Shown here: positions 1 through 64,000 of the stretch, piece after piece
How positions within the stretch are numbered: position 1 is the first letter of the stretch
Layout of the letters: each line of letters opens with the position of its first letter
Source: a bacterium
GTDB taxonomy: Bacteria > Patescibacteriota > Minisyncoccia > Minisyncoccales > CG1-02-41-26
Length of the DNA stretch: 64,000 nt
Assembly (NCBI GenBank): GCA_030616605.1
Contig: JAUWWY010000004.1
Coordinates: forward strand, 1,101-65,100
Direction of reading: 5' to 3'
Notes under the pieces: generated by a model
The model's database searches: none
Seen by the model: only the letters and a program-made list of their open reading frames with translations
What the model was told of the DNA's origin: nothing
Made by a program: the position numbers and the translations under genes

Positions 1-390
1 CCAGAAAGTTTAGTCTCTTTTGAAGCAGAGGATATGATTAATGATTTGAAAGAAAGAGTAAGAGAAAATCTTAAAATCACTTTTGAAAAATACCTCAGCC
101 AAATCAAAAAAACTGAAAAAGATTTAAAAAAATCTTTTTTTGAGAAAGCAAAAGAAAAAGTAAAGAATTTTCTGATTTTAAGAGAGATTGGCAAAAGAGA
201 AAATATTGAAGTTAAAGATGAGGAGGTTGAATCTGCAATTAATGATTTTTTAGCGAATTTCCCGGATACTAAAAAAGCCAAGGAACTTGATATTAATCGG
301 CTTAAAGACTATTATAAAGGAGTGTTGTATAATGAGAAAATCTTTAAGAAACTTGAAAACTATGTCACCAATAATCCCAACAATAATTGA
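1..390 (+). CDS. tig: trigger factor, C-terminal fragment (5' end outside window)
   Basis: Frame 1 is open from base 1 into ORF 34..390. K/E-rich helical tail with '...[23 protein letters not shown]...' resembles the trigger-factor C-terminal arm. Lies directly upstream of clpP (classic tig-clpP order). Confidence 0.65.
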
Positions 391-949
391 AAAATCACAA
401 AAAGGAGAAAGAGCTTATGATATTTTTTCCCGTCTTTTGGAAGAAAGAATAATATTTTTAGCCGGTCCTATTACTGATGCCCTGGCTAATTTAGTTATAG
501 CTGAAATTTTGTATTTAACTTCAAAGAGTCCCCATCAAGATATCAAACTCTATATTAACACTCCGGGCGGAGTAGTAACGTCGGGTTTGGCAATTTATGA
601 TACGATGCAATACGTGGATTGCGATGTTTCAACTATTTGTGTTGGAATAGCCGGTTCAATGGGAGCTACTTTATTGGCTGCTGGTGCTAAAGGAAAGAGG
701 TTTGCCTTGCCAAATTCAGAGATTTTATTGCACCAGGTAGCTGGAGGAATCAGAGGACAAGCAGCTGAAATTGAAATCGGAGCCCGTCAAATTTTAAAGA
801 TTAAAAAAAACCTTAATCAAATTTTAGCCAAACACACTGGTCAACCCTTAAATAAGATTGAGAAAGACACAGATAGAGACTTTTATTTGTCGGCTGAAGA
901 AGCAAAGAAGTACGGTATTATTGATGAAGTAATTAAAGGCAAAAAATAG
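362..949 (+). CDS. clpP: ATP-dependent Clp protease proteolytic subunit
   Basis: '[33 protein letters not shown]', '[18 protein letters not shown]' and '[11 protein letters not shown]' are ClpP hallmarks, including the Ser nucleophile context. ORF track starts at 287. ATG at 362 (MSPIIPT...) fits the usual N-terminus; ATG at 332 is an alternative. Confidence 0.9.
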
Positions 950-968
950 AAATTAAAAGGTCTAAATA

Positions 969-987
969 ACAGAGAACAGTTCTCTGT
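969..987. promoter_or_regulatory. perfect 19-nt palindrome ACAGAGAAC-A-GTTCTCTGT (copy 1)
   Basis: Read directly. Lies 20 nt after the clpP stop and is preceded by AAAGGTCTAA. An identical copy is at 5905..5923. Confidence 0.6.
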
Positions 988-1011
988 AAATTTTAAAACT
1001 AAAAAAAGAAA

Positions 1012-1524
1012 ATGAAGAAATTACTTTTTCGTATTATCATATTGATTGTTGCTGTAGTAATTATTGGTCTGATTTACCTTTTGTTTGAAGAAGACGAGGT
1101 TCCTGAGGATTTGTCAGAAGAAGGAATTGCTGAAGGTGAGGTTCCACCCCTCTCTCTAGAAGAAAAACCAGGAGATACTGGAGAGGTCTGGCTTAAAGAT
1201 GAGGAAAGCGGCGAAGAAGAACGTTTAGTTACTCCTATTATACCTTCGGTTATATTCAGCACTTCGGGAATCATCCTTGAGCTAAAATCAGACTCTCTAA
1301 TTATTGCTGGTGATGGCTATAACTTCGCTGACCAAACTTCCAGAAACCTGACTTGTATTTTCGCTGATGAAACCTTAACTTTTACTAAAAACCAAGTTCA
1401 GCGTTATTCTGGTCAGGAAGGCCTGAAATATTTGGAACAAGGAATGAAAGTGTTAATATCTTCCAATGAAAATATTCGAGGTAAAACCGAATTCAAAATA
1501 AAAACAATTAATATACTTAATTAA
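1012..1524 (+). CDS. hypothetical N-terminally membrane-anchored protein
   Basis: ORF with a hydrophobic N-terminal helix (FRIIILIVAVVIIGLIYLLF), an acidic linker and a small C-terminal domain. No recognised family. Confidence 0.5.
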   Translation: MKKLLFRIIILIVAVVIIGLIYLLFEEDEVPEDLSEEGIAEGEVPPLSLEEKPGDTGEVWLKDEESGEEERLVTPIIPSVIFSTSGIILELKSDSLIIAGDGYNFADQTSRNLTCIFADETLTFTKNQVQRYSGQEGLKYLEQGMKVLISSNENIRGKTEFKIKTINILN

Positions 1525-1555
1525 ATAAAGGTCTAATAATTTGTATAGTTTCCCG

Positions 1556-1582
1556 CCATAATTTTGCTCGGCAAAATTATGG
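1556..1582. promoter_or_regulatory. 12-bp inverted repeat (CCATAATTTTGC tcg GCAAAATTATGG)
   Basis: Read directly in the 1525-1603 spacer. No T-run follows, so it is either a weak terminator for the 1012 gene or a leader hairpin for the 1604 gene. Confidence 0.35.
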
Positions 1583-1603
1583 GGGTGGCTAACAATTTCT
1601 AAT

Positions 1604-3160
1604 ATGTTCAAACAAAAATTAAAATCAATTGCTTTTTTAAGTAGTATTCTTATTTTAAGTTTCGCTTCAGCTCTTTTCATTCTTGCCTGGACTTCTCCTG
1701 CAGAGGTTCCTCCAGGAGGAAATGTTGATACTCCAATTAATGTGGGAACAAGTCCTCAAGCTAAAGCTGGGAGGATTTCAGCCACTGAATTTTACGATTA
1801 CAACGATAACGCCTATTATCTGGATCCTGATGGTCAATCAGTTTTAGCCGGCCCTGTCGGCATCGGGACGGTGAGTCCCTCAGCTTCTCTGGATATTGCT
1901 GGTGATGGTGTGAGTGGGCCATCGTTAGAAGTGGCGGATACTAGATTAGTGGCTTTTAAGTACGGTCCCGCAGGCTTTAATGTGACCGGCGCACCAATCA
2001 TATTGAAGTATACATATAGTGGTGGTACTTACGGCAAAAATTTTGGTTCGTGGCTCATTGAGCTCTCTGCTAGAGATGATAGCAACGAGTACCTGCATGA
2101 GCTGTGGTATTTTGAGGTTAACAGGAAGTGGTCTAGTACTCCTGGAGCTAATGCAACTTTTTATTATGATGCCCATAGAATTTCAGGAACTAAAAACGTT
2201 CGATTGTTTGAGACATCTAACACAGGAACATCAGGGAATGGTTTACAATTAGAGTGGGAGTTGTCAAACGATGGTGCTGGCTTTAATGATAGTGTTGAAA
2301 TAACTGTTATGGAACTATCAGCAGGTCACGATGGGGGACATATTGGTACTTGGGAAGCCATTACCTATGCTTCTAGAGGCGGTGGTACTGAGAAGACCAG
2401 GGGCGGTACTGGCCATGCCACTTTTGGTGGAACAGGCTACCATTGGTTAATGGGCAAAGTCGGCATCGGGACAACGAGTCCGGGATATGCATTGAGTGTT
2501 GTTGGGGACATAAATATTACCGGTGATTTTAGACAGAACGGAACGATTTTTGAAGGCGGTGGAGAAAGTCCTTGGAGCACCTGCACCAATGGTATCTGTT
2601 ACAACGCTGGCAATGTCGGCATCGGGGTAGAAGATCCTGATTATACTTTAGAAGTACAAATTACAGAATATGCCGCGGGAGGCATTAAAGTTTCGGACCC
2701 AGATGATACCATTGCAACAATAGGAGATTGGGCAGGCACTGGCGAGATTGGTGCTGTGAGGCTTTTTTATGAAGGAACAGAAAATGTGAGAATACTTAGT
2801 AGTGGAGATTCTTATTTTACGGGAGGAGATGTCGGCATCGGGACAACGGATCTAAGTTCACCTTTTGATGATAAGCCACTAGTTATACAGGGTATAGGAA
2901 CCGGTCATGAATTAGTCGGTTACAGAGATGCCAGTGGAACGGCAAAGTGGCACTGGAATATGTATGGTGATGGATTGAATTTAGCCGAAACAGGGGTTGC
3001 TGATGGCAGGTTATTTATCGAATACGGCGGTGATGTTGGCATTGGGACAAGGTCGCCGGCTGAGAACTTACATGTAGCGGGGAAAATAGCAATAGGTGAT
3101 TCAACTCCGAAAAAGATTTACGAATCTGGTGGAGATCTGATTATAGATATAAGCAACTGA
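1604..3160 (+). CDS. secreted repeat protein with five 'VGIGT-x-x-P-x-x-x-L-x-V' motifs (fibre/tail-fibre-like)
   Basis: Signal-anchor N-terminus. Motifs are PVGIGTVSPSASLDIAG, KVGIGTTSPGYALSVVG, NVGIGVEDPDYTLEV, DVGIGTTDLSSP and DVGIGTRSPAENLHVAG. The DNA 12-mer GTCGGCATCGGG recurs exactly at about 1856, 2459, 2625 and 2830. Confidence 0.7.
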   Translation: MFKQKLKSIAFLSSILILSFASALFILAWTSPAEVPPGGNVDTPINVGTSPQAKAGRISATEFYDYNDNAYYLDPDGQSVLAGPVGIGTVSPSASLDIAGDGVSGPSLEVADTRLVAFKYGPAGFNVTGAPIILKYTYSGGTYGKNFGSWLIELSARDDSNEYLHELWYFEVNRKWSSTPGANATFYYDAHRISGTKNVRLFETSNTGTSGNGLQLEWELSNDGAGFNDSVEITVMELSAGHDGGHIGTWEAITYASRGGGTEKTRGGTGHATFGGTGYHWLMGKVGIGTTSPGYALSVVGDINITGDFRQNGTIFEGGGESPWSTCTNGICYNAGNVGIGVEDPDYTLEVQITEYAAGGIKVSDPDDTIATIGDWAGTGEIGAVRLFYEGTENVRILSSGDSYFTGGDVGIGTTDLSSPFDDKPLVIQGIGTGHELVGYRDASGTAKWHWNMYGDGLNLAETGVADGRLFIEYGGDVGIGTRSPAENLHVAGKIAIGDSTPKKIYESGGDLIIDISN

Positions 3161-3162
3161 GC

Positions 3163-5895
3163 ATGAAAAAGAACAAATTATTCATTTTTCTTGCAATAAC
3201 AGTCTTCATATTTTTAATTATTAATACCGAATCAGCTTTTGCTATTTGTGAGAGTAATTGGGATTGTGCTCCCTGTCAACAATGTATAGGTGGTGCTTGT
3301 TTTAACGCATGTTATGGTTGCGAAAGCTGTATCGGTGGTAGCTGTGTAGATGATGACTGGAATTGTTCTGGTTGCCGAAGCTGCAGCTATGGTAGTTGTG
3401 TGGATGATCAAAATAAATGTTCTGGTTGCCAAAGTTGCAGCTGGGGTAGCTGTGTGGATGATAACAGTAACTGCGATATTTGGGGTTGCGAAACGTGTAG
3501 CTTTGGTAGCTGTGTTTATGGATGTACTGGTTGTGAAAGTTGCACTTCTGGTTTTTGTGCGGATGATGACTGGAATTGTACTGGTTGCCAAAAGTGCGAG
3601 TGGGCTAGCTGTGTAGATAAAAACGATGAATGTGGTCCTTGCGAGTACTGTATCGGTGGTTTTTGTTATAGCAGCATAGGTTACTGCGGCAACTGCGGTG
3701 TTTGTAATTGGGATTGTTATAGTTTGGGTTCCGCTGCGTGTTCGGGTGAATGTCATACTTGTGTAGGTATATATCGGTATGAAGGATTTTTAGAGAAATT
3801 TTTATGGCAATACTGGTGCGCGAATGATAACAGTAAATGTACTGCTCCCGATGTTTGTTTTAACGGTAATTGTTGTACCCCGGGCACTTGTGGAAGTCTT
3901 GGTGTGGATTGCGGCACAAACATAGATGATGGATGTGGTGGTACTATAAATTGCGGTGGTTGTGGTCCCTGTGGTATTTGTAGTAGTGGGACTTGTTCTG
4001 CTGGCAACTGTGGTACTGGTTGTCAAACCTGTCAGGAAACAAGTTCAAATTACTATCGGTGCCGAGATGATAGCACTCAATGTTCTGCGTGTCAGTCCTG
4101 TCAGTCAGATGTATGTACGACAGGATATGGTGAATCCGACAAGGAATTAAAAATAATTAAAGATGGTAAAGTTTTAGCAGGTATTGACAGTGCTGGTACG
4201 ATGATGATAAGGGGTATTAGAAAATATGGCTCTCCTCCTGATGGTTTTAAAATTAAAGGTGGCAGTACTGCAGCTAATTCTGTGACTATAAGACCGAATT
4301 GGTATGGTGATTCCGAGAATTGGAGTGTATACCCCCCTGGCACAAGCTGGAACTACCAAGCTGTGGATGATACAGGTACCAGTGATGGTGATAGCACATT
4401 TGTTCAAGCTGGACCTAATGCGACCGATCTTTATAACATGCAGACATCAGCCGTGCTTACAGGCAAGACAATCACCAATGTAAAGGTCAAGTACAGGTGT
4501 AAAATCAGTCAGGGTGAACCAGGTGTGGCAGTACTCGTCAAGAGTGGTAGTTCTCAAATCCTAACATTCTCTGAAACATTAGGGCCTGGTTACATTCTTT
4601 TCTCTAAGACATTTTCTAGCAAACCAGGCGGTGGTAGCTGGACTAAGAGCGATATAGACAGTTTACAAGTAGGTATTGTTGCTAGCGGTCCTGCTGCTGT
4701 GCCTAACGGTAACGGCCCTCCTCCTATAAATGGCCGTCCTCCTGTAATTATGTCGCTGGTTGCAGGAACCAAAGTGCTGATGGCAGATGGGAAATATAAG
4801 AATATAGAGGATGTCCAGGTTGAAGATTTGGTTACCTCGTTTGATGTTGAAGCTTGGGAGTTTAAACAAGCGCGTGTTAGTAAAAAGACCACAGGTAGTA
4901 AACCCTATCTTGAGATTAATAAGGCATTAAAAGTTTCATTGACTCACCCTGTTTATGTTGTTGGAAAGGGATTTATTCCTGCCAGCGAGATTATTATTGG
5001 AGACCGACTCATCAATGAACAAGGTCAAGAAAAAGTAGTTGAAACTATTATTTTTGTTGATGAAAAAGTAGCTGTTCATGATATCGCCTTAGATTCTTTC
5101 CAGACCTTTTTCGCTGATGAATATCTTGTCCACAATGCCCTTGCCGTTTCTCATAAAGCTCGATGTACCCAGGTCTATGCTGTGGTTAATTACACAGAAA
5201 CGATTACAACCATTTCTGGGATTGATTCTAATGGTAATCTTTGGCTTCCAGGAAATCTTTATCAGAATTCAACCCCAGCACCAACAGGCAAAAAAGAACT
5301 TCTTGTAAAAGGTGCGGTTGGTAATCTTGCTAAGTTTGATGACTCTGGAAACCTTTATTTGAGGTGTGCTCTTATCCAGGATGGCTGGAGAATTCCAGAT
5401 TATACCTACCACGAACTGCCAAATTCTGCTTATGGAGGTTCAGGAAGTAATGACTGGGATAATTTTTATAATATAACCAGTTACAGTGGTTATGCAAAAA
5501 GTCGTATAGATGATGAGTATCATAGTGACTCATTAAAAGCTTTTGATTTTGAATTTGATGATTATCTGACTGCTGATGCAAGAGGAATTACAGGTATTGA
5601 AGTTAAGATAAGACATAAATCAAGTGACTCATGGTGTATTGAGGATTATATAGTGAAATTACTTGATGGAGATGGATACTCTGTAGGAAATGACAAGAGT
5701 GAGTGGGAAGGCTGGTCAACGAGTCCAGAGACTATTACTTATGGTGGTCAAGGGGATACGTGGGGAGCAGGTCTTACTGTAGATGATATTAGAAGTTCTA
5801 ATTTTGGGGTTCGTTTAAGGGCATATAATGATTGTGATAGCCGTGAGAATGCATATGTTTACTGGATAACAATAAAGATTTATTATTACAGATAA
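3163..5895 (+). CDS. giant secreted Cys-rich protein with embedded Hint/bacterial-intein-like domain (paralog A)
   Basis: Signal peptide (LFIFLAITVFIFLIINTESAFA). About 300 aa of CxxCxxC repeats. 'CGTNIDDGCGGTINCGGCGPCG' motif. Two beta-sandwich-like modules and a 128-aa Hint domain. Paralogous to 7817..10570. Confidence 0.85.
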   Translation: MKKNKLFIFLAITVFIFLIINTESAFAICESNWDCAPCQQCIGGACFNACYGCESCIGGSCVDDDWNCSGCRSCSYGSCVDDQNKCSGCQSCSWGSCVDDNSNCDIWGCETCSFGSCVYGCTGCESCTSGFCADDDWNCTGCQKCEWASCVDKNDECGPCEYCIGGFCYSSIGYCGNCGVCNWDCYSLGSAACSGECHTCVGIYRYEGFLEKFLWQYWCANDNSKCTAPDVCFNGNCCTPGTCGSLGVDCGTNIDDGCGGTINCGGCGPCGICSSGTCSAGNCGTGCQTCQETSSNYYRCRDDSTQCSACQSCQSDVCTTGYGESDKELKIIKDGKVLAGIDSAGTMMIRGIRKYGSPPDGFKIKGGSTAANSVTIRPNWYGDSENWSVYPPGTSWNYQAVDDTGTSDGDSTFVQAGPNATDLYNMQTSAVLTGKTITNVKVKYRCKISQGEPGVAVLVKSGSSQILTFSETLGPGYILFSKTFSSKPGGGSWTKSDIDSLQVGIVASGPAAVPNGNGPPPINGRPPVIMSLVAGTKVLMADGKYKNIEDVQVEDLVTSFDVEAWEFKQARVSKKTTGSKPYLEINKALKVSLTHPVYVVGKGFIPASEIIIGDRLINEQGQEKVVETIIFVDEKVAVHDIALDSFQTFFADEYLVHNALAVSHKARCTQVYAVVNYTETITTISGIDSNGNLWLPGNLYQNSTPAPTGKKELLVKGAVGNLAKFDDSGNLYLRCALIQDGWRIPDYTYHELPNSAYGGSGSNDWDNFYNITSYSGYAKSRIDDEYHSDSLKAFDFEFDDYLTADARGITGIEVKIRHKSSDSWCIEDYIVKLLDGDGYSVGNDKSEWEGWSTSPETITYGGQGDTWGAGLTVDDIRSSNFGVRLRAYNDCDSRENAYVYWITIKIYYYR
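3265..3680 (+). repeat. in-frame tandem array of ~54-bp units encoding G-C-x-x-C-x-x-G-x-C-V-D-D-x-x-x-C
   Basis: Units start at 3316 and 3370 (GGTTGC...) and continue with slightly variable length for about 7 copies. This array explains the spurious ORFs 3232..3756(-) and 3350..3616(+). Confidence 0.8.
4753..5136 (+). other. Hint / bacterial intein-like (BIL) domain, paralog A
   Basis: Block A-like 'SLVAGTKVLMADG', block B-like 'SLTHPVYV', and block F/G-like 'VHDIALDSFQTFFADEYLVHN' followed by Ala. Codons were located by hand: Ser 4753-4755, Asn 5134-5136. Confidence 0.75.
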
Positions 5896-5904
5896 GAAAA
5901 AATT

Positions 5905-5923
5905 ACAGAGAACAGTTCTCTGT
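5905..5923. promoter_or_regulatory. perfect 19-nt palindrome ACAGAGAAC-A-GTTCTCTGT (copy 2)
   Basis: Identical to 969..987. Lies 10 nt after the stop at 5895 and 6 nt before the ATG at 5929. Confidence 0.6.
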
Positions 5924-5928
5924 TAAGT

Positions 5929-7254
5929 ATGAAAAGAAATTTATCAATAACTTTTTTAATTTGCTTAATAATTTTTAGTTTATTCTTAGGGATTTTTGCT
6001 TTGCTTTTTCAAAATAAACTAGAAGAGATTAAAGCCCAACCCAGGGAGAGGATTTCGCCCGGTTTTAGGGTATTTGAAGATAACAATGTTTCAGAATGGG
6101 CTTGGTCAGAAAATATTGGCTGGGTTAGTTTTAATTGCACTAATCGGAGGACTTGTGAGACTTCTAATTACGGAGTTAATATTGGTTCTGATGGAATTTT
6201 TTCCGGCTATGCCTGGTCAGAGCATATTGGCTGGATAAAGTTTGACCCAAATGGACCTTACCCAGAGAACCCCCAATATTCAGCAAAAATGGATTTAGAA
6301 ACTGGCCAAGTTTCTGGTTGGGCCAGGGCTTTGGCTTATAACGGTGGCTGGGATGGTTGGATAAAATTAAGAGGGTTGGCTACTGATGGCAGTTCTTATG
6401 GAGTGAGCTTGAATTTAACCAGCAGAGAATTTGAGGGCTGGGCTTGGGGAGGTGGAGAAACTGCTTCTTCTTCAGTAATAGGCTGGCTCAGTTTTAATTG
6501 CATTAATCAAGATGTATGTGGAGCTTCAGATTACAAGGTAATAACGAGCTTTAGCTTACCACCGACAGCCAGTGAACTTTCTGCTATTGGTCAAGCTTAT
6601 TGTAGCACCCCTTCGGAAGGTTTCTCTTGGACATTTTCTGACCCGGATGGCGATACACAAGGGGCTTATTGGCTTCAGGTAGATAAAGAGGGAGATTTTG
6701 CTTCTTTTGGAAATGGGGAATTTGACTCAGGCAAAGTAGTGTCAGCTTCTCCTGATAAGTCAATACTAATAGCAAAAACCCCAGGCGAGGGCCAACTTGC
6801 TTATAATACTGATTACTTTTGGCGCTTAAAAGTTTGGGATGATGGAGATATTCCTTCAACTGGTTGGATATCTGGCCCTGAATTTGATACAGAGATTCAT
6901 ATCTATCCTGTGCCTGACTTCAATTGGATTCCTTTTCCACCAACCGAAGGAGAAGTTGTTCAGTTTTGTGCTACTCAGGAAGCTGCATCTTGCTCTGAAG
7001 ATATAAGTAAATGCTATGACAGCGATAATAATCTTATTTCCTGTTCTGGAAAAACTTTCCTTTGGACTTTTCCTGAAAACAGTGAGTTTGCCACTGGAAG
7101 TTCAGCAACCTCAGAAAACCCTCAAGTCAAATTTATGACAACTGATTCTGTTAATGTTTCTCTTGATATCACTGATGATGTTGGTTCTTGTACCATTACT
7201 AAAGAAATTGGAATAACTATTCCTTTACCTAAGTGGAAAGAAATAGGACCGTAA
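5929..7254 (+). CDS. secreted protein with W-x-E-x-I-G-W-(I/V)-x-F repeats and a C-terminal PKD-like domain
   Basis: Signal anchor. Four repeats: EWAWSENIGWVSFNC, GYAWSEHIGWIKFDP, GWDGWIKLRG and SSVIGWLSFNC. 'FSWTFSDPDGDTQGAYWLQV...YFWRLKVWDD' is Fn3-like. 'FLWTFPENSEF...VNVSLDITDDVGSCT' is PKD-like. Confidence 0.75.
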   Translation: MKRNLSITFLICLIIFSLFLGIFALLFQNKLEEIKAQPRERISPGFRVFEDNNVSEWAWSENIGWVSFNCTNRRTCETSNYGVNIGSDGIFSGYAWSEHIGWIKFDPNGPYPENPQYSAKMDLETGQVSGWARALAYNGGWDGWIKLRGLATDGSSYGVSLNLTSREFEGWAWGGGETASSSVIGWLSFNCINQDVCGASDYKVITSFSLPPTASELSAIGQAYCSTPSEGFSWTFSDPDGDTQGAYWLQVDKEGDFASFGNGEFDSGKVVSASPDKSILIAKTPGEGQLAYNTDYFWRLKVWDDGDIPSTGWISGPEFDTEIHIYPVPDFNWIPFPPTEGEVVQFCATQEAASCSEDISKCYDSDNNLISCSGKTFLWTFPENSEFATGSSATSENPQVKFMTTDSVNVSLDITDDVGSCTITKEIGITIPLPKWKEIGP

Positions 7255-7383
7255 TATTCAACTTAACAACTTAACAATCAAACAATTTAACATGAGAGAA
7301 GAGATTTTTTTTGAGCAACTGAAGAAGAAAATGGATAAATATGTTCATTTGATTTGGTATTTTGACATTTAATTTTAAAAATT

Positions 7384-7803
7384 ATGAAAAAGCCAATTTT
7401 AATCGTTTTAATTAGTGTTGGAATTATAATTGTTTTGACTATTGTCTTGAGTTTTGTTTTTAATTATGGTCAAAAATTAGGAGAAAAAACAGGTAGAGCT
7501 CTTATTTTGAATTTATTGGAGTCCAAAGTGACTAGGGGTTTAAGTGTTGGTGTCTCCGGTGAAATTACTGAAATATCTGATCGCACTTTAACTCTAAGTG
7601 CTGAAGAAGATACTTTGACTGTTTTAATTAGAGACGATGCTCCCATTCACCGTTTGATTCGGTCCGAAGAATACCAACCTGGTCAACCAGTAACTAGAGA
7701 AGAAATAGAATTCGAAGCCATTAAAATTGGAGACTGGATTGGTATTTCCTGCGAATTAAAAGCAGATGGAACTTTAGAGGGAATAGGTATAACAATTTTT
7801 TAG
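7384..7803 (+). CDS. hypothetical N-terminally membrane-anchored small protein
   Basis: ORF with one N-terminal TM helix and a small beta-rich domain. Same architecture as 1012..1524. Confidence 0.5.
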   Translation: MKKPILIVLISVGIIIVLTIVLSFVFNYGQKLGEKTGRALILNLLESKVTRGLSVGVSGEITEISDRTLTLSAEEDTLTVLIRDDAPIHRLIRSEEYQPGQPVTREEIEFEAIKIGDWIGISCELKADGTLEGIGITIF

Positions 7804-7816
7804 TTTTTCATTATTT

Positions 7817-10570
7817 ATGGCTGTTTTTTCAAAAAAGAAAATCATTCTTTTTTCAATTTTATTTTTTTTAGGTTTATTTTTTATTTTAGTAGATTCTGCT
7901 GCTGCATGGTGTTATGATTCAGACTATGGTGAGAACTATTTTTACGCTGGATACTGTTATGATAGTTATTATGATGATACTTATTATGATCACTGTACCT
8001 ATAATCATGCCGTTGATTATTTCTGCACGGAAGGGTATTGTGACGTTGACACGAAGAATTGTAATGACTACGATGCTACTACTGAATATTGTTCTGGAAA
8101 TCTAATAATGTCTGACTTGGAGGATTTTTACTGTTCAGGCGGTTTGTGTGACTCTATCACATATACTTCCACAATTAAAAACTGTGATGACGATGATGGT
8201 TGGTACACGGTAAGTTTTTACTATGGCTGTGTTGGAGATTTTCTATACTTATACAACTATCAGGAATACCAGGATTGGAGTTGTTTGGATGCACTTTGTT
8301 ACGTTGAAGTCACTAATTGGCAAACTGTCAGCCAATTGTTTGATATCTGCGAAGACGCTTGGTTTAATGAAGGTGATCCTTACCGCTACTGTACTGAAAA
8401 TTATATGTGTAGCTATCAAAACCAAAGACTCTATTGGGGGGTCTGTACTATATTAGGGTGTTCGTCTGAGTGGAGTAATACTACTCAAATTGTACAAATA
8501 CCAGGTAGCTGTACTTATTGTCCTAATTGTACCCTAGACACTTGTGCGAGTCTTGGTGCAGAGTGCGGCACAAACATAGATGATGGATGCGGGGGTACTA
8601 TAGATTGCGGTGGCTGTGGTCCCTGTGGTGTTTGTAGCGCTGGGACTTGTTCTGCTATTTCTCCTGACCCGTGTTCTGGCTGTCAAACCTGCCAGGAGGT
8701 AGCCTCAAATGACTATCGTTGCCAGGATGATAGCAATCAATGTCCTCCTTGTCAGGTATGTGAGTCAGGTGTATGTAATATGCCAGAATATGATGAATCC
8801 GGCAAGGAATTAAAAATAATTAAGGATGGTAGGGTTTTAGCAGGTATTGACAGCAATGGTATAATGATAATACAGCGCTTTTTGAGAAGTGGCAGTCCTC
8901 CTAATGGTTTTAAAATTAAGGGTAGCAGTAGTGTTACAGCTGATTCTGTGACTATAAACCCGAATGCGGTTGGTGATTCCTCGGTTTGGGATGTAGTTGG
9001 TGCAACTTATAATTACCAGGCTGTGTCTGGTAGTGGATATGTTAAAGGCACTAATGGTCAGACTGATCTTTATCACATGCAGACATCAGGCGTGCTTGCA
9101 GGCAAGACAATCAACAATGTAAAGGTCTATTTCAGGTGTAGAATCAATTATGGTGAACCACGTGTGAAAGCAATTGTCAAGAGTGGTGGTTCTGTAAGTG
9201 AAAGAAGCCTTAAAACATTAGGGGCTAGTTACCAGCTTTTCTCTAGCACATTTTCCAGTAAACCAGGCGGTGGTGCCTGGACAAAGAGTGCTATAGATAG
9301 TTTACAAGTAGGTATTGTTGCTGCTGGTCCTGCTCCGCCTCCTAACGGCAACGGTCGCAACGGTCGCAACGGTCGTCCTCCTGTAATTAAGTCGCTGGTT
9401 GCAGGAACCAAAGTGCTCATGGCAGATGGGAAATATAAGAATATAGAGGATATCCAGGTTGGAGATTTGGTTACCTCGTTTGATGTTGAAACTTGGGAGT
9501 TTAAACAAGCGCTTGTTAGTAAAAAGACCACAGGTAGTAAACCCTATCTTGAGATTAATAAGGTATTGAAAGTTTCATTAACTCACCCTGTTTATGTTGT
9601 TGGAAAGGGATTTATTCCTGCCAGGGACATTATTATTGGAGACCGACTCATTAATGAACAGGGGGAAGAGGCAGTGGTTGAAAGCTTAAACTCTGTTGAT
9701 GAAAAAGTAGCTGTTCACGATATCGTATTAGATTCTTTCCAGACCTTTTTTGCTGATGAATATCTTGTCCACAATGCCGTACATGAAGCTCGATGTACCC
9801 AAGTCTATGCTGTGGTTAATTACACAGAAACGATTACAACCATTTCTGGGATTGATTCTAAAGGTAATCTTTGGCTTCCAGGAACTCTTTATGAGAATTC
9901 AACCTTAGTACCAACAGGCAAAAAAGAGCTTATTGTAAAAGGTGAGCTTGGTAATCTTGCTATGTTTGATGATTCTGGAAACCTTTATTTGAGGTGTGGT
10001 CTTATTGAAAATGGCTGGGGAATTCCAGACTCTACCAGCTGGGAACTGCCAACTTCTGCTTCGATGACGGTCTTCTATGGGGGTCAGGCGCCATGGACAA
10101 ATTATAATAATATTACTCAAGAAAGTAATTATGCAGTAAGTGAGATAACCACTGGCGCATCTTGGGAGATGAGTGGGGAGTTACATGCTTTTGATTTCCC
10201 CTTTAATCTGCATGCTGATGCAAAAAAAATTACAGGCATTGAAGTTCAGATAAGTCATAAGGCAAGTATCTGGTCCTCTATTTCAGACTATTTCGTGAAC
10301 TTAACTTATTATGGCGAGAGGCGGGACTCGAACAGAGCGAAGAGATACCGGGACGCATTTTGGAATATTCTATACTGGTCAACGAGCCAGGAGACTTTTA
10401 CTTATGGTGGTCCAGGGGATATGTGGAATCCTTTTGGATTAACTTATAGTGTGGATGAAATTAGAGATCAGCATATCGGGCTGAGTTTATTTGTAAGAAA
10501 TCTTCATCAAGGTAGCACTGATTCTGCCTATGTTTACTGGATAAAAATGAAGATTTATTATGACAGATAA
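7817..10570 (+). CDS. giant secreted Cys/Tyr/Asp-rich protein with embedded Hint/BIL domain (paralog B)
   Basis: Signal peptide. The N-terminal ~230 aa are unrelated to paralog A. The central region from about 8540 to 10030 aligns with A at about 3886-5400 with high nucleotide identity. The C-terminal module is diverged. Confidence 0.85.
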   Translation: MAVFSKKKIILFSILFFLGLFFILVDSAAAWCYDSDYGENYFYAGYCYDSYYDDTYYDHCTYNHAVDYFCTEGYCDVDTKNCNDYDATTEYCSGNLIMSDLEDFYCSGGLCDSITYTSTIKNCDDDDGWYTVSFYYGCVGDFLYLYNYQEYQDWSCLDALCYVEVTNWQTVSQLFDICEDAWFNEGDPYRYCTENYMCSYQNQRLYWGVCTILGCSSEWSNTTQIVQIPGSCTYCPNCTLDTCASLGAECGTNIDDGCGGTIDCGGCGPCGVCSAGTCSAISPDPCSGCQTCQEVASNDYRCQDDSNQCPPCQVCESGVCNMPEYDESGKELKIIKDGRVLAGIDSNGIMIIQRFLRSGSPPNGFKIKGSSSVTADSVTINPNAVGDSSVWDVVGATYNYQAVSGSGYVKGTNGQTDLYHMQTSGVLAGKTINNVKVYFRCRINYGEPRVKAIVKSGGSVSERSLKTLGASYQLFSSTFSSKPGGGAWTKSAIDSLQVGIVAAGPAPPPNGNGRNGRNGRPPVIKSLVAGTKVLMADGKYKNIEDIQVGDLVTSFDVETWEFKQALVSKKTTGSKPYLEINKVLKVSLTHPVYVVGKGFIPARDIIIGDRLINEQGEEAVVESLNSVDEKVAVHDIVLDSFQTFFADEYLVHNAVHEARCTQVYAVVNYTETITTISGIDSKGNLWLPGTLYENSTLVPTGKKELIVKGELGNLAMFDDSGNLYLRCGLIENGWGIPDSTSWELPTSASMTVFYGGQAPWTNYNNITQESNYAVSEITTGASWEMSGELHAFDFPFNLHADAKKITGIEVQISHKASIWSSISDYFVNLTYYGERRDSNRAKRYRDAFWNILYWSTSQETFTYGGPGDMWNPFGLTYSVDEIRDQHIGLSLFVRNLHQGSTDSAYVYWIKMKIYYDR
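9392..9775 (+). other. Hint / bacterial intein-like (BIL) domain, paralog B
   Basis: Same blocks as paralog A ('SLVAGTKVLMADG' ... 'LTHPVYV' ... 'FFADEYLVHN' followed by Ala). Ser codon 9392-9394, Asn codon 9773-9775. Confidence 0.75.
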
Positions 10571-10613
10571 GAAAAAAACCAGAATCATCACCGTCCCGAC
10601 CGGTGTCAATCGG

Positions 10614-10717
10614 TTAATATTTCTCTTGATATCACTGATGATGTTGGTTCTTGTACCATTACTAAAGAAATTGGAATAACTATTCCTTTACCTAAGTGGA
10701 AAGAAATAGGACCCTAA
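10614..10717 (+). pseudogene. 3'-terminal remnant of a second copy of the 5929..7254 gene
   Basis: The 104 nt at 10614..10717 match 7151..7254 with 2 mismatches, including the stop codon. No similarity exists upstream of 10614. Confidence 0.85.
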
Positions 10718-10852
10718 TCTTTTTGCTTCGCAAAAAGAAATTGATTTTCCCTTTACATTGAGGATTTTTTTTGTTAAAATTAGAAGTAGAAATTAACCTT
10801 GAATTAATTGATATGAATACTCATATGAATAATCAATTGTTCAATCAAAATT

Positions 10853-12382
10853 ATGAATCAACTTATCCTACTTTCAGTAGGTATTGTTTCGTTGATAATA
10901 GGAACAATTTTAGGCTATTATGCCCGGCAGTCAATTGTCAAAAGGAGAAAAGGAACAATAGAATCCAAGCTTCAAAAGAAAATCTTTCAAACAAAGAAAG
11001 AAAGTGAGGATATTTTAGCTGGAGCTCGACAAAAGGCAGCTAAAATTATTTTTGAAACTCAAAAAGAAACCGATGATAGAAGGAAAGAATTATTAAGAAC
11101 AGAAAGATTACTTTTTAGAAGAGAGCATATTTTAGATAGAAAGATTTCTAGTTTTGAAGGAAACGAAAAAGAATTTAAAGAGAAGATAAAAAAACTTAGA
11201 CAAATAAAGGAAGATTTAATCAATAAGCAAGAGGAAATTCGAAAGAGCTTAGAAAAAGTTTCCGGGCTTTCAGAAAAAGAAGCCAAAGAAAAATTGTTAA
11301 AGGAGATAGAAAACGCACACCAGAAGGAATTAATTGAAAGAATGAAAAAACTTAATATGGGGGGTGAAGAAAAATTTAAAGAGAGAGCCCAGGAGATATT
11401 GACTCAGGCCATTCAAAAGTACGCTTTATCTCAAGCTCAAGAAATAACCACTACCACTCTTTCTTTGCCCTCAGATGAGATAAAGGGGAGAATTATTGGA
11501 AAAGAAGGAAGAAACATTAAGGTATTTGAGAAATTAACAGGAGTTGAGGTTGTAGTTGATGATACTCCGGAAACAGTGATTATTTCTGGTTTTAATCCTG
11601 TTCGGCGTCATGTTGCAAAAATTGCTTTAGAAAAGCTGATTAAAGATGGAAGGATTCAACCAGCAAGAATTGAAGAGGAGATAAGAAAAGCAAAAGAAAA
11701 AATTGAAAACCAAATAGAAGAATTTGGTAGAAATGCTCTCTACGAAACAGGAATTATTGATTTGCCAGCAAAGTTAGTTCATCTCTTGGGAAGATTATAT
11801 TTCAGGACAAGCTATGGTCAAAATGTTCTTTTGCATTCAGTTGAAGTGGCTCATTTATCAGCAACCTTAGCTGGAGAGTTGGGGGGAAATATAAGAGTTG
11901 CTAAAAAAGCAGGGCTTTTACATGACATTGGAAAAGCGATAGATAGAGAAGTTGAAGGTTCGCATGTTGATATTGGAATTAAGATTTTAGAGAAATTTAA
12001 CCAAGAAAAAGAGACAATTGATGCCATGAAAGCCCACCATGAAGAATATGAAGCTGAAAGTCTTGAAGCAGTTCTGGTTAAAGTGGCAGACCAAATTTCT
12101 GGAGCAAGGCCCGGAGCTAGAAAAGATACGGTTGAGAATTATCTTAAGCGATTAGAAGAATTAGAAGAAATTGCCTTAGATTTTAAAGGTGTTAAAAAAG
12201 CTTATGCTATTCAAGCCGGAAGAGAAGTTAGGGTATTTGTTAGGCCAGAAGAAATTGGAGACCTTGAAACTCACAAGATGGCTAAAGATATTGCTTCAAG
12301 AATCCATCAGGAAATTAATTATCCAGGAGAAATAAAAGTTAATATAATAAGAGAGACCAGGGTTGTAGAATATGCCCGATAA
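10853..12382 (+). CDS. rny: ribonuclease Y
   Basis: N-terminal TM helix, long coiled coil, KH domain ('GRIIGKEGRNIKVFEKLTGVEVVVDD') and HD domain ('HSVEVAHLSATLA...LLHDIGKA'). Confidence 0.95.
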   Translation: MNQLILLSVGIVSLIIGTILGYYARQSIVKRRKGTIESKLQKKIFQTKKESEDILAGARQKAAKIIFETQKETDDRRKELLRTERLLFRREHILDRKISSFEGNEKEFKEKIKKLRQIKEDLINKQEEIRKSLEKVSGLSEKEAKEKLLKEIENAHQKELIERMKKLNMGGEEKFKERAQEILTQAIQKYALSQAQEITTTTLSLPSDEIKGRIIGKEGRNIKVFEKLTGVEVVVDDTPETVIISGFNPVRRHVAKIALEKLIKDGRIQPARIEEEIRKAKEKIENQIEEFGRNALYETGIIDLPAKLVHLLGRLYFRTSYGQNVLLHSVEVAHLSATLAGELGGNIRVAKKAGLLHDIGKAIDREVEGSHVDIGIKILEKFNQEKETIDAMKAHHEEYEAESLEAVLVKVADQISGARPGARKDTVENYLKRLEELEEIALDFKGVKKAYAIQAGREVRVFVRPEEIGDLETHKMAKDIASRIHQEINYPGEIKVNIIRETRVVEYAR

Positions 12383-12473
12383 GCGTTATGTTGTTTTTAT
12401 CGCTAAAAATGTGCTAAAATAGCCTAATTTAGTAAAAGGTCGATGAGATTTAATTAACTTTATTTATAAAATA

Positions 12474-12755
12474 ATGGCTAAAATAACAAAAGAAGATTTA
12501 GCGGGAACATTAGTAAAGGTTGCCGGATGCTCAAAAAAGTGTGCCGTTGATTGTTTAAATGCAATCTTGGATGAGGTTACAAATGCCCTCAAAGCAGAAA
12601 AGGACGTAGTTTTGACTGGCTTTGGTACTTTCTCTATTTCCAGGAGAAAAGCAAGAATGGGAAGAAATCCTCAAACCGGAGCTGCAATTAAAATTTCTGC
12701 CAGAAAAGCAGTGAAGTTTAAAGCCGGCAAGAGTTTAAAAGATTCAGTAAAGTAA
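12474..12755 (+). CDS. hup: HU family DNA-binding protein
   Basis: 93 aa. 'GFGTFSISRRKARMGRNPQTGAAIKISARKAVKFKAGKSLKD' is the HU/IHF arm signature. Confidence 0.9.
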   Translation: MAKITKEDLAGTLVKVAGCSKKCAVDCLNAILDEVTNALKAEKDVVLTGFGTFSISRRKARMGRNPQTGAAIKISARKAVKFKAGKSLKDSVK

Positions 12756-12785
12756 AGAATGAAAATTAGATAACTCAAAAGCTCT

Positions 12786-12809
12786 GCCCTGCACCCTACG
12801 GTGCAGGGC
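12786..12809 (+). terminator. GC-rich hairpin after hup (GCCCTGCACC ctac GGTGCAGGGC)
   Basis: 10-bp perfect stem read directly. Sits between convergent genes. Only a weak T tract follows. Confidence 0.5.
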
Positions 12810-12820
12810 TCTGCTTAATG

Positions 12821-12838
12821 CTGCACCCTATGGTGCAG
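12821..12838 (-). terminator. second hairpin (CTGCACC ctat GGTGCAG), a near copy of the first and overlapping the mutase stop
   Basis: Read directly. On the minus strand it overlaps the last codons and stop of the 12828..14195 gene. Confidence 0.35.
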
Positions 12839-14195
12839 GATTTTTGATTTTGTTCAGTTTTTCTTTCATCAATGATTTAGTCTTGGCCTCAACGCAAATC
12901 CTTAAAAGATTTTCGGTATTTGAAGGCCTGGCACTAAACCACCAATCTTTGAAATCAATCCTCAAACCATCTAAATGAGTGATTTTTCCCCCTTTGTATT
13001 TTTTCTCAAGTTCTTTTAATCTTCTTTTTTTATCTTTAACTTCAAGATTTACTATTCCTGAATAGTGGTATTTTTCATAAGCTTCAGTCAATTCTGAAAT
13101 AGACTTTTTACTTTCAGAAATTTTTTCTAATATTTTAAAAATTATAAATAACGGCACTTCACAAAAATTATGACTTTTCAAAAAAAAGTGGCCCGAATAT
13201 TCACCACCAAAAATTGCTTTTTCTTTTCGCATTTTTTCTTTAATAAAAGTGTGTCCGACTTTCCAAGCTATAGCTTTTCCATTATTTTTTTTAACCACCT
13301 CTTTAATAATATTGCTTGAACAGATAGTATAGATAATTTTTTCTCTTTTACTTTTTTTTAAAATTATTTCTGAAATCAAACAGGTAATAAAATCAGGCGG
13401 AATCACCTTACCTAACTCATTAACAAAAACAACTCTGTCTCCGTCGCCATCAAAGGCTACCCCTAAATCAGCTTTTCTCTGGCGGACGAGTTTTTTTAAA
13501 TCCTTTATATTTTTTTCTTCCAAGGGATTTGGAAGATGATTGGGAAAGGAGGAATCAAGTTTTGCGAAAAGATGGTAAATTCCAGAAGGTAAATATTTCT
13601 TAAGTTCTCTTATTAAAATTCCGGAAACAGCATTGCCAGTATCAATAACTATTTTTAAATTTTTTATTTTTTTAATATCTGCAGCTCGGAGATTAAATTT
13701 CAGATAATCTTTTAAAACATTTTTCTTTTTAATTTGTCCCAGCCTTGATGAAGACGGTTTTTTTTCTTTTTCAATCTGAAAAACCAATTTTTTAATTTTG
13801 TCCAAACCAGTATTACTTCCTATCATTTTTGCTCCTTTACTGACAATTTTTAGTCCATTGTATTGAGGGGGATTATGACTAGCTGTTATTATTATTCCGC
13901 CGTCAAAACCGTAATTCCAAACAGCAAAATAAAACATTGGGCTTGAAGAAAGACCAATGTCAATTAAATCTGCTCCTTCCATTAAAATTCCCTTTTTTAA
14001 GCTTGAAAAAAGAGCCGGAGAAGAAGCCCGATTGTCTCTACCAACAACAATTTTTAATTTTTTTTGCTGATTTCCTTTTCTTAAAAACCTAACAAAAGCT
14101 TTTCCCACTAGTTCAGCACTCTTTTTATTAAGTTCTTTGGGGTAAACCCCTCGAACATCATAGGCTTTAAAAATATTGGGATTAATTTTTATCAT
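12828..14195 (-). CDS. phosphomannomutase/phosphoglucomutase family protein
   Basis: Active-site loop 'TASHNPPQYNGLK', metal loop 'AFDGDGDR', four-domain length. Confidence 0.9.
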   Translation of the reverse strand: MIKINPNIFKAYDVRGVYPKELNKKSAELVGKAFVRFLRKGNQQKKLKIVVGRDNRASSPALFSSLKKGILMEGADLIDIGLSSSPMFYFAVWNYGFDGGIIITASHNPPQYNGLKIVSKGAKMIGSNTGLDKIKKLVFQIEKEKKPSSSRLGQIKKKNVLKDYLKFNLRAADIKKIKNLKIVIDTGNAVSGILIRELKKYLPSGIYHLFAKLDSSFPNHLPNPLEEKNIKDLKKLVRQRKADLGVAFDGDGDRVVFVNELGKVIPPDFITCLISEIILKKSKREKIIYTICSSNIIKEVVKKNNGKAIAWKVGHTFIKEKMRKEKAIFGGEYSGHFFLKSHNFCEVPLFIIFKILEKISESKKSISELTEAYEKYHYSGIVNLEVKDKKRRLKELEKKYKGGKITHLDGLRIDFKDWWFSARPSNTENLLRICVEAKTKSLMKEKLNKIKNPAP

Positions 14196-14250
14196 ACTTT
14201 AACTTAACAAAAAAATTGACATTTTGAAAGACATAGTTAAAATATATAAT

Positions 14251-14670
14251 ATGCCCGAGAAAATAAATTATGAATTGACAATTTTGGTTTCTCCGGAATT
14301 AAACCAAGAAGAAGCCGAAGATTTTTTAAAAAAGATTGAATCTTCAATTTTAGGAATTGGAGAAGTTTTAAGGTCAAAGAAACCCAAAAAAATAAATCTC
14401 AGTTACCTTATTAAAAACAGAGACAAAGCTTTTTTAACAGTTACGGAATTTAAGACTGAACCTACTCAGATTGAGACTTTGAAGAGCCAACTTGAAAAAG
14501 AAAAAGATATTTTGCGATTTTTATTGATAAGAAGAAAAGAAACTCAGAAAAAAATTAAAAGAAGAAAAATAAAAAAAGAAGAACAACCAAAAATAAAAGT
14601 ACTCAAAGAAAAGAAAAAGGTCGAATTAGACCAAATTGAAGAGAAATTAGAAGAAATTTTAGAAGAATAA
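14251..14670 (+). CDS. rpsF: 30S ribosomal protein S6 with K/E-rich C-terminal extension
   Basis: 'YELTILVSPELNQEEAE' is an S6 N-terminus. Position in the rpsF-ssb-rpsR trio. The ORF-track start at 14224 is TTG; ATG at 14251 is preferred. Confidence 0.8.
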   Translation: MPEKINYELTILVSPELNQEEAEDFLKKIESSILGIGEVLRSKKPKKINLSYLIKNRDKAFLTVTEFKTEPTQIETLKSQLEKEKDILRFLLIRRKETQKKIKRRKIKKEEQPKIKVLKEKKKVELDQIEEKLEEILEE

Positions 14671-14675
14671 TATTT

Positions 14676-15158
14676 ATGAATTTAAATAAAGTTTTTATTT
14701 TAGGCAATTTAACCCGGGATCCGGAAAGAAGAAATTTACCGTCGGGTCAACCAGTTACTTCTTTTGGAATAGCTACTAATCGCTTTTTTAATGACAAACA
14801 AGGTCAAAAACAGCAAGAAGTTGAATTTCATAATGTTACTACTTTTGGGAGATTAGCGGAAATTAGTTCTCAATATTTACAAAAAGGCTCTTTGGTTCTT
14901 ATTGAAGGAAGATTAAGAACTAGTTCTTGGCAGGATTCTTCGGGAAACAAACATTTTAAAACTGAAATTATTGCCAACAATTTACAACTTGGCCCAAGGA
15001 GAGCCACTCAGGAGCAAACCCAGACAAATTCTGATAAAGATATTCCGGTATCTGATAAAGATATTCCGGTAATAGAAGAAAATTCTAATTCTCCCACCAA
15101 TCCTACAGGAGATGAAGATGAAAAAGAAGAAATCGACATAAGCAAGATTCCTTTCTAA
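14676..15158 (+). CDS. ssb: single-stranded DNA-binding protein
   Basis: OB fold 'MNLNKVFILGNLTRDPERRNLPSGQPVTSFGIATNR...' and an acidic tip ending 'DISKIPF'. Confidence 0.9.
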   Translation: MNLNKVFILGNLTRDPERRNLPSGQPVTSFGIATNRFFNDKQGQKQQEVEFHNVTTFGRLAEISSQYLQKGSLVLIEGRLRTSSWQDSSGNKHFKTEIIANNLQLGPRRATQEQTQTNSDKDIPVSDKDIPVIEENSNSPTNPTGDEDEKEEIDISKIPF

Positions 15159-15159
15159 T

Positions 15160-15357
15160 ATGCACTGTTATTTTTGTCAAAGAAATATAAAAGAGATTGA
15201 TTTTCGGGATACTAAAACCTTGGAGAAGTTTATTTCGGCTGCCGGAAAAATTAAAGCTAGAAAAAAAACTAACTTTTGCTCTTTACATCAAAGAAGGCTG
15301 GCAGAAGCAATAAAAAGAGCCCGGTTTTTAGCTCTTTTGCCTTATACTAAAGAGTAA
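15160..15357 (+). CDS. rpsR: 30S ribosomal protein S18
   Basis: 65 aa. 'IDFRDTKTLEKFIS..GKI..RKKT..C..HQRRLAEAIKRARFLALLPY' is the S18 pattern. Confidence 0.85.
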   Translation: MHCYFCQRNIKEIDFRDTKTLEKFISAAGKIKARKKTNFCSLHQRRLAEAIKRARFLALLPYTKE

Positions 15358-15391
15358 ATTCCCGAGGTTTAATTTTGAGAATTTCCTATTT

Positions 15392-15463
15392 GGGCCTATA
15401 GTTCAAATGGCAGAGCACTGCTTTCGCATAGCAGAGATATGGGTTCAATTCCCATTAGGTCCA
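15392..15463 (+). tRNA. tRNA-Ala (anticodon CGC)
   Basis: Hand-folded cloverleaf. Acceptor GGGCCTA/TAGGTCC with the G3:U70 Ala identity pair, anticodon loop TTCGCAT, T arm ATGGG-TTCAATT-CCCAT. CCA is not encoded. Confidence 0.85.
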
Positions 15464-15469
15464 CCGTGT

Positions 15470-15494
15470 CGCCTCCCAGCAGAGGCGTTTTTTT
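15470..15494 (+). terminator. rho-independent terminator after tRNA-Ala
   Basis: CGCCTC ccagca GAGGCG followed by TTTTTTT. Confidence 0.7.
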
Positions 15495-15541
15495 ATTCTT
15501 CGCCTTCAGAGAAAGAGTAAGTACTCCTTCGGCTGAAAAAT

Positions 15542-15569
15542 TTGACAAAATTGGTTAAGTTTGTAAAAT
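15542..15569 (+). promoter_or_regulatory. sigma-70-type promoter for greA (TTGACA-16 nt-TAAAAT)
   Basis: Consensus -35 at 15542-15547 and -10 at 15564-15569. A leader hairpin CTGAGAA tat TTCTCAG and the SD AGGAAGGAG precede the ATG at 15635. Confidence 0.55.
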
Positions 15570-15634
15570 AAAACCGGTTACTGAGAATATTTCTCAGTTT
15601 TAACAATTAAATAACTCTAGGAAGGAGAAGAAAA

Positions 15635-16099
15635 ATGTCATACCTTTTTTTACGAGAAGATTTAGAAACGCTTGGTAAAAAAATCGAAGAAAATAAAACA
15701 AGACTGAAAGAGGCCTTAAAAAGAATTAGCGATAGCTGTAATGGAGGAAGTACTTGGCACGATAATTTTGATTTTGAGCAGGCCCAACGAGACGCTGCAA
15801 TGTGGTCGATCCGAGTGCGAGAACTAGTTTCTATTAGAAATAATATGAAGGTAGTTTATCCGGAAGATTTCAGGAGCGATGAAGTAAATATTGGCCGAGT
15901 TGTTACGATTCAAGACAAAGATACGGACGAAATAAAAACGTTTCAGATCGGAAGCTTCATGGTTTTAGACGAGGAGCGAAATGCTATTTCTTATAATACT
16001 CCCTTGGCCAAAGCTATTATAGGAGCGAAAATTGGCGAGATTAGAGAAGTAGAGACAGCTCAAAATAAAAGAAAAGTCAAAATTATTGAGATAAAATAA
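15635..16099 (+). CDS. greA: GreA/GreB family transcription elongation factor
   Basis: N-terminal coiled coil plus C-terminal 'VVTIQD..TDEIKTFQIGS.......NAISYNTPLAKAIIGAKIGEIREV'. Confidence 0.8.
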   Translation: MSYLFLREDLETLGKKIEENKTRLKEALKRISDSCNGGSTWHDNFDFEQAQRDAAMWSIRVRELVSIRNNMKVVYPEDFRSDEVNIGRVVTIQDKDTDEIKTFQIGSFMVLDEERNAISYNTPLAKAIIGAKIGEIREVETAQNKRKVKIIEIK

Positions 16100-16101
16100 A
16101 A

Positions 16102-16136
16102 AACGCGAAAGATTAAGGAACTTTCGCGTTTTTCTT
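16102..16136. terminator. bidirectional terminator hairpin between greA and the NUDIX gene
   Basis: AACGCGAAAG ... CTTTCGCGTT with a T-run on the plus side and an A-run upstream. Confidence 0.7.
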
Positions 16137-16155
16137 TTTCAGAGAATTTAATTAT

Positions 16156-16599
16156 TTATTGATTCAGCTTTAATAGAACAATGAGTTCAAAGGCTTTTTC
16201 AAGAACCTTCTTTGTTTTTTTGGTGAGATTATATTTGTTAATTTCGTTTTTGTTTATCCAGGCAAATGTCTGATGCTCAGGGCTTAATTTTACTTCGGAA
16301 CCATCTGCTGGTTTTACTAAAAAGTTTATCTGGGTAGAATCTCGAATTTCATTTTGTTTTTTAATTTGGTAATCGAAAACCGAAAAAGGCATTATAATTT
16401 CGATATTAAGTCCAGTTTCTTCCATTATTTCACGCCTTAAAGAATCTTCTGATGATTCTAAGGATTCTCTTTTGCCACTTGGTAGTTCCCACATATTTGG
16501 ATAGATACCTTCATTTTTATTACGTTGGAGGATTAAAATTTTGTCGTTTTTCGTTATTACACCGGCTAAAACTATTTTTTGAATAATGTTTTTATTCAT
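16156..16599 (-). CDS. NUDIX hydrolase
   Basis: Nudix box 'GKRESLESSEDSLRREIMEETGL' (G-x5-E-x7-R-E-x2-E-E-x-G). Confidence 0.8.
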   Translation of the reverse strand: MNKNIIQKIVLAGVITKNDKILILQRNKNEGIYPNMWELPSGKRESLESSEDSLRREIMEETGLNIEIIMPFSVFDYQIKKQNEIRDSTQINFLVKPADGSEVKLSPEHQTFAWINKNEINKYNLTKKTKKVLEKAFELIVLLKLNQ

Positions 16600-17849
16600 A
16601 ATAAATCACGATAATTATTAATTACTTTTTTAATTCCACGAATATAAGCATCAACAATTTTTAAATCTTTTTTAAATGCCCAAACTGGAATCTTAATTGC
16701 ATTTTGGTAAAACTTTTCTGCCTTAGGAAAATCACCAGGTTTATAGGAAAAGGGGCTTGTTTTATAGACAGGAAACAATTCGCTTGGATTTTGGAAAAGA
16801 GGAAAGAGGTTTAAGGGTGAAGTTGAACCGGGACGGTCTATTTCAGTTAATCCTTCTGCTTGGAGGGCAGCGAAAAATTTTTCTATAGGTAAATTTTCTA
16901 ACTCCTCTGGTTTATATTGGAAAACAAAACTATACCATGATGATTTAATATTAGATGGAATTTTAGGCAAAGCAACACCTTTAATTTTATTTAATTCTTT
17001 AATAATTTTTTTGGCAAAGAAACTTTTTTTTGCTAAATATTTATCTAAATTTTTAAACATCTCAAAAGCTATCGCAATTGCTAAAGGATGGGCTCTGTAT
17101 TTTAACCCCATTCCCGTTACAGCGTATTTATAGAGAGAGTGATTTTTAGGAATTTCCTGTTTGCACCGTTTATTATAATGTCCTAAAAGTAAAGCTTTAT
17201 AATAGAACTCTTTGTTATTGGTTGTAAGAATTCCCCCCTCTCCGCCACTAACATTTTTAGGACCCTGTAAACTCCAAGCTGCCAAATCGCCGAAAGAACC
17301 TACAACCTTACCTTTGTATTTTGCACCATGAGCATGGGAACAATCTTCAAAAAGTAATAAATTATTTTCTTTACAGATTTTTACGATTTTATCCATCTGG
17401 CAAGGAATTCCCCACATATGAGTTATTACTACCCCTTTTGTTTTTGAGCTTATTTTCTTTCTAATTTCCTTAGGGTCAATATTGCCGTTTTCATCAGAGT
17501 CGCATAGTACTGGTTTGGCGTTAGTAAAAAGAAGAGGTGTAACAGTAGCAAAAAAAGTATAAGCTGGACAAATTACTTCATCTCCCTTTTTCAATCCGGC
17601 AGCTACAAACATTGAATGGATAGCATTTGTTCCAGAATTAAATAAAAGAGCATATTTTCTATTGTGGTATTTAGCAAAAGAATTTTCAAAGTCCTCAAAA
17701 ATACCACTTCGGTCGTAAATAGAAATGCTTTTGTAAAGTTGTTTTGTAACTGCTCTTTCTATCTGTTTAGTAATTACTGGCCAGATAAAATGAGGAGTTT
17801 TTTTATTAATCGTTTTTGGTCCGCCTAAAATAGCTAATTTCGTCTTCAT
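16596..17849 (-). CDS. DegT/DnrJ/EryC1/StrS family sugar aminotransferase (WbpE-like)
   Basis: Fold-type I PLP aminotransferase pattern ('NSGTNAIHSMFVAAGLKKGDEVICPAYTFFATV', 'SLQGPKNVSGGEGG'). 4-nt overlaps with both neighbours. Confidence 0.85.
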   Translation of the reverse strand: MKTKLAILGGPKTINKKTPHFIWPVITKQIERAVTKQLYKSISIYDRSGIFEDFENSFAKYHNRKYALLFNSGTNAIHSMFVAAGLKKGDEVICPAYTFFATVTPLLFTNAKPVLCDSDENGNIDPKEIRKKISSKTKGVVITHMWGIPCQMDKIVKICKENNLLLFEDCSHAHGAKYKGKVVGSFGDLAAWSLQGPKNVSGGEGGILTTNNKEFYYKALLLGHYNKRCKQEIPKNHSLYKYAVTGMGLKYRAHPLAIAIAFEMFKNLDKYLAKKSFFAKKIIKELNKIKGVALPKIPSNIKSSWYSFVFQYKPEELENLPIEKFFAALQAEGLTEIDRPGSTSPLNLFPLFQNPSELFPVYKTSPFSYKPGDFPKAEKFYQNAIKIPVWAFKKDLKIVDAYIRGIKKVINNYRDLL

Positions 17850-18880
17850 AAATTAAGTAAGTCTTTTGGGTTGACATATTGCTGTATATCTCTTGATTTA
17901 TAAGCTGCTTCGATAAAAGCTAAGTGATTAAAATGAAATTCTGGGCTAGAAATATTTTCTTTTTCGTTATGAATTACCTTTACAAAATATTCAAGCTGGT
18001 CTTGGGCTGCTGATGGCCAACTATATTCTCGTTTAAGCGATTCTTGTAATTGTCCTTTTGACGAATAACGTTCAATCTTTCCTCGTTCAATATGAATAAT
18101 CCCCCTTGTACCATATACGTTAAAATGTTCTTGTTTTGGTGGAATAACTCTTGAAATAAGCAACGAGCCCCAGAGATTTCTTTTTTCGTATTGGAAAATA
18201 ACCTGAGCCGTATCTTCGGCATCATAAACAATATTCTCTTTTGCTCCTGATGACATTTCAGCAAAAACTTTATAAGGCAATCCAAAATACCACATTAAAA
18301 GGTCAATTATATGGTATCCCATGTCAATTAGACATCCTCCTGACGATTCTTTTTTACCGCGCCATCCTTTATAAGGTTCTTTTATAAAAAAGGTATATTT
18401 TGCTTCAATGTAAAATGGCTTCCCAATTTTATCGATTAGTTGAAAAAAAGTTGAATAAATAGGGTTAAATCTTCTTTGGAGGGTAGTTGTAATTTGGGTT
18501 TTATTTTTTTCAGCAATACTTTTCAATTCTTTGGCTTCTGATAAAGATACAGCAAACGGCTTTTCTTTAAGAACGTGAATTTTGTTTTCAAGCGCCTTTT
18601 TTGTAATTTCATAATGGATGTAATGGGGCACGGCGATAATAACAAAATCTAGTTTTTGATTCTTTAATAGGTCATCAAAATTATTATATCCTTTGATGTT
18701 TTTATTTTCTTTTATGAAAGAATTTAATTTTTCTTTATCAATTTCAACGACACCAACCAAATCAACATCTTGAGATGCTTTAATAGCTGGAATATGGTCT
18801 TCTAAAGATTGATGGCCGAGACCAATGACTCCAACCTTTAATTTTTTATTTGTTGTTTTCATATCCAAATATGTTAACAA
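17846..18880 (-). CDS. Gfo/Idh/MocA family oxidoreductase (WbpB-like)
   Basis: Rossmann start 'KLKVGVIGLGHQSLEDHIPA' and 'EKPFAVSLSEAKEL'. ATG at 18862 (MKTTNKK...) is a likely alternative start. Confidence 0.85.
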   Translation of the reverse strand: MLTYLDMKTTNKKLKVGVIGLGHQSLEDHIPAIKASQDVDLVGVVEIDKEKLNSFIKENKNIKGYNNFDDLLKNQKLDFVIIAVPHYIHYEITKKALENKIHVLKEKPFAVSLSEAKELKSIAEKNKTQITTTLQRRFNPIYSTFFQLIDKIGKPFYIEAKYTFFIKEPYKGWRGKKESSGGCLIDMGYHIIDLLMWYFGLPYKVFAEMSSGAKENIVYDAEDTAQVIFQYEKRNLWGSLLISRVIPPKQEHFNVYGTRGIIHIERGKIERYSSKGQLQESLKREYSWPSAAQDQLEYFVKVIHNEKENISSPEFHFNHLAFIEAAYKSRDIQQYVNPKDLLNL

Positions 18881-18943
18881 ATTTAACCTTCTATTGCAAA
18901 CTTTTCATTTGTTTTATTTTATCTAACCACTTTTTTTATGTTA

Positions 18944-19134
18944 TAATTACAAGTGAAGAAAAAATTCAAGAATTTATTCTTGAATTTCGACCGAACGAAG
19001 TAATTTCAAGGTTCTACGAGCAGAGCGAGCAGGTTCTTACCTCCGAACAAAGTGAGACAAATTAAATGAGTTTATTCATTTAATTTGCGAACGAGTGAGG
19101 AGGCAAGGTTCTGCCGAAGGCAGGTTCTTATAAT
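18944..19134 (+). repeat. modular intergenic repeat family, locus 1 (two units)
   Basis: Modules are ATAATTACAAGTGAAGAA, hairpin ATTCAAGAAT-tt-ATTCTTGAAT, TTCGACCGAACGAAGTAATT, and AAGGTTCT-N15-CAGGTTCTTA. A second unit has hairpin AAATTAAATGA..TCATTTAATTT and AAGGTTCTGCCGAAGGCAGGTTCTTATAAT. Same family as 26361, 34608 and 43997. Confidence 0.8.
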
Positions 19135-19155
19135 AGAAAAATGTGAAGGGTTAAG

Positions 19156-20112
19156 ATGGCTGAAACAATAAAAAAAATTTTAAATATGTTAAATCCCTTT
19201 GGGGAGTGTAAAAAATACCGGATTTCTCTTTGGCAGTGTCCTCCCTTTCTTTTTGTTTTAATGGGTTTGATTATTATTGGAGTAATTATTGCTACTTACT
19301 TTATAGCTACTTTAAGAATTGATGACCCCAAAATAGTTACTTTAATTGTTTTAGCCATGGCCGCAATTCTGATTGTTATTGATTATATTATAACCAGAAG
19401 TTTTGAGAGAATAAGCGAGGCAAGTCGAATGAAAACAGAATTTATTGATATTATTTCTCATCAGTTAAGAAGCCCCTTAGTCAATCTTAAATATTCTTTA
19501 GAGGTTTTAATATCTAAAAAACACGGAAAAATTTCAAAAAAAGAATTAGAATATTTTAAAATTTTAGATGAGAATATCAAGATAATGGGAAACTTAATAA
19601 ATAATCTCTTGCTTATTTCTCGAATAGAATCAGGAAAACTACCTTTTAAAAAACAAGAATTTTCTCTATCAGAGTTAACCAAAGAGATAATTTTGAAATT
19701 TAAACCTTTTTCTGAGGCCTCAAATGTAAAAATTAAATTAAAAGCTAAAAAAAATCTGCCCAAAGTTTTTGCCGACCCTTTTTGGTTGAGACAAATAATT
19801 AAAAACCTTTTAGATAATGCTATTCGTTATATAAAACAAAAAGGTGAAGTTGAGGTAAAGATTAGTTCAAAACCTAAAAAGCTTTATTTCAAAATTTCTG
19901 ATACTGGGGTGGGAATTCCCAAAAGTGAGCAAAAATATATTTTTCAAAAATTCTTTCGTTCAAAGAATATCTTAAAATATCAAACCCGTGGCTCCGGGCT
20001 TGGTCTTTATATTTCAAAAAGCATCTTGGAGTTAATGGGAGGCAAAATTTGGTTTGAATCCAAAGAAAGAAAAGGAACTACCTTTTACTTTATGTTGCCA
20101 ATTAAAAAATAG
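19156..20112 (+). CDS. sensor histidine kinase (2 TM, HisKA + HATPase_c)
   Basis: H-box 'FIDIISHQLRSPL', N-box 'LLDNAIRY', G-boxes 'DTGVGIP' and 'GSGLGLYISK'. Confidence 0.9.
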   Translation: MAETIKKILNMLNPFGECKKYRISLWQCPPFLFVLMGLIIIGVIIATYFIATLRIDDPKIVTLIVLAMAAILIVIDYIITRSFERISEASRMKTEFIDIISHQLRSPLVNLKYSLEVLISKKHGKISKKELEYFKILDENIKIMGNLINNLLLISRIESGKLPFKKQEFSLSELTKEIILKFKPFSEASNVKIKLKAKKNLPKVFADPFWLRQIIKNLLDNAIRYIKQKGEVEVKISSKPKKLYFKISDTGVGIPKSEQKYIFQKFFRSKNILKYQTRGSGLGLYISKSILELMGGKIWFESKERKGTTFYFMLPIKK

Positions 20113-20142
20113 GAGAACAGTTCCCATATGAGGACAGTTCTC
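20112..20142. promoter_or_regulatory. two degenerate copies of the ACAGTTCTC palindrome half-site between kinase and receiver genes
   Basis: GGAGAACAGTTCC catatga GGACAGTTCTC, followed by AAAAAGGTCTAA. Starts at the kinase stop codon. Confidence 0.45.
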
Positions 20143-20170
20143 AAAAAGGTCTAACCATAATCTAAATATT

Positions 20171-20539
20171 ATGAAAACAATATTATTCATTGAAGATGAA
20201 TCAGTTCTACAAAAGACTTTTAGAGATGTTTTGGAAAAAGAAGGTTATAAAATAATAACTGCTTTAGATGGTGAGATTGGTTTAAGATTAGTTAAAGAGA
20301 AAAAGCCGAATCTTGTTTTATTAGATCTTGTTTTACCAAAAATGGACGGATTTGAAGTTTTGAAAGAATTGAAAGAGAATAAAGAAACAAAAGATATCCC
20401 GGTAATTATTTTAACTAATCTTGAAAAAAGTGAAGATGTGGATAAAGCTTTGGAGCTTGGAGCTACAACTTATTTAGTTAAAGCAAATTACGAACTGAAA
20501 GAAGTGGTGGAAAAAGTAAAAAAAACCCTTAGAGAATAA
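20171..20539 (+). CDS. response regulator, receiver domain only (CheY-like)
   Basis: 122 aa. 'ILFIEDE', 'LVLLDLVLPKMDG', 'PVIILTN' and 'LVKA' receiver motifs. No output domain. Confidence 0.9.
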   Translation: MKTILFIEDESVLQKTFRDVLEKEGYKIITALDGEIGLRLVKEKKPNLVLLDLVLPKMDGFEVLKELKENKETKDIPVIILTNLEKSEDVDKALELGATTYLVKANYELKEVVEKVKKTLRE

Positions 20540-20550
20540 AATCACGAAAC

Positions 20551-22296
20551 ATGCGGGTAGAACCTCAACAATTAAAAGCCTTTATGCTTGATGCTGGTTT
20601 AATTAAGGAGAGTCAGTTTGACAAGGTTCTAAAAGAAGCTCAAAAAAAAGACAAAAAAATTGAAGAACTTTTAGTTGAAAAAAATCTAATTCCTCAAGAA
20701 GACCTGATAAGACTTGAGGCATATATTTTGGGTATTCCTTTTGTCAATTTAGAAAAGGAAAAAGTAGACCCTAAAGTTTTAGAAATTATCCCCGAACCAA
20801 TTGTAAGGTCACACAATATTGTGGCTTTTCGAAAGAAAGGCAAGAATCTGGAAGTTGCAATGCTTGATCCAGAAGACCTAAAGACCATTGAATTTATTAA
20901 GAAAAAAGCCGACTTGAAAATTTTGCCGAGATTAACCACTCCTAAGAGCATTAAAAATGTACTCTCCCAATACCAGGAAACTCTTCAAACTGAGTTTGGA
21001 GAGATTATAAAAAAGGAGGCAGTTGAGATAAGGAAAGTTCCGGAAAAAGAAGAAGAGAAGAAAGCAGATTTAGAGAAGAAAGCTCAAGAACTACCAATAA
21101 TAAGAATTGTTGATACTCTTCTTAAGCATGCAATTCTTCAAAGAGGTTCTGATATTCATATTGAGCCAATGGAAAAAGAAGTTTTGATTAGATACCGAAT
21201 TGACGGAATTTTACACGATGCCATGACCTTGCCTGTCACCACTAAGTCGGGAATTGTAGCCAGAATTAAAGTTTTAAGTAAATTGAAATTAGATGAACAC
21301 CGCCTGCCCCAAGACGGCCGTTTTAAGATAGAAACCGAAGATTACAGATATTCTTGCCGAGTTTCAATTCTGCCGGTTTTCAATGGAGAAAAAGTTGTAA
21401 TAAGACTTTTAGCCGAAACTGCAAAAGGCTATACCCTTGAAGGATTGGGTTTAAGAGGGGCGGACTTAGAGAGCGTAGAGAGAGCTCTAAAGAAACCAGT
21501 AGGAATGATTTTGATTACCGGTCCTACTGGTTGTGGTAAAACAACAACTTTGTATTCAATGATGGAAATTTTAAATGTTCCAGGAGTGAATATTTCAACC
21601 ATAGAAGACCCAATAGAATATAGAATGCCAAGAGTAAATCAGACCCAGGTTTATTCAAAAATTGGTTTAACTTTTGCTTCGGGACTTCGGTCTTTGTTAA
21701 GGCAGGACCCAGATATTTTGATGGTTGGTGAAATTAGGGATGAAGAAACTGCTTCCTTGGCCATTAATGCTGCTTTAACCGGCCACCTTGTTCTTTCTAC
21801 TCTTCATACAAATTCAGCAGTTGGGGCCATACCTCGATTAATTGATATGGGGGTTGAACCGTTTTTATTATCTTCTACCTTAAATTTAGTTTTAGCTCAA
21901 AGATTAATTAGAAGATTGTGTGAAGAAAAGGAAAAATACAAACTAAAGGAAACTGAATTGAACAACTTAAGCAAATATTGCGATTTAAAAAAGATAGAAG
22001 AGGTATTAAGAAATGAGAAAATCTTGAAAGAAAAACAAGCTTTAAAGAATATTGAATTTTATCGACCCAAATCTTCAAAAGAGTGTTCCGAGGGTTATAG
22101 AGACAGGATTGGAATTTTTGAAATTTTGGAAATTTCAGAATCTATAAAAGAACTTATCCAAAAAAGGGCAAGTACTGATGAGATTCAAAAAAGAGCCCAG
22201 AAAGAAGGAATGCGGTTGATGATTGAGGATGGATTTTGCAAAGCAACCCAAAAGATTACCTCAATTGAGGAGGTTTTAAGGGTAATTATTGAATAA
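20551..22296 (+). CDS. pilB: type IV pilus assembly ATPase (GspE/PilB family)
   Basis: Walker A 'GPTGCGKTTT', 'IEDPIE', Walker B 'ILMVGEIRD' and 'GHLVLSTLHTN'. Confidence 0.9.
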   Translation: MRVEPQQLKAFMLDAGLIKESQFDKVLKEAQKKDKKIEELLVEKNLIPQEDLIRLEAYILGIPFVNLEKEKVDPKVLEIIPEPIVRSHNIVAFRKKGKNLEVAMLDPEDLKTIEFIKKKADLKILPRLTTPKSIKNVLSQYQETLQTEFGEIIKKEAVEIRKVPEKEEEKKADLEKKAQELPIIRIVDTLLKHAILQRGSDIHIEPMEKEVLIRYRIDGILHDAMTLPVTTKSGIVARIKVLSKLKLDEHRLPQDGRFKIETEDYRYSCRVSILPVFNGEKVVIRLLAETAKGYTLEGLGLRGADLESVERALKKPVGMILITGPTGCGKTTTLYSMMEILNVPGVNISTIEDPIEYRMPRVNQTQVYSKIGLTFASGLRSLLRQDPDILMVGEIRDEETASLAINAALTGHLVLSTLHTNSAVGAIPRLIDMGVEPFLLSSTLNLVLAQRLIRRLCEEKEKYKLKETELNNLSKYCDLKKIEEVLRNEKILKEKQALKNIEFYRPKSSKECSEGYRDRIGIFEILEISESIKELIQKRASTDEIQKRAQKEGMRLMIEDGFCKATQKITSIEEVLRVIIE

Positions 22297-23534
22297 TGCC
22301 TAAATATTTTTATAAAGCCAAAAATCTTCAAGGAAAAGAAGAATCAGGAAGTTTGAGTGCTAAAGACAAACGTCATTTAGCCGGAATCCTTCATCGGAAG
22401 GGATATTTTTTAGTATCAGCCGAAGTTGAAGGAGAAATTGAGGAAACAAAAAGCGAAAAATTTCAAATTTCAAAGTTTGATTTACTCAAAAAGTTCAGCC
22501 GAGTCTCCCTGACTGAAAAATTGTTTTTTACCAGAAATCTTGAGGTAATGATAAAAACCGGTGTCCCCTTGCCTCGAGCTTTCAGAATTTTATCAGCCCA
22601 AATTAAAAGTGAAAAATTTAAAAAAGCTTTAATAGGAATTTCAGAGAGAATAATTAAAGGAGAAAGTCTTTCTAAAGCCATGAGTTTTTTTCCTGATGTT
22701 TTTTCTGAGCTATATCAAGAAACTTTGAAAGTTGGTGAGGAAACTGGTAAATTGGAATACAGTTTACAGGTCTTAAGCAATCAGATGGAAAGAGAACACA
22801 ATTTAAAATCCCAGATTAAAACAGCCATGGTTTATCCAATAATGGTTTTGTGTGTAACTCTTCTTATTGGAGTATTGATGATGATATTTGTTGTTCCAAA
22901 CCTTAAGACAGCATTTGAAGAATTAGGCGTTGAACTCCCTTTTACCACCCAGGTTATTCTTTCTTTGGCTGATTTTTTAAGCGAGAAATTTCCTATTGCT
23001 ATTTTAATTATAGTTGTTTTAGTTTTTGGTTTAATTTTAGCATTAAGAAGTAAGAAAGGGGGAAAGTTCAAATCAAAAATTTCTTTGAAAATTCCTATTA
23101 TATCTAAAATTATCAAACAAGTTAATTCTGCTCTAACCCTAAGAACCCTTAGTTCTCTTCTGAAATCAGGAGTACCGATTGTTCGTTCTCTGGAAATAAC
23201 CTCTGGAGCTTTAACTAATTTTTATTTTAAAAAATCATTAAAAGAAGCAGCCGAGCTTATTGAAAAGGGGCAAAAGCTTTCCCAAATCCTTAAGCCCTAT
23301 GCCGACCTTTACTCGCCCATGGTCTTGCAAATGATAAAAGTTGGGGAAGAAACAGGTGCAACTTCTGAAGTTTTAGAAAAATTAGCTGAGTTTTATGAAG
23401 AAGAGACAAGAAATGCGACTCAAAAACTCTCTTCATTTATTGAACCGGTTCTTATTCTATTTGTTGGAGGAATAGTCGGATTTTTTGTAATTTCAATGAT
23501 GCAGCCAATGTTTAGCATAATGGGAGGAATGTAA
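22296..23534 (+). CDS. pilC: type IV pilus platform protein (GspF/PilC family)
   Basis: Two T2SSF repeats ('LEVMIKTGVPLPRAF', 'LSSLLKSGVPIVRSL') and 3 TM segments. Start overlaps the pilB stop. Confidence 0.9.
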   Translation: MPKYFYKAKNLQGKEESGSLSAKDKRHLAGILHRKGYFLVSAEVEGEIEETKSEKFQISKFDLLKKFSRVSLTEKLFFTRNLEVMIKTGVPLPRAFRILSAQIKSEKFKKALIGISERIIKGESLSKAMSFFPDVFSELYQETLKVGEETGKLEYSLQVLSNQMEREHNLKSQIKTAMVYPIMVLCVTLLIGVLMMIFVVPNLKTAFEELGVELPFTTQVILSLADFLSEKFPIAILIIVVLVFGLILALRSKKGGKFKSKISLKIPIISKIIKQVNSALTLRTLSSLLKSGVPIVRSLEITSGALTNFYFKKSLKEAAELIEKGQKLSQILKPYADLYSPMVLQMIKVGEETGATSEVLEKLAEFYEEETRNATQKLSSFIEPVLILFVGGIVGFFVISMMQPMFSIMGGM

Positions 23535-23542
23535 TTAAAATT

Positions 23543-24034
23543 ATGAAAGGTCTTAGTCTAATTGAATTATTAGTGGTTATCGGAGTTTTGATTATTTTAG
23601 CGGCTGTTGCTATTCCGGCTGTTTACAATTTTCAAAAAGAATCAGATTTAAATGATAATACCAGAGGAATTATTAATACTTTAAAATTGGCTCGAAGTAA
23701 AACATTAGGTTCAGAGGGAGCCAGCCAATGGGGAGTTTATTTTACTACTTCAACCATTCCTCATCAATATATTTTATTTAAAGGAGCAAGCTATTATTCT
23801 CCTCGTTCTACTTCTTCAGATGAGGTTTTCAAACTCTCAAAAACAACCGAATTTTCTAAAATAGATTTAGCCGGAGAGAAAGAAGTGGTTTTTAATCGAC
23901 TAACCGGTGAAACTTACCAAGCCGGTAAGATTTTTTTGAGATTAAAAGAAACTCCTGCCAAATTGAGAATAATTTATATTAAAGATTCCGGGCTAGTAGG
24001 ACTAAGTACCTCTTCTATTTCTAATGAAGAGTGA
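23543..24034 (+). CDS. prepilin-type N-terminal cleavage/methylation domain protein (pilin candidate)
   Basis: 'MKG|LSLIELLVVIGVLIILAAVAIP' has Gly-1 and Glu+5. Confidence 0.8.
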   Translation: MKGLSLIELLVVIGVLIILAAVAIPAVYNFQKESDLNDNTRGIINTLKLARSKTLGSEGASQWGVYFTTSTIPHQYILFKGASYYSPRSTSSDEVFKLSKTTEFSKIDLAGEKEVVFNRLTGETYQAGKIFLRLKETPAKLRIIYIKDSGLVGLSTSSISNEE

Positions 24035-24537
24035 CTGTTATGGCAATAAATAAAAGGCAAAATTCAAAAGGAGTAAGTTTGCTTGGACTTTTAATAGTTG
24101 TTGCCATTATTACGACTGGCTTGGTTTATCTTTTAGGAATATTTAGTTTTTCCATAAGGATTGCTGGGTCAGAAAAACAGCTCAGCCAAGCAAATTTTAT
24201 AGCTCAGGAAGCTATGGAGGGAGTGAGAAATTTCAGGGATGGAACAAATTGGCAAGAAGATGGATTGGGAACATTGATTACCTCCATCAGCTATCATTTA
24301 GAAAAAACAGGTATTCCCTTAGAATGGATTCTTTTCCCTGAGGAAAAAACAACAAATGGTTTTAAACAAATAATTATTTTTGATGATGCTAGACGTAATC
24401 TAAATGATGATATTGTGGAGAATGGAGGAGAGATTGATTCCAATACCAAAAAGGTAACTGTTTCTGTATCTTGGACTGAGAGAGGAAAACCTTATCAAAT
24501 AGAGTTGATCACTTTTTTAACTAATTGGCAAGAATGA
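24031..24537 (+). CDS. pilin-like protein (degenerate class III signal)
   Basis: 'NSKG|VSLLGLLIVVAIITTGL' lacks Glu+5. Operon position supports the call. ATG at 24040 is a possible start. Confidence 0.55.
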   Translation: MTVMAINKRQNSKGVSLLGLLIVVAIITTGLVYLLGIFSFSIRIAGSEKQLSQANFIAQEAMEGVRNFRDGTNWQEDGLGTLITSISYHLEKTGIPLEWILFPEEKTTNGFKQIIIFDDARRNLNDDIVENGGEIDSNTKKVTVSVSWTERGKPYQIELITFLTNWQE

Positions 24538-25094
24538 AATTAAACAACAAGAGACAAGCGAAAAGAGACAAGAAAAAGGGTTTTACTTTACTTGAGATGT
24601 CAGTTTATGTTGCAGTTTTTTTAATTATCACTGTAGTGATTTATTCATTTATTGTTTGGCTTACCCATTCCAATATTAAAGCTCAGGCAATAAGAGAAAC
24701 CTTAGATAGTGTTAGTGGAGCTATGGGAAGAATGATTTATGAAATAAGAAGTGCCCAAAGCATTTATAGTCCAACTGCCACCTCAAGCCAACTTTCATTA
24801 GAAACCCTTCATTATTTACCAGAGGGACAATCTTCTACTTCTATTGATTTTTTTCTCTGTGGAACTGCTTCCACCACCCTTTGTCTTAGAAAAGAATCTC
24901 AAGACCCCATTGCCTTAACCTCAGACAAAGTAGAAATAAAAAATTTAAGTTTCAGCCAAATTGCCACTGCCACCACCAGTCCATCAATCCAAATCAGCCT
25001 GGAAGCAAGTTATAAAAATCCTTCTGATTTACCTGAATACCGGGCTTCAGTCAATGTAACCTCTACTGCCTCCTTGAGGACATTTCAAAAATGA
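24525..25094 (+). CDS. prepilin-type minor pilin
   Basis: 'KKKG|FTLLEMSVYVAVFLIITVV' has Glu+5. Confidence 0.7.
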   Translation: MARMKLNNKRQAKRDKKKGFTLLEMSVYVAVFLIITVVIYSFIVWLTHSNIKAQAIRETLDSVSGAMGRMIYEIRSAQSIYSPTATSSQLSLETLHYLPEGQSSTSIDFFLCGTASTTLCLRKESQDPIALTSDKVEIKNLSFSQIATATTSPSIQISLEASYKNPSDLPEYRASVNVTSTASLRTFQK

Positions 25095-26356
25095 AATTTA
25101 GCAAACAATTGAAAATCAATAATTTCAGTAGTCAGAAAGGTTTTGTTGCTCTTATTATTTCTATTTTAATTTTAGGAATAATGATAACTATTGGAGTCAG
25201 TATTACTACTTTAATCATAGGTCGTCACCAGATTTCAGCTAACATTCTCAAATCTAATCAAGCTTATTTTGCAGCTGAGGCTGGAATTGAAGATGCTCTT
25301 TTGCGATTGGTAAAAAATATGGATTGGACTTCAACTTCTACTCCTCTAAAAGTTGGTCAAGCCACTTCTACCACCGGGATATCAGAAATTCTTGGTGGGG
25401 CAAGAACCATTACTGCTCAGGGTAATTTTAGGGATGTAATAAGAAGGGTCAGAGCAGTTTATGAAATCTCAACTGAGGAAATCTCTTTTTATTACGGTGC
25501 TCAAGTAGGAGAGGGAGGGATAATAATGGATGACGGAAGCACTATAGATGGTAATGTTTTTTCAAATGGTAATATTGAAGGTACGGGCAACCCTGAAATT
25601 ACTGGGACAGCTAAGGTAGCAAAAACCGGAAATTATATTGATGGGATTACGATTGGAGAAGACGCTTTAGTAGATATTTGCAAAAATTCTAATATTTCAG
25701 ATACTTTAACTTGTGCCAATAACATCAGTTGTAATGCTTCTTTTATAGAGCCCCTGACCGAAGAAATTGCCACTGGCACTATGACTATTTCTCAAGAACA
25801 GATTAATAAATGGAAAAACGATGCCTCTTCAACTATTTTTACAGGAGATTACGTTTTAAAAGGACAAGACCAAGTTTTTCTGGGACTCCAAAAAATTGAA
25901 GGGAATTTAATTCTTCAAGACAAAGCTAAACTTTATAGTACCGGAACTATTTGGGTTACTGGTAATATTACTGCCACAAATACTGCCGAAATAAGATTAG
26001 ATAAAGATAGTTTCGGTTCTCTTAGTGGAGTAATTATCAGTGACGGCATAATTACTCTCAAGGATTCCGGAAAAGCTTTAGGAACTGGAGAACCTGGAAG
26101 TTATCTTTTACTTATTTCTACTGTTCCTGGCGAGCCAGCTATTACCATCCAAAATTCAGTTGAAGCAGATATTCTCTATGCTCAAAATGGCTGGATTGTG
26201 GTTCAGGACACTGCTGATGTAAGGGAAGTTGGTGGATACGGAATTCATTTAAAAAATAATGCTAAAATTATCTATGATATAGGCCTTGAAGACGCATCTT
26301 TTTCTTCGGGTCCTGGTGGCTCTTGGCAAGTAACAAGTTGGGAAGAGATAGAGTAA
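25091..26356 (+). CDS. large pilin-like protein (PilX/tip-type candidate)
   Basis: 'SQKG|FVALIISILILGIMITIG' N-terminus, then 'QAYFAAEAGIEDAL' (PilX-N-like) and a Gly/Asn/Thr-rich beta-helix-like region. Confidence 0.55.
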   Translation: MKFSKQLKINNFSSQKGFVALIISILILGIMITIGVSITTLIIGRHQISANILKSNQAYFAAEAGIEDALLRLVKNMDWTSTSTPLKVGQATSTTGISEILGGARTITAQGNFRDVIRRVRAVYEISTEEISFYYGAQVGEGGIIMDDGSTIDGNVFSNGNIEGTGNPEITGTAKVAKTGNYIDGITIGEDALVDICKNSNISDTLTCANNISCNASFIEPLTEEIATGTMTISQEQINKWKNDASSTIFTGDYVLKGQDQVFLGLQKIEGNLILQDKAKLYSTGTIWVTGNITATNTAEIRLDKDSFGSLSGVIISDGIITLKDSGKALGTGEPGSYLLLISTVPGEPAITIQNSVEADILYAQNGWIVVQDTADVREVGGYGIHLKNNAKIIYDIGLEDASFSSGPGGSWQVTSWEEIE

Positions 26357-26360
26357 ATGC

Positions 26361-26535
26361 TATAATTGCAAGTGAGGAAGAAAAAGAAGAATTCATTCTT
26401 CTTTTTCGACCGAACGAACAATTAGCTAAGCGAAGCGAAAGCATAATTACAAGTGAAGAAGAAATTCAAGAATTTATTCTTGAATTTCGACCGAACGAAG
26501 TAATTAGAAGGTTCTGCGAGCGAAGCGAGCAGGTT
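26361..26535 (+). repeat. modular intergenic repeat family, locus 2 (two tandem units)
   Basis: Unit 1 is TATAATTGCAAGTGAGGAAG, hairpin AAGAAGAAT-tc-ATTCTTCTT, then TTCGACCGAACGAAC... Unit 2 is nearly identical to locus 1 unit 1 and ends CAGGTTCTTATAAT, 12 nt before the pilM ATG. Confidence 0.8.
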
Positions 26536-26551
26536 CTTATAATTGTAATAT

Positions 26552-27610
26552 ATGTTCAACATCATATCTCAAAAAACTGAAGCTTTTGGTCTTGACATTT
26601 CAGACCTTTCCTTAAAGATAATTAAACTTGATAAAGCCAAATTAACTTCTTTTGGAGAAACAAAAATACCTCTAGGGATTATTAAGGAAGGAGAAGTAAG
26701 GGATAAAGAAAAGTTGTCTCAGATTATTGAAAAGGCAGTCAAGGAAGTTAAAGGAAAAAGATTAAAAAGTAAATACGTAATTCTGTCTCTGCCAGAAGAA
26801 AAATCTTTTTTAGATGTTTTTCAGATACCTTTAATGAAAAAAGAAGAGGTTGAATCAGCAGTGAGATTTGAAGCTGAAAACCATATTCCTATTCCTTTAG
26901 ATGAAGTCTATTTTGATTTTAAACAGATTCAATCAATTTTTAATCAAAAAAAATATCAGGAAGTTTTAATTAGTGCCTGTCCAAAGAAAATTGTTGATTC
27001 TTATGTTGAAGCAGCCAAAGGAGCAGGACTTCAACCCCGAGCATTAGAGATTGAATGTTTAGCAATTATCCGGGCTTTAATCAAAAAAGAAATTTCCAGC
27101 CGTCCTCTATTAATAATTGATTTCGGAGGAACCAGAACAACTTTTATTATATTTTCGGGAAAAAGTTTGCGATTTACCTCAACTATCCCTGTTTCCTCTC
27201 AAAAATTAACTGAAAGTATTTCCAAAAATTTAAATCTTGATTTAGTCAAAGCCGAGAAATTAAAAATAGAGCAGGGCCTTGAAGGAAAAAAAGAAGTATT
27301 TGAGGCAATGATTCCCTTTTTAACTGATTTGATTGAACAAATAAAAACTCATTTGGATTATTATCAATCCCACGAAAAAAAAGAGGAAATTAAACATTAT
27401 GGCAAAGAAGTAAAAAAAATCTTACTCTGTGGCGGGGGAGCAAATCTTAAAGGTCTTATTAATTTTTTGGAAGGAAAACTTAAATTGGAAGTTGAATTAG
27501 GCAATCCCTGGTCTAATATTTTAAAAGAACCATTAAGAGAAGTTCCGGAAATGAGTTTTAAAAAATCTCTTGGTTACACAACAGCCTTAGGTTTGGCTCT
27601 AAGAGGATGA
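26552..27610 (+). CDS. pilM: type IV pilus assembly protein PilM (actin-like ATPase fold)
   Basis: 'GLDISDLSLKIIKL', 'IIDFGGTRTTFIIF' and 'ILLCGGGANLKGL' motifs. Confidence 0.8.
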   Translation: MFNIISQKTEAFGLDISDLSLKIIKLDKAKLTSFGETKIPLGIIKEGEVRDKEKLSQIIEKAVKEVKGKRLKSKYVILSLPEEKSFLDVFQIPLMKKEEVESAVRFEAENHIPIPLDEVYFDFKQIQSIFNQKKYQEVLISACPKKIVDSYVEAAKGAGLQPRALEIECLAIIRALIKKEISSRPLLIIDFGGTRTTFIIFSGKSLRFTSTIPVSSQKLTESISKNLNLDLVKAEKLKIEQGLEGKKEVFEAMIPFLTDLIEQIKTHLDYYQSHEKKEEIKHYGKEVKKILLCGGGANLKGLINFLEGKLKLEVELGNPWSNILKEPLREVPEMSFKKSLGYTTALGLALRG

Positions 27611-27611
27611 T

Positions 27612-28166
27612 ATGTTTATTAATCTTTTACCGCAAAAACAAAAAAGAGAATTAAAAGAAGAGGAAATTTGGAAAAGGGTTTTTATAATTTTGATTTTTAT
27701 TTTAATTTTTATTATTTTTTTAATTTTAATTTTATATTCTCTCAAACTCTATATAATTTCAAAAAATGAATCTTTAAAAACCGTTTTAGAGCAGAAAGAA
27801 GAAGAACTTAACGATCCTCAATTTCAGAATTTCAAAAAACTAATTATTGAAACCAACCAAGAACTTTCTAAAACTCAGCAATTTTGGCAGGAGCAAATTT
27901 TAGTTATCCCTTTTTTTGAGAAAATTTCTGCTCTAACCCCAGAATCAATCTATTTTAAAAGCTTTTCTTTTCAAAAAATTTCTCAAGAAATTACTTTTGC
28001 TCAAATCCATTTGTCAGGTTGGGCAGCAAACCGAGAGGATTTGTTTTATTTTAGAGAGGAGCTTAAAAAAGAAGAAAGTTTCAAAGAGATTAGTTTTTTG
28101 CCAAGCTCCTGGATAGAATCTACCAATGTTAATTTTTCCTTAAGTTTTAAATATGATTTCAAGTGA
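27612..28166 (+). CDS. pilN: PilN-like pilus assembly protein
   Basis: 'MFINLLPQKQK' start, single TM, coiled coil. Follows pilM. Confidence 0.65.
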   Translation: MFINLLPQKQKRELKEEEIWKRVFIILIFILIFIIFLILILYSLKLYIISKNESLKTVLEQKEEELNDPQFQNFKKLIIETNQELSKTQQFWQEQILVIPFFEKISALTPESIYFKSFSFQKISQEITFAQIHLSGWAANREDLFYFREELKKEESFKEISFLPSSWIESTNVNFSLSFKYDFK

Positions 28167-28728
28167 GAACAAAATTTACCTTATTCTAATTGTTTGGATG
28201 ATAATCTTTGGTCTTTTGTTAAGATTTGGCATTTTCTCTTTGGCAAAAGAATTAAATAGGACTTCTGAAGAGTTTGCTTTTCAGAAAAAAGCCTTGGAGT
28301 TATTTCAACTTCGAGTTGAAGATTTTAAAAATTTCCAAAAAAATTATTCTTTTTATCAAACAATCATTAAAAAAATAGAGAATTCTTTTGTTAATCAGGA
28401 AGCACCTGTTAATTTTATTAAATTTTTGGAAGAAGAAGCGGAAAATTTAAACCTCTCAAAAGAAATCTCTCCCTTAAGTATTCCTCAAAGAGAAACTGAT
28501 CCCTGGCTTCCGGTCGCTTTTTCAGCGGCTTTAGGTGGCCCTTTTTCAGATTGCTTGAAATTCTTGGAAAGATTAGAACAAAGTCATTGGCTGATTGAAA
28601 TTTCCCAATTAAACATTAAAAGAATAGAAAAAGAAAAGGGGAAGCAAAAATTTGAAGGTCTTTCTCCAGGAGAAGTTACTTTTGATATTACTTTAAAAAC
28701 TTTCTCAACTGAGAAAGTAGAGGATTAA
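28153..28728 (+). CDS. PilO-like pilus assembly protein
   Basis: Single TM plus coiled coil. Called mainly from position after pilN. Confidence 0.45.
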   Translation: MISSENKIYLILIVWMIIFGLLLRFGIFSLAKELNRTSEEFAFQKKALELFQLRVEDFKNFQKNYSFYQTIIKKIENSFVNQEAPVNFIKFLEEEAENLNLSKEISPLSIPQRETDPWLPVAFSAALGGPFSDCLKFLERLEQSHWLIEISQLNIKRIEKEKGKQKFEGLSPGEVTFDITLKTFSTEKVED

Positions 28729-28729
28729 G

Positions 28730-29038
28730 ATGGATATAAAAATTGATAAAATTAAAAAACTTTTAATTAAACTTTTAAACAAGTTCTGGCATAATTTGTT
28801 TTTAATACTGATTTTTCTTTTGCTCTTGGATTTAATTTTGGGAGGAATTTTCTTTCAGAAATTTTATCTGGGAGCTCGAGAAAAAGAACCCCAAATAATT
28901 CTCCCCTTAAAGATTAATCAAGTTTTATTAGAAAAATTTTCTTTCCAGTATTCAAAAAGAGAATCTATTTTTAAAGAAAGCGAAGAAAAAGAGTATCCCG
29001 ATCCTTTTCAAGGAATAATCGCTGAAGAAATTGACTAA
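28730..29038 (+). CDS. hypothetical single-pass membrane protein (last gene of pilus cluster)
   Basis: ORF with one TM helix. No recognised family. Confidence 0.4.
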   Translation: MDIKIDKIKKLLIKLLNKFWHNLFLILIFLLLLDLILGGIFFQKFYLGAREKEPQIILPLKINQVLLEKFSFQYSKRESIFKESEEKEYPDPFQGIIAEEID

Positions 29039-29072
29039 AGGGAAATTTTAGGGTAAGATTCTTATTTGTCTG

Positions 29073-29146
29073 TCCCCATGGCTTAATTGGATAGAGCAAC
29101 TGCCTTCTAAGCAGTAGATTCCAGGTTCGAATCCTGGTGGGGACAC
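29073..29146 (+). tRNA. tRNA-Arg (anticodon TCT)
   Basis: Hand fold. Acceptor GTCCCCA/TGGGGAC, anticodon arm ACTGC-CTTCTAA-GCAGT, T arm CCAGG-TTCGAAT-CCTGG. Confidence 0.85.
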
Positions 29147-29152
29147 ATTGTG

Positions 29153-29226
29153 GTGGTCGTAGCTCAATTGGTAGAGCGCTTCGCTGTGGCCGAAGCGGTT
29201 GCCGGTTCAAATCCGGTCGGCCACCC
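29153..29226 (+). tRNA. tRNA-His (anticodon GTG) with genome-encoded G-1
   Basis: Acceptor GTGGTCG/CGGCCAC preceded by an extra G opposite C73. Anticodon arm CTTCG-CTGTGGC-CGAAG. Confidence 0.85.
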
Positions 29227-29269
29227 AAATTTTTGCACCTTTCATCAACCAATAAAAAAAAGGGAAAAT

Positions 29270-29398
29270 ATGGAATTTGGAGAGTTTAATCAGAATCCAG
29301 GATTGCTGCTCACAGTAATAGGATGTATTTTATTCGCTATCTTCTTTGTGGGTCTTTTCTTTATCATTATACGGGGCATAATGCAACGTCGGCAATAG
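29270..29398 (+). CDS. possible 42-aa membrane peptide
   Basis: Internal ATG of ORF 29150..29398 downstream of the tRNAs. 'LLLTVIGCILFAIFFVGLFFIII' is one TM helix. No homology evidence. Confidence 0.3.
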   Translation: MEFGEFNQNPGLLLTVIGCILFAIFFVGLFFIIIRGIMQRRQ

Positions 29399-29495
29399 TA
29401 GGCCAGTTAGGTCAATGAATTTATGATCTACAATGGGTGTCTAAATAGGTGCCCCTTTTTGTTTCTATTATTGACAGTTCTCAATTATCTAAAAA

Positions 29496-29527
29496 AGCTC
29501 TACAACTGAAATCATAATTGTAGAGCT
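29496..29527. terminator. bidirectional terminator (AGCTCTACAA ... TTGTAGAGCT)
   Basis: 10-bp stem flanked by an A-run and a T-run. Sits just beyond the htrA stop. Confidence 0.7.
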
Positions 29528-29535
29528 TTTTATTT

Positions 29536-30600
29536 TTATCTTCTTTCACCAAGGACAGTTTTTAGGAATTTCTTTTTTCCGTTTCTTAAAATTTTCAAGG
29601 ATATTTTTTGTCCAACTTGGAACTGGACCAAAATTTCCGAGAGGGATTGTTCAGGGCTAATCTTCTTATTTCCTATTTCTAAGATTATATCTGATTCTTT
29701 TAAACCAGCCCTATCAGCTGGACCCCCGGGGACTACCGCCTCTTTGATGCCGGATTGAACCTCAGGTTCTGAAATTACCAGAACCCCAAAATCTATTGGG
29801 AGATTAAATTTTTCTTTTAAATCTTTAGTTATTGGAACATATCTTACGCCCAAAAATGGCTGGCGAATTCTACCGTATTTTTTTAATTCTTCTAAATCCT
29901 TTTTGGCATTGTTAATCGGCAGGGCAAAACCAATGTTTTCTGCTCCAAAAACCATAGCCACGTTTATCCCAATGGCTTTCCCTTCAGCATTGATTAGAGG
30001 ACCGCCGGAATTACCAGGATTAATAGCTGCATCAGTTTGAATTAATCCCCGCAATCTTGTTCTCTCCTGGGTAACATGGCTTTGAGCGGTAATCACTCGG
30101 CTTAAACCAGAAACAACGCCTGTTGAAACTGTATTTTGAAAAAGTCCCAAAGCATTGCCAATAGCAATTACTGTTTGACCCAATTCAAGTTTTGAAGAGT
30201 CACCCAGCTCGACAAAGGGGAAAGCAGTTTTAGTTTGTTCCGAAGAGATTTTTAAAATAGCAACATCATTTATTGCATCCCGAGCTAAAATTTCCGGCTT
30301 TAGTTTTTCTCCACTTTGCAAAACAACAAGATATTCTGCTTTTGTGTCCTCAATTACATGGCGGTTGGTTAAAACCATTCCTGACTTATTAATAATAAAA
30401 CCAGAACCGCCCCCTATTTTTACCTTTTTCTTTTTTCGTTGTCCAAAAAATTGAGGTCCAAAAAATGGAGGACCAAAGAATTCCTGACCAAAAAAATTAG
30501 AAGGCGATTCAGAAAACTCTAAATATTTTGAACAGGTAATATTAACAATAGCCGGCAGAACCTTTTTAACTATTTTAACAATTGGAGACTTTTCTTGCAT
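29536..30600 (-). CDS. htrA: HtrA/DegP family serine protease with PDZ domain
   Basis: 'TNRHV', 'DVAILK' and 'GNSGGPLIN' catalytic triad contexts. C-terminal PDZ ('GPADRAGLKESDIILEIG'). Confidence 0.9.
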   Translation of the reverse strand: MQEKSPIVKIVKKVLPAIVNITCSKYLEFSESPSNFFGQEFFGPPFFGPQFFGQRKKKKVKIGGGSGFIINKSGMVLTNRHVIEDTKAEYLVVLQSGEKLKPEILARDAINDVAILKISSEQTKTAFPFVELGDSSKLELGQTVIAIGNALGLFQNTVSTGVVSGLSRVITAQSHVTQERTRLRGLIQTDAAINPGNSGGPLINAEGKAIGINVAMVFGAENIGFALPINNAKKDLEELKKYGRIRQPFLGVRYVPITKDLKEKFNLPIDFGVLVISEPEVQSGIKEAVVPGGPADRAGLKESDIILEIGNKKISPEQSLSEILVQFQVGQKISLKILRNGKKKFLKTVLGERR

Positions 30601-30633
30601 ATATTTCTATTTTAACATAAAATAATCTAAATT

Positions 30634-30705
30634 GCCCCTGTAGTTCAATGGATAGAACAAGAACCTCCTAAGTTCTAGATATAGGTTCGACTCCTATCAG
30701 GGGCA
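30634..30705 (+). tRNA. tRNA-Arg (anticodon CCT)
   Basis: Acceptor GCCCCTG/CAGGGGC, anticodon arm AGAAC-CTCCTAA-GTTCT, T arm ATAGG-TTCGACT-CCTAT. Confidence 0.85.
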
Positions 30706-30726
30706 CAATTTAGATACACTTTTTCC

Positions 30727-30755
30727 TTGACATCTAGTAATCTATGTGTTAAGAT
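30727..30755 (+). promoter_or_regulatory. sigma-70-type promoter (TTGACA-17 nt-TAAGAT) ahead of the G+C-rich gene
   Basis: Read directly. AT-rich, host-like sequence. Confidence 0.45.
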
Positions 30756-30835
30756 AAATTGTTTTCAAAAATGAAAGCTCTTACTAGAATAGTCCTAGTA
30801 CGAAACAGCACTTTAACAGAAAGGAAGAATATCTA

Positions 30836-31762
30836 ATGGAGATAAAGAAAATCGCATTTGCCTGTTTCATCGGCGGCGCATTCTGCTGTGCAGTTGCACT
30901 GCTGTTTGCACCCGTCTACTGGTGGTTCGGTCTTATCGCGGGATTCGCGGGTGGCTACATTAGCTACGAGTTCCGCGAAGTCCGCAGAGCGGTTCCAATC
31001 GCTCTACGCGCCGCCAGAAAGGGAAGTATGAGTGCGTGGGAGAATACACTCACGAAAGCGCAAGTATGGTTCTCTCGGCCTCACCCTTTTTTCTATCCGT
31101 CGGCGATCGTGGTCGCCCCGCTATTCGTGTGGGGTTCGTATTACATTGTCCCGTGGGGTGTGCATGAACTGGGAGAGGCATCGCTCTTTCTCAAAATCTT
31201 CATTACCCCCATCTTCTTCGTCGAAGTGGCATTCTGCTTTTTCGTCCTCGCATGGATAGTTCTTGTTCCGCTTTTTACTTTCGCATTCATCGGTGCGAGA
31301 GCTGGTGAGCGGTGCTACTGGCAACCTTTCGTGATGGTTGGGGACAAAGAAGTGGAAGCGCACATTCAGAAGTTGGAGGAGAAAGGGTACCGAGAAAAAC
31401 GGCTGACCTACCTGAACGTTCTGCGTTGGATGGTGATCGGTCTCAGGATTACCATTTTCTTCTTCGTCTGGACAATGTGGAAGCATTTCGCCATTGGTGC
31501 CTGGGCAATACTTCGCTTCTTCGCTCGGTTCATTTGGCATCTTTTCAGATTGATCCATTCAGAGAAGCGGGTGCTCTGCGCTATCGATGGGACGTTCGGC
31601 GGTGCCGTGAGCTACATTTGGCTTGTCTCGGCGTCCATGTCGTTCGCGGAGCAGGCAATGCTCGTGATCTTCGGTGGACTCCTCGGTGCAGCATTCGGCG
31701 TCGCGAACTGGGAAATCGTCTCCAAGCGAATCCTTCATGTCGTACCAACAAACGGTACATAA
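30836..31762 (+). CDS. multi-pass membrane protein of unknown function on a G+C-rich islet
   Basis: 308-aa ORF with at least 6 hydrophobic segments. Composition is strikingly different from the flanks. The overlapping ORFs in other frames are by-products of high G+C. Confidence 0.7.
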   Translation: MEIKKIAFACFIGGAFCCAVALLFAPVYWWFGLIAGFAGGYISYEFREVRRAVPIALRAARKGSMSAWENTLTKAQVWFSRPHPFFYPSAIVVAPLFVWGSYYIVPWGVHELGEASLFLKIFITPIFFVEVAFCFFVLAWIVLVPLFTFAFIGARAGERCYWQPFVMVGDKEVEAHIQKLEEKGYREKRLTYLNVLRWMVIGLRITIFFFVWTMWKHFAIGAWAILRFFARFIWHLFRLIHSEKRVLCAIDGTFGGAVSYIWLVSASMSFAEQAMLVIFGGLLGAAFGVANWEIVSKRILHVVPTNGT

Positions 31763-31770
31763 CTATCATA

Positions 31771-31818
31771 CCGGTGGTCTTGCAAGATTCTTTAAGAATT
31801 ACAGACCACCGGTTTTTA
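31771..31818 (+). terminator. rho-independent terminator (CCGGTGGTCT ... AGACCACCGG + TTTTT)
   Basis: Read directly, 9 nt after the stop at 31762. Confidence 0.7.
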
Positions 31819-31872
31819 TTTAAAGAAGGAAAGAATTTGCCGCCAAAGAAAAACTTGAAATTGTTAAAGAAA

Positions 31873-31905
31873 CACGGCTCGCCCCATTAAACCGGGCGAG
31901 CCGTG
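31873..31905 (-). terminator. GC-rich hairpin downstream of trpS (CACGGCTCGCCC ... GGGCGAGCCGTG)
   Basis: 12-bp stem. On the minus strand it follows the trpS stop (31927) and precedes TTTCTTT. Confidence 0.6.
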
Positions 31906-31926
31906 TAATCAGGTGGGTTTACCTTT

Positions 31927-32925
31927 CTAAAAAGATGACAGGCCCATTTTTTTTCTGACATTTTTCATTGTTTTTTCAGCAATAACCTGGGCTCTTTTTC
32001 TTCCGTCTTCTAAGGTTTTCTCTAAAAAAGCTTGATTAAGTTCAAACTCTTTTTTCTTTCTCCTGAAAGGTTCAAGTTTCTTAATTAAGAGCTGGGCTAA
32101 TTTTTCTTTGAAAATTTGATAACCTTTGCCTTTAAATTCTTTTTCAATTTCCTTAATTGTTCTTCCAGAAAACAAATTGTAAATAGTTAAAAGATTTGAG
32201 ATACCAGGCTTTTTTGAGAGATTATATTTAATTTCTTTTCCAGGGTCAGTTACCGCTGTCATTATTTTTTCTCTAATAATTTTGGGGTTATCGAATAAAT
32301 AGAGACAACTTTTTGGAAATGATTTTGACATTTTTTTCTTGGGTTCGGTTAAAGCCATAATTTTAGCTCCGATTTCCGTAATTAAAGCCTTGGGTTCTAT
32401 AAAAATCGGGCCGGCGGGTGGGTAACGTCCAAATCTCTGATTAAATTTTCTAGCAATTGTTCTAGTTAATTCAAGATGCTGGAGTTGGTCTTTTCCTACG
32501 GGAACAAGATTTGTCTGATAAAGCAAAATATCAGCCGCCTGTAAAACCGGATAATTTAAAAGGCCGGCATTAACATTTTTTTTAAATTGTTTCGTTTTTG
32601 TCTTATATTGAGTCATTCTTTCAAGTTCAGCCACCGGAGTAATAGTATTTAAGAGCCAGGTCAGTTCAGTGTGTTCCTTAACCTGAGATTGGACAAAGAT
32701 GATACATTTTTTTGGGTCAAGCCCTACTGCTAAGAGCTCGGCGGCTAATTCAAAAATGTCTTTTTGAAGAGTTTTTGGTTCGCGAAGAACAGTTAGGGCG
32801 TGTAAATCAGCAATAAAAAAAACACACTCCTTTTTCTCTTGAAGTTCAATCCAGTGTTTAATTGCCCCTAAATAACTTCCAATATGAATTAAGCCAGTTG
32901 GCTGTATACCTGATAGAACTCGCAT
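31927..32925 (-). CDS. trpS: tryptophan--tRNA ligase
   Basis: 'SGIQPTGLIHIGSYLGA' (HIGH-type), 'KMSKS', and size typical of TrpRS. Confidence 0.95.
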   Translation of the reverse strand: MRVLSGIQPTGLIHIGSYLGAIKHWIELQEKKECVFFIADLHALTVLREPKTLQKDIFELAAELLAVGLDPKKCIIFVQSQVKEHTELTWLLNTITPVAELERMTQYKTKTKQFKKNVNAGLLNYPVLQAADILLYQTNLVPVGKDQLQHLELTRTIARKFNQRFGRYPPAGPIFIEPKALITEIGAKIMALTEPKKKMSKSFPKSCLYLFDNPKIIREKIMTAVTDPGKEIKYNLSKKPGISNLLTIYNLFSGRTIKEIEKEFKGKGYQIFKEKLAQLLIKKLEPFRRKKKEFELNQAFLEKTLEDGRKRAQVIAEKTMKNVRKKMGLSSF

Positions 32926-32929
32926 AATT

Positions 32930-34609
32930 TTAAACTTCTATAACAACCGGCAGTATTATTGGTCTTCGTTTTGTTTTGGAAAAAAGAAACTCACCAATTT
33001 TATTTCTTAATTCATCTTTAACATGAGTCCAATTAACTGCTCCACCTGAGCCGGCTGCTTTGTTTACGATATCAATAATTCTTTTCCTCGTTTCTTTTAA
33101 AAGTTCTTTTGATTCTCTTAAATAAATAAACCCTCTTGATATTATATCAGGAGAACCTTTAATCTTTCCAGCTTGCCTGTCTACAATAGCGATAATGACG
33201 AACATTCCATCCTGAGCTAAATTTTGTCTGTCTCGTAAAACTACTTCTCCAACATCTCCGATTCCCAAACCGTCAACCATCACATAATTTGAAGGCACTC
33301 TCTCTTTTGTAAGAGAAAGTGTTTTTTGATTCAAATTTATAACTTGCCCATTTTCAGCAATAACGATATTTTTTGGAGAGATACCTTCTTCTTCTGCCAG
33401 TTCAGCATGTTTTACTAACATTGAATATTGTCCGTAAATAGGCAGAAAGAATTTTGGTTTCATAATCCTTATCATTTCTTTCAATTCTTCCTGTTTAGCG
33501 TGTCCTGAAGCATGGATATCCATCATTTTGTAGTGAAAGACTTTAGCTCCTTGGCGGTGGAATTCATCTTTTAAAATCTGAACACTTTTCTCATTTCCGG
33601 GAACTATTGAAGAAGAAAAAATAATAGTATCTTCTTTCTTAATCTGAATAAATTTATGTTCATGATTGGCAATTCTCATAAAAGCAGCATCCTCTTCTCC
33701 TTGGGCACCGGTACAAATAACACTTATTTTTGAGTCAGGGAATTTACTGATATCTTTTGTTTTTATAAAAGTTCCCTTTTTAACCTTAATTTTTTTTAGA
33801 GTTTGAGCAACTTTGATATTAGTTTTCATACTGTATCCCTCAATTGCTACTTTTCTTTTATATTTTTCAGAGAGAGTAATTAATTGTTGAATTCGGTTAA
33901 TAAGAGAAGCAAAAGAGGCGGCAATAATTCTACCTTCTACTTTTTTGAAAATTTTATCTAAGTTTTCAAAAATTGTTTCTTCGGAAAGAGAATGACCTTC
34001 TTCTTCTGCCCCGGTAGATTCAGACATTAAGAGTAAAATACCTCTTTGAGCAATCTTTTTTAATTTCTCAAAATTGGTTGGAGGTTCATTAACCGGCGAT
34101 TCATCAAATTTAAAATCAGAAGTATGGATAATATTTCCGACAGGGGTCTTAATAAAAAATCCAAGATTGTCTGGAATGTTGTGATTTAATCTGAAAAATT
34201 CAATTTCAAACGGTCCTAATTTAATCTTAGAGCCGTCTTTTACTGTTTCTATCTCAGGTTGAGGTTGATTTGAAAAATCTTCCTGCCTTTTTAAAATCAT
34301 ACCTTTAGTTAAGGCACCGGTATATATTGGAATAGAGCCAATTCTTGGCAGGGTATAGGGAATAGCCCCAATATGGTCATAATGGCCGTGAGTAATGATT
34401 GTCCCCAGAATATCTTTTGTTCTTTTCTTTAAATAAGCACTATTGGGAATAGTACAATCAATTCCAGGCATATTTTCTTCAGGGAAACCAAGACCCATAT
34501 CCATAATTAAAATCTTTCCTTGATATTCAAAAAGTATCATATTCCTACCGACTTCACCTTGGCCGCCCAAAGGAATTATTCTGAGATTTTGTTTTTGAGA
34601 TTTTTCCAT
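32930..34609 (-). CDS. rnj: ribonuclease J
   Basis: Metallo-beta-lactamase 'ITHGHYDHIG', beta-CASP region, 'HASGHA'. The ORF-track start at 34648 lies inside the intergenic repeat; ATG at 34609 (MEKSQKQNLRIIPLGG) is preferred. Confidence 0.9.
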   Translation of the reverse strand: MEKSQKQNLRIIPLGGQGEVGRNMILFEYQGKILIMDMGLGFPEENMPGIDCTIPNSAYLKKRTKDILGTIITHGHYDHIGAIPYTLPRIGSIPIYTGALTKGMILKRQEDFSNQPQPEIETVKDGSKIKLGPFEIEFFRLNHNIPDNLGFFIKTPVGNIIHTSDFKFDESPVNEPPTNFEKLKKIAQRGILLLMSESTGAEEEGHSLSEETIFENLDKIFKKVEGRIIAASFASLINRIQQLITLSEKYKRKVAIEGYSMKTNIKVAQTLKKIKVKKGTFIKTKDISKFPDSKISVICTGAQGEEDAAFMRIANHEHKFIQIKKEDTIIFSSSIVPGNEKSVQILKDEFHRQGAKVFHYKMMDIHASGHAKQEELKEMIRIMKPKFFLPIYGQYSMLVKHAELAEEEGISPKNIVIAENGQVINLNQKTLSLTKERVPSNYVMVDGLGIGDVGEVVLRDRQNLAQDGMFVIIAIVDRQAGKIKGSPDIISRGFIYLRESKELLKETRKRIIDIVNKAAGSGGAVNWTHVKDELRNKIGEFLFSKTKRRPIILPVVIEV

Positions 34610-34778
34610 AATTGCAAGAGAGGAAGAAAATTGAAAGTTTACTTTCAATTTTCGACCGAACGAAGTAATTAGAAGGTTCTGTAAACTTAGTGAGCAGGTT
34701 CTTATTTTCGGAATATATATTTATACCTTGCCGAAATCAAGGTTCTGCCGAGCATTAGCGAGGCAGGTTCTTATAGTA
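34608..34778 (+). repeat. modular intergenic repeat family, locus 3 (two units)
   Basis: ATAATTGCAAGAGAGGAAG, hairpin ATTGAAAGT-tt-ACTTTCAAT, TTCGACCGAACGAAGTAATTAG, AAGGTTCT-N-CAGGTTCTTA. Then TTTTCGGAATATATATTTATACCTTGCCGAAATC and AAGGTTCTGCCGAGCATTAGCGAGGCAGGTTCTTATAG. Confidence 0.8.
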
Positions 34779-34779
34779 G

Positions 34780-34862
34780 TGCGGGCAGGAGGATTTGCAC
34801 CTCCACAGGATTTCTCCTACTAACTTCTGAAGCTAGCGCGTCTGCTGTTTCGCCATGCCCGC
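34780..34862 (-). tRNA. tRNA-Leu (anticodon CAG)
   Basis: Minus-strand fold. Acceptor GCGGGCA/TGCCCGC, anticodon arm CTAGC-TTCAGAA-GTTAG, long variable arm, T arm GGAGG-TGCAAAT-CCTCC. Confidence 0.8.
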
Positions 34863-35447
34863 TTAGTCCTTTAAAAAATCCAAGTTTTTTGGAATGGATT
34901 TTTTTGGTTTTTCAAAACGAAGTTTGGGAATTTTTTTGTAATTTTTATTTTTAATCCAGCCCTTTTTAGTACAGTAATAACAAGCGCCCTGCATTTTTTC
35001 AAATAGCCGATAATTGCTTTTACAGTTTTCAGAAACCCAGTTTGCCATTTTTAAATCTTTTTTTGAAGGGTTAATAGTAACATGGCCGTAATAGGGAGGA
35101 ATTATAGCCACCTCGCCCTTTTTGGCTTTTACTGCATAGACATCTTTAATCTGGTTACCATCACATTTCTGCATTAAAAAGATTGCTTGACCTTCAAGAA
35201 CAATATAAACTTCTCCAAATTTTCCAAGATGTTCATGGCCCTTAGTTTTTGTAAACTCCTGACCCAACATTCGTGTAGGGATGATAGTAATATCATATCT
35301 TAAATCATTCTTTTTTTTAATATTCCTATACATATAATAGAATTCAAAATTAGGAGCTGTTTTTAACCATTTCTGGTCATAGAGAACTTTTTTCATGTTA
35401 TTCAAGTAGCGAATATCTGGTTTTTTATTTTTTAAGTTTATTTCCAT
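34863..35447 (-). CDS. cupin-type (archaeal-type) glucose-6-phosphate isomerase
   Basis: 'TKGHEH....GEVYIVLEG' and 'IIPPYYGHVTINP' match the metal-binding cupin PGI pattern as I recall it from the Pyrococcus-type enzyme. Confidence 0.65.
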   Translation of the reverse strand: MEINLKNKKPDIRYLNNMKKVLYDQKWLKTAPNFEFYYMYRNIKKKNDLRYDITIIPTRMLGQEFTKTKGHEHLGKFGEVYIVLEGQAIFLMQKCDGNQIKDVYAVKAKKGEVAIIPPYYGHVTINPSKKDLKMANWVSENCKSNYRLFEKMQGACYYCTKKGWIKNKNYKKIPKLRFEKPKKSIPKNLDFLKD

Positions 35448-37450
35448 GCTCTTTTTGTTTTAATAAACCAATCTTCTATTCCCATAAATCTTTTTGAAGG
35501 TTTAGTGATTTTCTCAACTTTATAACCCTTTATTTTTGAGGAAAGAAAATAAAAGTAATCTCCCCTGACTAAAAATATTGCTGGTAAATCTTCCAGTAAA
35601 ACTTCCTGAAATTTCTCTAAGCTTTCTTTTCTTTCTGTTTCATCCAATGTTTCTCTGGCTTTTTCTAAAAGCTTATCCGCTTCTCTTGATTGATAGCTGG
35701 TGATGTTCAATCCGGGATAGTCTTTTTGACTTGAATGCCAGAAAGAAAAAGGATCAGGTAAAGAGCCCAGAGCCTCTCCAAAGAGCAGCATTTCAAAATT
35801 TCTTTTAGCTAAAATATTTGTTTGAAATTCTCCAAGACTTACTTCTTTAATTTCGATCTCAGCTCCAATATCTTGCCAGTTCAGTTTTAAAATTTCAGCA
35901 ATTTCTCTGAGGGGGAATTTATCAGAAGTGGTGAGGGTAAATTTTAAAGGGATAATTTCTTCCGGTTGTTCAACGCAGATTTTATTAAGTTTTTCTCTGG
36001 TCATTGGTTTAACGTCTCCAGTGCCTTTTTTCAATCCTATCGGAGTTAAGATTTCTGAAGCATATTTCTCCTGGAAGCGGATTACAGCCGCTTTTGTTTT
36101 TGAGCCAAAATAGCCGGTAACTTCTCCCTCTGGATAAACCTCCTTATCTTCGGCTAAACATTTTTGAAGTTCTCTTACATCCTCACCCCTACTACCATAG
36201 ACTAAATTTCTTTTAAAGGGAAGAGAGACTTCTTTGACAACAACCTTCTCTCTTTTTCCAGTTTCTGGATTAATTTTAAAGCCTTCTTTTTCTAAAATCT
36301 CTTTTGCTTCATCAATATCAAAGTTAAAAATTTGGGAAGGAGATTCAAAATTGAAATAGTCAGCTAAGATGGGAGAATTAACTACTTTTCCTTCTCCTTC
36401 AAAGACCCTATCTAAGATTTCTTCTTTATTAACAGCAAAACTTAAAACTTTTCTTATTTTCTGACTTAAAATTTTTGAATCTTTGGAATTAAAAAATAGG
36501 GCAAAATATCTTGGTAAATCAATCCTATAGAAATTAAAACCTTCCTTTTTTAAAACATTAAAATATTTTGGGTCAGAAACTGAGAAGCCATCGATTTCAC
36601 CAAGTCTGGCAGCTGCTGTTAACTCATCAAGGTTTTGATAAAAATAAAAAGAAATTTTTTTCAAAAAAGGCTTTTTATCATAAAATTTTTCATTCCTTTC
36701 AAAAGTTAATTTTTTTATAAATCCTGACTTATTCTCTTTTATTTCTTTTATCTTAAAAGGTCCTGAACCTATGAGATAATCTTTTAAAACAAAAGCCCAA
36801 GGAAAATTTTCCGGCGGGATATCTTGAAAAATATGTTTCGGCAAAATTTTTAAATGAGCTACTGTTTCCAAAAATGAAGAATATTTTTTTTGGAGACGAA
36901 AAATAATTTTATTATTTCCTTTTGCTTCAATCCTTATTCCCAGCCATTCAATCCTTAAAGGACTTTTATATAGAGGCGACTGGATTAATTCTATTGTAAA
37001 AATAATGTCTTCTAAAGTTAATGGTTTTCCGTCATGCCAGAAAACATTGTCTTTTAATGTGAACTCGTAATCTTTGCCGTTATTTTCAATTTGGTAATCA
37101 CTGCTTAAATCCTTTACAATCTCTCCTTTCCCATCATACTTCAGAAGACCGGAGAACAAGATTTCAACTAAATCCCTATCTGAATCATTATTTGATAGAT
37201 AAAGAGGATTAATAAATCTTGGCTGGCCAATTAACCCTTCTTTATATTCTCCGCCAAAAGTAGGCAGGACATGGGTATTTTTGAGGTAAAAATTGACATT
37301 AAGAAAAACTGCTGAAATAATCGCTAAACTAAGAAATAAAATAAAGAGATTTTTTTCTTTTTTGGAAAGAGAATTAAAAAATCTCTTCCATTGAGGAACA
37401 CTCGGGAAATTATTGAAAAAAAAGGTTTTAATTTTTTTTAATAACCTCAA
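35438..37450 (-). CDS. ABC-transporter family-5 (OppA/DppA-like) solute-binding protein with inserted peptidoglycan-binding-like segment
   Basis: N-terminal TM anchor. SBP_5-like core ('GEYKEGLIGQPRFINPL', 'FWHDGKPLTLEDI'). Insert 'GSRGEDVRELQKCLA....GYFGSKTKAAVIRFQEKY' resembles PG_binding_1. Confidence 0.75.
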   Translation of the reverse strand: MRLLKKIKTFFFNNFPSVPQWKRFFNSLSKKEKNLFILFLSLAIISAVFLNVNFYLKNTHVLPTFGGEYKEGLIGQPRFINPLYLSNNDSDRDLVEILFSGLLKYDGKGEIVKDLSSDYQIENNGKDYEFTLKDNVFWHDGKPLTLEDIIFTIELIQSPLYKSPLRIEWLGIRIEAKGNNKIIFRLQKKYSSFLETVAHLKILPKHIFQDIPPENFPWAFVLKDYLIGSGPFKIKEIKENKSGFIKKLTFERNEKFYDKKPFLKKISFYFYQNLDELTAAARLGEIDGFSVSDPKYFNVLKKEGFNFYRIDLPRYFALFFNSKDSKILSQKIRKVLSFAVNKEEILDRVFEGEGKVVNSPILADYFNFESPSQIFNFDIDEAKEILEKEGFKINPETGKREKVVVKEVSLPFKRNLVYGSRGEDVRELQKCLAEDKEVYPEGEVTGYFGSKTKAAVIRFQEKYASEILTPIGLKKGTGDVKPMTREKLNKICVEQPEEIIPLKFTLTTSDKFPLREIAEILKLNWQDIGAEIEIKEVSLGEFQTNILAKRNFEMLLFGEALGSLPDPFSFWHSSQKDYPGLNITSYQSREADKLLEKARETLDETERKESLEKFQEVLLEDLPAIFLVRGDYFYFLSSKIKGYKVEKITKPSKRFMGIEDWFIKTKRAWK

Positions 37451-37463
37451 AATATAGAAGGGT

Positions 37464-37682
37464 TTAAATAATTAGGTTTAATAAAGAGAGAATGATAAAC
37501 AAAGATGCTAAAACTATAGTAACCCAAAAAACTTTTTTCTCGAGACCTCTTTTTTTAGTGTAAAAACTTTCTCCTCCCTGACCGAAAGCTGAACCCAGGG
37601 CTGTCCCTCGCTGCTGCAATAAAATAAATGCAATTAAAAGAAAAGAAACAAGAATTTGAAAAATGAGAAAAATTTTTGTCAT
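37464..37682 (-). CDS. secG: preprotein translocase subunit SecG
   Basis: 72 aa, two TM helices, 'LLQQRGTALGSAFGQGG' Gly-rich loop. Confidence 0.75.
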   Translation of the reverse strand: MTKIFLIFQILVSFLLIAFILLQQRGTALGSAFGQGGESFYTKKRGLEKKVFWVTIVLASLFIILSLLNLII

Positions 37683-38035
37683 GTCTTAGAAATTCTTAAA
37701 GCAAGGAAGTTCATGATTAAAACTAAAAATGCTGTTCCCAAAAGAGGTAAAATACCAAAGATAACCAGGTCCGGGAAAAGAATATCTACCAGCCAGACTA
37801 TTATTATATTGATGATTAATCCAAAAAGGCCAAAAGTCAAGATTTTCAAGGGAAGAGCAATCAAGTTAATGATTGGTTTCAAAAAATAATTAATTACTGC
37901 TAAAACAATTCCAGCCAGACCCAGAGTTTTCAGAAATTGTTCAGAGCCTCCTTTTACATATACTCCCGGTATAAGGAGAGTTGCTAAATAAAGAGCCAAA
38001 AAAGCAGCAATCAAATGCAAAAGAAATCTTTTCAT
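37679..38035 (-). CDS. phage-holin-4_2/YvlD-like membrane protein
   Basis: 118 aa, 4 TM helices, 'KILTFGLFGLIINIIIVWLVD' pattern. Confidence 0.55.
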   Translation of the reverse strand: MKRFLLHLIAAFLALYLATLLIPGVYVKGGSEQFLKTLGLAGIVLAVINYFLKPIINLIALPLKILTFGLFGLIINIIIVWLVDILFPDLVIFGILPLLGTAFLVLIMNFLALRISKT

Positions 38036-38178
38036 TAGTTATAGCTTATCAATTTTTTTAAAGAAGTCAATCACAGCCATTGCCTAAGGCAATTCACCAT
38101 CCGTTAAAACCTTGACAGATTATAAATTTAACTGTAAAACATAGATGTTCATTAAAATTAAAATAAGGAGATTTAAAA

Positions 38179-38616
38179 ATGATGACAGAAGAAAGGGAGC
38201 AAAGAGTAAGAGAGCTCTGGCAGGAACTCTTAGAACAGGGACCAACCAGGGGTGATATTCGCTTTATCATTGAAAAAGTTAAACTCTTAAGAGGAGAAGC
38301 CTGGCAGAAACTCCTAAGCTGGGGACCAACCAATGATGACCTCTGCTATATCATCAAATATATTGAGTCCTTAAGAGAAGAAGCCGGCCAGAAACTCTTA
38401 AAACAGGCACCAACCAATGATAACATCCGCCTTATTATTAGGTCTGTTGAGTCCTTAAGAGAGGAAGCCGGTCAGAAACTCTTAGAACAGGGAGCAGCCA
38501 GGATTGACCTCCGCTGTATCATCAGATATATTGAACCCTTAAGAGAAAAAGCCAAGCGACTGCTTAAAGGACCACGGGAGGAGATTCTTAAAGAGATGCT
38601 TGCCCTCGTTCCTTAG
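38179..38616 (+). CDS. tandem 29-aa helical-repeat protein
   Basis: Four consecutive 87-bp repeats encoding 'A-x-QKLL-x-Q-x-PTNDD-x-x-x-II-x-x-(V/I)E-x-LREE'. The antisense ORF 38094..38333 is an artefact. Confidence 0.65.
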   Translation: MMTEEREQRVRELWQELLEQGPTRGDIRFIIEKVKLLRGEAWQKLLSWGPTNDDLCYIIKYIESLREEAGQKLLKQAPTNDNIRLIIRSVESLREEAGQKLLEQGAARIDLRCIIRYIEPLREKAKRLLKGPREEILKEMLALVP

Positions 38617-38629
38617 CTTCCCTAGAAAT

Positions 38630-38666
38630 GGCTGACTGAAATACTATTTTCAGTCAGCCATTTTTC
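38630..38666 (+). terminator. rho-independent terminator (GGCTGACTGAAA ... TTTCAGTCAGCC + TTTTT)
   Basis: 12-bp stem and T-run read directly. Confidence 0.75.
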
Positions 38667-38691
38667 TTTGGATTAAAATTTTTCAATAGAC

Positions 38692-38745
38692 TTGACAAAA
38701 TTTTCTTAAGCGTTAAAATTAGCAATTAAAGGTCATGACTGCTAA
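38692..38745 (+). promoter_or_regulatory. groES promoter (TTGACA-16-TAAAAT) overlapping a CIRCE-like inverted repeat
   Basis: TTAGCAATT-N9-GACTGCTAA at 38719..38745, compared with the CIRCE consensus TTAGCACTC-N9-GAGTGCTAA. Confidence 0.6.
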
Positions 38746-38756
38746 AAAATAAAAAT

Positions 38757-40663
<1,907 letters not shown>

Positions 40664-40680
40664 AGCTTAAAGGAAAATCT

Positions 40681-40724
40681 TAACCCAAAATCCTCTCTAT
40701 TGATTCAGAGAGGATTTTGGGTTA
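40681..40724 (+). terminator. 17-bp hairpin after groEL (TAACCCAAAATCCTCTC ... GAGAGGATTTTGGGTTA)
   Basis: Read directly. No clear T-run. Overlaps the ORF-track start (40700) of the next gene. Confidence 0.55.
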
Positions 40725-40735
40725 GAATAAGATAT

Positions 40736-41266
40736 ATGAATTGTCCAGTCTGTAAAAAAAGTCTCCAAAAATCAATTTTTTATAGTATTGAACTTGACTA
40801 TTGTCCTACTTGTCTTGGACTTTGGTTTGAACAAGATGAATTAAGGCAAGCTAAAGATGAAAAAGATAAAGATTTAAATTGGCTGGATATTGACCTTTGG
40901 AAAGAGGAAACAAAATTTAAAATTTCTAAAAATAAAAAAATTTGTCCTTCTTGTTCAGTTCCTTTTTACGAAATAAATTACGCTGATTCTGAGATTTCAG
41001 TTGATGTTTGTAATGTCTGCCAGGGGATTTGGTTAGACAGGGGAGAGTTTAAAAAAATTATTAATTACTTAAAAGAAAAAGGGGAATACGAGATTCTTAA
41101 TAAATATCTCAAGAATTTTATTAAAGAAGGTGCGGAGATATTTATTGGTCCGGAAACCTTTAAATCTGAGGTTTCTGACTTTCTGACAATTTTAAAACTT
41201 TTGAATTATAAATTTGTAAGTCAATATCCGACAATCAGCAAAATAATTTCAATGTTGCCGCGGTGA
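40736..41266 (+). CDS. double zinc-ribbon (TFIIB-type) protein
   Basis: Two copies of 'C-P-x-C ... C-x-x-C-x-G-x-W-(F/L)-(E/D)' ('CPVCKK..CPTCLGLWFEQDEL' and 'CPSCS..CNVCQGIWLDRGEF'). ATG at 40736 is preferred over 40700. Confidence 0.6.
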   Translation: MNCPVCKKSLQKSIFYSIELDYCPTCLGLWFEQDELRQAKDEKDKDLNWLDIDLWKEETKFKISKNKKICPSCSVPFYEINYADSEISVDVCNVCQGIWLDRGEFKKIINYLKEKGEYEILNKYLKNFIKEGAEIFIGPETFKSEVSDFLTILKLLNYKFVSQYPTISKIISMLPR

Positions 41267-41301
41267 TAAAAGGTCGGGTAAGTTAAATACATATAAAATA
41301 T

Positions 41302-41856
41302 ATGGATTATCTTTATATAATTTTAATTGTAGTTGCTATAATTGTCGTTTGGTTTATCGTAATTTACAACAGTTTGGTTAAAAGAAAAAATCGAGGAAAA
41401 GAAGCTTGGTCAGATATTGATGTTCAGTTGAAAAGAAGGTACAACTTGATTCCTAATTTGATTCAGACAGTTAAAGGGTATGCGGCTCACGAAAAAGGAG
41501 TTTTAGAAAAAGTTACTCAAGCTCGAGCGAGAGCAATGGGAGCTCAAAGCGTGGAAGAAAAAGCAAAAGCTGAGAATATGTTGACTGACACCTTGAAATC
41601 CCTTTTCGCAGTTTCAGAAAATTATCCGGATTTAAAAGCTTCCCAGAATTTCTTAGAACTTCAAAGAGAACTGCGGGATACTGAAGATAAAATTCAAGCG
41701 GCTAGAAGATTTTACAACAGCAATGTCCGGGATTTAAGTATAAAGATTGAAAGTTTTCCTTCAAATATTGTTGCCAACATTTTTAAGTTTAAGAAGATGG
41801 AACTGTTTGAATTAGAAGAGGCGGAAGCGAGAGCAGTACCGAAAGTGAGCTTTTAA
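41302..41856 (+). CDS. lemA: LemA family protein
   Basis: '[44 protein letters not shown]' and '[11 protein letters not shown]'. Confidence 0.85.
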
Positions 41857-41863
41857 GAATTTT

Positions 41864-42763
41864 ATGTCAACTCTCTATTCTCATGCCGAGTCCAACGTGC
41901 GTAAAACTTGGTTGCTCATCATCATTTTTTTAGTCTTTATCATTGCTTTGGCTTGGCTTTTCAGTTATATTTTGAACAGCCCGACGATTTTAATAGTAGC
42001 TGTAATTTTTAGTATTTTAATAAGTTTTGGAAGTTTTTGGTATTCAGATAAAGTTGTTTTAGCAATGACTCATGCTAAACCGATAGAAAAGAAAGATAAC
42101 CCTGAGCTTTATAGAATAGTTGAAAATCTTTGCATTACAGCCGGAATTCCTCTGCCCAAAATTTATATCTTAGCCGAGAGCCAGTCAAATGCTTTTGCTA
42201 CCGGCAGAAATGAAAAACATGCTGTGGTTGCCGTAACAACTGGACTTTTAGAAAAATTAGAAAGAACAGAACTTGAAGGAGTGATTGCCCATGAACTTTC
42301 TCATATTAAAAATAAAGATATGCTTTTACAAACAATGGTTGTTGTTTTAGCTGGAATTGTAGCTTTAGTTTCTAATTGGTTTTTAAGAATTAGTTTTTAT
42401 GGAGGAATGGGAAAAAGAAACAAAGGTTCAGCAGGGATACTTTTAATCATACTTGGATTAATTGCTGCTATTTTAGCCCCGTTTGCTGCTTCAATTATTC
42501 GTTTGGCGATTTCTCGAAAAAGAGAATTTTTAGCTGATGCTTCAGGAGCTTTATTAACAAGATATCCGGAGGGATTAGCTGGAGCTTTAAAAAAAATTTC
42601 TTCTGACCTTACTCCAATGAGAGTTGCTAGTAATTCTACTGCTCATCTTTTTATTTCTTCGCCTTTTAAAGGAAAGCAGAACCGAAGTTGGTTTACAAAA
42701 CTTTTTTTAACTCATCCGCCTGTTGAAGAAAGAATCCGGGCTTTGAGAGGAATGAAAGTCTAA
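41864..42763 (+). CDS. htpX: M48-family zinc metalloprotease HtpX
   Basis: 'HELSHIKNKD' (HExxH), 4 TM helices, 'REFLADASGA'. Common lemA-htpX pairing. Confidence 0.85.
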   Translation: MSTLYSHAESNVRKTWLLIIIFLVFIIALAWLFSYILNSPTILIVAVIFSILISFGSFWYSDKVVLAMTHAKPIEKKDNPELYRIVENLCITAGIPLPKIYILAESQSNAFATGRNEKHAVVAVTTGLLEKLERTELEGVIAHELSHIKNKDMLLQTMVVVLAGIVALVSNWFLRISFYGGMGKRNKGSAGILLIILGLIAAILAPFAASIIRLAISRKREFLADASGALLTRYPEGLAGALKKISSDLTPMRVASNSTAHLFISSPFKGKQNRSWFTKLFLTHPPVEERIRALRGMKV

Positions 42764-42764
42764 A

Positions 42765-42849
42765 GGAAGGGTGCCAGAGCGGTTTAACGGAACGGCTTGG
42801 AAAGCCGTGACTTTTCGGAGTCTCGTGGGTTCGAATCCCACCCCTTCCG
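42765..42849 (+). tRNA. tRNA-Ser (anticodon GGA)
   Basis: Acceptor GGAAGGG/CCCTTCC, anticodon arm ACGGC-TTGGAAA-GCCGT, long variable arm, T arm GTGGG-TTCGAAT-CCCAC. Confidence 0.85.
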
Positions 42850-42857
42850 TATAAAAA

Positions 42858-42890
42858 CCCTGTCTGGAATAAGTTCAGACAGGGCTTTTG
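42858..42890. terminator. bidirectional terminator (CCCTGTCTG ... CAGACAGGG)
   Basis: 9-bp stem with an A-run and T-run. Lies between tRNA-Ser and a convergent GT4 gene. Confidence 0.65.
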
Positions 42891-42901
42891 ATTTCTTGCT
42901 G

Positions 42902-43996
42902 TTACTTCTTTAGAACTTCAAGATAAGTTCTTTCATAATTGTCTACCATTTTCTCCAAACTAAAATTTTTTTCAATATGAGCTCGGCAATCTTTTGAATT
43001 TATTTCATTAATTTTTTTTAAAGCTTTTTTCAATCCCTCAATCCCTTGTTTTGGTTTGACTACAAAGCCAGTTTTTCCATTATTTACAAGTTCTGAAACA
43101 GAGCCTCTATCAAAGCCGATAACAGGAGTTCCGCAAGATTGAGCTTCAGCCATTATTAAACCAAAGGGTTCTTGCCAGTTGATAGTCATTAGGAAAGCTT
43201 TTGCTTTCTGCATCAATTTGGCAACCTGCCTTTTAAATAAAGGCTGCTCGAAAGAAATTGGCGCTATCCAGTTAATTTTTCTTGATAGATAGGGCTTAAC
43301 ATCTTTTTTAAAAAATTCCGGGTCTTCAACATTGCCAGCCAACAAAAGCTTTGAGTTTGTCTCTCTGGCTAATTTTATTGCCCATCTTACTCCTTTGGGG
43401 TCCAAAAAGTTTCCTTTTTTGTCTTTGGCCTTAGCTAATCTCCCAATCCATAAAAGATAATCCTCTTTTTTTGAGCAAAATCCATATAGGTTTGTATCTA
43501 CTCCATTATGAATCACTCTGGAAATTTTTGATTTTTTAGCTAATCTCTTGACCGCTTTTGAAATGCAAATTAAATAAGCCCCAGAGAACAAAGACAAGGC
43601 CTCATCTAATTCAGGTGTCATTTGAGTATGGATGGTGGTAACTAGGGGTGTTTTAATATGTTTTTCCATCAATAGGGGAATAAACTCCGGGTAAGAGTGA
43701 TTATGAATTATATCAAAATTAGAAGATATTTTTTCTACTATTTTAATTTGTTTTATTAAAAAGGAAGTGTGGGCGTAGAAAGGATTTTCAAAGGAAGAAG
43801 ATATTTCATAAAAACCTTTTTTAATAATTGGAATGATTTCAACTCCAGGAATATAACTATCTTCTGTTCCCAGAACAGTGATTTTATGACCCCTTTTTTT
43901 AAGTCCAGAAATCAAATCAAAAATTACTCTGGGTCTGGCAGCAGTAATTTTTTGGGAAATTTTTCTTGTCAGAGGAGCAAGAACAAGAATTTTCAT
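42902..43996 (-). CDS. glycosyltransferase family 4
   Basis: 'EPFGLIMAEAQSCGTPVIGFDRGS' GT-B/GT4 C-terminal motif. Confidence 0.8.
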   Translation of the reverse strand: MKILVLAPLTRKISQKITAARPRVIFDLISGLKKRGHKITVLGTEDSYIPGVEIIPIIKKGFYEISSSFENPFYAHTSFLIKQIKIVEKISSNFDIIHNHSYPEFIPLLMEKHIKTPLVTTIHTQMTPELDEALSLFSGAYLICISKAVKRLAKKSKISRVIHNGVDTNLYGFCSKKEDYLLWIGRLAKAKDKKGNFLDPKGVRWAIKLARETNSKLLLAGNVEDPEFFKKDVKPYLSRKINWIAPISFEQPLFKRQVAKLMQKAKAFLMTINWQEPFGLIMAEAQSCGTPVIGFDRGSVSELVNNGKTGFVVKPKQGIEGLKKALKKINEINSKDCRAHIEKNFSLEKMVDNYERTYLEVLKK

Positions 43997-44067
43997 ATTA
44001 TTTTCGGAATATATATTTATACCTTACCGAAATCAAGGTTCTGCGAACAAAGTGAGCAGGTTCTTAT
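43997..44067 (+). repeat. modular intergenic repeat family, locus 4 (one unit)
   Basis: TTTTCGGAATATATATTTATACCTTACCGAAATC and AAGGTTCTGCGAACAAAGTGAGCAGGTTCTTAT. Fills the whole spacer between two GT4 genes and overlaps the upstream gene's stop. Confidence 0.8.
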
Positions 44068-45287
44068 TTTGAATTTTGTTTTTGGTTTGACTTCTTTCCA
44101 TTAACCAAACTTTTGCGGTAGATTCTTTGATATCTTTTAGCAATTTTAGGCCAAGTGAATTTCTTTTCAATAAATTCTCGGCCATTTTGGCCCATCTTTT
44201 CTCTTAGCTCATCATCAGAGAGAATTTTATTTACTGCCTCAGCAATCTTTTTATTACTTCTAGCTCTTACTAAAATTCCATTTATACCATTTTTTACTGC
44301 TAATGGTATTCCTCCTTTTCTGGTTGCTACCACTGGAGTTTTCGTTGCCATTGCTTCAAGGATTGTAAGTCCTAAGGCCTCTGCAATTACTGATGGGGCG
44401 ACAAAAACATCGGCCCGGTAATAAAATTCCTTTAGTTCATTTTCCTGTTCTTTGCCCATGTAGCCTAAAAAGTGAATATTTTTAGAATTTATCTCTGTAG
44501 CCATCTCTTTTAATCTATTAAGTTCTGGACCATCTCCAATAAGATATATCTCTGCTTTTATATCGTTAGCTGCTTTTATCAAATATTCAACTCCCTTTTC
44601 AAGAGTTAGTTTACCAGTAAATAGCACTATTTTTTTATTTTTTAATTTATATTTTTTATTAATAGTTCTTATTTTTGTTTGCTCGGGGAATCTTTCAAGT
44701 TCTATTCCTCCGGGAATAATTCTGGTTTTTCTGTCAAATTCTTCACCGAAAGTTGTTAATAATCTTTTTTTAGTATCTCTACTTACGCAAATGGTTTGTT
44801 TGGCTCTTTTTAAAGCATCTTGAGATAAAGGCAGGTAGGTTTTATTTTCCGAAGCGGTAAAAATACCTGTGCCATGAGAGGTAACTACAAAATTGATATC
44901 GTAGAGTGATTTTATAAAATTAGCTACCCATAAGAGAATAGAAATGTGCTGGACATGTAAAATATTGGGCTTAAAATCTTCTATTGTCTTTATGGTACTT
45001 AAAAGGAAAGTTCTAAAAATTTCAGTTATTTCTTGAGCTGAAAGGTCTTTATATTGTCTTACTACCGGCCATTCAGGATGGGAGGTAAAAGCCGCAGGAA
45101 AAGGTATCTCTAAAAAATAACTTTTTACATTGGGGATTTTTTTTGTCTCTTCTTTAATTTTAGATTCGGGCGAAAGTATTGCTACTTCGTTTGTCTTTTT
45201 TTGAGCTAATTCTTTAGCCAAGCAACGAGTATAAGTTCCTGAACCACAGCCCCATAAAGGAAAGCACTGAAGGAATAAAATTTTCAT
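44064..45287 (-). CDS. glycosyltransferase family 4
   Basis: 'EALGLTILEAMATKTPVVATRKGG' and an N-terminal GT4 domain. Confidence 0.8.
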   Translation of the reverse strand: MKILFLQCFPLWGCGSGTYTRCLAKELAQKKTNEVAILSPESKIKEETKKIPNVKSYFLEIPFPAAFTSHPEWPVVRQYKDLSAQEITEIFRTFLLSTIKTIEDFKPNILHVQHISILLWVANFIKSLYDINFVVTSHGTGIFTASENKTYLPLSQDALKRAKQTICVSRDTKKRLLTTFGEEFDRKTRIIPGGIELERFPEQTKIRTINKKYKLKNKKIVLFTGKLTLEKGVEYLIKAANDIKAEIYLIGDGPELNRLKEMATEINSKNIHFLGYMGKEQENELKEFYYRADVFVAPSVIAEALGLTILEAMATKTPVVATRKGGIPLAVKNGINGILVRARSNKKIAEAVNKILSDDELREKMGQNGREFIEKKFTWPKIAKRYQRIYRKSLVNGKKSNQKQNSK

Positions 45288-45425
45288 AATTTTTATCGTT
45301 TAAATCCCGTTTTATCAACGGGATGTATCTTCTATTTTACTTTGAGTAGAGACCATATGTCAAGAAAATTGCCAAAATTAAGAAGATAAGTTAAGATTAA
45401 AGAGGTTAAAATCTTCTATCAACTT

Positions 45426-45923
45426 ATGGAAATACAAAATAGAGAACTTCATAGAGTTGCCTTAACGGCAATTATTCATAAAGATAAAAAATATTTAATT
45501 GTCAAAAGGAATCCTGACAAAAAAGCTTTTCCCGGAAGATGGACAGTGCCTGGCGGGGGATTAGAAGTAGATGATTACATAAATACCCCAAAAACAACTT
45601 CTGATGCCTGGTATTTCGCCATTACTGAGTCTTTAAGAAGAGAAATAAAAGAAGAAGTTGCAATAGAAGTTGGCAAGATAAAATATCTTTTAGACCTCAC
45701 TTTTATTAGGCCTGATGGGATTCCGGTTGTAGTTTTAAGTTATTTTTGCGGTTGGAAATCCGGTCAGATTGAATTAAATGAAGAAAATATAGATTATAAA
45801 TGGGTAACTTTTGATGATGCAAAGAATTATAATTTAATTTCTGGTATTTTAGGCGAAATCGAAATGGTAGATAAAATTTTAAAAGGAGAAGATTCTAACA
45901 AAATTAATTTCAACAATATTTAA
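45426..45923 (+). CDS. NUDIX-family hydrolase (atypical, long insertion inside the Nudix box)
   Basis: 'WTVPGGGLE' ... 'LRREIKEEVAIEV'. The box is interrupted by about 20 aa. Confidence 0.55.
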   Translation: MEIQNRELHRVALTAIIHKDKKYLIVKRNPDKKAFPGRWTVPGGGLEVDDYINTPKTTSDAWYFAITESLRREIKEEVAIEVGKIKYLLDLTFIRPDGIPVVVLSYFCGWKSGQIELNEENIDYKWVTFDDAKNYNLISGILGEIEMVDKILKGEDSNKINFNNI

Positions 45924-47080
45924 TGGAAAAAAAAGAAATAAAAAAACAGCTTTTAAAAGAACTCAATCTTTTGAAAGATAAAAAATATGGTTTTATTAAA
46001 GCCGGTCTACCAAAGTTTGATCGGCTTTTTGGCAGGGATTCTTTGATTACTGCCTGGCAGCTTTTAGATTTAGAGCCTGAAATTGCTAAAAATACTTTAG
46101 AGATTTTAGCTAAATTCCAGGGAGAAAAAATAGATTTTCAAAGAGAGGAAGAACCCGGCAAAATTTTACATGAACATCAAATTAACAGAAAAAAACATCC
46201 CCAAGGTTACTTTCCCTTTCCTTACTATGGCTCAATAGATTCAACTCCTTTGTTCTTGATTTTGTTTTCTTTTTACTATCAAAAAACAAAAGACAAGGAT
46301 TTTTTAAAAAAATATTGGAAAAACGTTTTACTGGCTCTCCATTGGATTTTTCATTTTGGAGATAAAGACAATGATTATTTTTTAGAATATAAAAGAAAAA
46401 CAAAGAAAGGTCTTTTTCACCAAGCCTGGAAAGACGGTATCGATGAAAAGCGTTTTAAAATTAAACCTCCGGTGGCAGTCGTTGAGATTCAGGGGTATCA
46501 ATACTTGGCTTTAATTGAAATTGCCAAGCTTAGCAAAATTTTTAAAGATAAAAAATTAGAAAAATCGCTTTTAAAAAGAGCCGAGAATTTAAAAAAAGCT
46601 TTTGCTAAAAAATTTTGGTTTGAAAAAGAAAAATATTATGTTTTTGCTTTAGATGGTGAAAAACACAAAATAAAAGAAATAACTTCAAACCCAGGCCATC
46701 TTTTATTTTCAGGTATTTTAAATAAAGCTCAGGAAAAATACGTTGTTAAAAAACTTTTCTCTCCTGAGCTTTGGACTCCTTTTGGAATTAGAACCCATTC
46801 TCAAAAAAGCAGAATTTTTGACCCTTTATCATATCAATTAGGTTCTGTTTGGCCCCATGATAACTGGCTCATTGCCCAAGGTTTAAAGAAGTCAGGTTAT
46901 AAAAAAGAATATCAAGAAATTAAAAAAGCCCTTTTTAGAGCTTACAAAGATTTGGGTTTTATTCTTGAGTTTTATGGAGTTATAGACGATAAAATTACTT
47001 TAGAAACAAAAAAAGCTCCTTGTTATCCTCAGGCCTGGGCATCAGGAGCCTTGCTAAATTTTTTGATTAGCTATTCTTAA
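45923..47080 (+). CDS. amylo-alpha-1,6-glucosidase / glycogen-debranching (GDE_C-like) (alpha/alpha)6 protein
   Basis: 'LFGRDSLITAWQLL', 'YYGSIDSTPLF', 'HQAWKDG' and 'GSVWPHDNW' patterns. Confidence 0.65.
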   Translation: MEKKEIKKQLLKELNLLKDKKYGFIKAGLPKFDRLFGRDSLITAWQLLDLEPEIAKNTLEILAKFQGEKIDFQREEEPGKILHEHQINRKKHPQGYFPFPYYGSIDSTPLFLILFSFYYQKTKDKDFLKKYWKNVLLALHWIFHFGDKDNDYFLEYKRKTKKGLFHQAWKDGIDEKRFKIKPPVAVVEIQGYQYLALIEIAKLSKIFKDKKLEKSLLKRAENLKKAFAKKFWFEKEKYYVFALDGEKHKIKEITSNPGHLLFSGILNKAQEKYVVKKLFSPELWTPFGIRTHSQKSRIFDPLSYQLGSVWPHDNWLIAQGLKKSGYKKEYQEIKKALFRAYKDLGFILEFYGVIDDKITLETKKAPCYPQAWASGALLNFLISYS

Positions 47081-48139
47081 TAAAATTCTTTCGTATCTAT
47101 CAACCATTTTTTCAATAGTGAAATTTTGCTCCACCCATTTTCTACACTCTTTTCTGTCTATTTGGTCAATTTTTTTTACAGCTTTTATCATTTCCGGAAC
47201 ATTTTTAACAATGAATCCGGTTTTTTTATCTTTAATTATTTCTGGCAGAGAACCCCGATTGAAACCAATTACCGGAGTGCCGCAAGCCATTGCCTCTATT
47301 ATCACTAAACCAAAAGGTTCTTCCCATCTTAGAGGATATAAAACAGCTTTTGCTTTTTTGTAAAGTTCTCCCATTTGATAATAGTTTAGCATTCCCAGAT
47401 ACTCTATATTCTTATTTAAATAAGGTTTTATTTTTGTTTCAAAATATTTTCCCTTATCAGGACCACCGACGATTTTAAGTTTTATTTTTGCTTTTTTTGC
47501 CACTTCAATTGCCAGATCAATACCTTTTTCCGGAACCAGCCTTCCGGCTGCCAAAAAAAAGTCTTCTGATTTTTTATTAAATTTAAATTTTGTAATATCT
47601 ATTCCATTATAAGCTGTACCGCCATATCTTAATCTTGGACTTGGTTTTCTTTGACTATTGCTTATGCTGATAAAATAAGCATTTTTTATGTCTTTTGTCT
47701 GTTCAAGTATATATTTATTAAACCCCTCAATAGGATCATGTAGAGTAATTACTGTTGGAGTTTTAGTTAAAGAAAGAAAAGGAATAATCCTTCGATAAGG
47801 ATGGATATAGATGATGTCAAAATGCTCTTTTTGATTGAGTTGATAAATTTTTGATATCATTGTTTGTTCGTAAGAATTAACTACCTGTTCGTTGATATAA
47901 GGTAAAAAGGGAAGAAGCTTTTTGTTATATTTTAAAGCAGGCATCCCAAAAGAAAATAATTTGGCATATTTTAATTTCGATTCTTTTGAACCAAAATAAT
48001 AAACCTGATGACCTCTTTTAGCCAATCCTTCAGCGATATAATAAGCAATCCACAAAGGAGCGTAAAAAGTGTTCTGGGGAGGGGGTGTCGGCCATTCATT
48101 TGTGCAAAATGTTGCAATTTTTAATTTCTTTTTTTCCAT
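47054..48139 (-). CDS. glycosyltransferase family 4
   Basis: 'EPFGLVIIEAMACGTPVIGFNRGSLPEII'. Confidence 0.8.
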   Translation of the reverse strand: MEKKKLKIATFCTNEWPTPPPQNTFYAPLWIAYYIAEGLAKRGHQVYYFGSKESKLKYAKLFSFGMPALKYNKKLLPFLPYINEQVVNSYEQTMISKIYQLNQKEHFDIIYIHPYRRIIPFLSLTKTPTVITLHDPIEGFNKYILEQTKDIKNAYFISISNSQRKPSPRLRYGGTAYNGIDITKFKFNKKSEDFFLAAGRLVPEKGIDLAIEVAKKAKIKLKIVGGPDKGKYFETKIKPYLNKNIEYLGMLNYYQMGELYKKAKAVLYPLRWEEPFGLVIIEAMACGTPVIGFNRGSLPEIIKDKKTGFIVKNVPEMIKAVKKIDQIDRKECRKWVEQNFTIEKMVDRYERILLRIANQKI

Positions 48140-48140
48140 A

Positions 48141-49118
48141 TTATGTTTTTATCAACTCTTCAAATTTTTTTGTGCAGTTTGTTAAAAGATTGGTATAAAA
48201 TCTTCTTCTTTTTTTAAAATTTTCTTTACTTTCTTTTGTATGCTTGATTTGGATTCCGCCAAGAGAAAGATAAGAAGCAACAATTGGCAGGAGTTTTTTG
48301 AATTTCAAAAGTTGTTCTTTGTTTAAGTTTTTCAGATATTCGGAAATTAATTTTTTTCTGAGTTCTTTTTTGACTCCCCAGAGATGAGCCCAAAGATAGC
48401 CAATATCATAAGCAAAGTTATTAATATGAACTAATTCCCAATCAATAATCCAAACATTATTTTTTTTGTCTATGATTATATTTCCTAAATTTAAATCTCC
48501 CTGAGCTAAATAATGATTTTCTTTTTTTAATAAGGGCATTGTCTCTTTGATAATTTTTACTAGTTTTTCTTCAATAACCTGAGAAATAATACCCCTTTTT
48601 AAAAAAGAAACGTATAAATTTTCAGTCAGATAATTTTGACAATTAAATTTTTTCAATTTTGAGCCAGAAAAAGAACTTGAGGGGATTCTTGAAATTTTAG
48701 GAATTAATGTTGTTAATTCTTTAATTTGTTTTTTTGTTGGAGCCAAGGTTATTTTTCTGCTGTGACCCATCGGAGTTCCAGTAATGTATTCTCTGAACAT
48801 CCATTCAAAATCTTTCTCTTTGTTCCAATTAAGAATTTTTGGTATTACCCTTTTAATTGGAGAATTGCTTTCTTGAATTTGTCTTAAAAATTTTGCCTCC
48901 CGGATAAATTTTTCTTTGGCATCAATATTATTGTGACATCTTGCATAAAAAGCAACGAGCTTTCCCTTTTGGGTTTCAACAGGACTGAAATAACGATGTT
49001 TATTTTGTCCGTGAATTTTAAAGAATTGAGAAGGAGAAATTTTTGGTTTAAATCCAAGTTCCTTTATCTTTCTTTCAATTTTCTTTTTAATGTTAGGAAT
49101 TAAAATCTTTTTTTTCAT
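48141..49118 (-). CDS. aminoglycoside-phosphotransferase-like (APH/choline-kinase fold) kinase
   Basis: 'YLAQGDLNLGNIIIDKKNNVWIIDWELV' is a Brenner-type catalytic loop plus the DxE/IDWE metal site. Confidence 0.6.
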   Translation of the reverse strand: MKKKILIPNIKKKIERKIKELGFKPKISPSQFFKIHGQNKHRYFSPVETQKGKLVAFYARCHNNIDAKEKFIREAKFLRQIQESNSPIKRVIPKILNWNKEKDFEWMFREYITGTPMGHSRKITLAPTKKQIKELTTLIPKISRIPSSSFSGSKLKKFNCQNYLTENLYVSFLKRGIISQVIEEKLVKIIKETMPLLKKENHYLAQGDLNLGNIIIDKKNNVWIIDWELVHINNFAYDIGYLWAHLWGVKKELRKKLISEYLKNLNKEQLLKFKKLLPIVASYLSLGGIQIKHTKESKENFKKRRRFYTNLLTNCTKKFEELIKT

Positions 49119-50161
49119 TTCTTTAGAAGTTTATAATAAAGTTTTTCATAGCGTTCAACCATTATCTCTTGACTGAATTTTTTTTCAACCCATTTTCTAC
49201 AATCAATTCGTTTAATTTCATCTATTTTTTTTACTGCTTTTATCGCTTCTTCTATATTATTAACGATAAAGCCGGTTTTTTTGTCTTTGACAACTTCTGG
49301 CACCGAGCCCCGATTAAAGGCAATTACCGGAGTACCAGAAGCCATACTTTCTGTCATATTAAGACCAAAAGGTTCATGCCATTCTATAGGATAGATTAGG
49401 GCTTTCGCTTCCCTAAAAAACTTTGATTTTTCGCCCCGAGCGTATTCTCCTATATATCTGATTTTTTTATTTAGACGGGGTTTAATGTTTTTTTTGAAAT
49501 ATTCTTCTTGAGTTGAGTCCAATCTTCCGGCTAAATGTAATTTAATTCCAGTTTTTTCGGCTATTTCAATGGCATTTTCAATACCTTTGTATTTATCAAT
49601 TCTGGCTGACCAGATAAAATGGTCTTTTGGTTTGGGATTGAATTTAAACTCTTCAATTCTGATGCCGTTGTAAATAACATCAACAAAATTTAATTTTACC
49701 CGAGAAAGATTTTTCTGTGATTTTGATATGGCAGCATAATTGTTATTCTTGAATTTTTCAAAAATAAAAAGCCGGGAATCTTTTTTGGCTGATGAATATA
49801 AAGGGTTGTGGATTGTGTGGAGGCAGGGCGTTTTGACTAGACAAGGAAAATATACTTCCCATAAATCTATATGGCTGTGGATAACGTCAAATTCTGAAGC
49901 TCTTTTGAAAGCTTTTGAGAGATTTAAAATATTGAAAGTATTGTCGTGCCAGGAGATTTTGTCTTTCAAAAGAGAAAGAGGATAAACTGAAACTAATTTA
50001 GAAGGTACTTTAGAATCGCCGCTGGCAAAAAGAGTAATATCATGGCCTCGTTTTAATAATCCTTCAACCAAGTTGAAAACAATCCATTCTATGCCCCCAT
50101 ATTTTTTTGGAGGAATAGAAAACCAGAGAGGAGCAACTTGAGCAATTTTTAGTTTTTTCAT
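49115..50161 (-). CDS. glycosyltransferase family 4 (tandem paralog 1)
   Basis: 'KIAQVAPLWFSIPPKKYGGIE' N-terminus and 'EPFGLNMTESMASGTPVIAFNRGS'. Confidence 0.8.
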   Translation of the reverse strand: MKKLKIAQVAPLWFSIPPKKYGGIEWIVFNLVEGLLKRGHDITLFASGDSKVPSKLVSVYPLSLLKDKISWHDNTFNILNLSKAFKRASEFDVIHSHIDLWEVYFPCLVKTPCLHTIHNPLYSSAKKDSRLFIFEKFKNNNYAAISKSQKNLSRVKLNFVDVIYNGIRIEEFKFNPKPKDHFIWSARIDKYKGIENAIEIAEKTGIKLHLAGRLDSTQEEYFKKNIKPRLNKKIRYIGEYARGEKSKFFREAKALIYPIEWHEPFGLNMTESMASGTPVIAFNRGSVPEVVKDKKTGFIVNNIEEAIKAVKKIDEIKRIDCRKWVEKKFSQEIMVERYEKLYYKLLKK

Positions 50162-51204
50162 AATTTTATTAATTTATAATAAATTTTTTCATAATCGTCT
50201 ACCATTCTTTGATAGCTGAAATATTTTTCTACCCTCTTTCGGCAATTGCTTCTTTTAATTTTATCAACTGATTTTATTGCCTTAACCATTTCATTAACGT
50301 TCTTTACTGTAAATCCGGTTTCTTTGGAAACGATTTCCGGAAGAGAACCTTTTTTGAAAGCAATTACCGGTGTTCCGCAGGCCATACTTTCTATAATAAT
50401 TAAGCCAAACGGTTCTTGCCAGACAGCAGGATAAAGAAGAGCTTTAGCTTTTCCATAAAGCAAATTGAGCTGATTTTGGGTTAATTCTCCAACATATTTT
50501 ATTTTTTTGGAAAGATGGGGTTTAATCTCTTTGTTAAAATAATCTTGGTCCATTGGTTGAAGTTGGCCGGCTAAAATTAAATTTGCCCCGATTCTCTTAA
50601 CTGCCTTTATAGCTATATCCGGAGCTTTTGCTGGACAAATTCTGCCGACCCAAAGTAAAAAGTTCTCAGCTTGGGTTCTAAGGCGAAATTTTGAAAGGTC
50701 TATGCCGTTGTAGACCACCCATTCTTTTTTAAATCTAACCGGACTTAATTTTTGCTGGTTTTTGGAAAGGAAAACTACATTAAGGTCTTTTTTATAATAA
50801 TCAAAAATTTTCCAGCGATGCTCGGAAGAAGCGGGAGTATTATGGAGAGTATGGAGAACCGGTTGCTTAACAAATCTTTGAAAAAAAGCTCCTAAAATAT
50901 TCCAATGACAGTGTAAGACATCAAATTTTTTTGCCATTTCAAAAGCTGATGAGTGATTGAGATTATTCCAGAACCAATCGTGCCAGGGAATTTCCTGCTC
51001 TCGCAATCCTTTTTTAGCAACCGAAATTAATTTTGCCTTGGTTTTTGAATCACCCGAAGCAAAAAGGGTGACTTTATGTCCTCTTTTTATTAATTCCTGG
51101 TTTAGATAGTAAATAACTCTTTCTGTCCCTCCATATTTTTTTGGAGGAATAGAAAACCAAAGAGGAGCGATTTGGGCAATTTTTAATTTACGAGTGGTTA
51201 CCAT
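50158..51204 (-). CDS. glycosyltransferase family 4 (tandem paralog 2)
   Basis: 'KIAQIAPLWFSIPPKKYGGTE' and 'EPFGLIIIESMACGTPVIAFKKGS'. Confidence 0.8.
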   Translation of the reverse strand: MVTTRKLKIAQIAPLWFSIPPKKYGGTERVIYYLNQELIKRGHKVTLFASGDSKTKAKLISVAKKGLREQEIPWHDWFWNNLNHSSAFEMAKKFDVLHCHWNILGAFFQRFVKQPVLHTLHNTPASSEHRWKIFDYYKKDLNVVFLSKNQQKLSPVRFKKEWVVYNGIDLSKFRLRTQAENFLLWVGRICPAKAPDIAIKAVKRIGANLILAGQLQPMDQDYFNKEIKPHLSKKIKYVGELTQNQLNLLYGKAKALLYPAVWQEPFGLIIIESMACGTPVIAFKKGSLPEIVSKETGFTVKNVNEMVKAIKSVDKIKRSNCRKRVEKYFSYQRMVDDYEKIYYKLIKL

Positions 51205-52231
51205 TTTTCTTTTTTTCTTTTAAGAGTGTGTTATACAAAGCTTCGTATTTATTGACCATTTTTTTGCGAGAAAATTTTGTTTCAACATGTCTTCGGCAAT
51301 CCCGTCTCTTAATTTGATTTATTTTTTTTAAAGCTACAATCATCTCTTCTTGAGAATTTACTAAAAATCCTGTTTTTCCCTCTTTAATCAGTTCTGGCAT
51401 TGAACCTTCTTTGTAAGCAATTACTGGGGTGCCGCAAGCCATTGCCTCTATAACGACAAGACCGAAGGGTTCTGGCCTCCGGATGGGATATAAAAGAGCT
51501 TTGGCGTTTCTAAAAAGTTCAATCTTTTTTTCAAAATTGGCAGCTCCAACAAACTGGATTTTTTTATTGTCAATCATTGGTTGAATTCGGTATTCAAAAT
51601 AATCCTGCTGTTCTTTTGGAATAATGCCGGCGATAATTAATTTTTCACCTGTTTTTTTAGCCACCTCAATTGCTTCAGCTAATCCCTTTTCCGGAATGAT
51701 CTTTCCAAGCCATAAAAGATAATCTTTGGGTTTTTCCTGGAAAAGATAAGAATCTAAAGGAATGCCGTTATAAATAGTTTTTACAAAATTTACTCCTGGG
51801 GCTGTTTTTCTTTGATTTTTAGAAATAGCCACATAGTTGATTTCAGGAAATTTTTTAAACAACATAATTACTTCCTCATACATTGGATGATGAATTGTAG
51901 AGATAATAGGGGGTTTCAGGAATTTTGAATAGACACTACTATAAAATTCGCAGTGGTCGTGAATAATATCAAATTCATCCTGGCGGCTGATAATTTCATG
52001 GTAAAGCAGAGAAAAAGCAGCGTGAGGAGCAACTAATTTTGCTCTCCATAAACTTTTGGGCCAGACCGGAACAAGGCGGGCTGAGGTTTTAGAATCTCCA
52101 GTAGCGAAAAGGGTCACATCGTGGCCTCTTTTTACCAATTCCTCGGTTATTAGAGATACAACAAACTCGGTCCCTCCGTAGGTAATGGGAGGGACAGGAA
52201 TCCAAAGAGGAGCGATTTGGGCAATTCTCAT
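51188..52231 (-). CDS. glycosyltransferase family 4 (tandem paralog 3)
   Basis: 'MRIAQIAPLWIPVPPITYGGTE' and 'EPFGLVVIEAMACGTPVIAYKEGS'. Confidence 0.8.
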   Translation of the reverse strand: MRIAQIAPLWIPVPPITYGGTEFVVSLITEELVKRGHDVTLFATGDSKTSARLVPVWPKSLWRAKLVAPHAAFSLLYHEIISRQDEFDIIHDHCEFYSSVYSKFLKPPIISTIHHPMYEEVIMLFKKFPEINYVAISKNQRKTAPGVNFVKTIYNGIPLDSYLFQEKPKDYLLWLGKIIPEKGLAEAIEVAKKTGEKLIIAGIIPKEQQDYFEYRIQPMIDNKKIQFVGAANFEKKIELFRNAKALLYPIRRPEPFGLVVIEAMACGTPVIAYKEGSMPELIKEGKTGFLVNSQEEMIVALKKINQIKRRDCRRHVETKFSRKKMVNKYEALYNTLLKEKKKNGNHS

Positions 52232-52247
52232 AATAGTATTAAGTATA

Positions 52248-53117
52248 CTAAAATTGGTTTAGCAAGTAAACCAGTCCGATAACACTGGCTTTTTCTCCTA
52301 ATTTAGCTGGTTTTACTTGAAGATTTCTTTTAGAAAGGGGAGAAATAATTCTTTTTTTAGCTTCTTTTTTTGCTTCTTCTAAAAAATGTTTTTGGGCTTT
52401 AGCAATCCCTCCGCCAATGACGATTATATCGGGCTCTAAAATATTAACAATGTTTGCAATTCCTATTCCCAAATATCCGCCGTATTCTTTAAATATCTCT
52501 TTGGCTCTTTTATCACCCTTTTCTGCTCTTTTAGCTAATTCTTTTGAAGAAACTTTTTTTCTTTGAAAAAACCTTTTTCCGCAATATTCTTCAAAACAAC
52601 CGAAATTGCCGCATTTACATTTAATACCGTCAAACTTAATTGTGGTGTGTCCTATTTCTCCAGCTCCGCCAAAAGCTCCTTGGTAAATCTCTGAATCAAT
52701 AACTATTCCTCCGCCAACTCCACTTCCCAAAGTTATTCCAAAAACTATTTTTTTATCCCTGCCAACCCCCAAAATAGCTTCTCCTAAGGCGAAACAATTA
52801 GCATCATTTTCCATTGTCACTTTTAATCGAAGTTTTTTTCTTAGAACTTCAGCCAAGAGAAAATTGTTGAGATACTTTAAGTTTGGTGAATTTAAAATTT
52901 TTTCTTTTTCTTTATCTAAAACTCCAGCTACTGCTATTCCAATTCCCTTAATCTTCAAATTTCCTTTTAATTCCTTTATATTTTTTATTAAAACTTTAAT
53001 TAACCCCTTTTTGCTTTTGGGAGTATTAATTTTTTTTGTTTTAACAATCTTTTTCCCTTTTAACAAAGCAAAAATAATTGTTGTTCCTCCAATATCAATA
53101 CCAATAAAATTTCTCAT
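52248..53117 (-). CDS. ROK family sugar kinase (glucokinase-like)
   Basis: 'IGIDIGGTT', 'GAGEIGH' and the zinc motif 'CKCGNFGCFEEY'. Confidence 0.85.
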   Translation of the reverse strand: MRNFIGIDIGGTTIIFALLKGKKIVKTKKINTPKSKKGLIKVLIKNIKELKGNLKIKGIGIAVAGVLDKEKEKILNSPNLKYLNNFLLAEVLRKKLRLKVTMENDANCFALGEAILGVGRDKKIVFGITLGSGVGGGIVIDSEIYQGAFGGAGEIGHTTIKFDGIKCKCGNFGCFEEYCGKRFFQRKKVSSKELAKRAEKGDKRAKEIFKEYGGYLGIGIANIVNILEPDIIVIGGGIAKAQKHFLEEAKKEAKKRIISPLSKRNLQVKPAKLGEKASVIGLVYLLNQF

Positions 53118-53206
53118 ATTATTTAATTATACCAAAATTTGCCCAAAAAGTTTATCTCTTGAGAATTTCTACTAAATGTATTAGAATAAAGACGAATTTA
53201 TCTAAA

Positions 53207-55018
53207 ATGGAGGACTCAGTAATTGAAAAAATTAAAGAGAAATTAGATATTGTTGAGATTATTGAGAATTATTTGAAGCTTGGAAAAGCCGGAGTAAATT
53301 ATCGGGCCCTCTGTCCTTTTCATTCAGAAAAAAAACCTTCTTTTTTTGTTTCACCGGTTCGCCAGATGTTTAGATGTTTTGGCTGCTTAGAAAGCGGTGA
53401 TATTTTTTCTTTTGTAATGAAAATTGAGGGAGTTGAATTTGGTGATGCCTTGAAAATTTTAGCTCAAAAAGCCGGAGTTGACTTAAAACCATTTCGGCCA
53501 GAGATAAAAACCGAAAGACAGCGGCTTTATGAAATTTGTGAGTTAGCCTGTTGTTTTTTTGAAAAACAACTGGAAGCAAGTTCAAAAGGAAGAGAAGTTA
53601 AAAAATATCTTTTAAAAAGGGGATTAAATGAGGAATCTATTAAAAAATGGCGATTGGGTTATGCTCCTGATAAATGGCAGGTTCTTTCTGATTTTTTGGT
53701 CGGCAAAGGATACAAAAGAGAAGAAATAGTTAAGATTGGTTTGGCTATTGAAGGAGAAAAATCTCAAACCTCCTATGACAGATTTCGAGCGAGAATAATT
53801 TTTCCTGTTTTTGACCTTAATTCCCAGGTAATTGGTTTTGGAGGCAGATTGCTGGAAGGTACAGATGATATAGCAAAATATATGAACACTCCCAACACCC
53901 TGCTTTATGACAAAAGCCATATTCTTTACGGTTTAAATTTTGCCAAAGTTGAGCTTAGAAGAAAAGATTTTTCTGTTTTAACCGAGGGATATACAGATGT
54001 AATTTTAGCTCACCAGGCAGGCTTTGAAAACACGATTGCCTCAAGTGGAACATCTCTTACTCCTTGGCAAATAAAGATTTTGAAACGATATACTTCAAAT
54101 CTCTATACTGCTTTTGATATGGACCTTGCCGGAGATTTAGCCACCAAGAAAGGAATTGACTTAGCTCAGCGAGAGGATTTTGAGATTAAAGTAATCAATA
54201 TGCCCAAAGGTAGTGACCCGGCTGATATTATTTCTCAAAACCCAAAAAAGTGGCAAGAATTAATTTCCAAAGCCCAGGATATTTTCACTTTTTATTTTGA
54301 AAGCGCTTTTTCAAAATTTGATAAAGAAAGTCCGGAGGGAAAGCGGGAAATTTCAAAAGTTCTTTTGCCCCGGATTAAAGTAATTCCTAATAAAATTTTG
54401 CAGGCTCATTGGATTCAGAAACTGGCAAGCTCTATTAAGGTTGGCGAGGAAGTAGTTTTTGAAGAATTAAAAAAGATTGTAAAAAAAGAAAAATTCGCCC
54501 CTGCTCCAGCTTCTGTTCCCATTTCTGCCGAGGCTACAGCGGACAAGTCAACGGAAGAGAAAACCAGAAAGCAAATTTTAGAAGAAAGAATTCTTTCTTT
54601 GATTATAAAAACGCCTCAAAATTTGGAACTTATTGAAGAAAATCTTCTTTTTCTTTTTTCTCCCCAAATGAAAATAATTTTTTCTGTTCTTAAGAAAGAG
54701 AAAATAAAGGGGAAAGAAAAGACAGAAAAAATTGTTCAAAAACTTGAAAAGAGCGGAGAAAATATAAAAGAAATTTTAGATAACTTTACTTTAAAGGCAG
54801 AGATTGAAGAATTTGGAGAAGAAAAAGATTTAAAAACAGAAATTCAGCTCTGTCTTAAAGAATTGAAAAAATTTGATTTAAAAACCGAACTGACAAACCT
54901 TTCAATGGAAATTCAAGAAGCAGAAAGAGAGAACAACCAGAAAAAAATTAAAAATTTAATTGACAAATTTAATCAAACAACAAAGCAATTAAACAACTAT
55001 GGCAAAGAAAAAACCTAA
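53207..55018 (+). CDS. dnaG: DNA primase
   Basis: Zinc finger '[15 protein letters not shown]....[11 protein letters not shown]' and TOPRIM 'LTEGYTDVI'. ATG at 53207 ([10 protein letters not shown]) is preferred over the ORF-track start at 53159. Confidence 0.9.
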
Positions 55019-56207
55019 AAAAAAGACAGTTCAAAAAAAAGTAGCCAAAAAGAAAACAACTGTTAAAAAGAAAATAGCTATCCAAAAGCCAACAAAGAAA
55101 AAGCCAGTAAAGAAAACAGTCAGGAAGCCCAGAAAAAGAGGAAAAAAAGAAGAAATTTTTGAAGAAGATAAAATCAAAGAACTCATTAAAAGAGGAGAGA
55201 GTCGGGGTTTTGTTACTGGTAGAGAAATTTTACATTACTTTCCCAATATTGAAAAAGACCTGACTGGTCTTGAAGAACTTTATGATATTTTAGAAGAAGC
55301 CGGCATTAAAGTGAAGTTTAGAGGAGGGCTTTTGGAAATAGAACCTATAAAAAAATCTGAGAAAGCAGATATTTTTCCCAAAATTGATTCTGTTCAGACA
55401 TATTTAAAAGAGATTGGTAGAATCTCGATGATTAAAGCTTGGAAAGAAAAAGAATTAGCCAAGCGGATTGAAAAAGGAGATAGCGAAGCTAAAAGAGATT
55501 TAGCCCAGGCAAACTTAAGGTTAGTTGTTTCTATTGCTAAAAGATATGCTGGCCGTTCGCCAAACTTGACTTTGCTTGATTTAATTCAGGAAGGCAATTT
55601 GGGACTTTTGAAAGCAGTTAAAAAGTTTGACTGGAGAAAAGGTTATAAATTTTCAACTTATGCTACCTGGTGGATAAGACAATCCATTGCCCGGGCTTTA
55701 GCTGATCAATCTCGAACGGTTCGAATTCCCGTCCATATGGTAGAGACAATCAGCAAGTACGAGAAAGCCCGAAGAAGACTTTTACAGGATTTGGGAAGAG
55801 AACCCTTGGCTGAAGAGATTGCTGCTGAAATGGAATTGGAAGTTGAGAAGGTTCATCAAATTAGAAGAATAAAACAAAAAGCAGTATCTCTGGAAACTCC
55901 AATTGGTAAAGATGAAAAAGATAGTATTTTAGCTGAATTTATTGAAGATGAGAAAACCCCACCTCCTTCTTTAGGAGTGACCAGAAAAATTTTGAAAAAA
56001 AGATTAAAAGAAATTTCTGAGGGGCTTACTGATAGAGAAAGGAAAATTCTTATAATGAGATTTGGTTTGAAAGATGGCATCACCCATACCCTGGAAGAAG
56101 TTGGAAAGGAGTTTGGGGTAACCCGGGAAAGAATTCGCCAGGTTCAAGCTAAAGCCCTGGAAAAAATCCGAAAACTTCAAGCCCTAGAGAGACTCAGGGA
56201 TTATTAA
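54999..56207 (+). CDS. rpoD: RNA polymerase sigma factor RpoD with Lys-rich N-terminal tail
   Basis: Region 2 '[36 protein letters not shown]' and region 4 '[19 protein letters not shown]'. Classic dnaG-rpoD order. Confidence 0.95.
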
Positions 56208-56257
56208 ATAGTTGAAAAAATTTAAAAATCAGGTATTATATAGCATATACAATCCAT

Positions 56258-56329
56258 TCCGGTGTGGCGCAATGGTAGCGCGGAGGCCTGTTAAGCCTTA
56301 GGTTGTAGGTTCGAGTCCTACCACCGGAG
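56258..56329 (+). tRNA. tRNA-Asn (anticodon GTT)
   Basis: Acceptor TCCGGTG/CACCGGA, anticodon arm GAGGC-CTGTTAA-GCCTT, T arm GTAGG-TTCGAGT-CCTAC. Confidence 0.85.
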
Positions 56330-57802
56330 CAGTGTAGAACACTTGTTTACTTGAAGCACCGTGTCAAACGGTGTTTTTAGTTCAAACAAGAGCTTTTTGC
56401 CCTGTAATTTGAGGTTCTGAAGTAGAAAATTCAGTAATTGCCTTTTTTCTGATATTTCAGAACTCTGAAAGATTTCATAAGCCTTTTGAGCCAGTTTTAG
56501 CACTGTATTTGCCGTTAAATAGAACTTTTCATCGGCTTGAGTGTATCTTTCTATTTTTTCATTTATTTCTTCTTGTTTTTCTTTGTATTCTTTTAGCTTT
56601 TTATTGAACATACTCGTAGTAATACAACCATCGGTTGCCATATCAAAAGCTTTGTCTATCCTCTTTTGGGTTTTATCGTATTCCTGCCTCAACACTCTTA
56701 AAGATTGCTCGTGGAAGCGATTTTTTGCCTCATGGGTGCGTTTTAAATCCTCTGTTATCATTTGTATCTTATTATCTGGCAATTTGATATTTTTCAAAAC
56801 ATCATAAATTGGCTTCATTAAATCTTCTTCTCTGATATAAGTTCTCTTTTTGTGATAGCCCCTGTAATTGGTGCAACTGTAATAAATATGCCCTCTTGCG
56901 GTCTCTGGCGTAATTGTGCAACCACAATCAGCACATTTTATCATTCCTCGTAATACAAACGGCTTAGAGGCGTATTTGAAGGGCTTTTTGTGGTATCCAA
57001 GCATAACTTCTTGGCATTTATCAAATAATGCTTTTGGGATAAGTGGTTGGTATTTATGAGGATATAATTCGCCTTTAATTCTCATCATTCCGTAATAAAA
57101 TGGATTTTTTAAGATGTTGTATATCATACTTTTAGTTAATGCTTTGTCGGGATTAGCAGTGCCTTTTAATCCTAATTTTTCCATTCCGTCTTTGATAAAC
57201 AAAAGCGAGCAGTTGCTTGTAGCATACATTTCAAATATTTTTACTATAAAATGAGCCCGTGCTGGGTCTGGAGTTATATCCTTATTTTCATTATCATCTT
57301 TTATGTTTGTATATCCTATGGGAGCTTTGCCAATCCATTCGCCTTTTTTGATTTTGTTTTCGTAAGCTCTTTTAACATTGTCGCTGATTGCGTCAGAGTA
57401 ATACTTTGCCAATCCTAAATTTATACCAAAGTGGAATTTTTCTGTTGCTGATATATCGGGCGTAATAATAAGATTGTCTGAAGCAAAATGAAGTTCTATT
57501 TTATCTTTCATTGCTAATTCATATAAAGAGGATACCCGTTTGTCAAAAACATTGCGAGAAAATCTATCTACCTTATCAAAACATACAACGATTTTTTCTT
57601 TAGCAGATTTTATGTATTCTAACGCCCTGTCAAAATCGTCTCTCTTTGTTTTATAAGCACTTTCATCAAAGCTGAAAACCTTAGCAATTTCAAAGCCCTT
57701 GCGTTTGCAGTAGCTTTTAAGCCGTTCAATTTGAGCTGGCAATGAATTGCCCGCTTCTTTTTGTTCTTCAGTTGAAACTCTTGCGAGTATTATTGCTTTC
57801 AT
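56318..57802 (-). CDS. large serine recombinase (integrase)
   Basis: Resolvase catalytic domain 'AIILARVSTEEQ', recombinase domain, zinc ribbon 'CADCGCTITPETARGHIYYSCTNY', C-terminal coiled coil. Confidence 0.9.
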   Translation of the reverse strand: MKAIILARVSTEEQKEAGNSLPAQIERLKSYCKRKGFEIAKVFSFDESAYKTKRDDFDRALEYIKSAKEKIVVCFDKVDRFSRNVFDKRVSSLYELAMKDKIELHFASDNLIITPDISATEKFHFGINLGLAKYYSDAISDNVKRAYENKIKKGEWIGKAPIGYTNIKDDNENKDITPDPARAHFIVKIFEMYATSNCSLLFIKDGMEKLGLKGTANPDKALTKSMIYNILKNPFYYGMMRIKGELYPHKYQPLIPKALFDKCQEVMLGYHKKPFKYASKPFVLRGMIKCADCGCTITPETARGHIYYSCTNYRGYHKKRTYIREEDLMKPIYDVLKNIKLPDNKIQMITEDLKRTHEAKNRFHEQSLRVLRQEYDKTQKRIDKAFDMATDGCITTSMFNKKLKEYKEKQEEINEKIERYTQADEKFYLTANTVLKLAQKAYEIFQSSEISEKRQLLNFLLQNLKLQGKKLLFELKTPFDTVLQVNKCSTLLRW

Positions 57803-57803
57803 T

Positions 57804-57989
57804 TTATTTTGTTTTTACTTTATTTAAAAACTTATTAAATTCTTCTTTATCAATTCTAAACTCTTTGCCTATTTTGTAGGCTTTTATTTTACCCGCTTTA
57901 ATGTAGCGGTATATGGTCATTTTGGAAACCCTTAATTTTTCAGCCAATTCTATAACAAGATAAAATTCTTTTTCTTTTTTCCTGCTCAT
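57804..57989 (-). CDS. excisionase-family helix-turn-helix DNA-binding protein
   Basis: 61 aa. 'LVIELAEKLRVSKMTIYRYIKAGKIKAYKIGKEFRIDKEEFNKFL'. Confidence 0.75.
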   Translation of the reverse strand: MSRKKEKEFYLVIELAEKLRVSKMTIYRYIKAGKIKAYKIGKEFRIDKEEFNKFLNKVKTK

Positions 57990-58001
57990 ATTTTTTAAAA
58001 T

Positions 58002-58433
58002 TTATTTTAATAATTTAAAACCATCTTTATTTTTGTATTTTTTAAATTTTTCTGTTTTAGTTCCCTTTTTGGTTTTAGGCAACGATAAAGAAATTGTTCC
58101 AATATTTTTTCCACTTTTCATTTTATTTCCCAATTTTTTAATATCTTTTGATGGAATTATCCAAAAATTATTATCCTTTTCTGTATAAAATATAAAATAG
58201 AAATTACCCCTTGGTTTGAAATATAATTGAGGAAAGAAATTCCAGTTTTTAGCCCCTTTTGAGCGGGCTTTAATCTGTATATCCAAATATCTTTTATTAT
58301 TTATTCTTATTACACAATCAATTCCTTGGTCATCAACTAAAGTCATATAAACATCAAACCTGCGTTTAAGTAATTCGGCAATAACAGAATATTCTTGTCT
58401 TTTTCCAAATGAAGCGGTATCTCTATATTTCAT
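58002..58433 (-). CDS. small PD-(D/E)xK (Mrr-like D...QxK) nuclease-fold protein
   Basis: 'EYSVIAELLKRRFDVY....DDQGIDCVIR....YLDIQIKA' resembles the Mrr-cat core. Motif-level assignment only. Confidence 0.4.
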   Translation of the reverse strand: MKYRDTASFGKRQEYSVIAELLKRRFDVYMTLVDDQGIDCVIRINNKRYLDIQIKARSKGAKNWNFFPQLYFKPRGNFYFIFYTEKDNNFWIIPSKDIKKLGNKMKSGKNIGTISLSLPKTKKGTKTEKFKKYKNKDGFKLLK

Positions 58434-58460
58434 AATAATTATTTGTTTAACTTTTATTTA

Positions 58461-58685
58461 TTATACTTTACAATAGTTTACAAGGCAAGTGAATAACTTT
58501 TTATCTTTTATCATTTTTAATATTTCTTCTATCTGCCTACTAATGCGTTGGGATAGTGTTTCCCCATATAATTTCATTAAGATTTCATCTATTTCTTTTA
58601 ATACATCTCTTTTTGGTTCAGTTAATTTTGGCTTAGTTGGTTTAGTTATATTTTTCATTAAGTTTTGTAATTTTATATGGCTCAA
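58461..58685 (-). CDS. hypothetical small protein
   Basis: ORF only. Overlaps the end of the upstream gene. Confidence 0.3.
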   Translation of the reverse strand: MSHIKLQNLMKNITKPTKPKLTEPKRDVLKEIDEILMKLYGETLSQRISRQIEEILKMIKDKKLFTCLVNYCKV

Positions 58686-59757
58686 ACGAATCTAACGACC
58701 TTTGAATATCTTTTATAAACCCGTGTGCTGGTTGAGTAAAAATTTCGTCCTCAAATTTTCTTAAATAATTCCTTAATGGTGTCCAGTTTTTTGAATTAGT
58801 GATAGTCCTAAGTCCTCTTATTCCTTCGTCATCTTTGCATAAGGTCATTAAGCCCGCTAAAAGCACTGCTGTTTTTGGTTTCGTGTTTGGGTATTTTCTA
58901 AAAATTAACTGCAATAATTTTTGTGGGTTGTTTTTTACGCAGAATAAAAATTTATCTTTTTGAAAAAATTTGCCCCAATAGAGGTTAAGCACTTTCTGGC
59001 AAATATCCTTTTTGAATATGTTTTTAAAAATGGGTTCTTCTAAAAAACCAATTTCCGCTAAGATTTCTTTCATTTTTGCCCTATGGCTTAATCTGGCTTC
59101 CATTTTTAAAACTTCAATTTTCTCTCGTTGTTTTTTAATCTGGTCAAAGATTGAAAATTGTTGTTTTGTTTGGTTTTTGTCTATTGCCCTATTTGCTGGC
59201 TTATTTAAGTCCCTAATTTTATCGTAAAAAACTAATGCGTGCCTATTGCTGTAAAATTGTAAGGATTCGCCATTGTTCCTATAATCTTTTCTTTCTAAAT
59301 CAAGTTTTAAATTCAGGTTTATTTTGCCAAGCTCTCTTATAGCAAATATGGCTGTGTATCCCTGAGTTAGCAGAATATTCTTTGAAGCGTGGAAGCTTGA
59401 AACTTTTGCTCCCTCAATATGGATTTTCCAAACTTTCACTCCCATTTCTTCTAATCTTTTTTGCAGAATTTCTACCACTTCATCAAAATCAGTTTCTACC
59501 ACTTCATCTAAATTGTTATTAAATTTCAGCTTTGGAACTGAAAACTCTGCTTTTAACTCGCCAGATTTACCTCGCTTTATAATTGTCAATTTCGGCTGGT
59601 ATATACCTCTCTCTTTGGCTTCTTTTGAGGGATTATTAACATATTTGCAAAACACTGCTTTATTTTCTTGTATTCCTATTGCTGGGGGAGTAAATTTGTG
59701 CGGGTCTGTTATCCAGCAACGGCTTATTGGTATTATTAAAATTACTGTATCAATCAT
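58642..59757 (-). CDS. putative replication-initiation protein (gene II/X or Rep_trans-like)
   Basis: 'MIDTVILIIP' start and 'ALVFYDKIRDL' (a Y-D-K motif) recall rolling-circle initiators. Weak, memory-based similarity. Confidence 0.4.
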   Translation of the reverse strand: MIDTVILIIPISRCWITDPHKFTPPAIGIQENKAVFCKYVNNPSKEAKERGIYQPKLTIIKRGKSGELKAEFSVPKLKFNNNLDEVVETDFDEVVEILQKRLEEMGVKVWKIHIEGAKVSSFHASKNILLTQGYTAIFAIRELGKINLNLKLDLERKDYRNNGESLQFYSNRHALVFYDKIRDLNKPANRAIDKNQTKQQFSIFDQIKKQREKIEVLKMEARLSHRAKMKEILAEIGFLEEPIFKNIFKKDICQKVLNLYWGKFFQKDKFLFCVKNNPQKLLQLIFRKYPNTKPKTAVLLAGLMTLCKDDEGIRGLRTITNSKNWTPLRNYLRKFEDEIFTQPAHGFIKDIQRSLDSFEPYKITKLNEKYN

Positions 59758-59782
59758 TGCATTACTTCTTTTAAATTGTCAG

Positions 59783-60055
59783 CTATTGACTTAAGATTTT
59801 TTCGGCTTTTGAAATTATTGCTACTTCAATTGCTTTGCTGGCTGTTTTGTTAATTGGGTGATAAATGTGTATATTCTTATCACCGATTTTCTTTGTGGGG
59901 TAGGTTAATCGGTATCCTGCCCCCTCTAACTTTTTATGAATGCCGATAGAACCCAGATAAAAATTATCGTCTAAAACACAACTGGCAAAAGCTACCAAAC
60001 CATTATTTGGTTTTATCGGAATTATTTGAACTTCTGTTATTTTCATAATTTTCAT
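59783..60055 (-). CDS. spoVG: SpoVG family protein
   Basis: 'MKITEVQIIPIKPNNGLVAFASCVLDDNFYLGSIGIHKKL.......YPTKK.......IYHPINKTASKAIEVAI' follows the SpoVG pattern. ATG at 60046 is a possible start. Confidence 0.75.
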   Translation of the reverse strand: MKIMKITEVQIIPIKPNNGLVAFASCVLDDNFYLGSIGIHKKLEGAGYRLTYPTKKIGDKNIHIYHPINKTASKAIEVAIISKAEKILSQ

Positions 60056-60212
60056 TAAATTGCTTTTTATAAAATTCAGGATTATTTCTTTTATCTATTT
60101 GTAGAAGTAAATTAAAAAATCCTAACAAGTTTTGCCTTACTTCAAAATCAGAGTGTTTAGTTAAATCATTGTTTGTCATTTTTCTATTTTCTTTTTGTTC
60201 CTTTTCAGACAT
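60003..60212 (-). CDS. hypothetical small protein
   Basis: ORF only. Overlaps the spoVG start. Confidence 0.3.
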   Translation of the reverse strand: MSEKEQKENRKMTNNDLTKHSDFEVRQNLLGFFNLLLQIDKRNNPEFYKKQFNENYENNRSSNNSDKTK

Positions 60213-60223
60213 ATCAGTAGAAA

Positions 60224-60253
60224 TAAAAAAACCATACTTTTTACTAAGTATGG
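60224..60253 (-). terminator. rho-independent terminator after the 617-aa gene
   Basis: On the minus strand, CCATAC ttagtaaaaa GTATGG followed by TTTTTTTT. Confidence 0.6.
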
Positions 60254-60294
60254 GTCTTTCACAGAATCGTGTTTGAATTTCGGACTAAATAGGA

Positions 60295-62148
60295 CTATTT
60301 TGGACTATTTTTTAAATGTGCTAATTCTAATTCTTTAATAAATAATGGTATTTTAATACCTGCTTTTTCTAAATCCGTTTTAGTAATCTTATCTCCTTTA
60401 TAAACTACTATGCTTTTACTTCTTTTTGGGAAGAATGCTTTTAATATTTCGCCCTTAAATCCAAGTTCGTTAAGTATCTTTATAAAACCCTTCTTTTTTA
60501 CTTCTTCTTTAAGCGACAAATTACCAGACGCCGAAGGCAATTTCTTTCTTTCTATTTTTATATTTGGTGATTGAGAGCGTATATATTCAAAGAATTCATA
60601 ATTACTCCCAAGAGCGTGCGGTTTTGATAGAAGATAATTATTTACCCAAATTTCTCTGTCTTTTACTTGTATTTCAAAAGTTTTTGGTATGGCTACCCCT
60701 TTTTTAATGTCGCTTTCCAATTTATCTAATAATTGCTCTACATCTAAAGCTTGCTTACTAATTCCTGCTACTTTTTCTTGTTTTTCTGACTTCTTAATTT
60801 TTAATTCTGGTATTTTTGTAATTTCAATTCTTGTAGCTGGCAGTTCTTGATTTTTTTCCTTCTTTGCTAAATGTTGCTCGCTATATTGCCTGATTTTTGC
60901 AAAAAATGCTGAATTGTCTTTTTTTATTTTTTCAACATTATTTTTCTCTGGTAGTGAACATTCTGTTATCTCCCCCAGAAAATCGTAAAGATTTACGAAT
61001 AAACTATCAACAGTTAATCCTTGCCTTTGTATTTCAAACTCACAGCCAATTATATTTCTGAAAGGTTTTTTATATGTATTTTTTAAATTACCACATCCAC
61101 CATTTAGTGTTTCTTCTATGTTTTTTATAATTTCAAAGTAGATACTATTTATCTCGTCATTTTGGTTGTCTTTATTAGCAAAATAAAACTTTGTTAACCT
61201 TATCAATTCATTCCAATAAAGATATAGTTTATCTATTTTTTGGGGCAAAATCATATAAACAGGAGTTTCAATTGTATTTCCATCTTTATCATAATAAATA
61301 GGAATACCACTCGGGTCTTCTACCATTTTCCAAAGAAGACCGTTCTCAATAAAGAAATTATCATATTCAAGAAAACTATTAAATTTATCAGCAGTTTCTT
61401 TAGCAAGATTTTTATCCCCGCCATACATTAAAGGATGGCACGCCCCTTCAATAATTTTAAATAGTATTTTTCTGTCTTCTTTATTTTGCAACGAAGCAAG
61501 TGTTAATAAAACAGAATAAACCATTCGCCATTTTGTGTTTGGATATTCAATAAGTTCTCGTTTAACCCCACAATTAGTAAGAAATTCTACCAGATTTGAA
61601 CCGCTATCCAAATCACCAATTTCTTTGGCAATGAGCTCCAGAGTCTTTGGTTTTATAATTGTCTGTAAGTTTTTAGTTTCTGGGACAGCTTTTTTATTCT
61701 CCGAGTAGCTACTGCCACTTTCATATAACCGATAAAGTTCATCAAATTTCGGTTGTAGAATTTTTAAATAGAAAATTTCCCAAAAAGAAATGTCGCCGAA
61801 TGTTTCATCTCTTTCTATTTCTCGGATTTCTATTGCTCCCCATTCATCTAACTTTTTTATAATTGCTTCTTCGCTGTCAGGAGAGATGGGCAAATTGGAA
61901 CTTCCATAATATCCAATAGAATATTCAATAAGTTTCTTTTTTGTTGTATACAGTTGCTTTTCTTTAATCTGTCTTAAAACAACCCTAACATCTTTTCTAA
62001 ATTTTTCTTCTGGTGTTAAATTCATTACATTTTTCATTACTTTTTTTAAGATTTTATTACAATTTTTATTCTTATTTTCTCTATTTTGCCACATTTTAGC
62101 CACTTTTTCAAGCATTATCCAAAATGTCAGGTATAATTCTGCTTTCAA
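60295..62148 (-). CDS. 617-aa orphan protein of unknown function
   Basis: Long uninterrupted ORF in host-like composition. I see no Walker A, HxH, DEAD or other recognisable motif. The start may be one of several downstream ATGs. Confidence 0.6.
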   Translation of the reverse strand: MKAELYLTFWIMLEKVAKMWQNRENKNKNCNKILKKVMKNVMNLTPEEKFRKDVRVVLRQIKEKQLYTTKKKLIEYSIGYYGSSNLPISPDSEEAIIKKLDEWGAIEIREIERDETFGDISFWEIFYLKILQPKFDELYRLYESGSSYSENKKAVPETKNLQTIIKPKTLELIAKEIGDLDSGSNLVEFLTNCGVKRELIEYPNTKWRMVYSVLLTLASLQNKEDRKILFKIIEGACHPLMYGGDKNLAKETADKFNSFLEYDNFFIENGLLWKMVEDPSGIPIYYDKDGNTIETPVYMILPQKIDKLYLYWNELIRLTKFYFANKDNQNDEINSIYFEIIKNIEETLNGGCGNLKNTYKKPFRNIIGCEFEIQRQGLTVDSLFVNLYDFLGEITECSLPEKNNVEKIKKDNSAFFAKIRQYSEQHLAKKEKNQELPATRIEITKIPELKIKKSEKQEKVAGISKQALDVEQLLDKLESDIKKGVAIPKTFEIQVKDREIWVNNYLLSKPHALGSNYEFFEYIRSQSPNIKIERKKLPSASGNLSLKEEVKKKGFIKILNELGFKGEILKAFFPKRSKSIVVYKGDKITKTDLEKAGIKIPLFIKELELAHLKNSPK

Positions 62149-62231
62149 TTTTTATAAACTTATGTTATTCTTGAATTGTAAAAATTAAATATCAAATTGC
62201 CTAAGTCCTAATAGGATATGGTATAAAAAAT

Positions 62232-62370
62232 CCCATCCCTGATACTAAGCTCCTCGTCAGAGCACTCAGGGATGGGTCTTAGCCGAAAGGCTATGGGTGG
62301 TGAAAGCCATCGCTGGCGGGGAGCTTTGTGTTCCAAGCCAGCAAGTATAGAAATTAAAACCCATCCCTGA
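62232..62370 (+). ncRNA. G+C-rich structured leader / candidate cis-regulatory RNA upstream of the methyltransferase
   Basis: CCCATCCCTGA at 62232-62242, its exact reverse complement TCAGGGATGGG at 62266-62276, and a third direct copy at 62360-62370 ending 1 nt before the ATG. GAAA-tetraloop hairpin TAGCC-GAAA-GGCTA (62280-62293). GCTGGC...GCCAGC hairpin (62312-62342). Extended -10 TGGTATAAA at about 62218-62226. Confidence 0.45.
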
Positions 62371-62371
62371 T

Positions 62372-63604
62372 ATGCCCAATCAAAAAAAACTTTGGAAAAC
62401 CAATAAACTTATCTGTGGTGATAATTTAGAGGAAGTAGCTAAACTTTCTAAAGAGAGTGTAGATTTAATCTACATTGACCCACCGTTCTTCAGTCATAAA
62501 CAGTATGAGGTAGTCTTTGGCGACGAGGCGGAAGTTAGAAGTTTTAAAGATAGATGGGAAGGCGGAGTAGAACACTACATAAGTTGGTTAAGACCGAGAG
62601 TTCAAGCGATGTATGAAGTATTGAAGCCTACGGGCTCTTTTTATATACATTGCGATTGGCACGCTAACGCTCATATAAGAATTATGTTAGATGAAATTTT
62701 TGGAGGAGAGAATTTTAGAAATGAGATAGTTTGGTGTTATGAGAGGGCTCATCCCGCCTATAAGATGTTTAAGCGATTGCACGATACCATTTTTTTCTAT
62801 TCAAAATCTGATACGTGGATTTTCAATATGCCTCGTGTGCCCTTTAAAGATGGTTCTTGGCAAAGAAAAAGCTTTAAAAGACCAGATGGGAAGATATGGG
62901 AGCAGAAGCTAAAAGGGAAGGCTTGTCCTGATTGGTGGATAGATATTCCATCTTTTGCAACCCGAATGTCTGCAAAAGAACGAACTGGCTATCCTACCCA
63001 AAAACCAGAGAAACTTTTAGAGAGAATTATAAAAGCGTCCTCAAACAAAGGCGATTTAGTGGCTGATTTCTTTTGTGGTTGTGGGACAACTATAGCAGTG
63101 GCTCAACAGTTAGAGAGGAAGTGGATAGGTATAGATATCTCACCAACAGCAATTAAAGTGATACAGAGACGATTGAAGGAGTTTGAAGGAGTGATAGAAG
63201 GCGTTAATTATATAGTTGTTGGTATGCCGACCACTGTAAAAGATGTGAGAAAATTAGAGCCATTTGAATTCCAGAACTGGGTAGTAATAGATAAAATGAG
63301 AGCTACCGCAAGTAGAAAGAAAGTTGGAGATATGGGATTGGATGGTTATTATCCAAAAGGTCATCTTTTTGTTCACGGGGGAGCAGGTATACAAGTAAAA
63401 CAATCTGATAAGGTCGGGCGTAATGTTGTAGATAATTTTGAGACCGCACTTAAAAGAGCGGATTATAAAAAAGGTTATATCGTAGCTTTTAGTTTTACTA
63501 CAGGTGCTTATGAGGAAGTAGCACGGATTAAGAATAAAGGAGAATTAGAGATAAAATTAATCACAGTTGAGGAATTACTAACAAAAAAGAAACCAATTGT
63601 TTAG
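62372..63604 (+). CDS. beta-class N6A/N4C DNA methyltransferase fused to a C-terminal Mrr-like restriction-endonuclease domain
   Basis: Motif IV 'LIYIDPPFF' precedes motif I 'VADFFCGCGTT' (beta permutation). The C-terminal ~130 aa 'FEFQNWV....GDMGLDGY.....GIQVKQSDKVGRNVVDNF......YKKGYIVAFSFTTGA' resemble Mrr_cat (D...QxK). Confidence 0.8.
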   Translation: MPNQKKLWKTNKLICGDNLEEVAKLSKESVDLIYIDPPFFSHKQYEVVFGDEAEVRSFKDRWEGGVEHYISWLRPRVQAMYEVLKPTGSFYIHCDWHANAHIRIMLDEIFGGENFRNEIVWCYERAHPAYKMFKRLHDTIFFYSKSDTWIFNMPRVPFKDGSWQRKSFKRPDGKIWEQKLKGKACPDWWIDIPSFATRMSAKERTGYPTQKPEKLLERIIKASSNKGDLVADFFCGCGTTIAVAQQLERKWIGIDISPTAIKVIQRRLKEFEGVIEGVNYIVVGMPTTVKDVRKLEPFEFQNWVVIDKMRATASRKKVGDMGLDGYYPKGHLFVHGGAGIQVKQSDKVGRNVVDNFETALKRADYKKGYIVAFSFTTGAYEEVARIKNKGELEIKLITVEELLTKKKPIV

Positions 63605-63740
63605 TTTTTTAACACGATAAAAAAGAAATCCGACAAATCGGACACTATAAAAAAGAGTTTAGTAATTATGAGGAAATCTACAAAAAAGAAATTACAAAAA
63701 TTGTTAGTAGGGGCATTAAAGGAAGAGAAAAAAATACAAT

Positions 63741-64000
63741 ATGAAATTGATTATTATTTTCTTAATTGTTCTAATAATATTTCTACTTGTAGGTTTTTTT
63801 ATATCTTGTAATACTTTGAAAATAGTCAGTGGTGATTTTCATATTTATAAGGGTCAGAGATTACCTTATGATTTTGAACCATCTAATTTGAGAGAATTAA
63901 ATGATAGAGCAAGTTATCTCAAAACTAAACAATATCTCGTTAATGAAGCAAAAATATCAATTGAAAAGTTGATTGCCGATGCCGAGAATGATGGATTGTG
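63741..64000 (+). CDS. VanY/M15B-like D,D-carboxypeptidase, N-terminal fragment (runs off window)
   Basis: ATG at 63741. Lipobox-like 'LLVGFFISC'. 'RLPYDFEPSNLREL.....LVNEAKISIEKLIADAENDGL' matches the N-terminal pattern of VanY-type peptidases. Not in the ORF track because there is no stop in the window. Confidence 0.5.
   Translation, partial: MKLIIIFLIVLIIFLLVGFFISCNTLKIVSGDFHIYKGQRLPYDFEPSNLRELNDRASYLKTKQYLVNEAKISIEKLIADAENDGL

Follow-up and report, generated by a model that had tools for sequence, protein, structure and literature searches.

Mosaic repeat blocks in a Parcubacteria genome: probable piles of small, hairpin-forming mobile DNA units

Repeat blocks and their neighbouring genes

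The window analysed here, a 64 kb stretch of a Patescibacteriota/Parcubacteria contig, carries repeat blocks at four loci (loci 1–4, at 18944, 26361, 34608 and 43997). Locus 1 lies between a GFO/IDH oxidoreductase gene (−) and a HisKA/HATPase kinase gene (+), locus 2 between genes for a PilX-like protein (+) and PilM (+), locus 3 between RNase J (−) and tRNA-Leu(CAG) (−), and locus 4 between two GT4 glycosyltransferase genes (both −). A preliminary description had reported sequence modules (a to e) at these four positions, next to genes for the kinase, PilM, RNase J and a GT4 protein; modules and flanking genes were all found as described, the modules in numbers far above chance. The G+C content of the window is 31–40% (mean about 34%), a LOOT RNA is present, and an array of glycosyltransferase paralogues occupies 45.9–53.1 kb. 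RNase Y is encoded in the genome along with RNase J. A sequence lookup with the PilM protein of the window found no encoding contig on record.

Within the window, the 14-mer TTCGACCGAACGAA has four exact matches (0.24 expected), and CAGGTTCTTAT, allowing up to one mismatch, has eight (1.46 expected), six of them inside the loci. The 31 nt core of module e is matched twice (expected 0), and the word CGARC-N2-4-RYGAG occurs eight times compared with 0.39 expected. A direct-repeat search returned a 97 nt unit in three copies, at 18943, 26443 and 34608 (94% and 76% identity to the reference), while its first 62 nt are found in four copies, the extra one at 26357, and its d part in five. The 94% identity of the 18943 and 26443 units extends across all 97 nt (abc plus d), and indicates recent copying.

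The blocks are mosaics of distinct hairpin units, with at least four types among them: abc (63 nt), f (an abc that has diverged), d, and the composite e-d (66 nt). Their positions are listed in Table 1, where insertion points are marked by an arrow. The f unit of locus 1 folds as DNA with −15.7 kcal/mol (z=−4.25). The first e-d unit (DNA fold z=−2.5) ends 5 nt from tRNA-Leu. The second is framed by two genes: its final TTA is the TAA stop codon of the GT4 gene at 44064–45287 (−), and 4 nt separate its 5′ end from the start codon of the other GT4 gene, at 42902–43996 (−). Linkers with a GNA loop, like the one at locus 2, are also present in L007, L051, L062 and L069 (L numbers denote genome or metagenome contigs fetched from outside the window). 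At two of the loci a TATAAT stands shortly before an ATG, as had been noted: 21 nt before the ATG at 19156 in locus 1, and 8 nt before the ATG at 26552 in locus 2.

Table 1. Units, hairpins and junctions of the four repeat blocks, in window coordinates.
Feature	Position	Strand	Description
5′ junction, locus 1	18939–18947	+	TGtTA↓TAAT; flank TGTTA plus first 4 bases of the unit form an extended −10 box
abc unit 1	18944–19005	+	R1 77.3 bits; P1 TAATTAC/GTAATT, lower stem with GA mismatches, P2 ATTCAAGAAT/ATTCTTGAAT
d hairpin 1	19008–19039	+	CTTA end
f unit	19040–19103	+	P1 CCTCC/GGAGG; CGAAC..GTGAG in both arms; R1 23.7 bits, E=0.008
d hairpin 2	19105–19130	+	CTGCC-GAA-GGCAG; CTTA end, with flank TAAT gives TATAAT 19129–19134
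pilM promoter and 5′ junction, locus 2	26338–26366	+	TTGGGA-17-TATAAT with TG; promoter scan 10/12 plus TG
abc unit 2, without d	26363–26424	+	R1 78.5 bits
Linker mini-hairpin	26425–26443	+	GCTAAGCGAAGCGAAAGCA, contains GCGAAGC; GNA loop
abc unit 3	26444–26506	+	R1 83.6 bits
d hairpin 3	26508–26539	+	CTTA, with flank TAAT gives TATAAT 26538–26543
abc unit 4	34609–34671	+	R1 82.2 bits; first base completes the RNase J start codon (CAT 34607–34609 on + strand)
d hairpin 4	34673–34704	+	CTTA end
e-d unit 1	34705–34773	+	e 34705–34738 (TTTCGG/CCGAAA stem, AT-rich loop), d 34739–34773
e-d unit 2	44001–44066	+	e 44001–44034, d 44035–44066

Hairpin structure and covariation of the units

Modules a, b and c together form one long imperfect hairpin, and module d is itself a hairpin; the preliminary description had missed both. 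The outer stem of abc, P1, is formed by TAATTNN at the 5′ end of a and NNAATTA at the 3′ end of c, and b is the hairpin tip, P2. Between P1 and P2, the a strand reads (C)A-GT-GA-GG-GA-GAAA and lies opposite TTTC-GA-CC-GA-AC-GA-A of the c strand, both conserved, so that two-base Watson–Crick steps alternate with adjacent G.A mismatches. The d hairpin is made of CT-GC, G.A G.A, 2 bp and a triloop, then GTTCTTA, and among d hairpins the pattern from CTGC to the triloop is either kept or fully compensated. Module e consists of the stem TTTCGG/CCGAAA with an AT-rich loop. A helix with two adjacent G.A mismatches, GTGAG/CGAAC, is common to abc, f (in both arms) and d (at its tip).

The 'GGTTCT' heptamers, noted earlier as direct repeats, are the lower arms of the imperfect d hairpin. 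They had been offered as a landing pad for a DNA-binding regulator, which might alternatively bind the near-palindrome TTCG-N6-CGAA in module c. In favour of such a role, AAGGTTCT occurs 14 times (4.9 expected), and 10 of the 14 positions of TTCGACCGAACGAA agree with its reverse complement. However, the start-to-start spacing of the heptamers is 16, 22, 22, 22, 25 and 36 nt, no fixed phasing was found across genomes, and the intervening sequence forms a hairpin in every case, with compensatory change. In other genomes AAGCTTTGCTTA takes the place of the module, the same module is found inside a coding region, and the neighbouring genes are functionally unrelated, all of which makes a landing pad very improbable. 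DNA uptake sequences, and polar signals of the KOPS and Chi type, are ruled out by low density, intergenic restriction and the covarying structure.

The claim that the pairing of the hairpin is kept through compensatory change was borne out by an alignment of 32 distinct abc units, drawn from Parcubacteria MAGs and metagenomes. Paired cells make up 92.0% in this alignment, compared with 82.8% after shuffling and 35–51% in slid controls, and both sides have changed in 72 cells where 22 were expected, a count reached in none of 500 shuffles. For example, the outer P1 pair (columns 10/70) is CG in 16 units, GC in 13 and UA in two, and one copy, in L045, has an entirely different P1 (ATTAACAC/GTGTTAAT). 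The four abc units of the window score 77–84 bits with the covariance model R1. The 15 nt core of c was the search key and its invariance across lineages is partly a matter of ascertainment; module a is strongly conserved too, although it was not used as a key, and its conservation could reflect a host function and not recognition by a transposase.

Strong covariation in P1 and P2 would also suit structured RNAs read from the + strand, either cis-regulatory elements or the small-RNA family suggested earlier, with the conserved internal loops as a putative ligand or protein site. These loops are purine-rich and carry tandem G.A, as do many RNA motifs, and the arms of d pair via G.U on the + strand only. 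Among the mismatches of abc, however, G.T (16) is not commoner than A.C (28), a lack of + strand wobble bias by which nothing favours a + strand RNA in particular, and as single-stranded DNA both strands fold equally well (z −2.5 to −4.3). Transcripts of the junction promoter described below are predicted to start inside the 5′ strand of P1, so P1 would be unable to form in that RNA. In Rfam 15 no family reached its gathering threshold, and in the window only the tRNAs and LOOT matched; the best match on two loci (E up to 10) was a 31 nt hairpin with E=0.034 and 22.6 bits, against a threshold of 55.8 bits. Units also lie in both orientations relative to genes, orthologous sites at the RNase J and pilM loci are empty in relatives, and insertions are nested in other units, split a tRNA gene or lie in frame within uvrA (see below), which leaves an RNA family as an improbable explanation. 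Hammerhead, K-turn and sarcin-ricin readings of the loops were rejected by eye, as core nucleotides or the 3 nt bulge are missing.

Filled and empty sites, termini and rebuilt signals

The gene order of the RNase J locus is kept in four relatives with 79–81% identical RNase J. There, tRNA-Leu directly abuts the RNase J ATG (GGCACTATG), with a one-base overlap in L071 (GGCACCATG) and a 14 nt spacer in L074/L075. The window has 165 nt (34609–34773) separating CTACTA from TGG (minus strand), and its predicted empty site is CTACTA↓TGGAAAAATC (− strand).

At the pilM locus, relatives L078 and L079 have a 17 nt spacer, TAG-gTGtTATAAT-ataaaat-ATG, preceded by the −35 sequence TTGGGA as in the window. 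Removal of 26363–26539 (177 nt) from the window leaves TAA-aTGcTATAAT-tgtaatat-ATG, and the predicted empty site is TGCTA↓TAATTGTAATATATG. The relatives thus have the same −35 hexamer and TGnTATAAT layout, uninterrupted and not identical in sequence, and the comparison places the 177 nt block within the −10 hexamer of a predicted leaderless pilM promoter. The two TATAAT boxes of such a block are the halves of one −10 box split by insertion, a point that the preliminary description had missed.

Contigs L064 and L031 are orthologous, with near-identical flanks (few substitutions), and differ by two clean indels: a 60 nt e-d unit nested in the loop of an abc unit (TTTA↓TTTTT), and a 79 nt f-d unit placed after GCTTA↓. 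Similarly, L007 has two units where L012 has one, and the subfamily of the extra unit recurs in L060, where both site and order are different. In L005, the anticodon loop of a tRNA-Ile(TAT) gene is interrupted by a unit (CTTA↓TAC); given the joined outer halves, ARAGORN calls a tRNA-Ile that has two acceptor mismatches. The loop of that inserted unit itself holds an intact tRNA-Ile(TAT). The uvrA gene of L071 contains a 48 nt insertion, an e-like mini-hairpin plus d, which is in frame and adds 16 residues; its d is identical at 25 of 26 positions to the window d at 19105, and the empty site, GGTTATTTTTGG, is found in L072. As judged from these sequence comparisons, it is well supported that abc, f, d and e-d units are insertions and that they are, or have been, mobile.

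Left flanks end in A in all events, and mostly in (T/C)TA, while right flanks begin with T. The units begin with TAAT (abc), TTTT (e) or CCTC (f), and every unit that bears d ends in CTTA. The ends of abc are inverted over 7–9 bp (P1, TAATTNN/NNAATTA), but terminal inverted repeats are absent from the composites (abc-d, f-d and e-d). A check for target-site duplications had been proposed earlier, and gave a divided answer: TA stands at both junctions in all filled/empty pairs, with a shared flank of 2–7 nt, but duplication of TA and duplication-free insertion at A↓T are indistinguishable, the junctions fitting both equally.

Signals at the insertion points are rebuilt. At loci 1 (TGtTA↓TAAT) and 2 (TGcTA↓TAAT) the −10 box is kept on either side of the block, with TATAATs starting at 18942 and 19129, and at 26361 and 26538. 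The RNase J ATG is rebuilt at locus 3 (CCA↓T), and at locus 4 one GT4 gene retains its TAA and the next retains its ATG region. The TATAAT at the 5′ junction is preceded by TGn in 11 of 24 units (three of the 11 being orthologous), compared with 7.6% of background TATAATs in the same loci (p=5e-7), which could mean selection for a working promoter and hence co-option.

All copies had been described as having the same absolute orientation; this holds in the window, where all lie on the G-rich + strand, but L045 and L060 carry units on both strands within 3–10 kb, and the uniformity of the window carries no weight, since it reflects only four events (chance 1 in 8). Of 20 classifiable copies, about 12 run in the sense of the genes and about eight, between co-directional genes, are antisense to both neighbours, the latter including window loci 3 and 4. 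In 10 of the 12 sense copies the unit, or its d or linker, ends 8–31 nt before an ATG. A co-opted portable expression cassette would supply a promoter plus 5′ leader, or an mRNA stabiliser, to the downstream gene, its parts being the last four bases of the −10 box, a GAGG(G/A)AG that resembles a Shine-Dalgarno sequence and lies close to where transcripts are predicted to start, and the hairpin. This reading draws on the sense copies and the TGn enrichment, on a perfect TTGACA-17-TATAAT in L063 and the TTGGGA-17-TGcTATAAT of the window, on a half-unit in L051 that supplies GAGGAAGAAATG of a real ORF, and on the presence of both RNase J and RNase Y. The antisense copies do not fit it, nor do the units in a tRNA gene and within uvrA. 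An ATG is present in only 15 of the 32 units, and in none of the window copies, and opens short peptides in two frames, on which grounds a leader peptide or uORF was also rejected. The 124 ORFs within 5 kb of units elsewhere belong, in their recurrent families (the 25 commonest families listed), to housekeeping functions with no common theme. A cassette is thus an unlikely general explanation, possible for sense copies, and it may hold alongside mobility.

Distribution, proposed mobilisation and known systems

When species-representative genomes were scanned for exact patterns, four Parcubacteria MAGs, Nealsonbacteria and Portnoybacteria among them, proved to carry the c core together with a full abc unit, and a metagenome scan gave 64 loci, roughly half with true abc units; the remainder, together with L002 and L004, are without module a and were set aside as chance or unrelated matches. 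Over all fetched loci outside the window, 38 matches reach at least 61 bits with R1. The units are thus spread over many Parcubacteria, and their distribution is patchy, as R1 found no abc units in 115 kb around RNase J in the four relatives described above. The c core had no match in viral contigs, where the d pattern was found at at least 120 loci; none of the six with a hairpin-like gap that were inspected is a credible d module. A full-text literature search found no description of the core sequence or of such repeats in CPR bacteria.

The preliminary description had found no transposase with the units, and this stands for the scanned ORFs of the window: they include no transposase, HUH/Y1, TnpB, Nop-domain or cas gene (about eight larger ORFs, mostly at 45.9–53.1 kb, were outside the scan). 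A large serine recombinase, encoded beside tRNA-Asn in an apparent integrated island, is the only recombinase among them. Elsewhere, no transposase family recurs among the 25 commonest families of the 124 neighbouring ORFs, a tally that a lone transposase could escape. Classical MITEs, derivatives of DDE transposons, have inverted repeats at both termini, a target-site duplication of constant length and a related autonomous IS with matching ends; neither the scanned window ORFs nor the recurring neighbours revealed such an IS.

Guide-RNA arrays of the TIGR-Tas or CRISPR type come to mind since TIGR-Tas, including a type with a stem-loop array, is reported in CPR genomes (PMC12045711), and Rfam gave scattered weak matches to C/D-box snoRNAs (E about 1–9). 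TIGR-Tas systems have a regular array, variable unpaired spacers of about 9 nt, box C/D flanks and an adjacent Nop-domain tas gene (PMC12045711). The units form no regular array, with two abc units at most side by side, and are dispersed at gene boundaries; their unpaired parts are conserved and their variable part is base-paired, the reverse of unpaired 9 nt spacers. As had been concluded earlier, the blocks are not CRISPR-like, lacking identical repeats regularly spaced by unique spacers. With neither a Nop-domain nor a cas gene among the scanned ORFs, a guide array is barely credible.

The four blocks are probably piles of small non-autonomous mobile DNA units. They are best labelled as a previously undescribed REP/MITE/RPE-like palindromic selfish-element family in CPR bacteria, and of the three options in the preliminary description the MITE/REP-like element fits best. 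Each unit is a self-complementary segment that, as a single strand, forms an imperfect hairpin around the GTGAG/CGAAC helix. Insertion takes place within a (T/C)TA↓T site, between its A and the final T, although duplication of TA fits equally, and new units often join head-to-tail after an earlier CTTA end or enter the TTTA↓T loop of another. Tandem and nested insertion of this kind produces the 'modular' mosaics. With TAAT or TTTT at one end and CTTA at the other, a unit inserting at TA↓TAAT, at A↓TG or beside TAA rebuilds the split −10 box, start codon or stop codon, and such rebuilding would let elements persist where intergenic DNA is nearly absent. The upstream junction promoter would now transcribe into the element, and insertions would be near-neutral.

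Hairpins of very high stability form in DNA with GNA triloops, for example GCGAAGC, and with tandem sheared G.A pairs. The presence of both features in the units, the covariation without an RNA-type wobble bias, the e-d units without inverted termini, and the constant 3′ hairpin followed by a short tail together suggest that a trans-acting enzyme, perhaps of the HUH/Y1 type by analogy with REP-RAYT or IS200/IS605, recognises the folded single DNA strand. A wider proposal is more tentative, though quite possible: Parcubacteria, and perhaps CPR bacteria more widely, may host an undescribed superfamily of hairpin selfish elements defined by the tandem-G.A helix GTGAG/CGAAC, which would integrate at TA in −10 boxes, ATG and TAA codons and an anticodon loop, and also in frame, with termini that repair the signal, an enzyme that reads folded single-stranded DNA, and some copies co-opted as promoter/leader cassettes.

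CPR bacteria have very small, densely packed genomes and are usually called poor in mobile DNA. If the interpretation is correct, widespread elements of 50–100 nt reside in promoters and in start and stop codons of these genomes, as well as within a tRNA gene and a DNA-repair protein, and their position within such signals would mean that selfish DNA can persist in compact genomes by repairing the signals that it interrupts. In the pilM case a predicted leaderless TGnTATAAT promoter has apparently been split and duplicated, by which the promoter architecture of Parcubacteria becomes testable. The elements mark insertion/deletion variation that could be used for strain tracking, and the conserved tandem-G.A hairpin offers a handle toward the mobilising enzyme. 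They can also cause gene starts to be miscalled (the ORF list stretches RNase J to a TTG inside the element, at 34648, and in L069 joins the unit in frame to the gene downstream), and can leave predicted MAG proteins with spurious inserted peptides.

REP/BIME mosaics, mobilised by RAYT (Y1/HUH) transposases (PMC3333891, PMC2817692), resemble the blocks in their short imperfect palindromes grouped in mosaic clusters with short linkers, strand-specific hairpins and conserved mismatches. They differ in having a GTAG/CGTC head, whereas the conserved words of the CPR units, GTGAG and CGAAC, lie within the stem, and in lying at gene 3′ ends in alternating orientation, whereas the CPR units are mostly at 5′ ends in direct orientation. 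No RAYT gene was found in the scanned window ORFs. REP-RAYT and IS200/IS605 would be the nearest mechanistic models (PMC3333891), but membership in REP-RAYT fails on the GTAG head and, as far as the 64 kb window shows, on the missing enzyme. Elements derived from IS200/IS605 (PATE) insert 3′ of a fixed tetra- or pentanucleotide, with no duplication, and have subterminal hairpins at either end. In the CPR units the left flank is nearly always (T/C)(T/C)A and hairpins stand at both ends of abc-d, but the two hairpins differ in sequence and the target is not strict. A further trait of such elements is strand bias relative to replication; the window copies all lie on the G-rich + strand, and L045 and L060 carry both orientations.

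BOX elements of Streptococcus pneumoniae, which are MITE-like, modular and 67–637 bp long (PMC3184786), are likewise assembled from a few modules whose number and order vary; modules and host are different, and signal rebuilding at TA sites is not described for BOX. Neisseria REP2 and Borrelia IR repeats carry a promoter, RBS and ATG (PMC3184786), and the CPR units share with them −10-like, RBS-like and ATG (15/32) features and two stem-loops upstream of genes. Unlike REP2, which is regulatory and is followed by real ORFs, the CPR units have no conserved ATG, and copies are antisense and intragenic. It is the expression-cassette reading that resembles REP2, or the Bacillus STAB-SD 5′ stabiliser.

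The behaviour of the units would appear closest to that of RPE and Correia elements. Ogata et al. reportedly described in 2000 that RPEs insert in frame into genes. Like RPEs, the CPR units are small palindromes without a transposase of their own, in a reduced genome, with insertions in intergenic regions, an RNA gene and, in frame, a protein (uvrA of L071); this likeness, set by description, is one of behaviour only. Correia elements duplicate a TA target. The CPR units likewise have TA at both junctions, termini that create or restore a −10 box, a frequent position 5′ of genes and a long hairpin. RPEs are about 105–146 bp in length (PMC3184786), unlike the CPR units of 48–97 nt, which are modular, TA-centred and rebuild −10, ATG and TAA signals in a different host phylum. 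The Correia elements (CREE) of Neisseria are MITEs of about 104–157 bp with functional promoters (PMC3184786), differ in size and have no sequence similarity to the CPR units; they possess 26 bp terminal inverted repeats and an IHF site, whereas the inverted ends of abc (P1) span 7–9 bp and e-d has none.

Hairpin units within genes

In a Parcubacteria MAG (L005), an abc unit (a 63 nt imperfect hairpin) interrupts the anticodon loop of a tRNA-Ile(TAT) gene, and the loop of this unit itself holds a second, intact tRNA-Ile(TAT) with an encoded CCA. When joined, the outer halves still fold into a tRNA that has two mismatches in its acceptor stem. The uvrA gene of L071, an RNase J-locus relative, carries an in-frame insertion of 48 nt, consisting of a mini-hairpin and a d module (the 3′ hairpin ending in CTTA), which adds 16 residues to UvrA (RAKRENKVLPKAGSYF) and has TTATTTT at either side. 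Four other in-frame insertions, all hairpin-rich, are found in the Nealsonbacteria uvrA of L072 (18, about 20, 51 and 13 residues).

The repeat of metagenome Ga0154643 reads GGATCATACACAATTTAGGGTGAGTG...TTTCGACCGAACGAA...GAGTGAGTGGAGAAATCC. It has the c core and GAGTGA words in common with the hairpin units but differs in architecture, and might also belong to the proposed superfamily.

Features of the window and of related loci (L-numbers)
Feature	Position	Strand	Remarks
PT-HINT-domain proteins, two paralogues	window:3163-5895 and 7817-10570		about 910 aa
Cys-rich tandem repeat, 54 nt	window:3309-3660		in first PT-HINT paralogue region
RNase Y gene	window:10853-12382
RNase J gene	window:32930-34609
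pilM promoter region	window:26357-26554; L078:5984-6003; L079 (same region)
Tandem repeat	window:38221-38553		three copies, 84-nt spacing
Paralogue array	window:47054-53117	-	five or six genes, about 350 aa each
Putative integrated element	window:56258-64000
tRNA-Asn	window:56258-56330		adjoins recombinase
Large serine recombinase	window:56318-57802	-
LOOT RNA	window:62198-62311
DNA methylase-Mrr fusion	window:62372-63604
tRNA-Leu/RNase J junction	L071:9915-10003; L072, L073 (same region)
Mini-hairpin and d module in uvrA	L071:~5570-5620	-	compared with L072 uvrA (522-3641, -)
Split tRNA-Ile(TAT) and abc unit	L005:6860-7060	-	JACPBB010000002.1
Distinct repeat type, ~105 nt	L014, L035, L038, L052, L067		five contigs, Ga0154643

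Other repeats and a putative integrated element in the window

The two PT-HINT paralogue genes have long DNA repeats in common, with up to 96% identity. Neighbouring genes of the paralogue array show 63-75% DNA identity and, judged from context, probably encode glycosyltransferases. The three-copy tandem repeat (73-74% identity) overlaps an ORF at 38179-38616.

The end of the window looks like an integrated element, with the tRNA-Asn and serine recombinase followed by function-unassigned ORFs, the LOOT RNA and the methylase-Mrr fusion. No hairpin units occur within it.

Gene starts and RNA-decay enzymes

In the window lineage, pilM appears to be leaderless. In the window and both pilM-locus relatives (L078, L079), TGnTATAAT lies 7-8 nt upstream of the ATG, with no Shine-Dalgarno sequence; the -35 (TTGGGA) falls within the upstream coding region. 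In relatives L071-L073, the 3′ end of tRNA-Leu immediately abuts the RNase J start codon, the two overlapping by one base in L071 (GGCACCATG). Genes for RNase Y and for RNase J, the RNA-decay enzymes that characterise Gram-positive bacteria, are both present in the window genome.

Follow-up and report, generated by a model that had tools for sequence, protein, structure and literature searches.

What is the G+C-rich, self-complementary leader that runs up to the start codon of a DNA methyltransferase gene in this 64-kb window, i.e., the whole stretch of DNA analysed here? Its most conspicuous feature is an 11-mer, CCCATCCCTGA, which we confirmed at 62232-62242 (+) and again at 62360-62370, with its reverse complement, TCAGGGATGGG, between them at 62266-62276. 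A single base (T62371) separates copy 3 from the ATG at 62372. Allowing at most one mismatch, the 11-mer has 4 matches in the 64 kb against 0.55 expected, and none of 100 shuffles reached 4. With one mismatch tolerated, the direct repeat is 17 nt long, AAA[T/A]CCCATCCCTGATA (repeat family D2), and the antisense segment with its 3' flank (62266-62281) is 94% complementary to 62355-62370 over 16 nt (inverted repeat I2). The RNA is 47% G+C against roughly 27-37% locally in the window, in line with the original prediction, and the predicted fold of 62195-62400 reaches -74.6 kcal/mol (z = -5.75 relative to shuffles). The gene that follows (62372-63604, +) encodes 410 amino acids in which Pfam recognizes an N6/N4 DNA methyltransferase domain (PF01555, 1e-53) fused to an Mrr-type restriction endonuclease domain (PF04471, 1.5e-07). 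Its start codon is confirmed by the N-termini of 80 homologues, which conserve MPNQxKLWKTNKL. Direct inspection of the sequence before this ATG bears out that no Shine-Dalgarno sequence is visible, and a controller protein gene is absent between 62148 and 62372.

The Rfam scan that had been proposed for this leader places it in an already catalogued family. Positions 62198-62311 (+) are a full-length LOOT RNA (RF03000; cmscan 69.4 bits, E = 1.4e-12, positions 1-121 of 121), above the Rfam cut-off, a gathering score of 46.4 bits, and this is the sole match at that threshold in the window. The structured region is therefore not new as such, but a member of LOOT. The original prediction had overlooked this membership. 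In Rfam, LOOT is a metagenome-based 'Gene; sRNA' of unknown function (Rfam 14, PMC7779021). The motif comes from the screen of Weinberg et al. 2017 (PMC5737381), whose main text holds no description of it, and mentions in the literature were found only in Rfam papers and in CaCoFold. The latter (PMC7657543) noted 28 'cross-covariations' for LOOT, behind which may lie the competing local hairpin and pseudoknot pairings described below. In IMG/VR and INPHARED, two loose patterns and the successful pattern gave chance matches only, so LOOT was not seen in either, and BLAST against phage genomes gave nothing meaningful.

We aligned the window leader with 101 other LOOT loci (alignment A1, MAFFT). 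All hallmarks of the family are present in the window, namely P1 outer and inner, P2 outer, P3 and P4 with GNRA loops, CCUAA, AUGG and AAAA. By the Rfam alignment, P1 (62198-62223) is an outer helix UGCC/GGUA around the hairpin UCCU-AAU-AGGA, and its CCUAA is invariant or near-invariant across the 102 loci. It is followed by the junction AUGGUAUAAAAAAU (62218-62231; family consensus AUGG...AAAA), in which columns A23, T24, G25, G26 and A30-A33 are invariant in A1. The extended -10 once proposed at about 62218-62226, TGGTATAAA, turns out to be this most conserved single-stranded junction of the RNA itself, invariant in the 102 loci; the conserved structure begins upstream of it, at 62198, and promoter-like elements in related loci lie further upstream still. 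A conserved mini-ORF starting from the junction AUG was considered and rejected by eye because its stop codon is not conserved. Copy 1 (CCCAUCCCUGA, 62232-62242) and the antisense segment (UCAGGGAUGGG, 62266-62276) are the 5' and 3' strands of P2, a perfect 11-bp helix just as the stem was first drawn. The inner P2 helix of the Rfam model fits the window poorly, with 4 non-canonical pairs flagged. The GAAA hairpin already recognized in this leader is P3 (62278-62295), with 7 positions per arm and one U-U mismatch, where most members of the family have 8 bp. P4 (62296-62311) is likewise a hairpin with a GAAA tetraloop (GGUGGU-GAAA-GCCAUC) and, as helix 9 of A1, is 98.2% paired; it and P1 had both gone unremarked. 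Pair mapping from the window onto A1 gave 36% for P2 and 52% for P3, figures that reflect the alignment register and not the structure, since P3 of the window is one pair shorter; P2 was measured afresh on alignment A4, in which anchor rules fix the register. The core architecture is one of invariant junction nucleotides, freely varying helices and a co-varying pseudoknot.

This pseudoknot, together with a co-varying 3' extension, is new with respect to the Rfam model, as both reach outside its 121 positions. The tip of P2 (GCUCCUCGUCAG, 62249-62260; inverted repeat I3) can either form a small local hairpin or serve as the 5' strand of the pseudoknot, whose 3' strand is the conserved extension CUGGCGGGGAGC (62313-62324). 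Over the 102 loci the pseudoknot is 88.9% paired, 11 of its 12 pairs have changed on both sides and its covariation score is 0.485 against 0.244, while the local hairpin is 81.7% paired and scores 0.277 against 0.200. U.G wobbles are conserved at two pseudoknot positions (65/102 and 69/102 sequences). On the other strand they would be A-C mismatches, which speaks against a function at the level of DNA. The GCTGGC/GCCAGC hairpin of the original prediction is present (62312-62317 with 62337-62342), although its 5' arm, unnoticed before, belongs to the conserved strand that pairs with the P2 tip. On the evidence of sequence and folding, this local hairpin (62312-62342) is a rival of the pseudoknot for the 3' extension; comparable stems, 6 bp or longer, are present in 56 of 98 LOOT loci versus 34% of shuffles. 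Directly 3' of the pseudoknot strand lies a conserved U-rich tract, UUUGUGUU (62325-62332), with columns T131, T132 and T134 at least 90% conserved in the 102 loci, which resembles a terminator tail. A scan found no canonical terminator, and the layout differs from an intrinsic terminator or attenuator in that the 5' strand of the helix lies about 52 nt upstream, with P3 and P4 between. A pairing of this tail with the ACAAYTTAAT motif 5' of the RNA was rejected by eye, as no covariation was apparent.

The setting of the RNA is that of a leader. In 83 of 85 decisive loci, LOOT and the gene downstream of it share a strand, whereas upstream genes are divided (28 same-strand, 46 opposite), and ORF starts cluster 30-90 nt past the RNA. 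A candidate promoter (62143-62171, +) consists of TTTCAA at 62143-62148, a 17-nt spacer, TG at 62163-62164 and TATTCT at 62166-62171. It is weak by the E. coli consensus, and a consensus scan gave no + strand promoter there. TATGTTATTCT recurs at the same place in the closest LOOT loci (L153, L259, L197 and L209), and the upstream alignment has a TATAAT-like box 25-35 nt before the RNA in most loci. The A-rich motif AAAAATTAAATA (62180-62191, +) is the counterpart of a conserved ACAAYTTAAT box that sits 2-12 nt 5' of P1 in the alignment of 102 loci, and the transcript probably starts at this motif. Taken together, the 83/85 co-orientation and the third copy at the start codon argue for a leader acting in cis.

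Copy 3 with its 5' flank (UAAAACCCAUCCCUGA, 62355-62370) occupies the translation-initiation region and ends 1 nt 5' of the AUG. Such third copies are not peculiar to this locus. Among 99 distinct genome LOOT loci, 15 repeat their own P2 5' strand (at most one mismatch) near the downstream ATG, compared with a mean of 0.95 and a maximum of 4 when arms were permuted between loci (500 trials), and with 1 in an upstream control. Third copies at large lie 32-55 nt past the end of the Rfam model and 0-10 nt before the ATG; in the loci that have one, duplex energies calculated for the start region against LOOT point specifically to the P2 3' strand. The idea that every LOOT masks its downstream start was rejected; the start regions are for the most part rich in A/U and do not pair specifically with LOOT. 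In the leaders of homologous methyltransferases, however, a third copy is the rule (about 25 of 29). Twelve different arm sequences are matched in all three segments across these 29 leaders, and the natural variants include CCGUUCAGGG and CCCGCUACAGG. P2 has a paired fraction of 95.2% and a covariation of 0.919 (A4), and both sides have changed in 9 of its 10 pairs. The helix of the antisense segment with copy 3 is 89.0% paired in the 29 leaders, again with 9 of 10 pairs changed on both sides, and its covariation of 0.778 compares with 0.191 in shuffles (0/500); controls with the segments slid were 23-46% paired. The antisense segment can thus pair with copy 1 or with the initiation region, as had been proposed, and compensatory change maintains both helices. 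The three segments co-vary in the homologous leaders on which this was checked, so that the test set for refuting the proposal, an absence of such covariation, fails to refute it. In L269, L287, L290 and L297, copy 1 and copy 3 differ and both still pair with the antisense segment through a G.U pair or a transition; we count these differences as pointing to the RNA level rather than to mere DNA identity. The exceptions are L264 and L266 (the same as L268), in which copy 3 does not match its own P2, and L267, in which the P2 arms are mismatched. These four leaders persist as mismatched, and the occurrence of L266 and L268 in different samples argues against assembly error.

The two states are of nearly equal predicted stability. 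Forced-P2 and forced-alternative folds of the homologous leaders differ by -3.3 to +8.4 kcal/mol (mean +1.8) in an energy model without the pseudoknot; of 23 leaders, 9 have the alternative state as their minimum-energy fold and 14 are more stable in the P2 state. For the window leader, the values are -72.3 kcal/mol for the alternative state and -70.3 kcal/mol for the P2 state.

The leader belongs to a mobile element. In our scans, a tRNA-Asn (56258-56330, +) abuts a large serine recombinase gene (57802 to 56318, -) at the 3' end of the latter. This pair (56258-57802) marks the end at which the element integrated, and the LOOT leader that the element carries lies 4.4 kb from it; a second tRNA-Asn 3' end, which would mark the far end, was not found within the window. 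A large serine recombinase lies within 8 kb of LOOT in 41 of 104 loci, usually adjoining a tRNA as in the window, and the layout of tRNA, recombinase and LOOT recurs in many of them. Most LOOT matches are in genomes labelled Patescibacteria. The 617-aa neighbour, previously called Rep-like, has no match in Pfam, PHROG or NCBIfam, and gives no sign of being a replication protein. Its homologues indicate one and the same element backbone (SpoVG, a 371-aa protein, the serine recombinase and a tRNA), and L138-L141 have these backbone genes while LOOT is absent. By this gene content, LOOT travels with the cargo side of the element and not with its backbone. The 90 proteins encoded downstream of LOOT include zinc ribbons, DNA methyltransferases and small membrane or secreted proteins, with no Pfam family in more than 4.

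We suggest, as the probable though by no means settled reading of these sequences and folds, that 62198-62332 is a LOOT-family leader with a bistable translational switch and its own promoter, carried by a small mobile element that a large serine recombinase inserted beside tRNA-Asn, most likely in a genome of the Patescibacteria (CPR). LOOT would be transcribed from this promoter as the 5' leader of the methyltransferase-Mrr gene. In the ON state, the P2 3' strand (62266-62276) would pair with copy 1 (62232-62242), an anti-anti-start-site strand, giving the native LOOT fold and leaving the start region (62355-62370) free. In the OFF state, the same strand would pair with copy 3, disrupting the LOOT fold and enclosing the start region in a 16-bp helix. 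The balance between the states would control translation, with the conserved LOOT core possibly acting as a sensing domain, and a factor that stabilizes the native fold, be it a ligand, a protein or an RNA, would turn the gene on. Co-transcriptional folding could give an initial ON burst; since P2 is a perfect helix and is transcribed first, exchange to the alternative state may be slow. Start-site masking is not the core function of LOOT, because only about 15-20% of loci have a third copy. Further points against the switch are the four mismatched leaders (L264 and L266-L268), the lack of a common function among downstream genes, the absence of a Shine-Dalgarno sequence that could be masked, and a promoter that compares poorly with the consensus.

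A wider reading is possible, although we offer it only tentatively. LOOT could be the regulatory RNA of widespread tRNA-integrating serine-recombinase elements in Patescibacteria, with a sensing core and a re-programmable 'address' stem, P2, whose 3' strand would mask start regions that carry the matching address, usually that of the adjacent cargo gene and sometimes that of the recombinase (L143, L251 and L253). If this is true, each element has a private on/off code for cargo expression and mobility.

The alternative that survives best, which we nevertheless consider unlikely, is a stand-alone LOOT sRNA that ends at the U-tract and acts both in trans and in cis, its P2 3' strand being an element-specific address that represses matching start regions, as an immunity or feedback RNA by analogy with P1 c4. 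The Rfam type ('Gene; sRNA') is compatible with a terminated small RNA, as is the conserved helix followed by the U-rich tail at 62313-62332; the stem sequence varies from element to element, and c4 acts on its own operon (PMC8198154). In L143, L251 and L253, moreover, a copy of the P2 5' strand (11-12 of 12 positions) falls on the start or within the first ~10 codons of a serine recombinase gene on the same strand, 1.3-2.6 kb downstream of LOOT, or upstream of it. However, such recombinase-start matches number 3 of 39, a value also reached by at least one of 300 permutations, and extra copies beyond the proximal site in the 8-kb loci (6 versus 2-7 in permutations) are not enriched. The address strand is locked in a perfect helix of 10-12 bp rather than exposed in a loop, the scan shows no canonical terminator, and the co-orientation of 83/85 with the fixed target spacing of 32-55 nt suits action in cis.

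It is also conceivable, but in our judgement improbable, that the switch is purely kinetic and senses nothing: P2 would form first, permit brief translation and then relax to the masking fold, limiting a potentially toxic methyltransferase-nuclease per transcript. The order of the segments along the transcript would suit such a device, as would the slightly more stable alternative state of the window leader (-72.3 versus -70.3 kcal/mol), the reach of the alternative helix 5 nt past P2 as a possible toehold (I2) and the fact that the arrangement is very common before methyltransferase genes. Yet relaxation to OFF cannot be general, because 14 of 23 homologous leaders favour the P2 state energetically, and a timer leaves the invariant junctions, the two GNRA hairpins and the pseudoknot unexplained in the ~80% of loci that have no third copy. 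Last, a DNA-level site (a serine recombinase recombination or attachment site, or a replication origin) or a by-product of LOOT-LOOT recombination with no RNA function is very improbable, for although recombinase genes lie within 8 kb of 41/104 loci, the hybrid leaders L264 and L266-L268 show exchange inside LOOT and the diverse genes after LOOT loosely recall a cassette platform, the U.G wobbles make sense on one strand only, the antisense segment tolerates the differences between copy 1 and copy 3 by wobble pairing, helices capped by GNRA tetraloops co-vary, copy 3 is tied to the ATG (0-10 nt) and not to an element boundary, homologous elements (L138-L141) lack LOOT, the window recombinase sits at the tRNA-Asn 4.4 kb off, and the 617-aa neighbour matches no replication protein in Pfam, PHROG or NCBIfam.

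The findings improve our understanding of an RNA that was previously a catalogued orphan, well supported in its structure, and is now placed mostly in genomes labelled Patescibacteria, where it heads accessory-gene units on serine-recombinase elements. Its structure is longer than the current model and pseudoknotted. There is also a mechanistic handle, as in a defined subset the native LOOT fold would be coupled by strand exchange to exposure of the start codon, and the twelve natural compensatory variants before one gene family open the way to direct experiments on LOOT function. Such leaders would be among the first native gene-control elements for a phylum that lacks regulated expression tools, a need stated in PMC11665869.

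The closest comparison is with RF03000 itself. In sequence and structure, the window leader agrees with LOOT over the whole model, including P1, CCUAA, AUGG..AAAA, a variable P2 and the two GNRA hairpins. Rfam lists the family as an sRNA, whereas in the window and about 100 genome loci it is the 5' leader of a same-strand gene, and the model has no start-site-masking third strand, which a subset of loci does have.

Restriction-modification genes on mobile elements are controlled by C proteins and antisense RNAs. Like these systems, the window has a regulatory device directly upstream of an element-borne methyltransferase/nuclease gene, but here the device would be a structured cis RNA whose family also precedes many unrelated genes.

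In phages P1 and P7, sequences that match the target of the c4 RNA are also present upstream of c4, and P1/P7 specificity is decided by the sequences that pair. This antisense RNA, encoded in the immI operon (Citron and Schuster 1990), blocks translation of genes of the same operon by pairing with the ribosome-binding region (PMC8198154). Both c4 and LOOT are structured RNAs on a mobile element, upstream of target genes in an operon, and the LOOT target likewise covers the ribosome-binding region of the gene that follows in the operon and changes in concert with the RNA. They differ in that c4 pairs via exposed loops and in trans after processing, whereas the LOOT strand lies inside a perfect 11-bp stem, with its target on the same RNA 83 nt further downstream. 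Rfam scans gave no C4 match, and LOOT has no sequence or structure similarity to c4.

Translational riboswitch and attenuator platforms, such as the E. coli thiM TPP riboswitch, use an anti-anti-start-site strand, an anti-start-site strand and a start site. The window has the same direct/inverted/direct order, a middle strand common to the helix of the putative sensing domain and the masking helix, and similar stabilities of the two. The family brings a conserved, structured 5'-leader domain with invariant junction nucleotides, and 15-20% of it has mutually exclusive pairing that uses a strand of that domain. However, the 90 downstream proteins share no pathway; LOOT is unlike a classical metabolite riboswitch regulon because its downstream genes have no common function. 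The masked region has no Shine-Dalgarno sequence, and the switching helix of LOOT is hypervariable, with 12 versions among close homologues.

The leader of the DNA methyltransferase-Mrr fusion gene (ATG at 62372, + strand) belongs to the LOOT RNA family (RF03000). The Rfam scan places one LOOT in the 64-kb window, full-length at 62198-62311 (+), with 69.4 bits against a gathering score of 46.4 and E = 1.4e-12. On this strand the LOOT model comprises the 5' hairpin P1 (62198-62223); the variable hairpin P2, whose strands are copy 1 (62232-62242) and the antisense segment (62266-62276); P3, the GAAA hairpin already recognized in the original prediction; and a second GAAA hairpin, P4 (62296-62311), which completes the model with P1. 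The supposed extended -10, TGGTATAAA, is the LOOT junction AUGG..AAAA, family-invariant in our alignment of 102 LOOT sequences (A1). It lies inside the RNA and is therefore not a promoter. The published accounts consulted give no function for LOOT and present it only as a strongly co-varying Rfam family that comes from metagenomes.

A pattern made from conserved positions of the Rfam consensus and run on one genome per species gave at least 120 matches; among those listed, about 104 are genuine LOOT RNAs and roughly 14 are chance matches. Most of the genuine loci among the matches listed are in genomes with Patescibacteria/CPR names, and about a dozen carry other labels in their records. The latter true LOOT RNAs (L165, L169, L179, L184, L189, L204, L214, L216, L182, L186, L197 and L205) are on contigs recorded as uncultured Gammaproteobacteria, Sediminibacterium, Desulfobacterota, Flavobacteriaceae or Pacearchaeota. 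Such contigs could be mislabelled or misbinned Patescibacteria, or could reflect a broader host range. The same pattern found no true LOOT on 2.9 million viral contigs, where earlier LOOT patterns had given chance matches only.

Gene orientation argues that LOOT is a leader of the downstream gene. Among the matches listed, 83 of 85 decisive loci have the gene 3' of LOOT on its own strand, the gene 5' of it shares that strand in 28 and is on the opposite one in 46, and ORFs mostly start 30-90 nt past the RNA. The encoded proteins are heterogeneous among these matches: zinc-ribbon proteins, DNA methyltransferases and many small membrane or secreted proteins. Upstream of LOOT there is a TATAAT-like box, followed in about 100 of the loci listed by a conserved ACAAYTTAAT motif that lies 2-12 nt 5' of P1. 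In the window, we infer from sequence a candidate promoter, TTTCAA-17-TG-T-TATTCT (62143-71, +), as the counterpart of the box, weak against the E. coli consensus. The motif corresponds to AAAAATTAAATA (62180-91, +), between the -10-like box and the RNA and not covered by the Rfam model. This motif may mark the transcript 5' end or be a protein-binding site, and no covariation was seen between it and the 3' U-rich tail. Two minus-strand sigma-70-like sites at 62167-62203 (TAGGCA-17-TACAAT and TTGATA-17-AAGAAT) point towards the divergent gene for a 617-aa protein and overlap LOOT at its 5' edge, so this intergenic region may contain back-to-back promoters.

The repeat at the start codon is exact, base for base, as originally described: CCCATCCCTGA occurs at 62232-62242 and, as copy 3, at 62360-62370, its reverse complement is at 62266-62276, and one base separates copy 3 from the ATG. 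With at most one mismatch, CCCATCCCTGA has four matches in the window against 0.55 expected, a number reached by 0 of 100 shuffles. The direct repeat extends to 17 nt with one mismatch, and over 16 nt the antisense segment plus its 3' flank is a 94% match to 62355-62370. The region 62195-62400 has a folding energy of -74.6 kcal/mol (z = -5.75), and its minimum-energy fold contains the antisense:copy-3 helix, not the local hairpin. A one-mismatch copy, TCCATCCCTGA, at 24233-24243 (-) within a + strand ORF is consistent with chance (0.55 expected).

The third copy recurs in other loci. Among the matches listed, 15 of 99 distinct genome loci repeat their own P2 5' strand (at most one mismatch) 32-55 nt beyond the end of the model and 0-10 nt ahead of an ATG. 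Permuting arms between loci 500 times gave 0.95 on average and never more than 4, and the upstream control gave 1. In these loci the P2 3' strand also stands out in duplex energies between start region and LOOT. Among 80 methyltransferase-Mrr loci from metagenomes, the closest homologues (about 63-82% identity) mostly have a LOOT leader, and the group of 55-60% identity has none. The 29 LOOT leaders, including those of the window, L206 and L259, have 12 different arm sequences, and all three segments match in about 25. They were aligned (A4) in a register fixed by anchors that do not draw on the alternative pairing: the first C 3' of the A-run marks the start of copies 1 and 3, and copy 1's P2 partner defines the antisense segment. 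P2 is paired in 95.2% of cells (slid controls 24-41%) and the antisense:copy 3 helix in 89.0% (23-46%), each with both-side changes in 9 of 10 pairs. Covariation is 0.919 for P2 (shuffled 0.193) and 0.778 for the alternative helix (shuffled 0.191), values reached by 0 of 500 shuffles in either case. Copy 1, the antisense segment and copy 3 thus all co-vary in homologous leaders, which supports the proposed alternative pairing. RNA pairing is favoured over mere DNA identity because in L269, L287, L290 and L297 copy 1 differs from copy 3 and both still pair with the antisense segment, by wobble or transition.

The exceptions among the 29 combine segments of two types. L264 and L266 (identical to L268) have P2 of type CCTTCGCAGG and copy 3 of type CCGTTCAGGG or CCCGCTACAG, and in L267 the P2 arms themselves are of different types. 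Since L266 and L268 are identical across separate samples, these hybrids probably reflect true recombination within the conserved core of LOOT. The ORF after LOOT in L259 (5767-5810) has its copy-3 start region and its first ~13 codons (MPNQNKLWKTNKL) in common with the methyltransferase gene of the window (62372-62413); it then continues as an unrelated, membrane-like protein. Leader and first codons seem to transfer between genes as one unit.

With P2 or the alternative helix forced in 23 leaders, in a model that ignores the pseudoknot described below, the energy difference averages +1.8 kcal/mol (range -3.3 to +8.4), with the alternative helix lower in 9 leaders and P2 in 14; in the window the values are -72.3 (alternative) and -70.3 (P2). 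The two helices, near-isoenergetic and co-varying, have the strand 62266-76 in common and are mutually exclusive, as originally proposed. In these models, the balance is the signature of a two-state element and not of one dominant fold. The alternative helix spans -17 to -2 relative to the start codon. We suggest that when P2 forms, LOOT would adopt its native fold, leaving the start region open and translation on, and that the alternative helix would unfold LOOT and mask the start region, turning translation off.

LOOT also extends beyond its Rfam model. After P4, nearly all loci among the matches listed continue directly with GCUGGCGGGGAGC-UUUnUGUUU, a strand whose partner is the tip region of P2 (in the window, inverted repeat I3, 62249-60 with 62313-24). 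This helix crosses P2 and is therefore a pseudoknot. In A1 (102 LOOT sequences among the matches listed), its 12 pairs are 88.9% paired against 35-52% in slid controls, both sides change in 11 of 12, and one pair occurs as CG 26, AU 22, GC 21 and UG 19 times. Covariation is 0.485 (shuffled 0.244; reached by 0 of 500 shuffles). Conserved U.G wobbles at two positions (65/102 and 69/102) mean that pairing is possible on the LOOT strand only. Two local hairpins are competitors of the pseudoknot. That at the P2 tip is weaker (81.7% paired, covariation 0.277 against 0.200). The other pairs the extension with sequence further downstream and shows modest enrichment (56 of 98 loci listed, against 34% of shuffles); in the window it is the GCUGGC/GCCAGC hairpin of the original prediction, at 62312-42. 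The U-rich tract 3' of the pseudoknot helix resembles a terminator tail, and the terminator scan found no canonical terminator there.

The third copy is missing from about 80% of LOOT RNAs, which still retain the invariant junctions, two GNRA hairpins and pseudoknot, so the core must have its own task. On the simplest view it binds a factor, the third strand being one way to couple binding to translation. A purely kinetic timer is a live alternative. So is action of LOOT in trans, like that of c4, the antisense RNA of phage P1 (PMC8198154). Action at a distance gains some support, with modest statistics, from L143, L251 and L253, in which 11-12 of 12 positions of the P2 5' strand recur at the start of the serine recombinase gene on the same strand; LOOT may accordingly gate translation of the recombinase as well. 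These copies lie at +1347, +2600 and -1354, respectively, relative to the LOOT start, at the start codon or in the first ~10 recombinase codons, just 5' of the conserved YARxS motif.

In a tblastn survey of window proteins against 8-kb loci, 41 of 104 LOOT loci among the matches listed encode a large serine recombinase, and none of the roughly 14 chance-match loci does. The commonest layout (27 of the loci listed) has the recombinase upstream and divergent, as in the window. At least 24 of the 41 have a convergent tRNA or tmRNA gene just past the recombinase 3' end; the window equivalent is tRNA-Asn (56258-56330) against the recombinase (57802-56318). From this layout, LOOT stands at the head of the rightward transcription unit, on the cargo side, of small elements that integrate at tRNA genes, a family that it appears to mark in Patescibacteria. 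Homologues of the 617-aa neighbour identify Patescibacteria as the host lineage and define the element backbone (window 58642-62148, -): the 617-aa protein, a 69-aa ORF, the nucleic-acid-binding SpoVG and a 371-aa protein. The 617-aa protein has no Pfam, PHROG or NCBIfam match, and nothing supports its earlier label as Rep-like. Elements L138-L141 share this backbone and have no LOOT; at its position L138 carries a type I restriction-modification system as cargo, and L139-L141 carry a SocA_Panacea toxin-antitoxin module.

Neither the Rfam entry nor the published accounts consulted, the original supplement aside, describe the role as a leader, the pseudoknot at the 3' end, the Patescibacteria/serine-recombinase context or the co-varying start-site strand. 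The LOOT leader follows the same logic as a translational riboswitch platform, from which it differs in having no known ligand and an incoherent regulon. Its closest mobile-element analogue is P1 c4 RNA; compared with c4, the LOOT pairing strand is buried in a stem and its target is 83 nt away on the same RNA.
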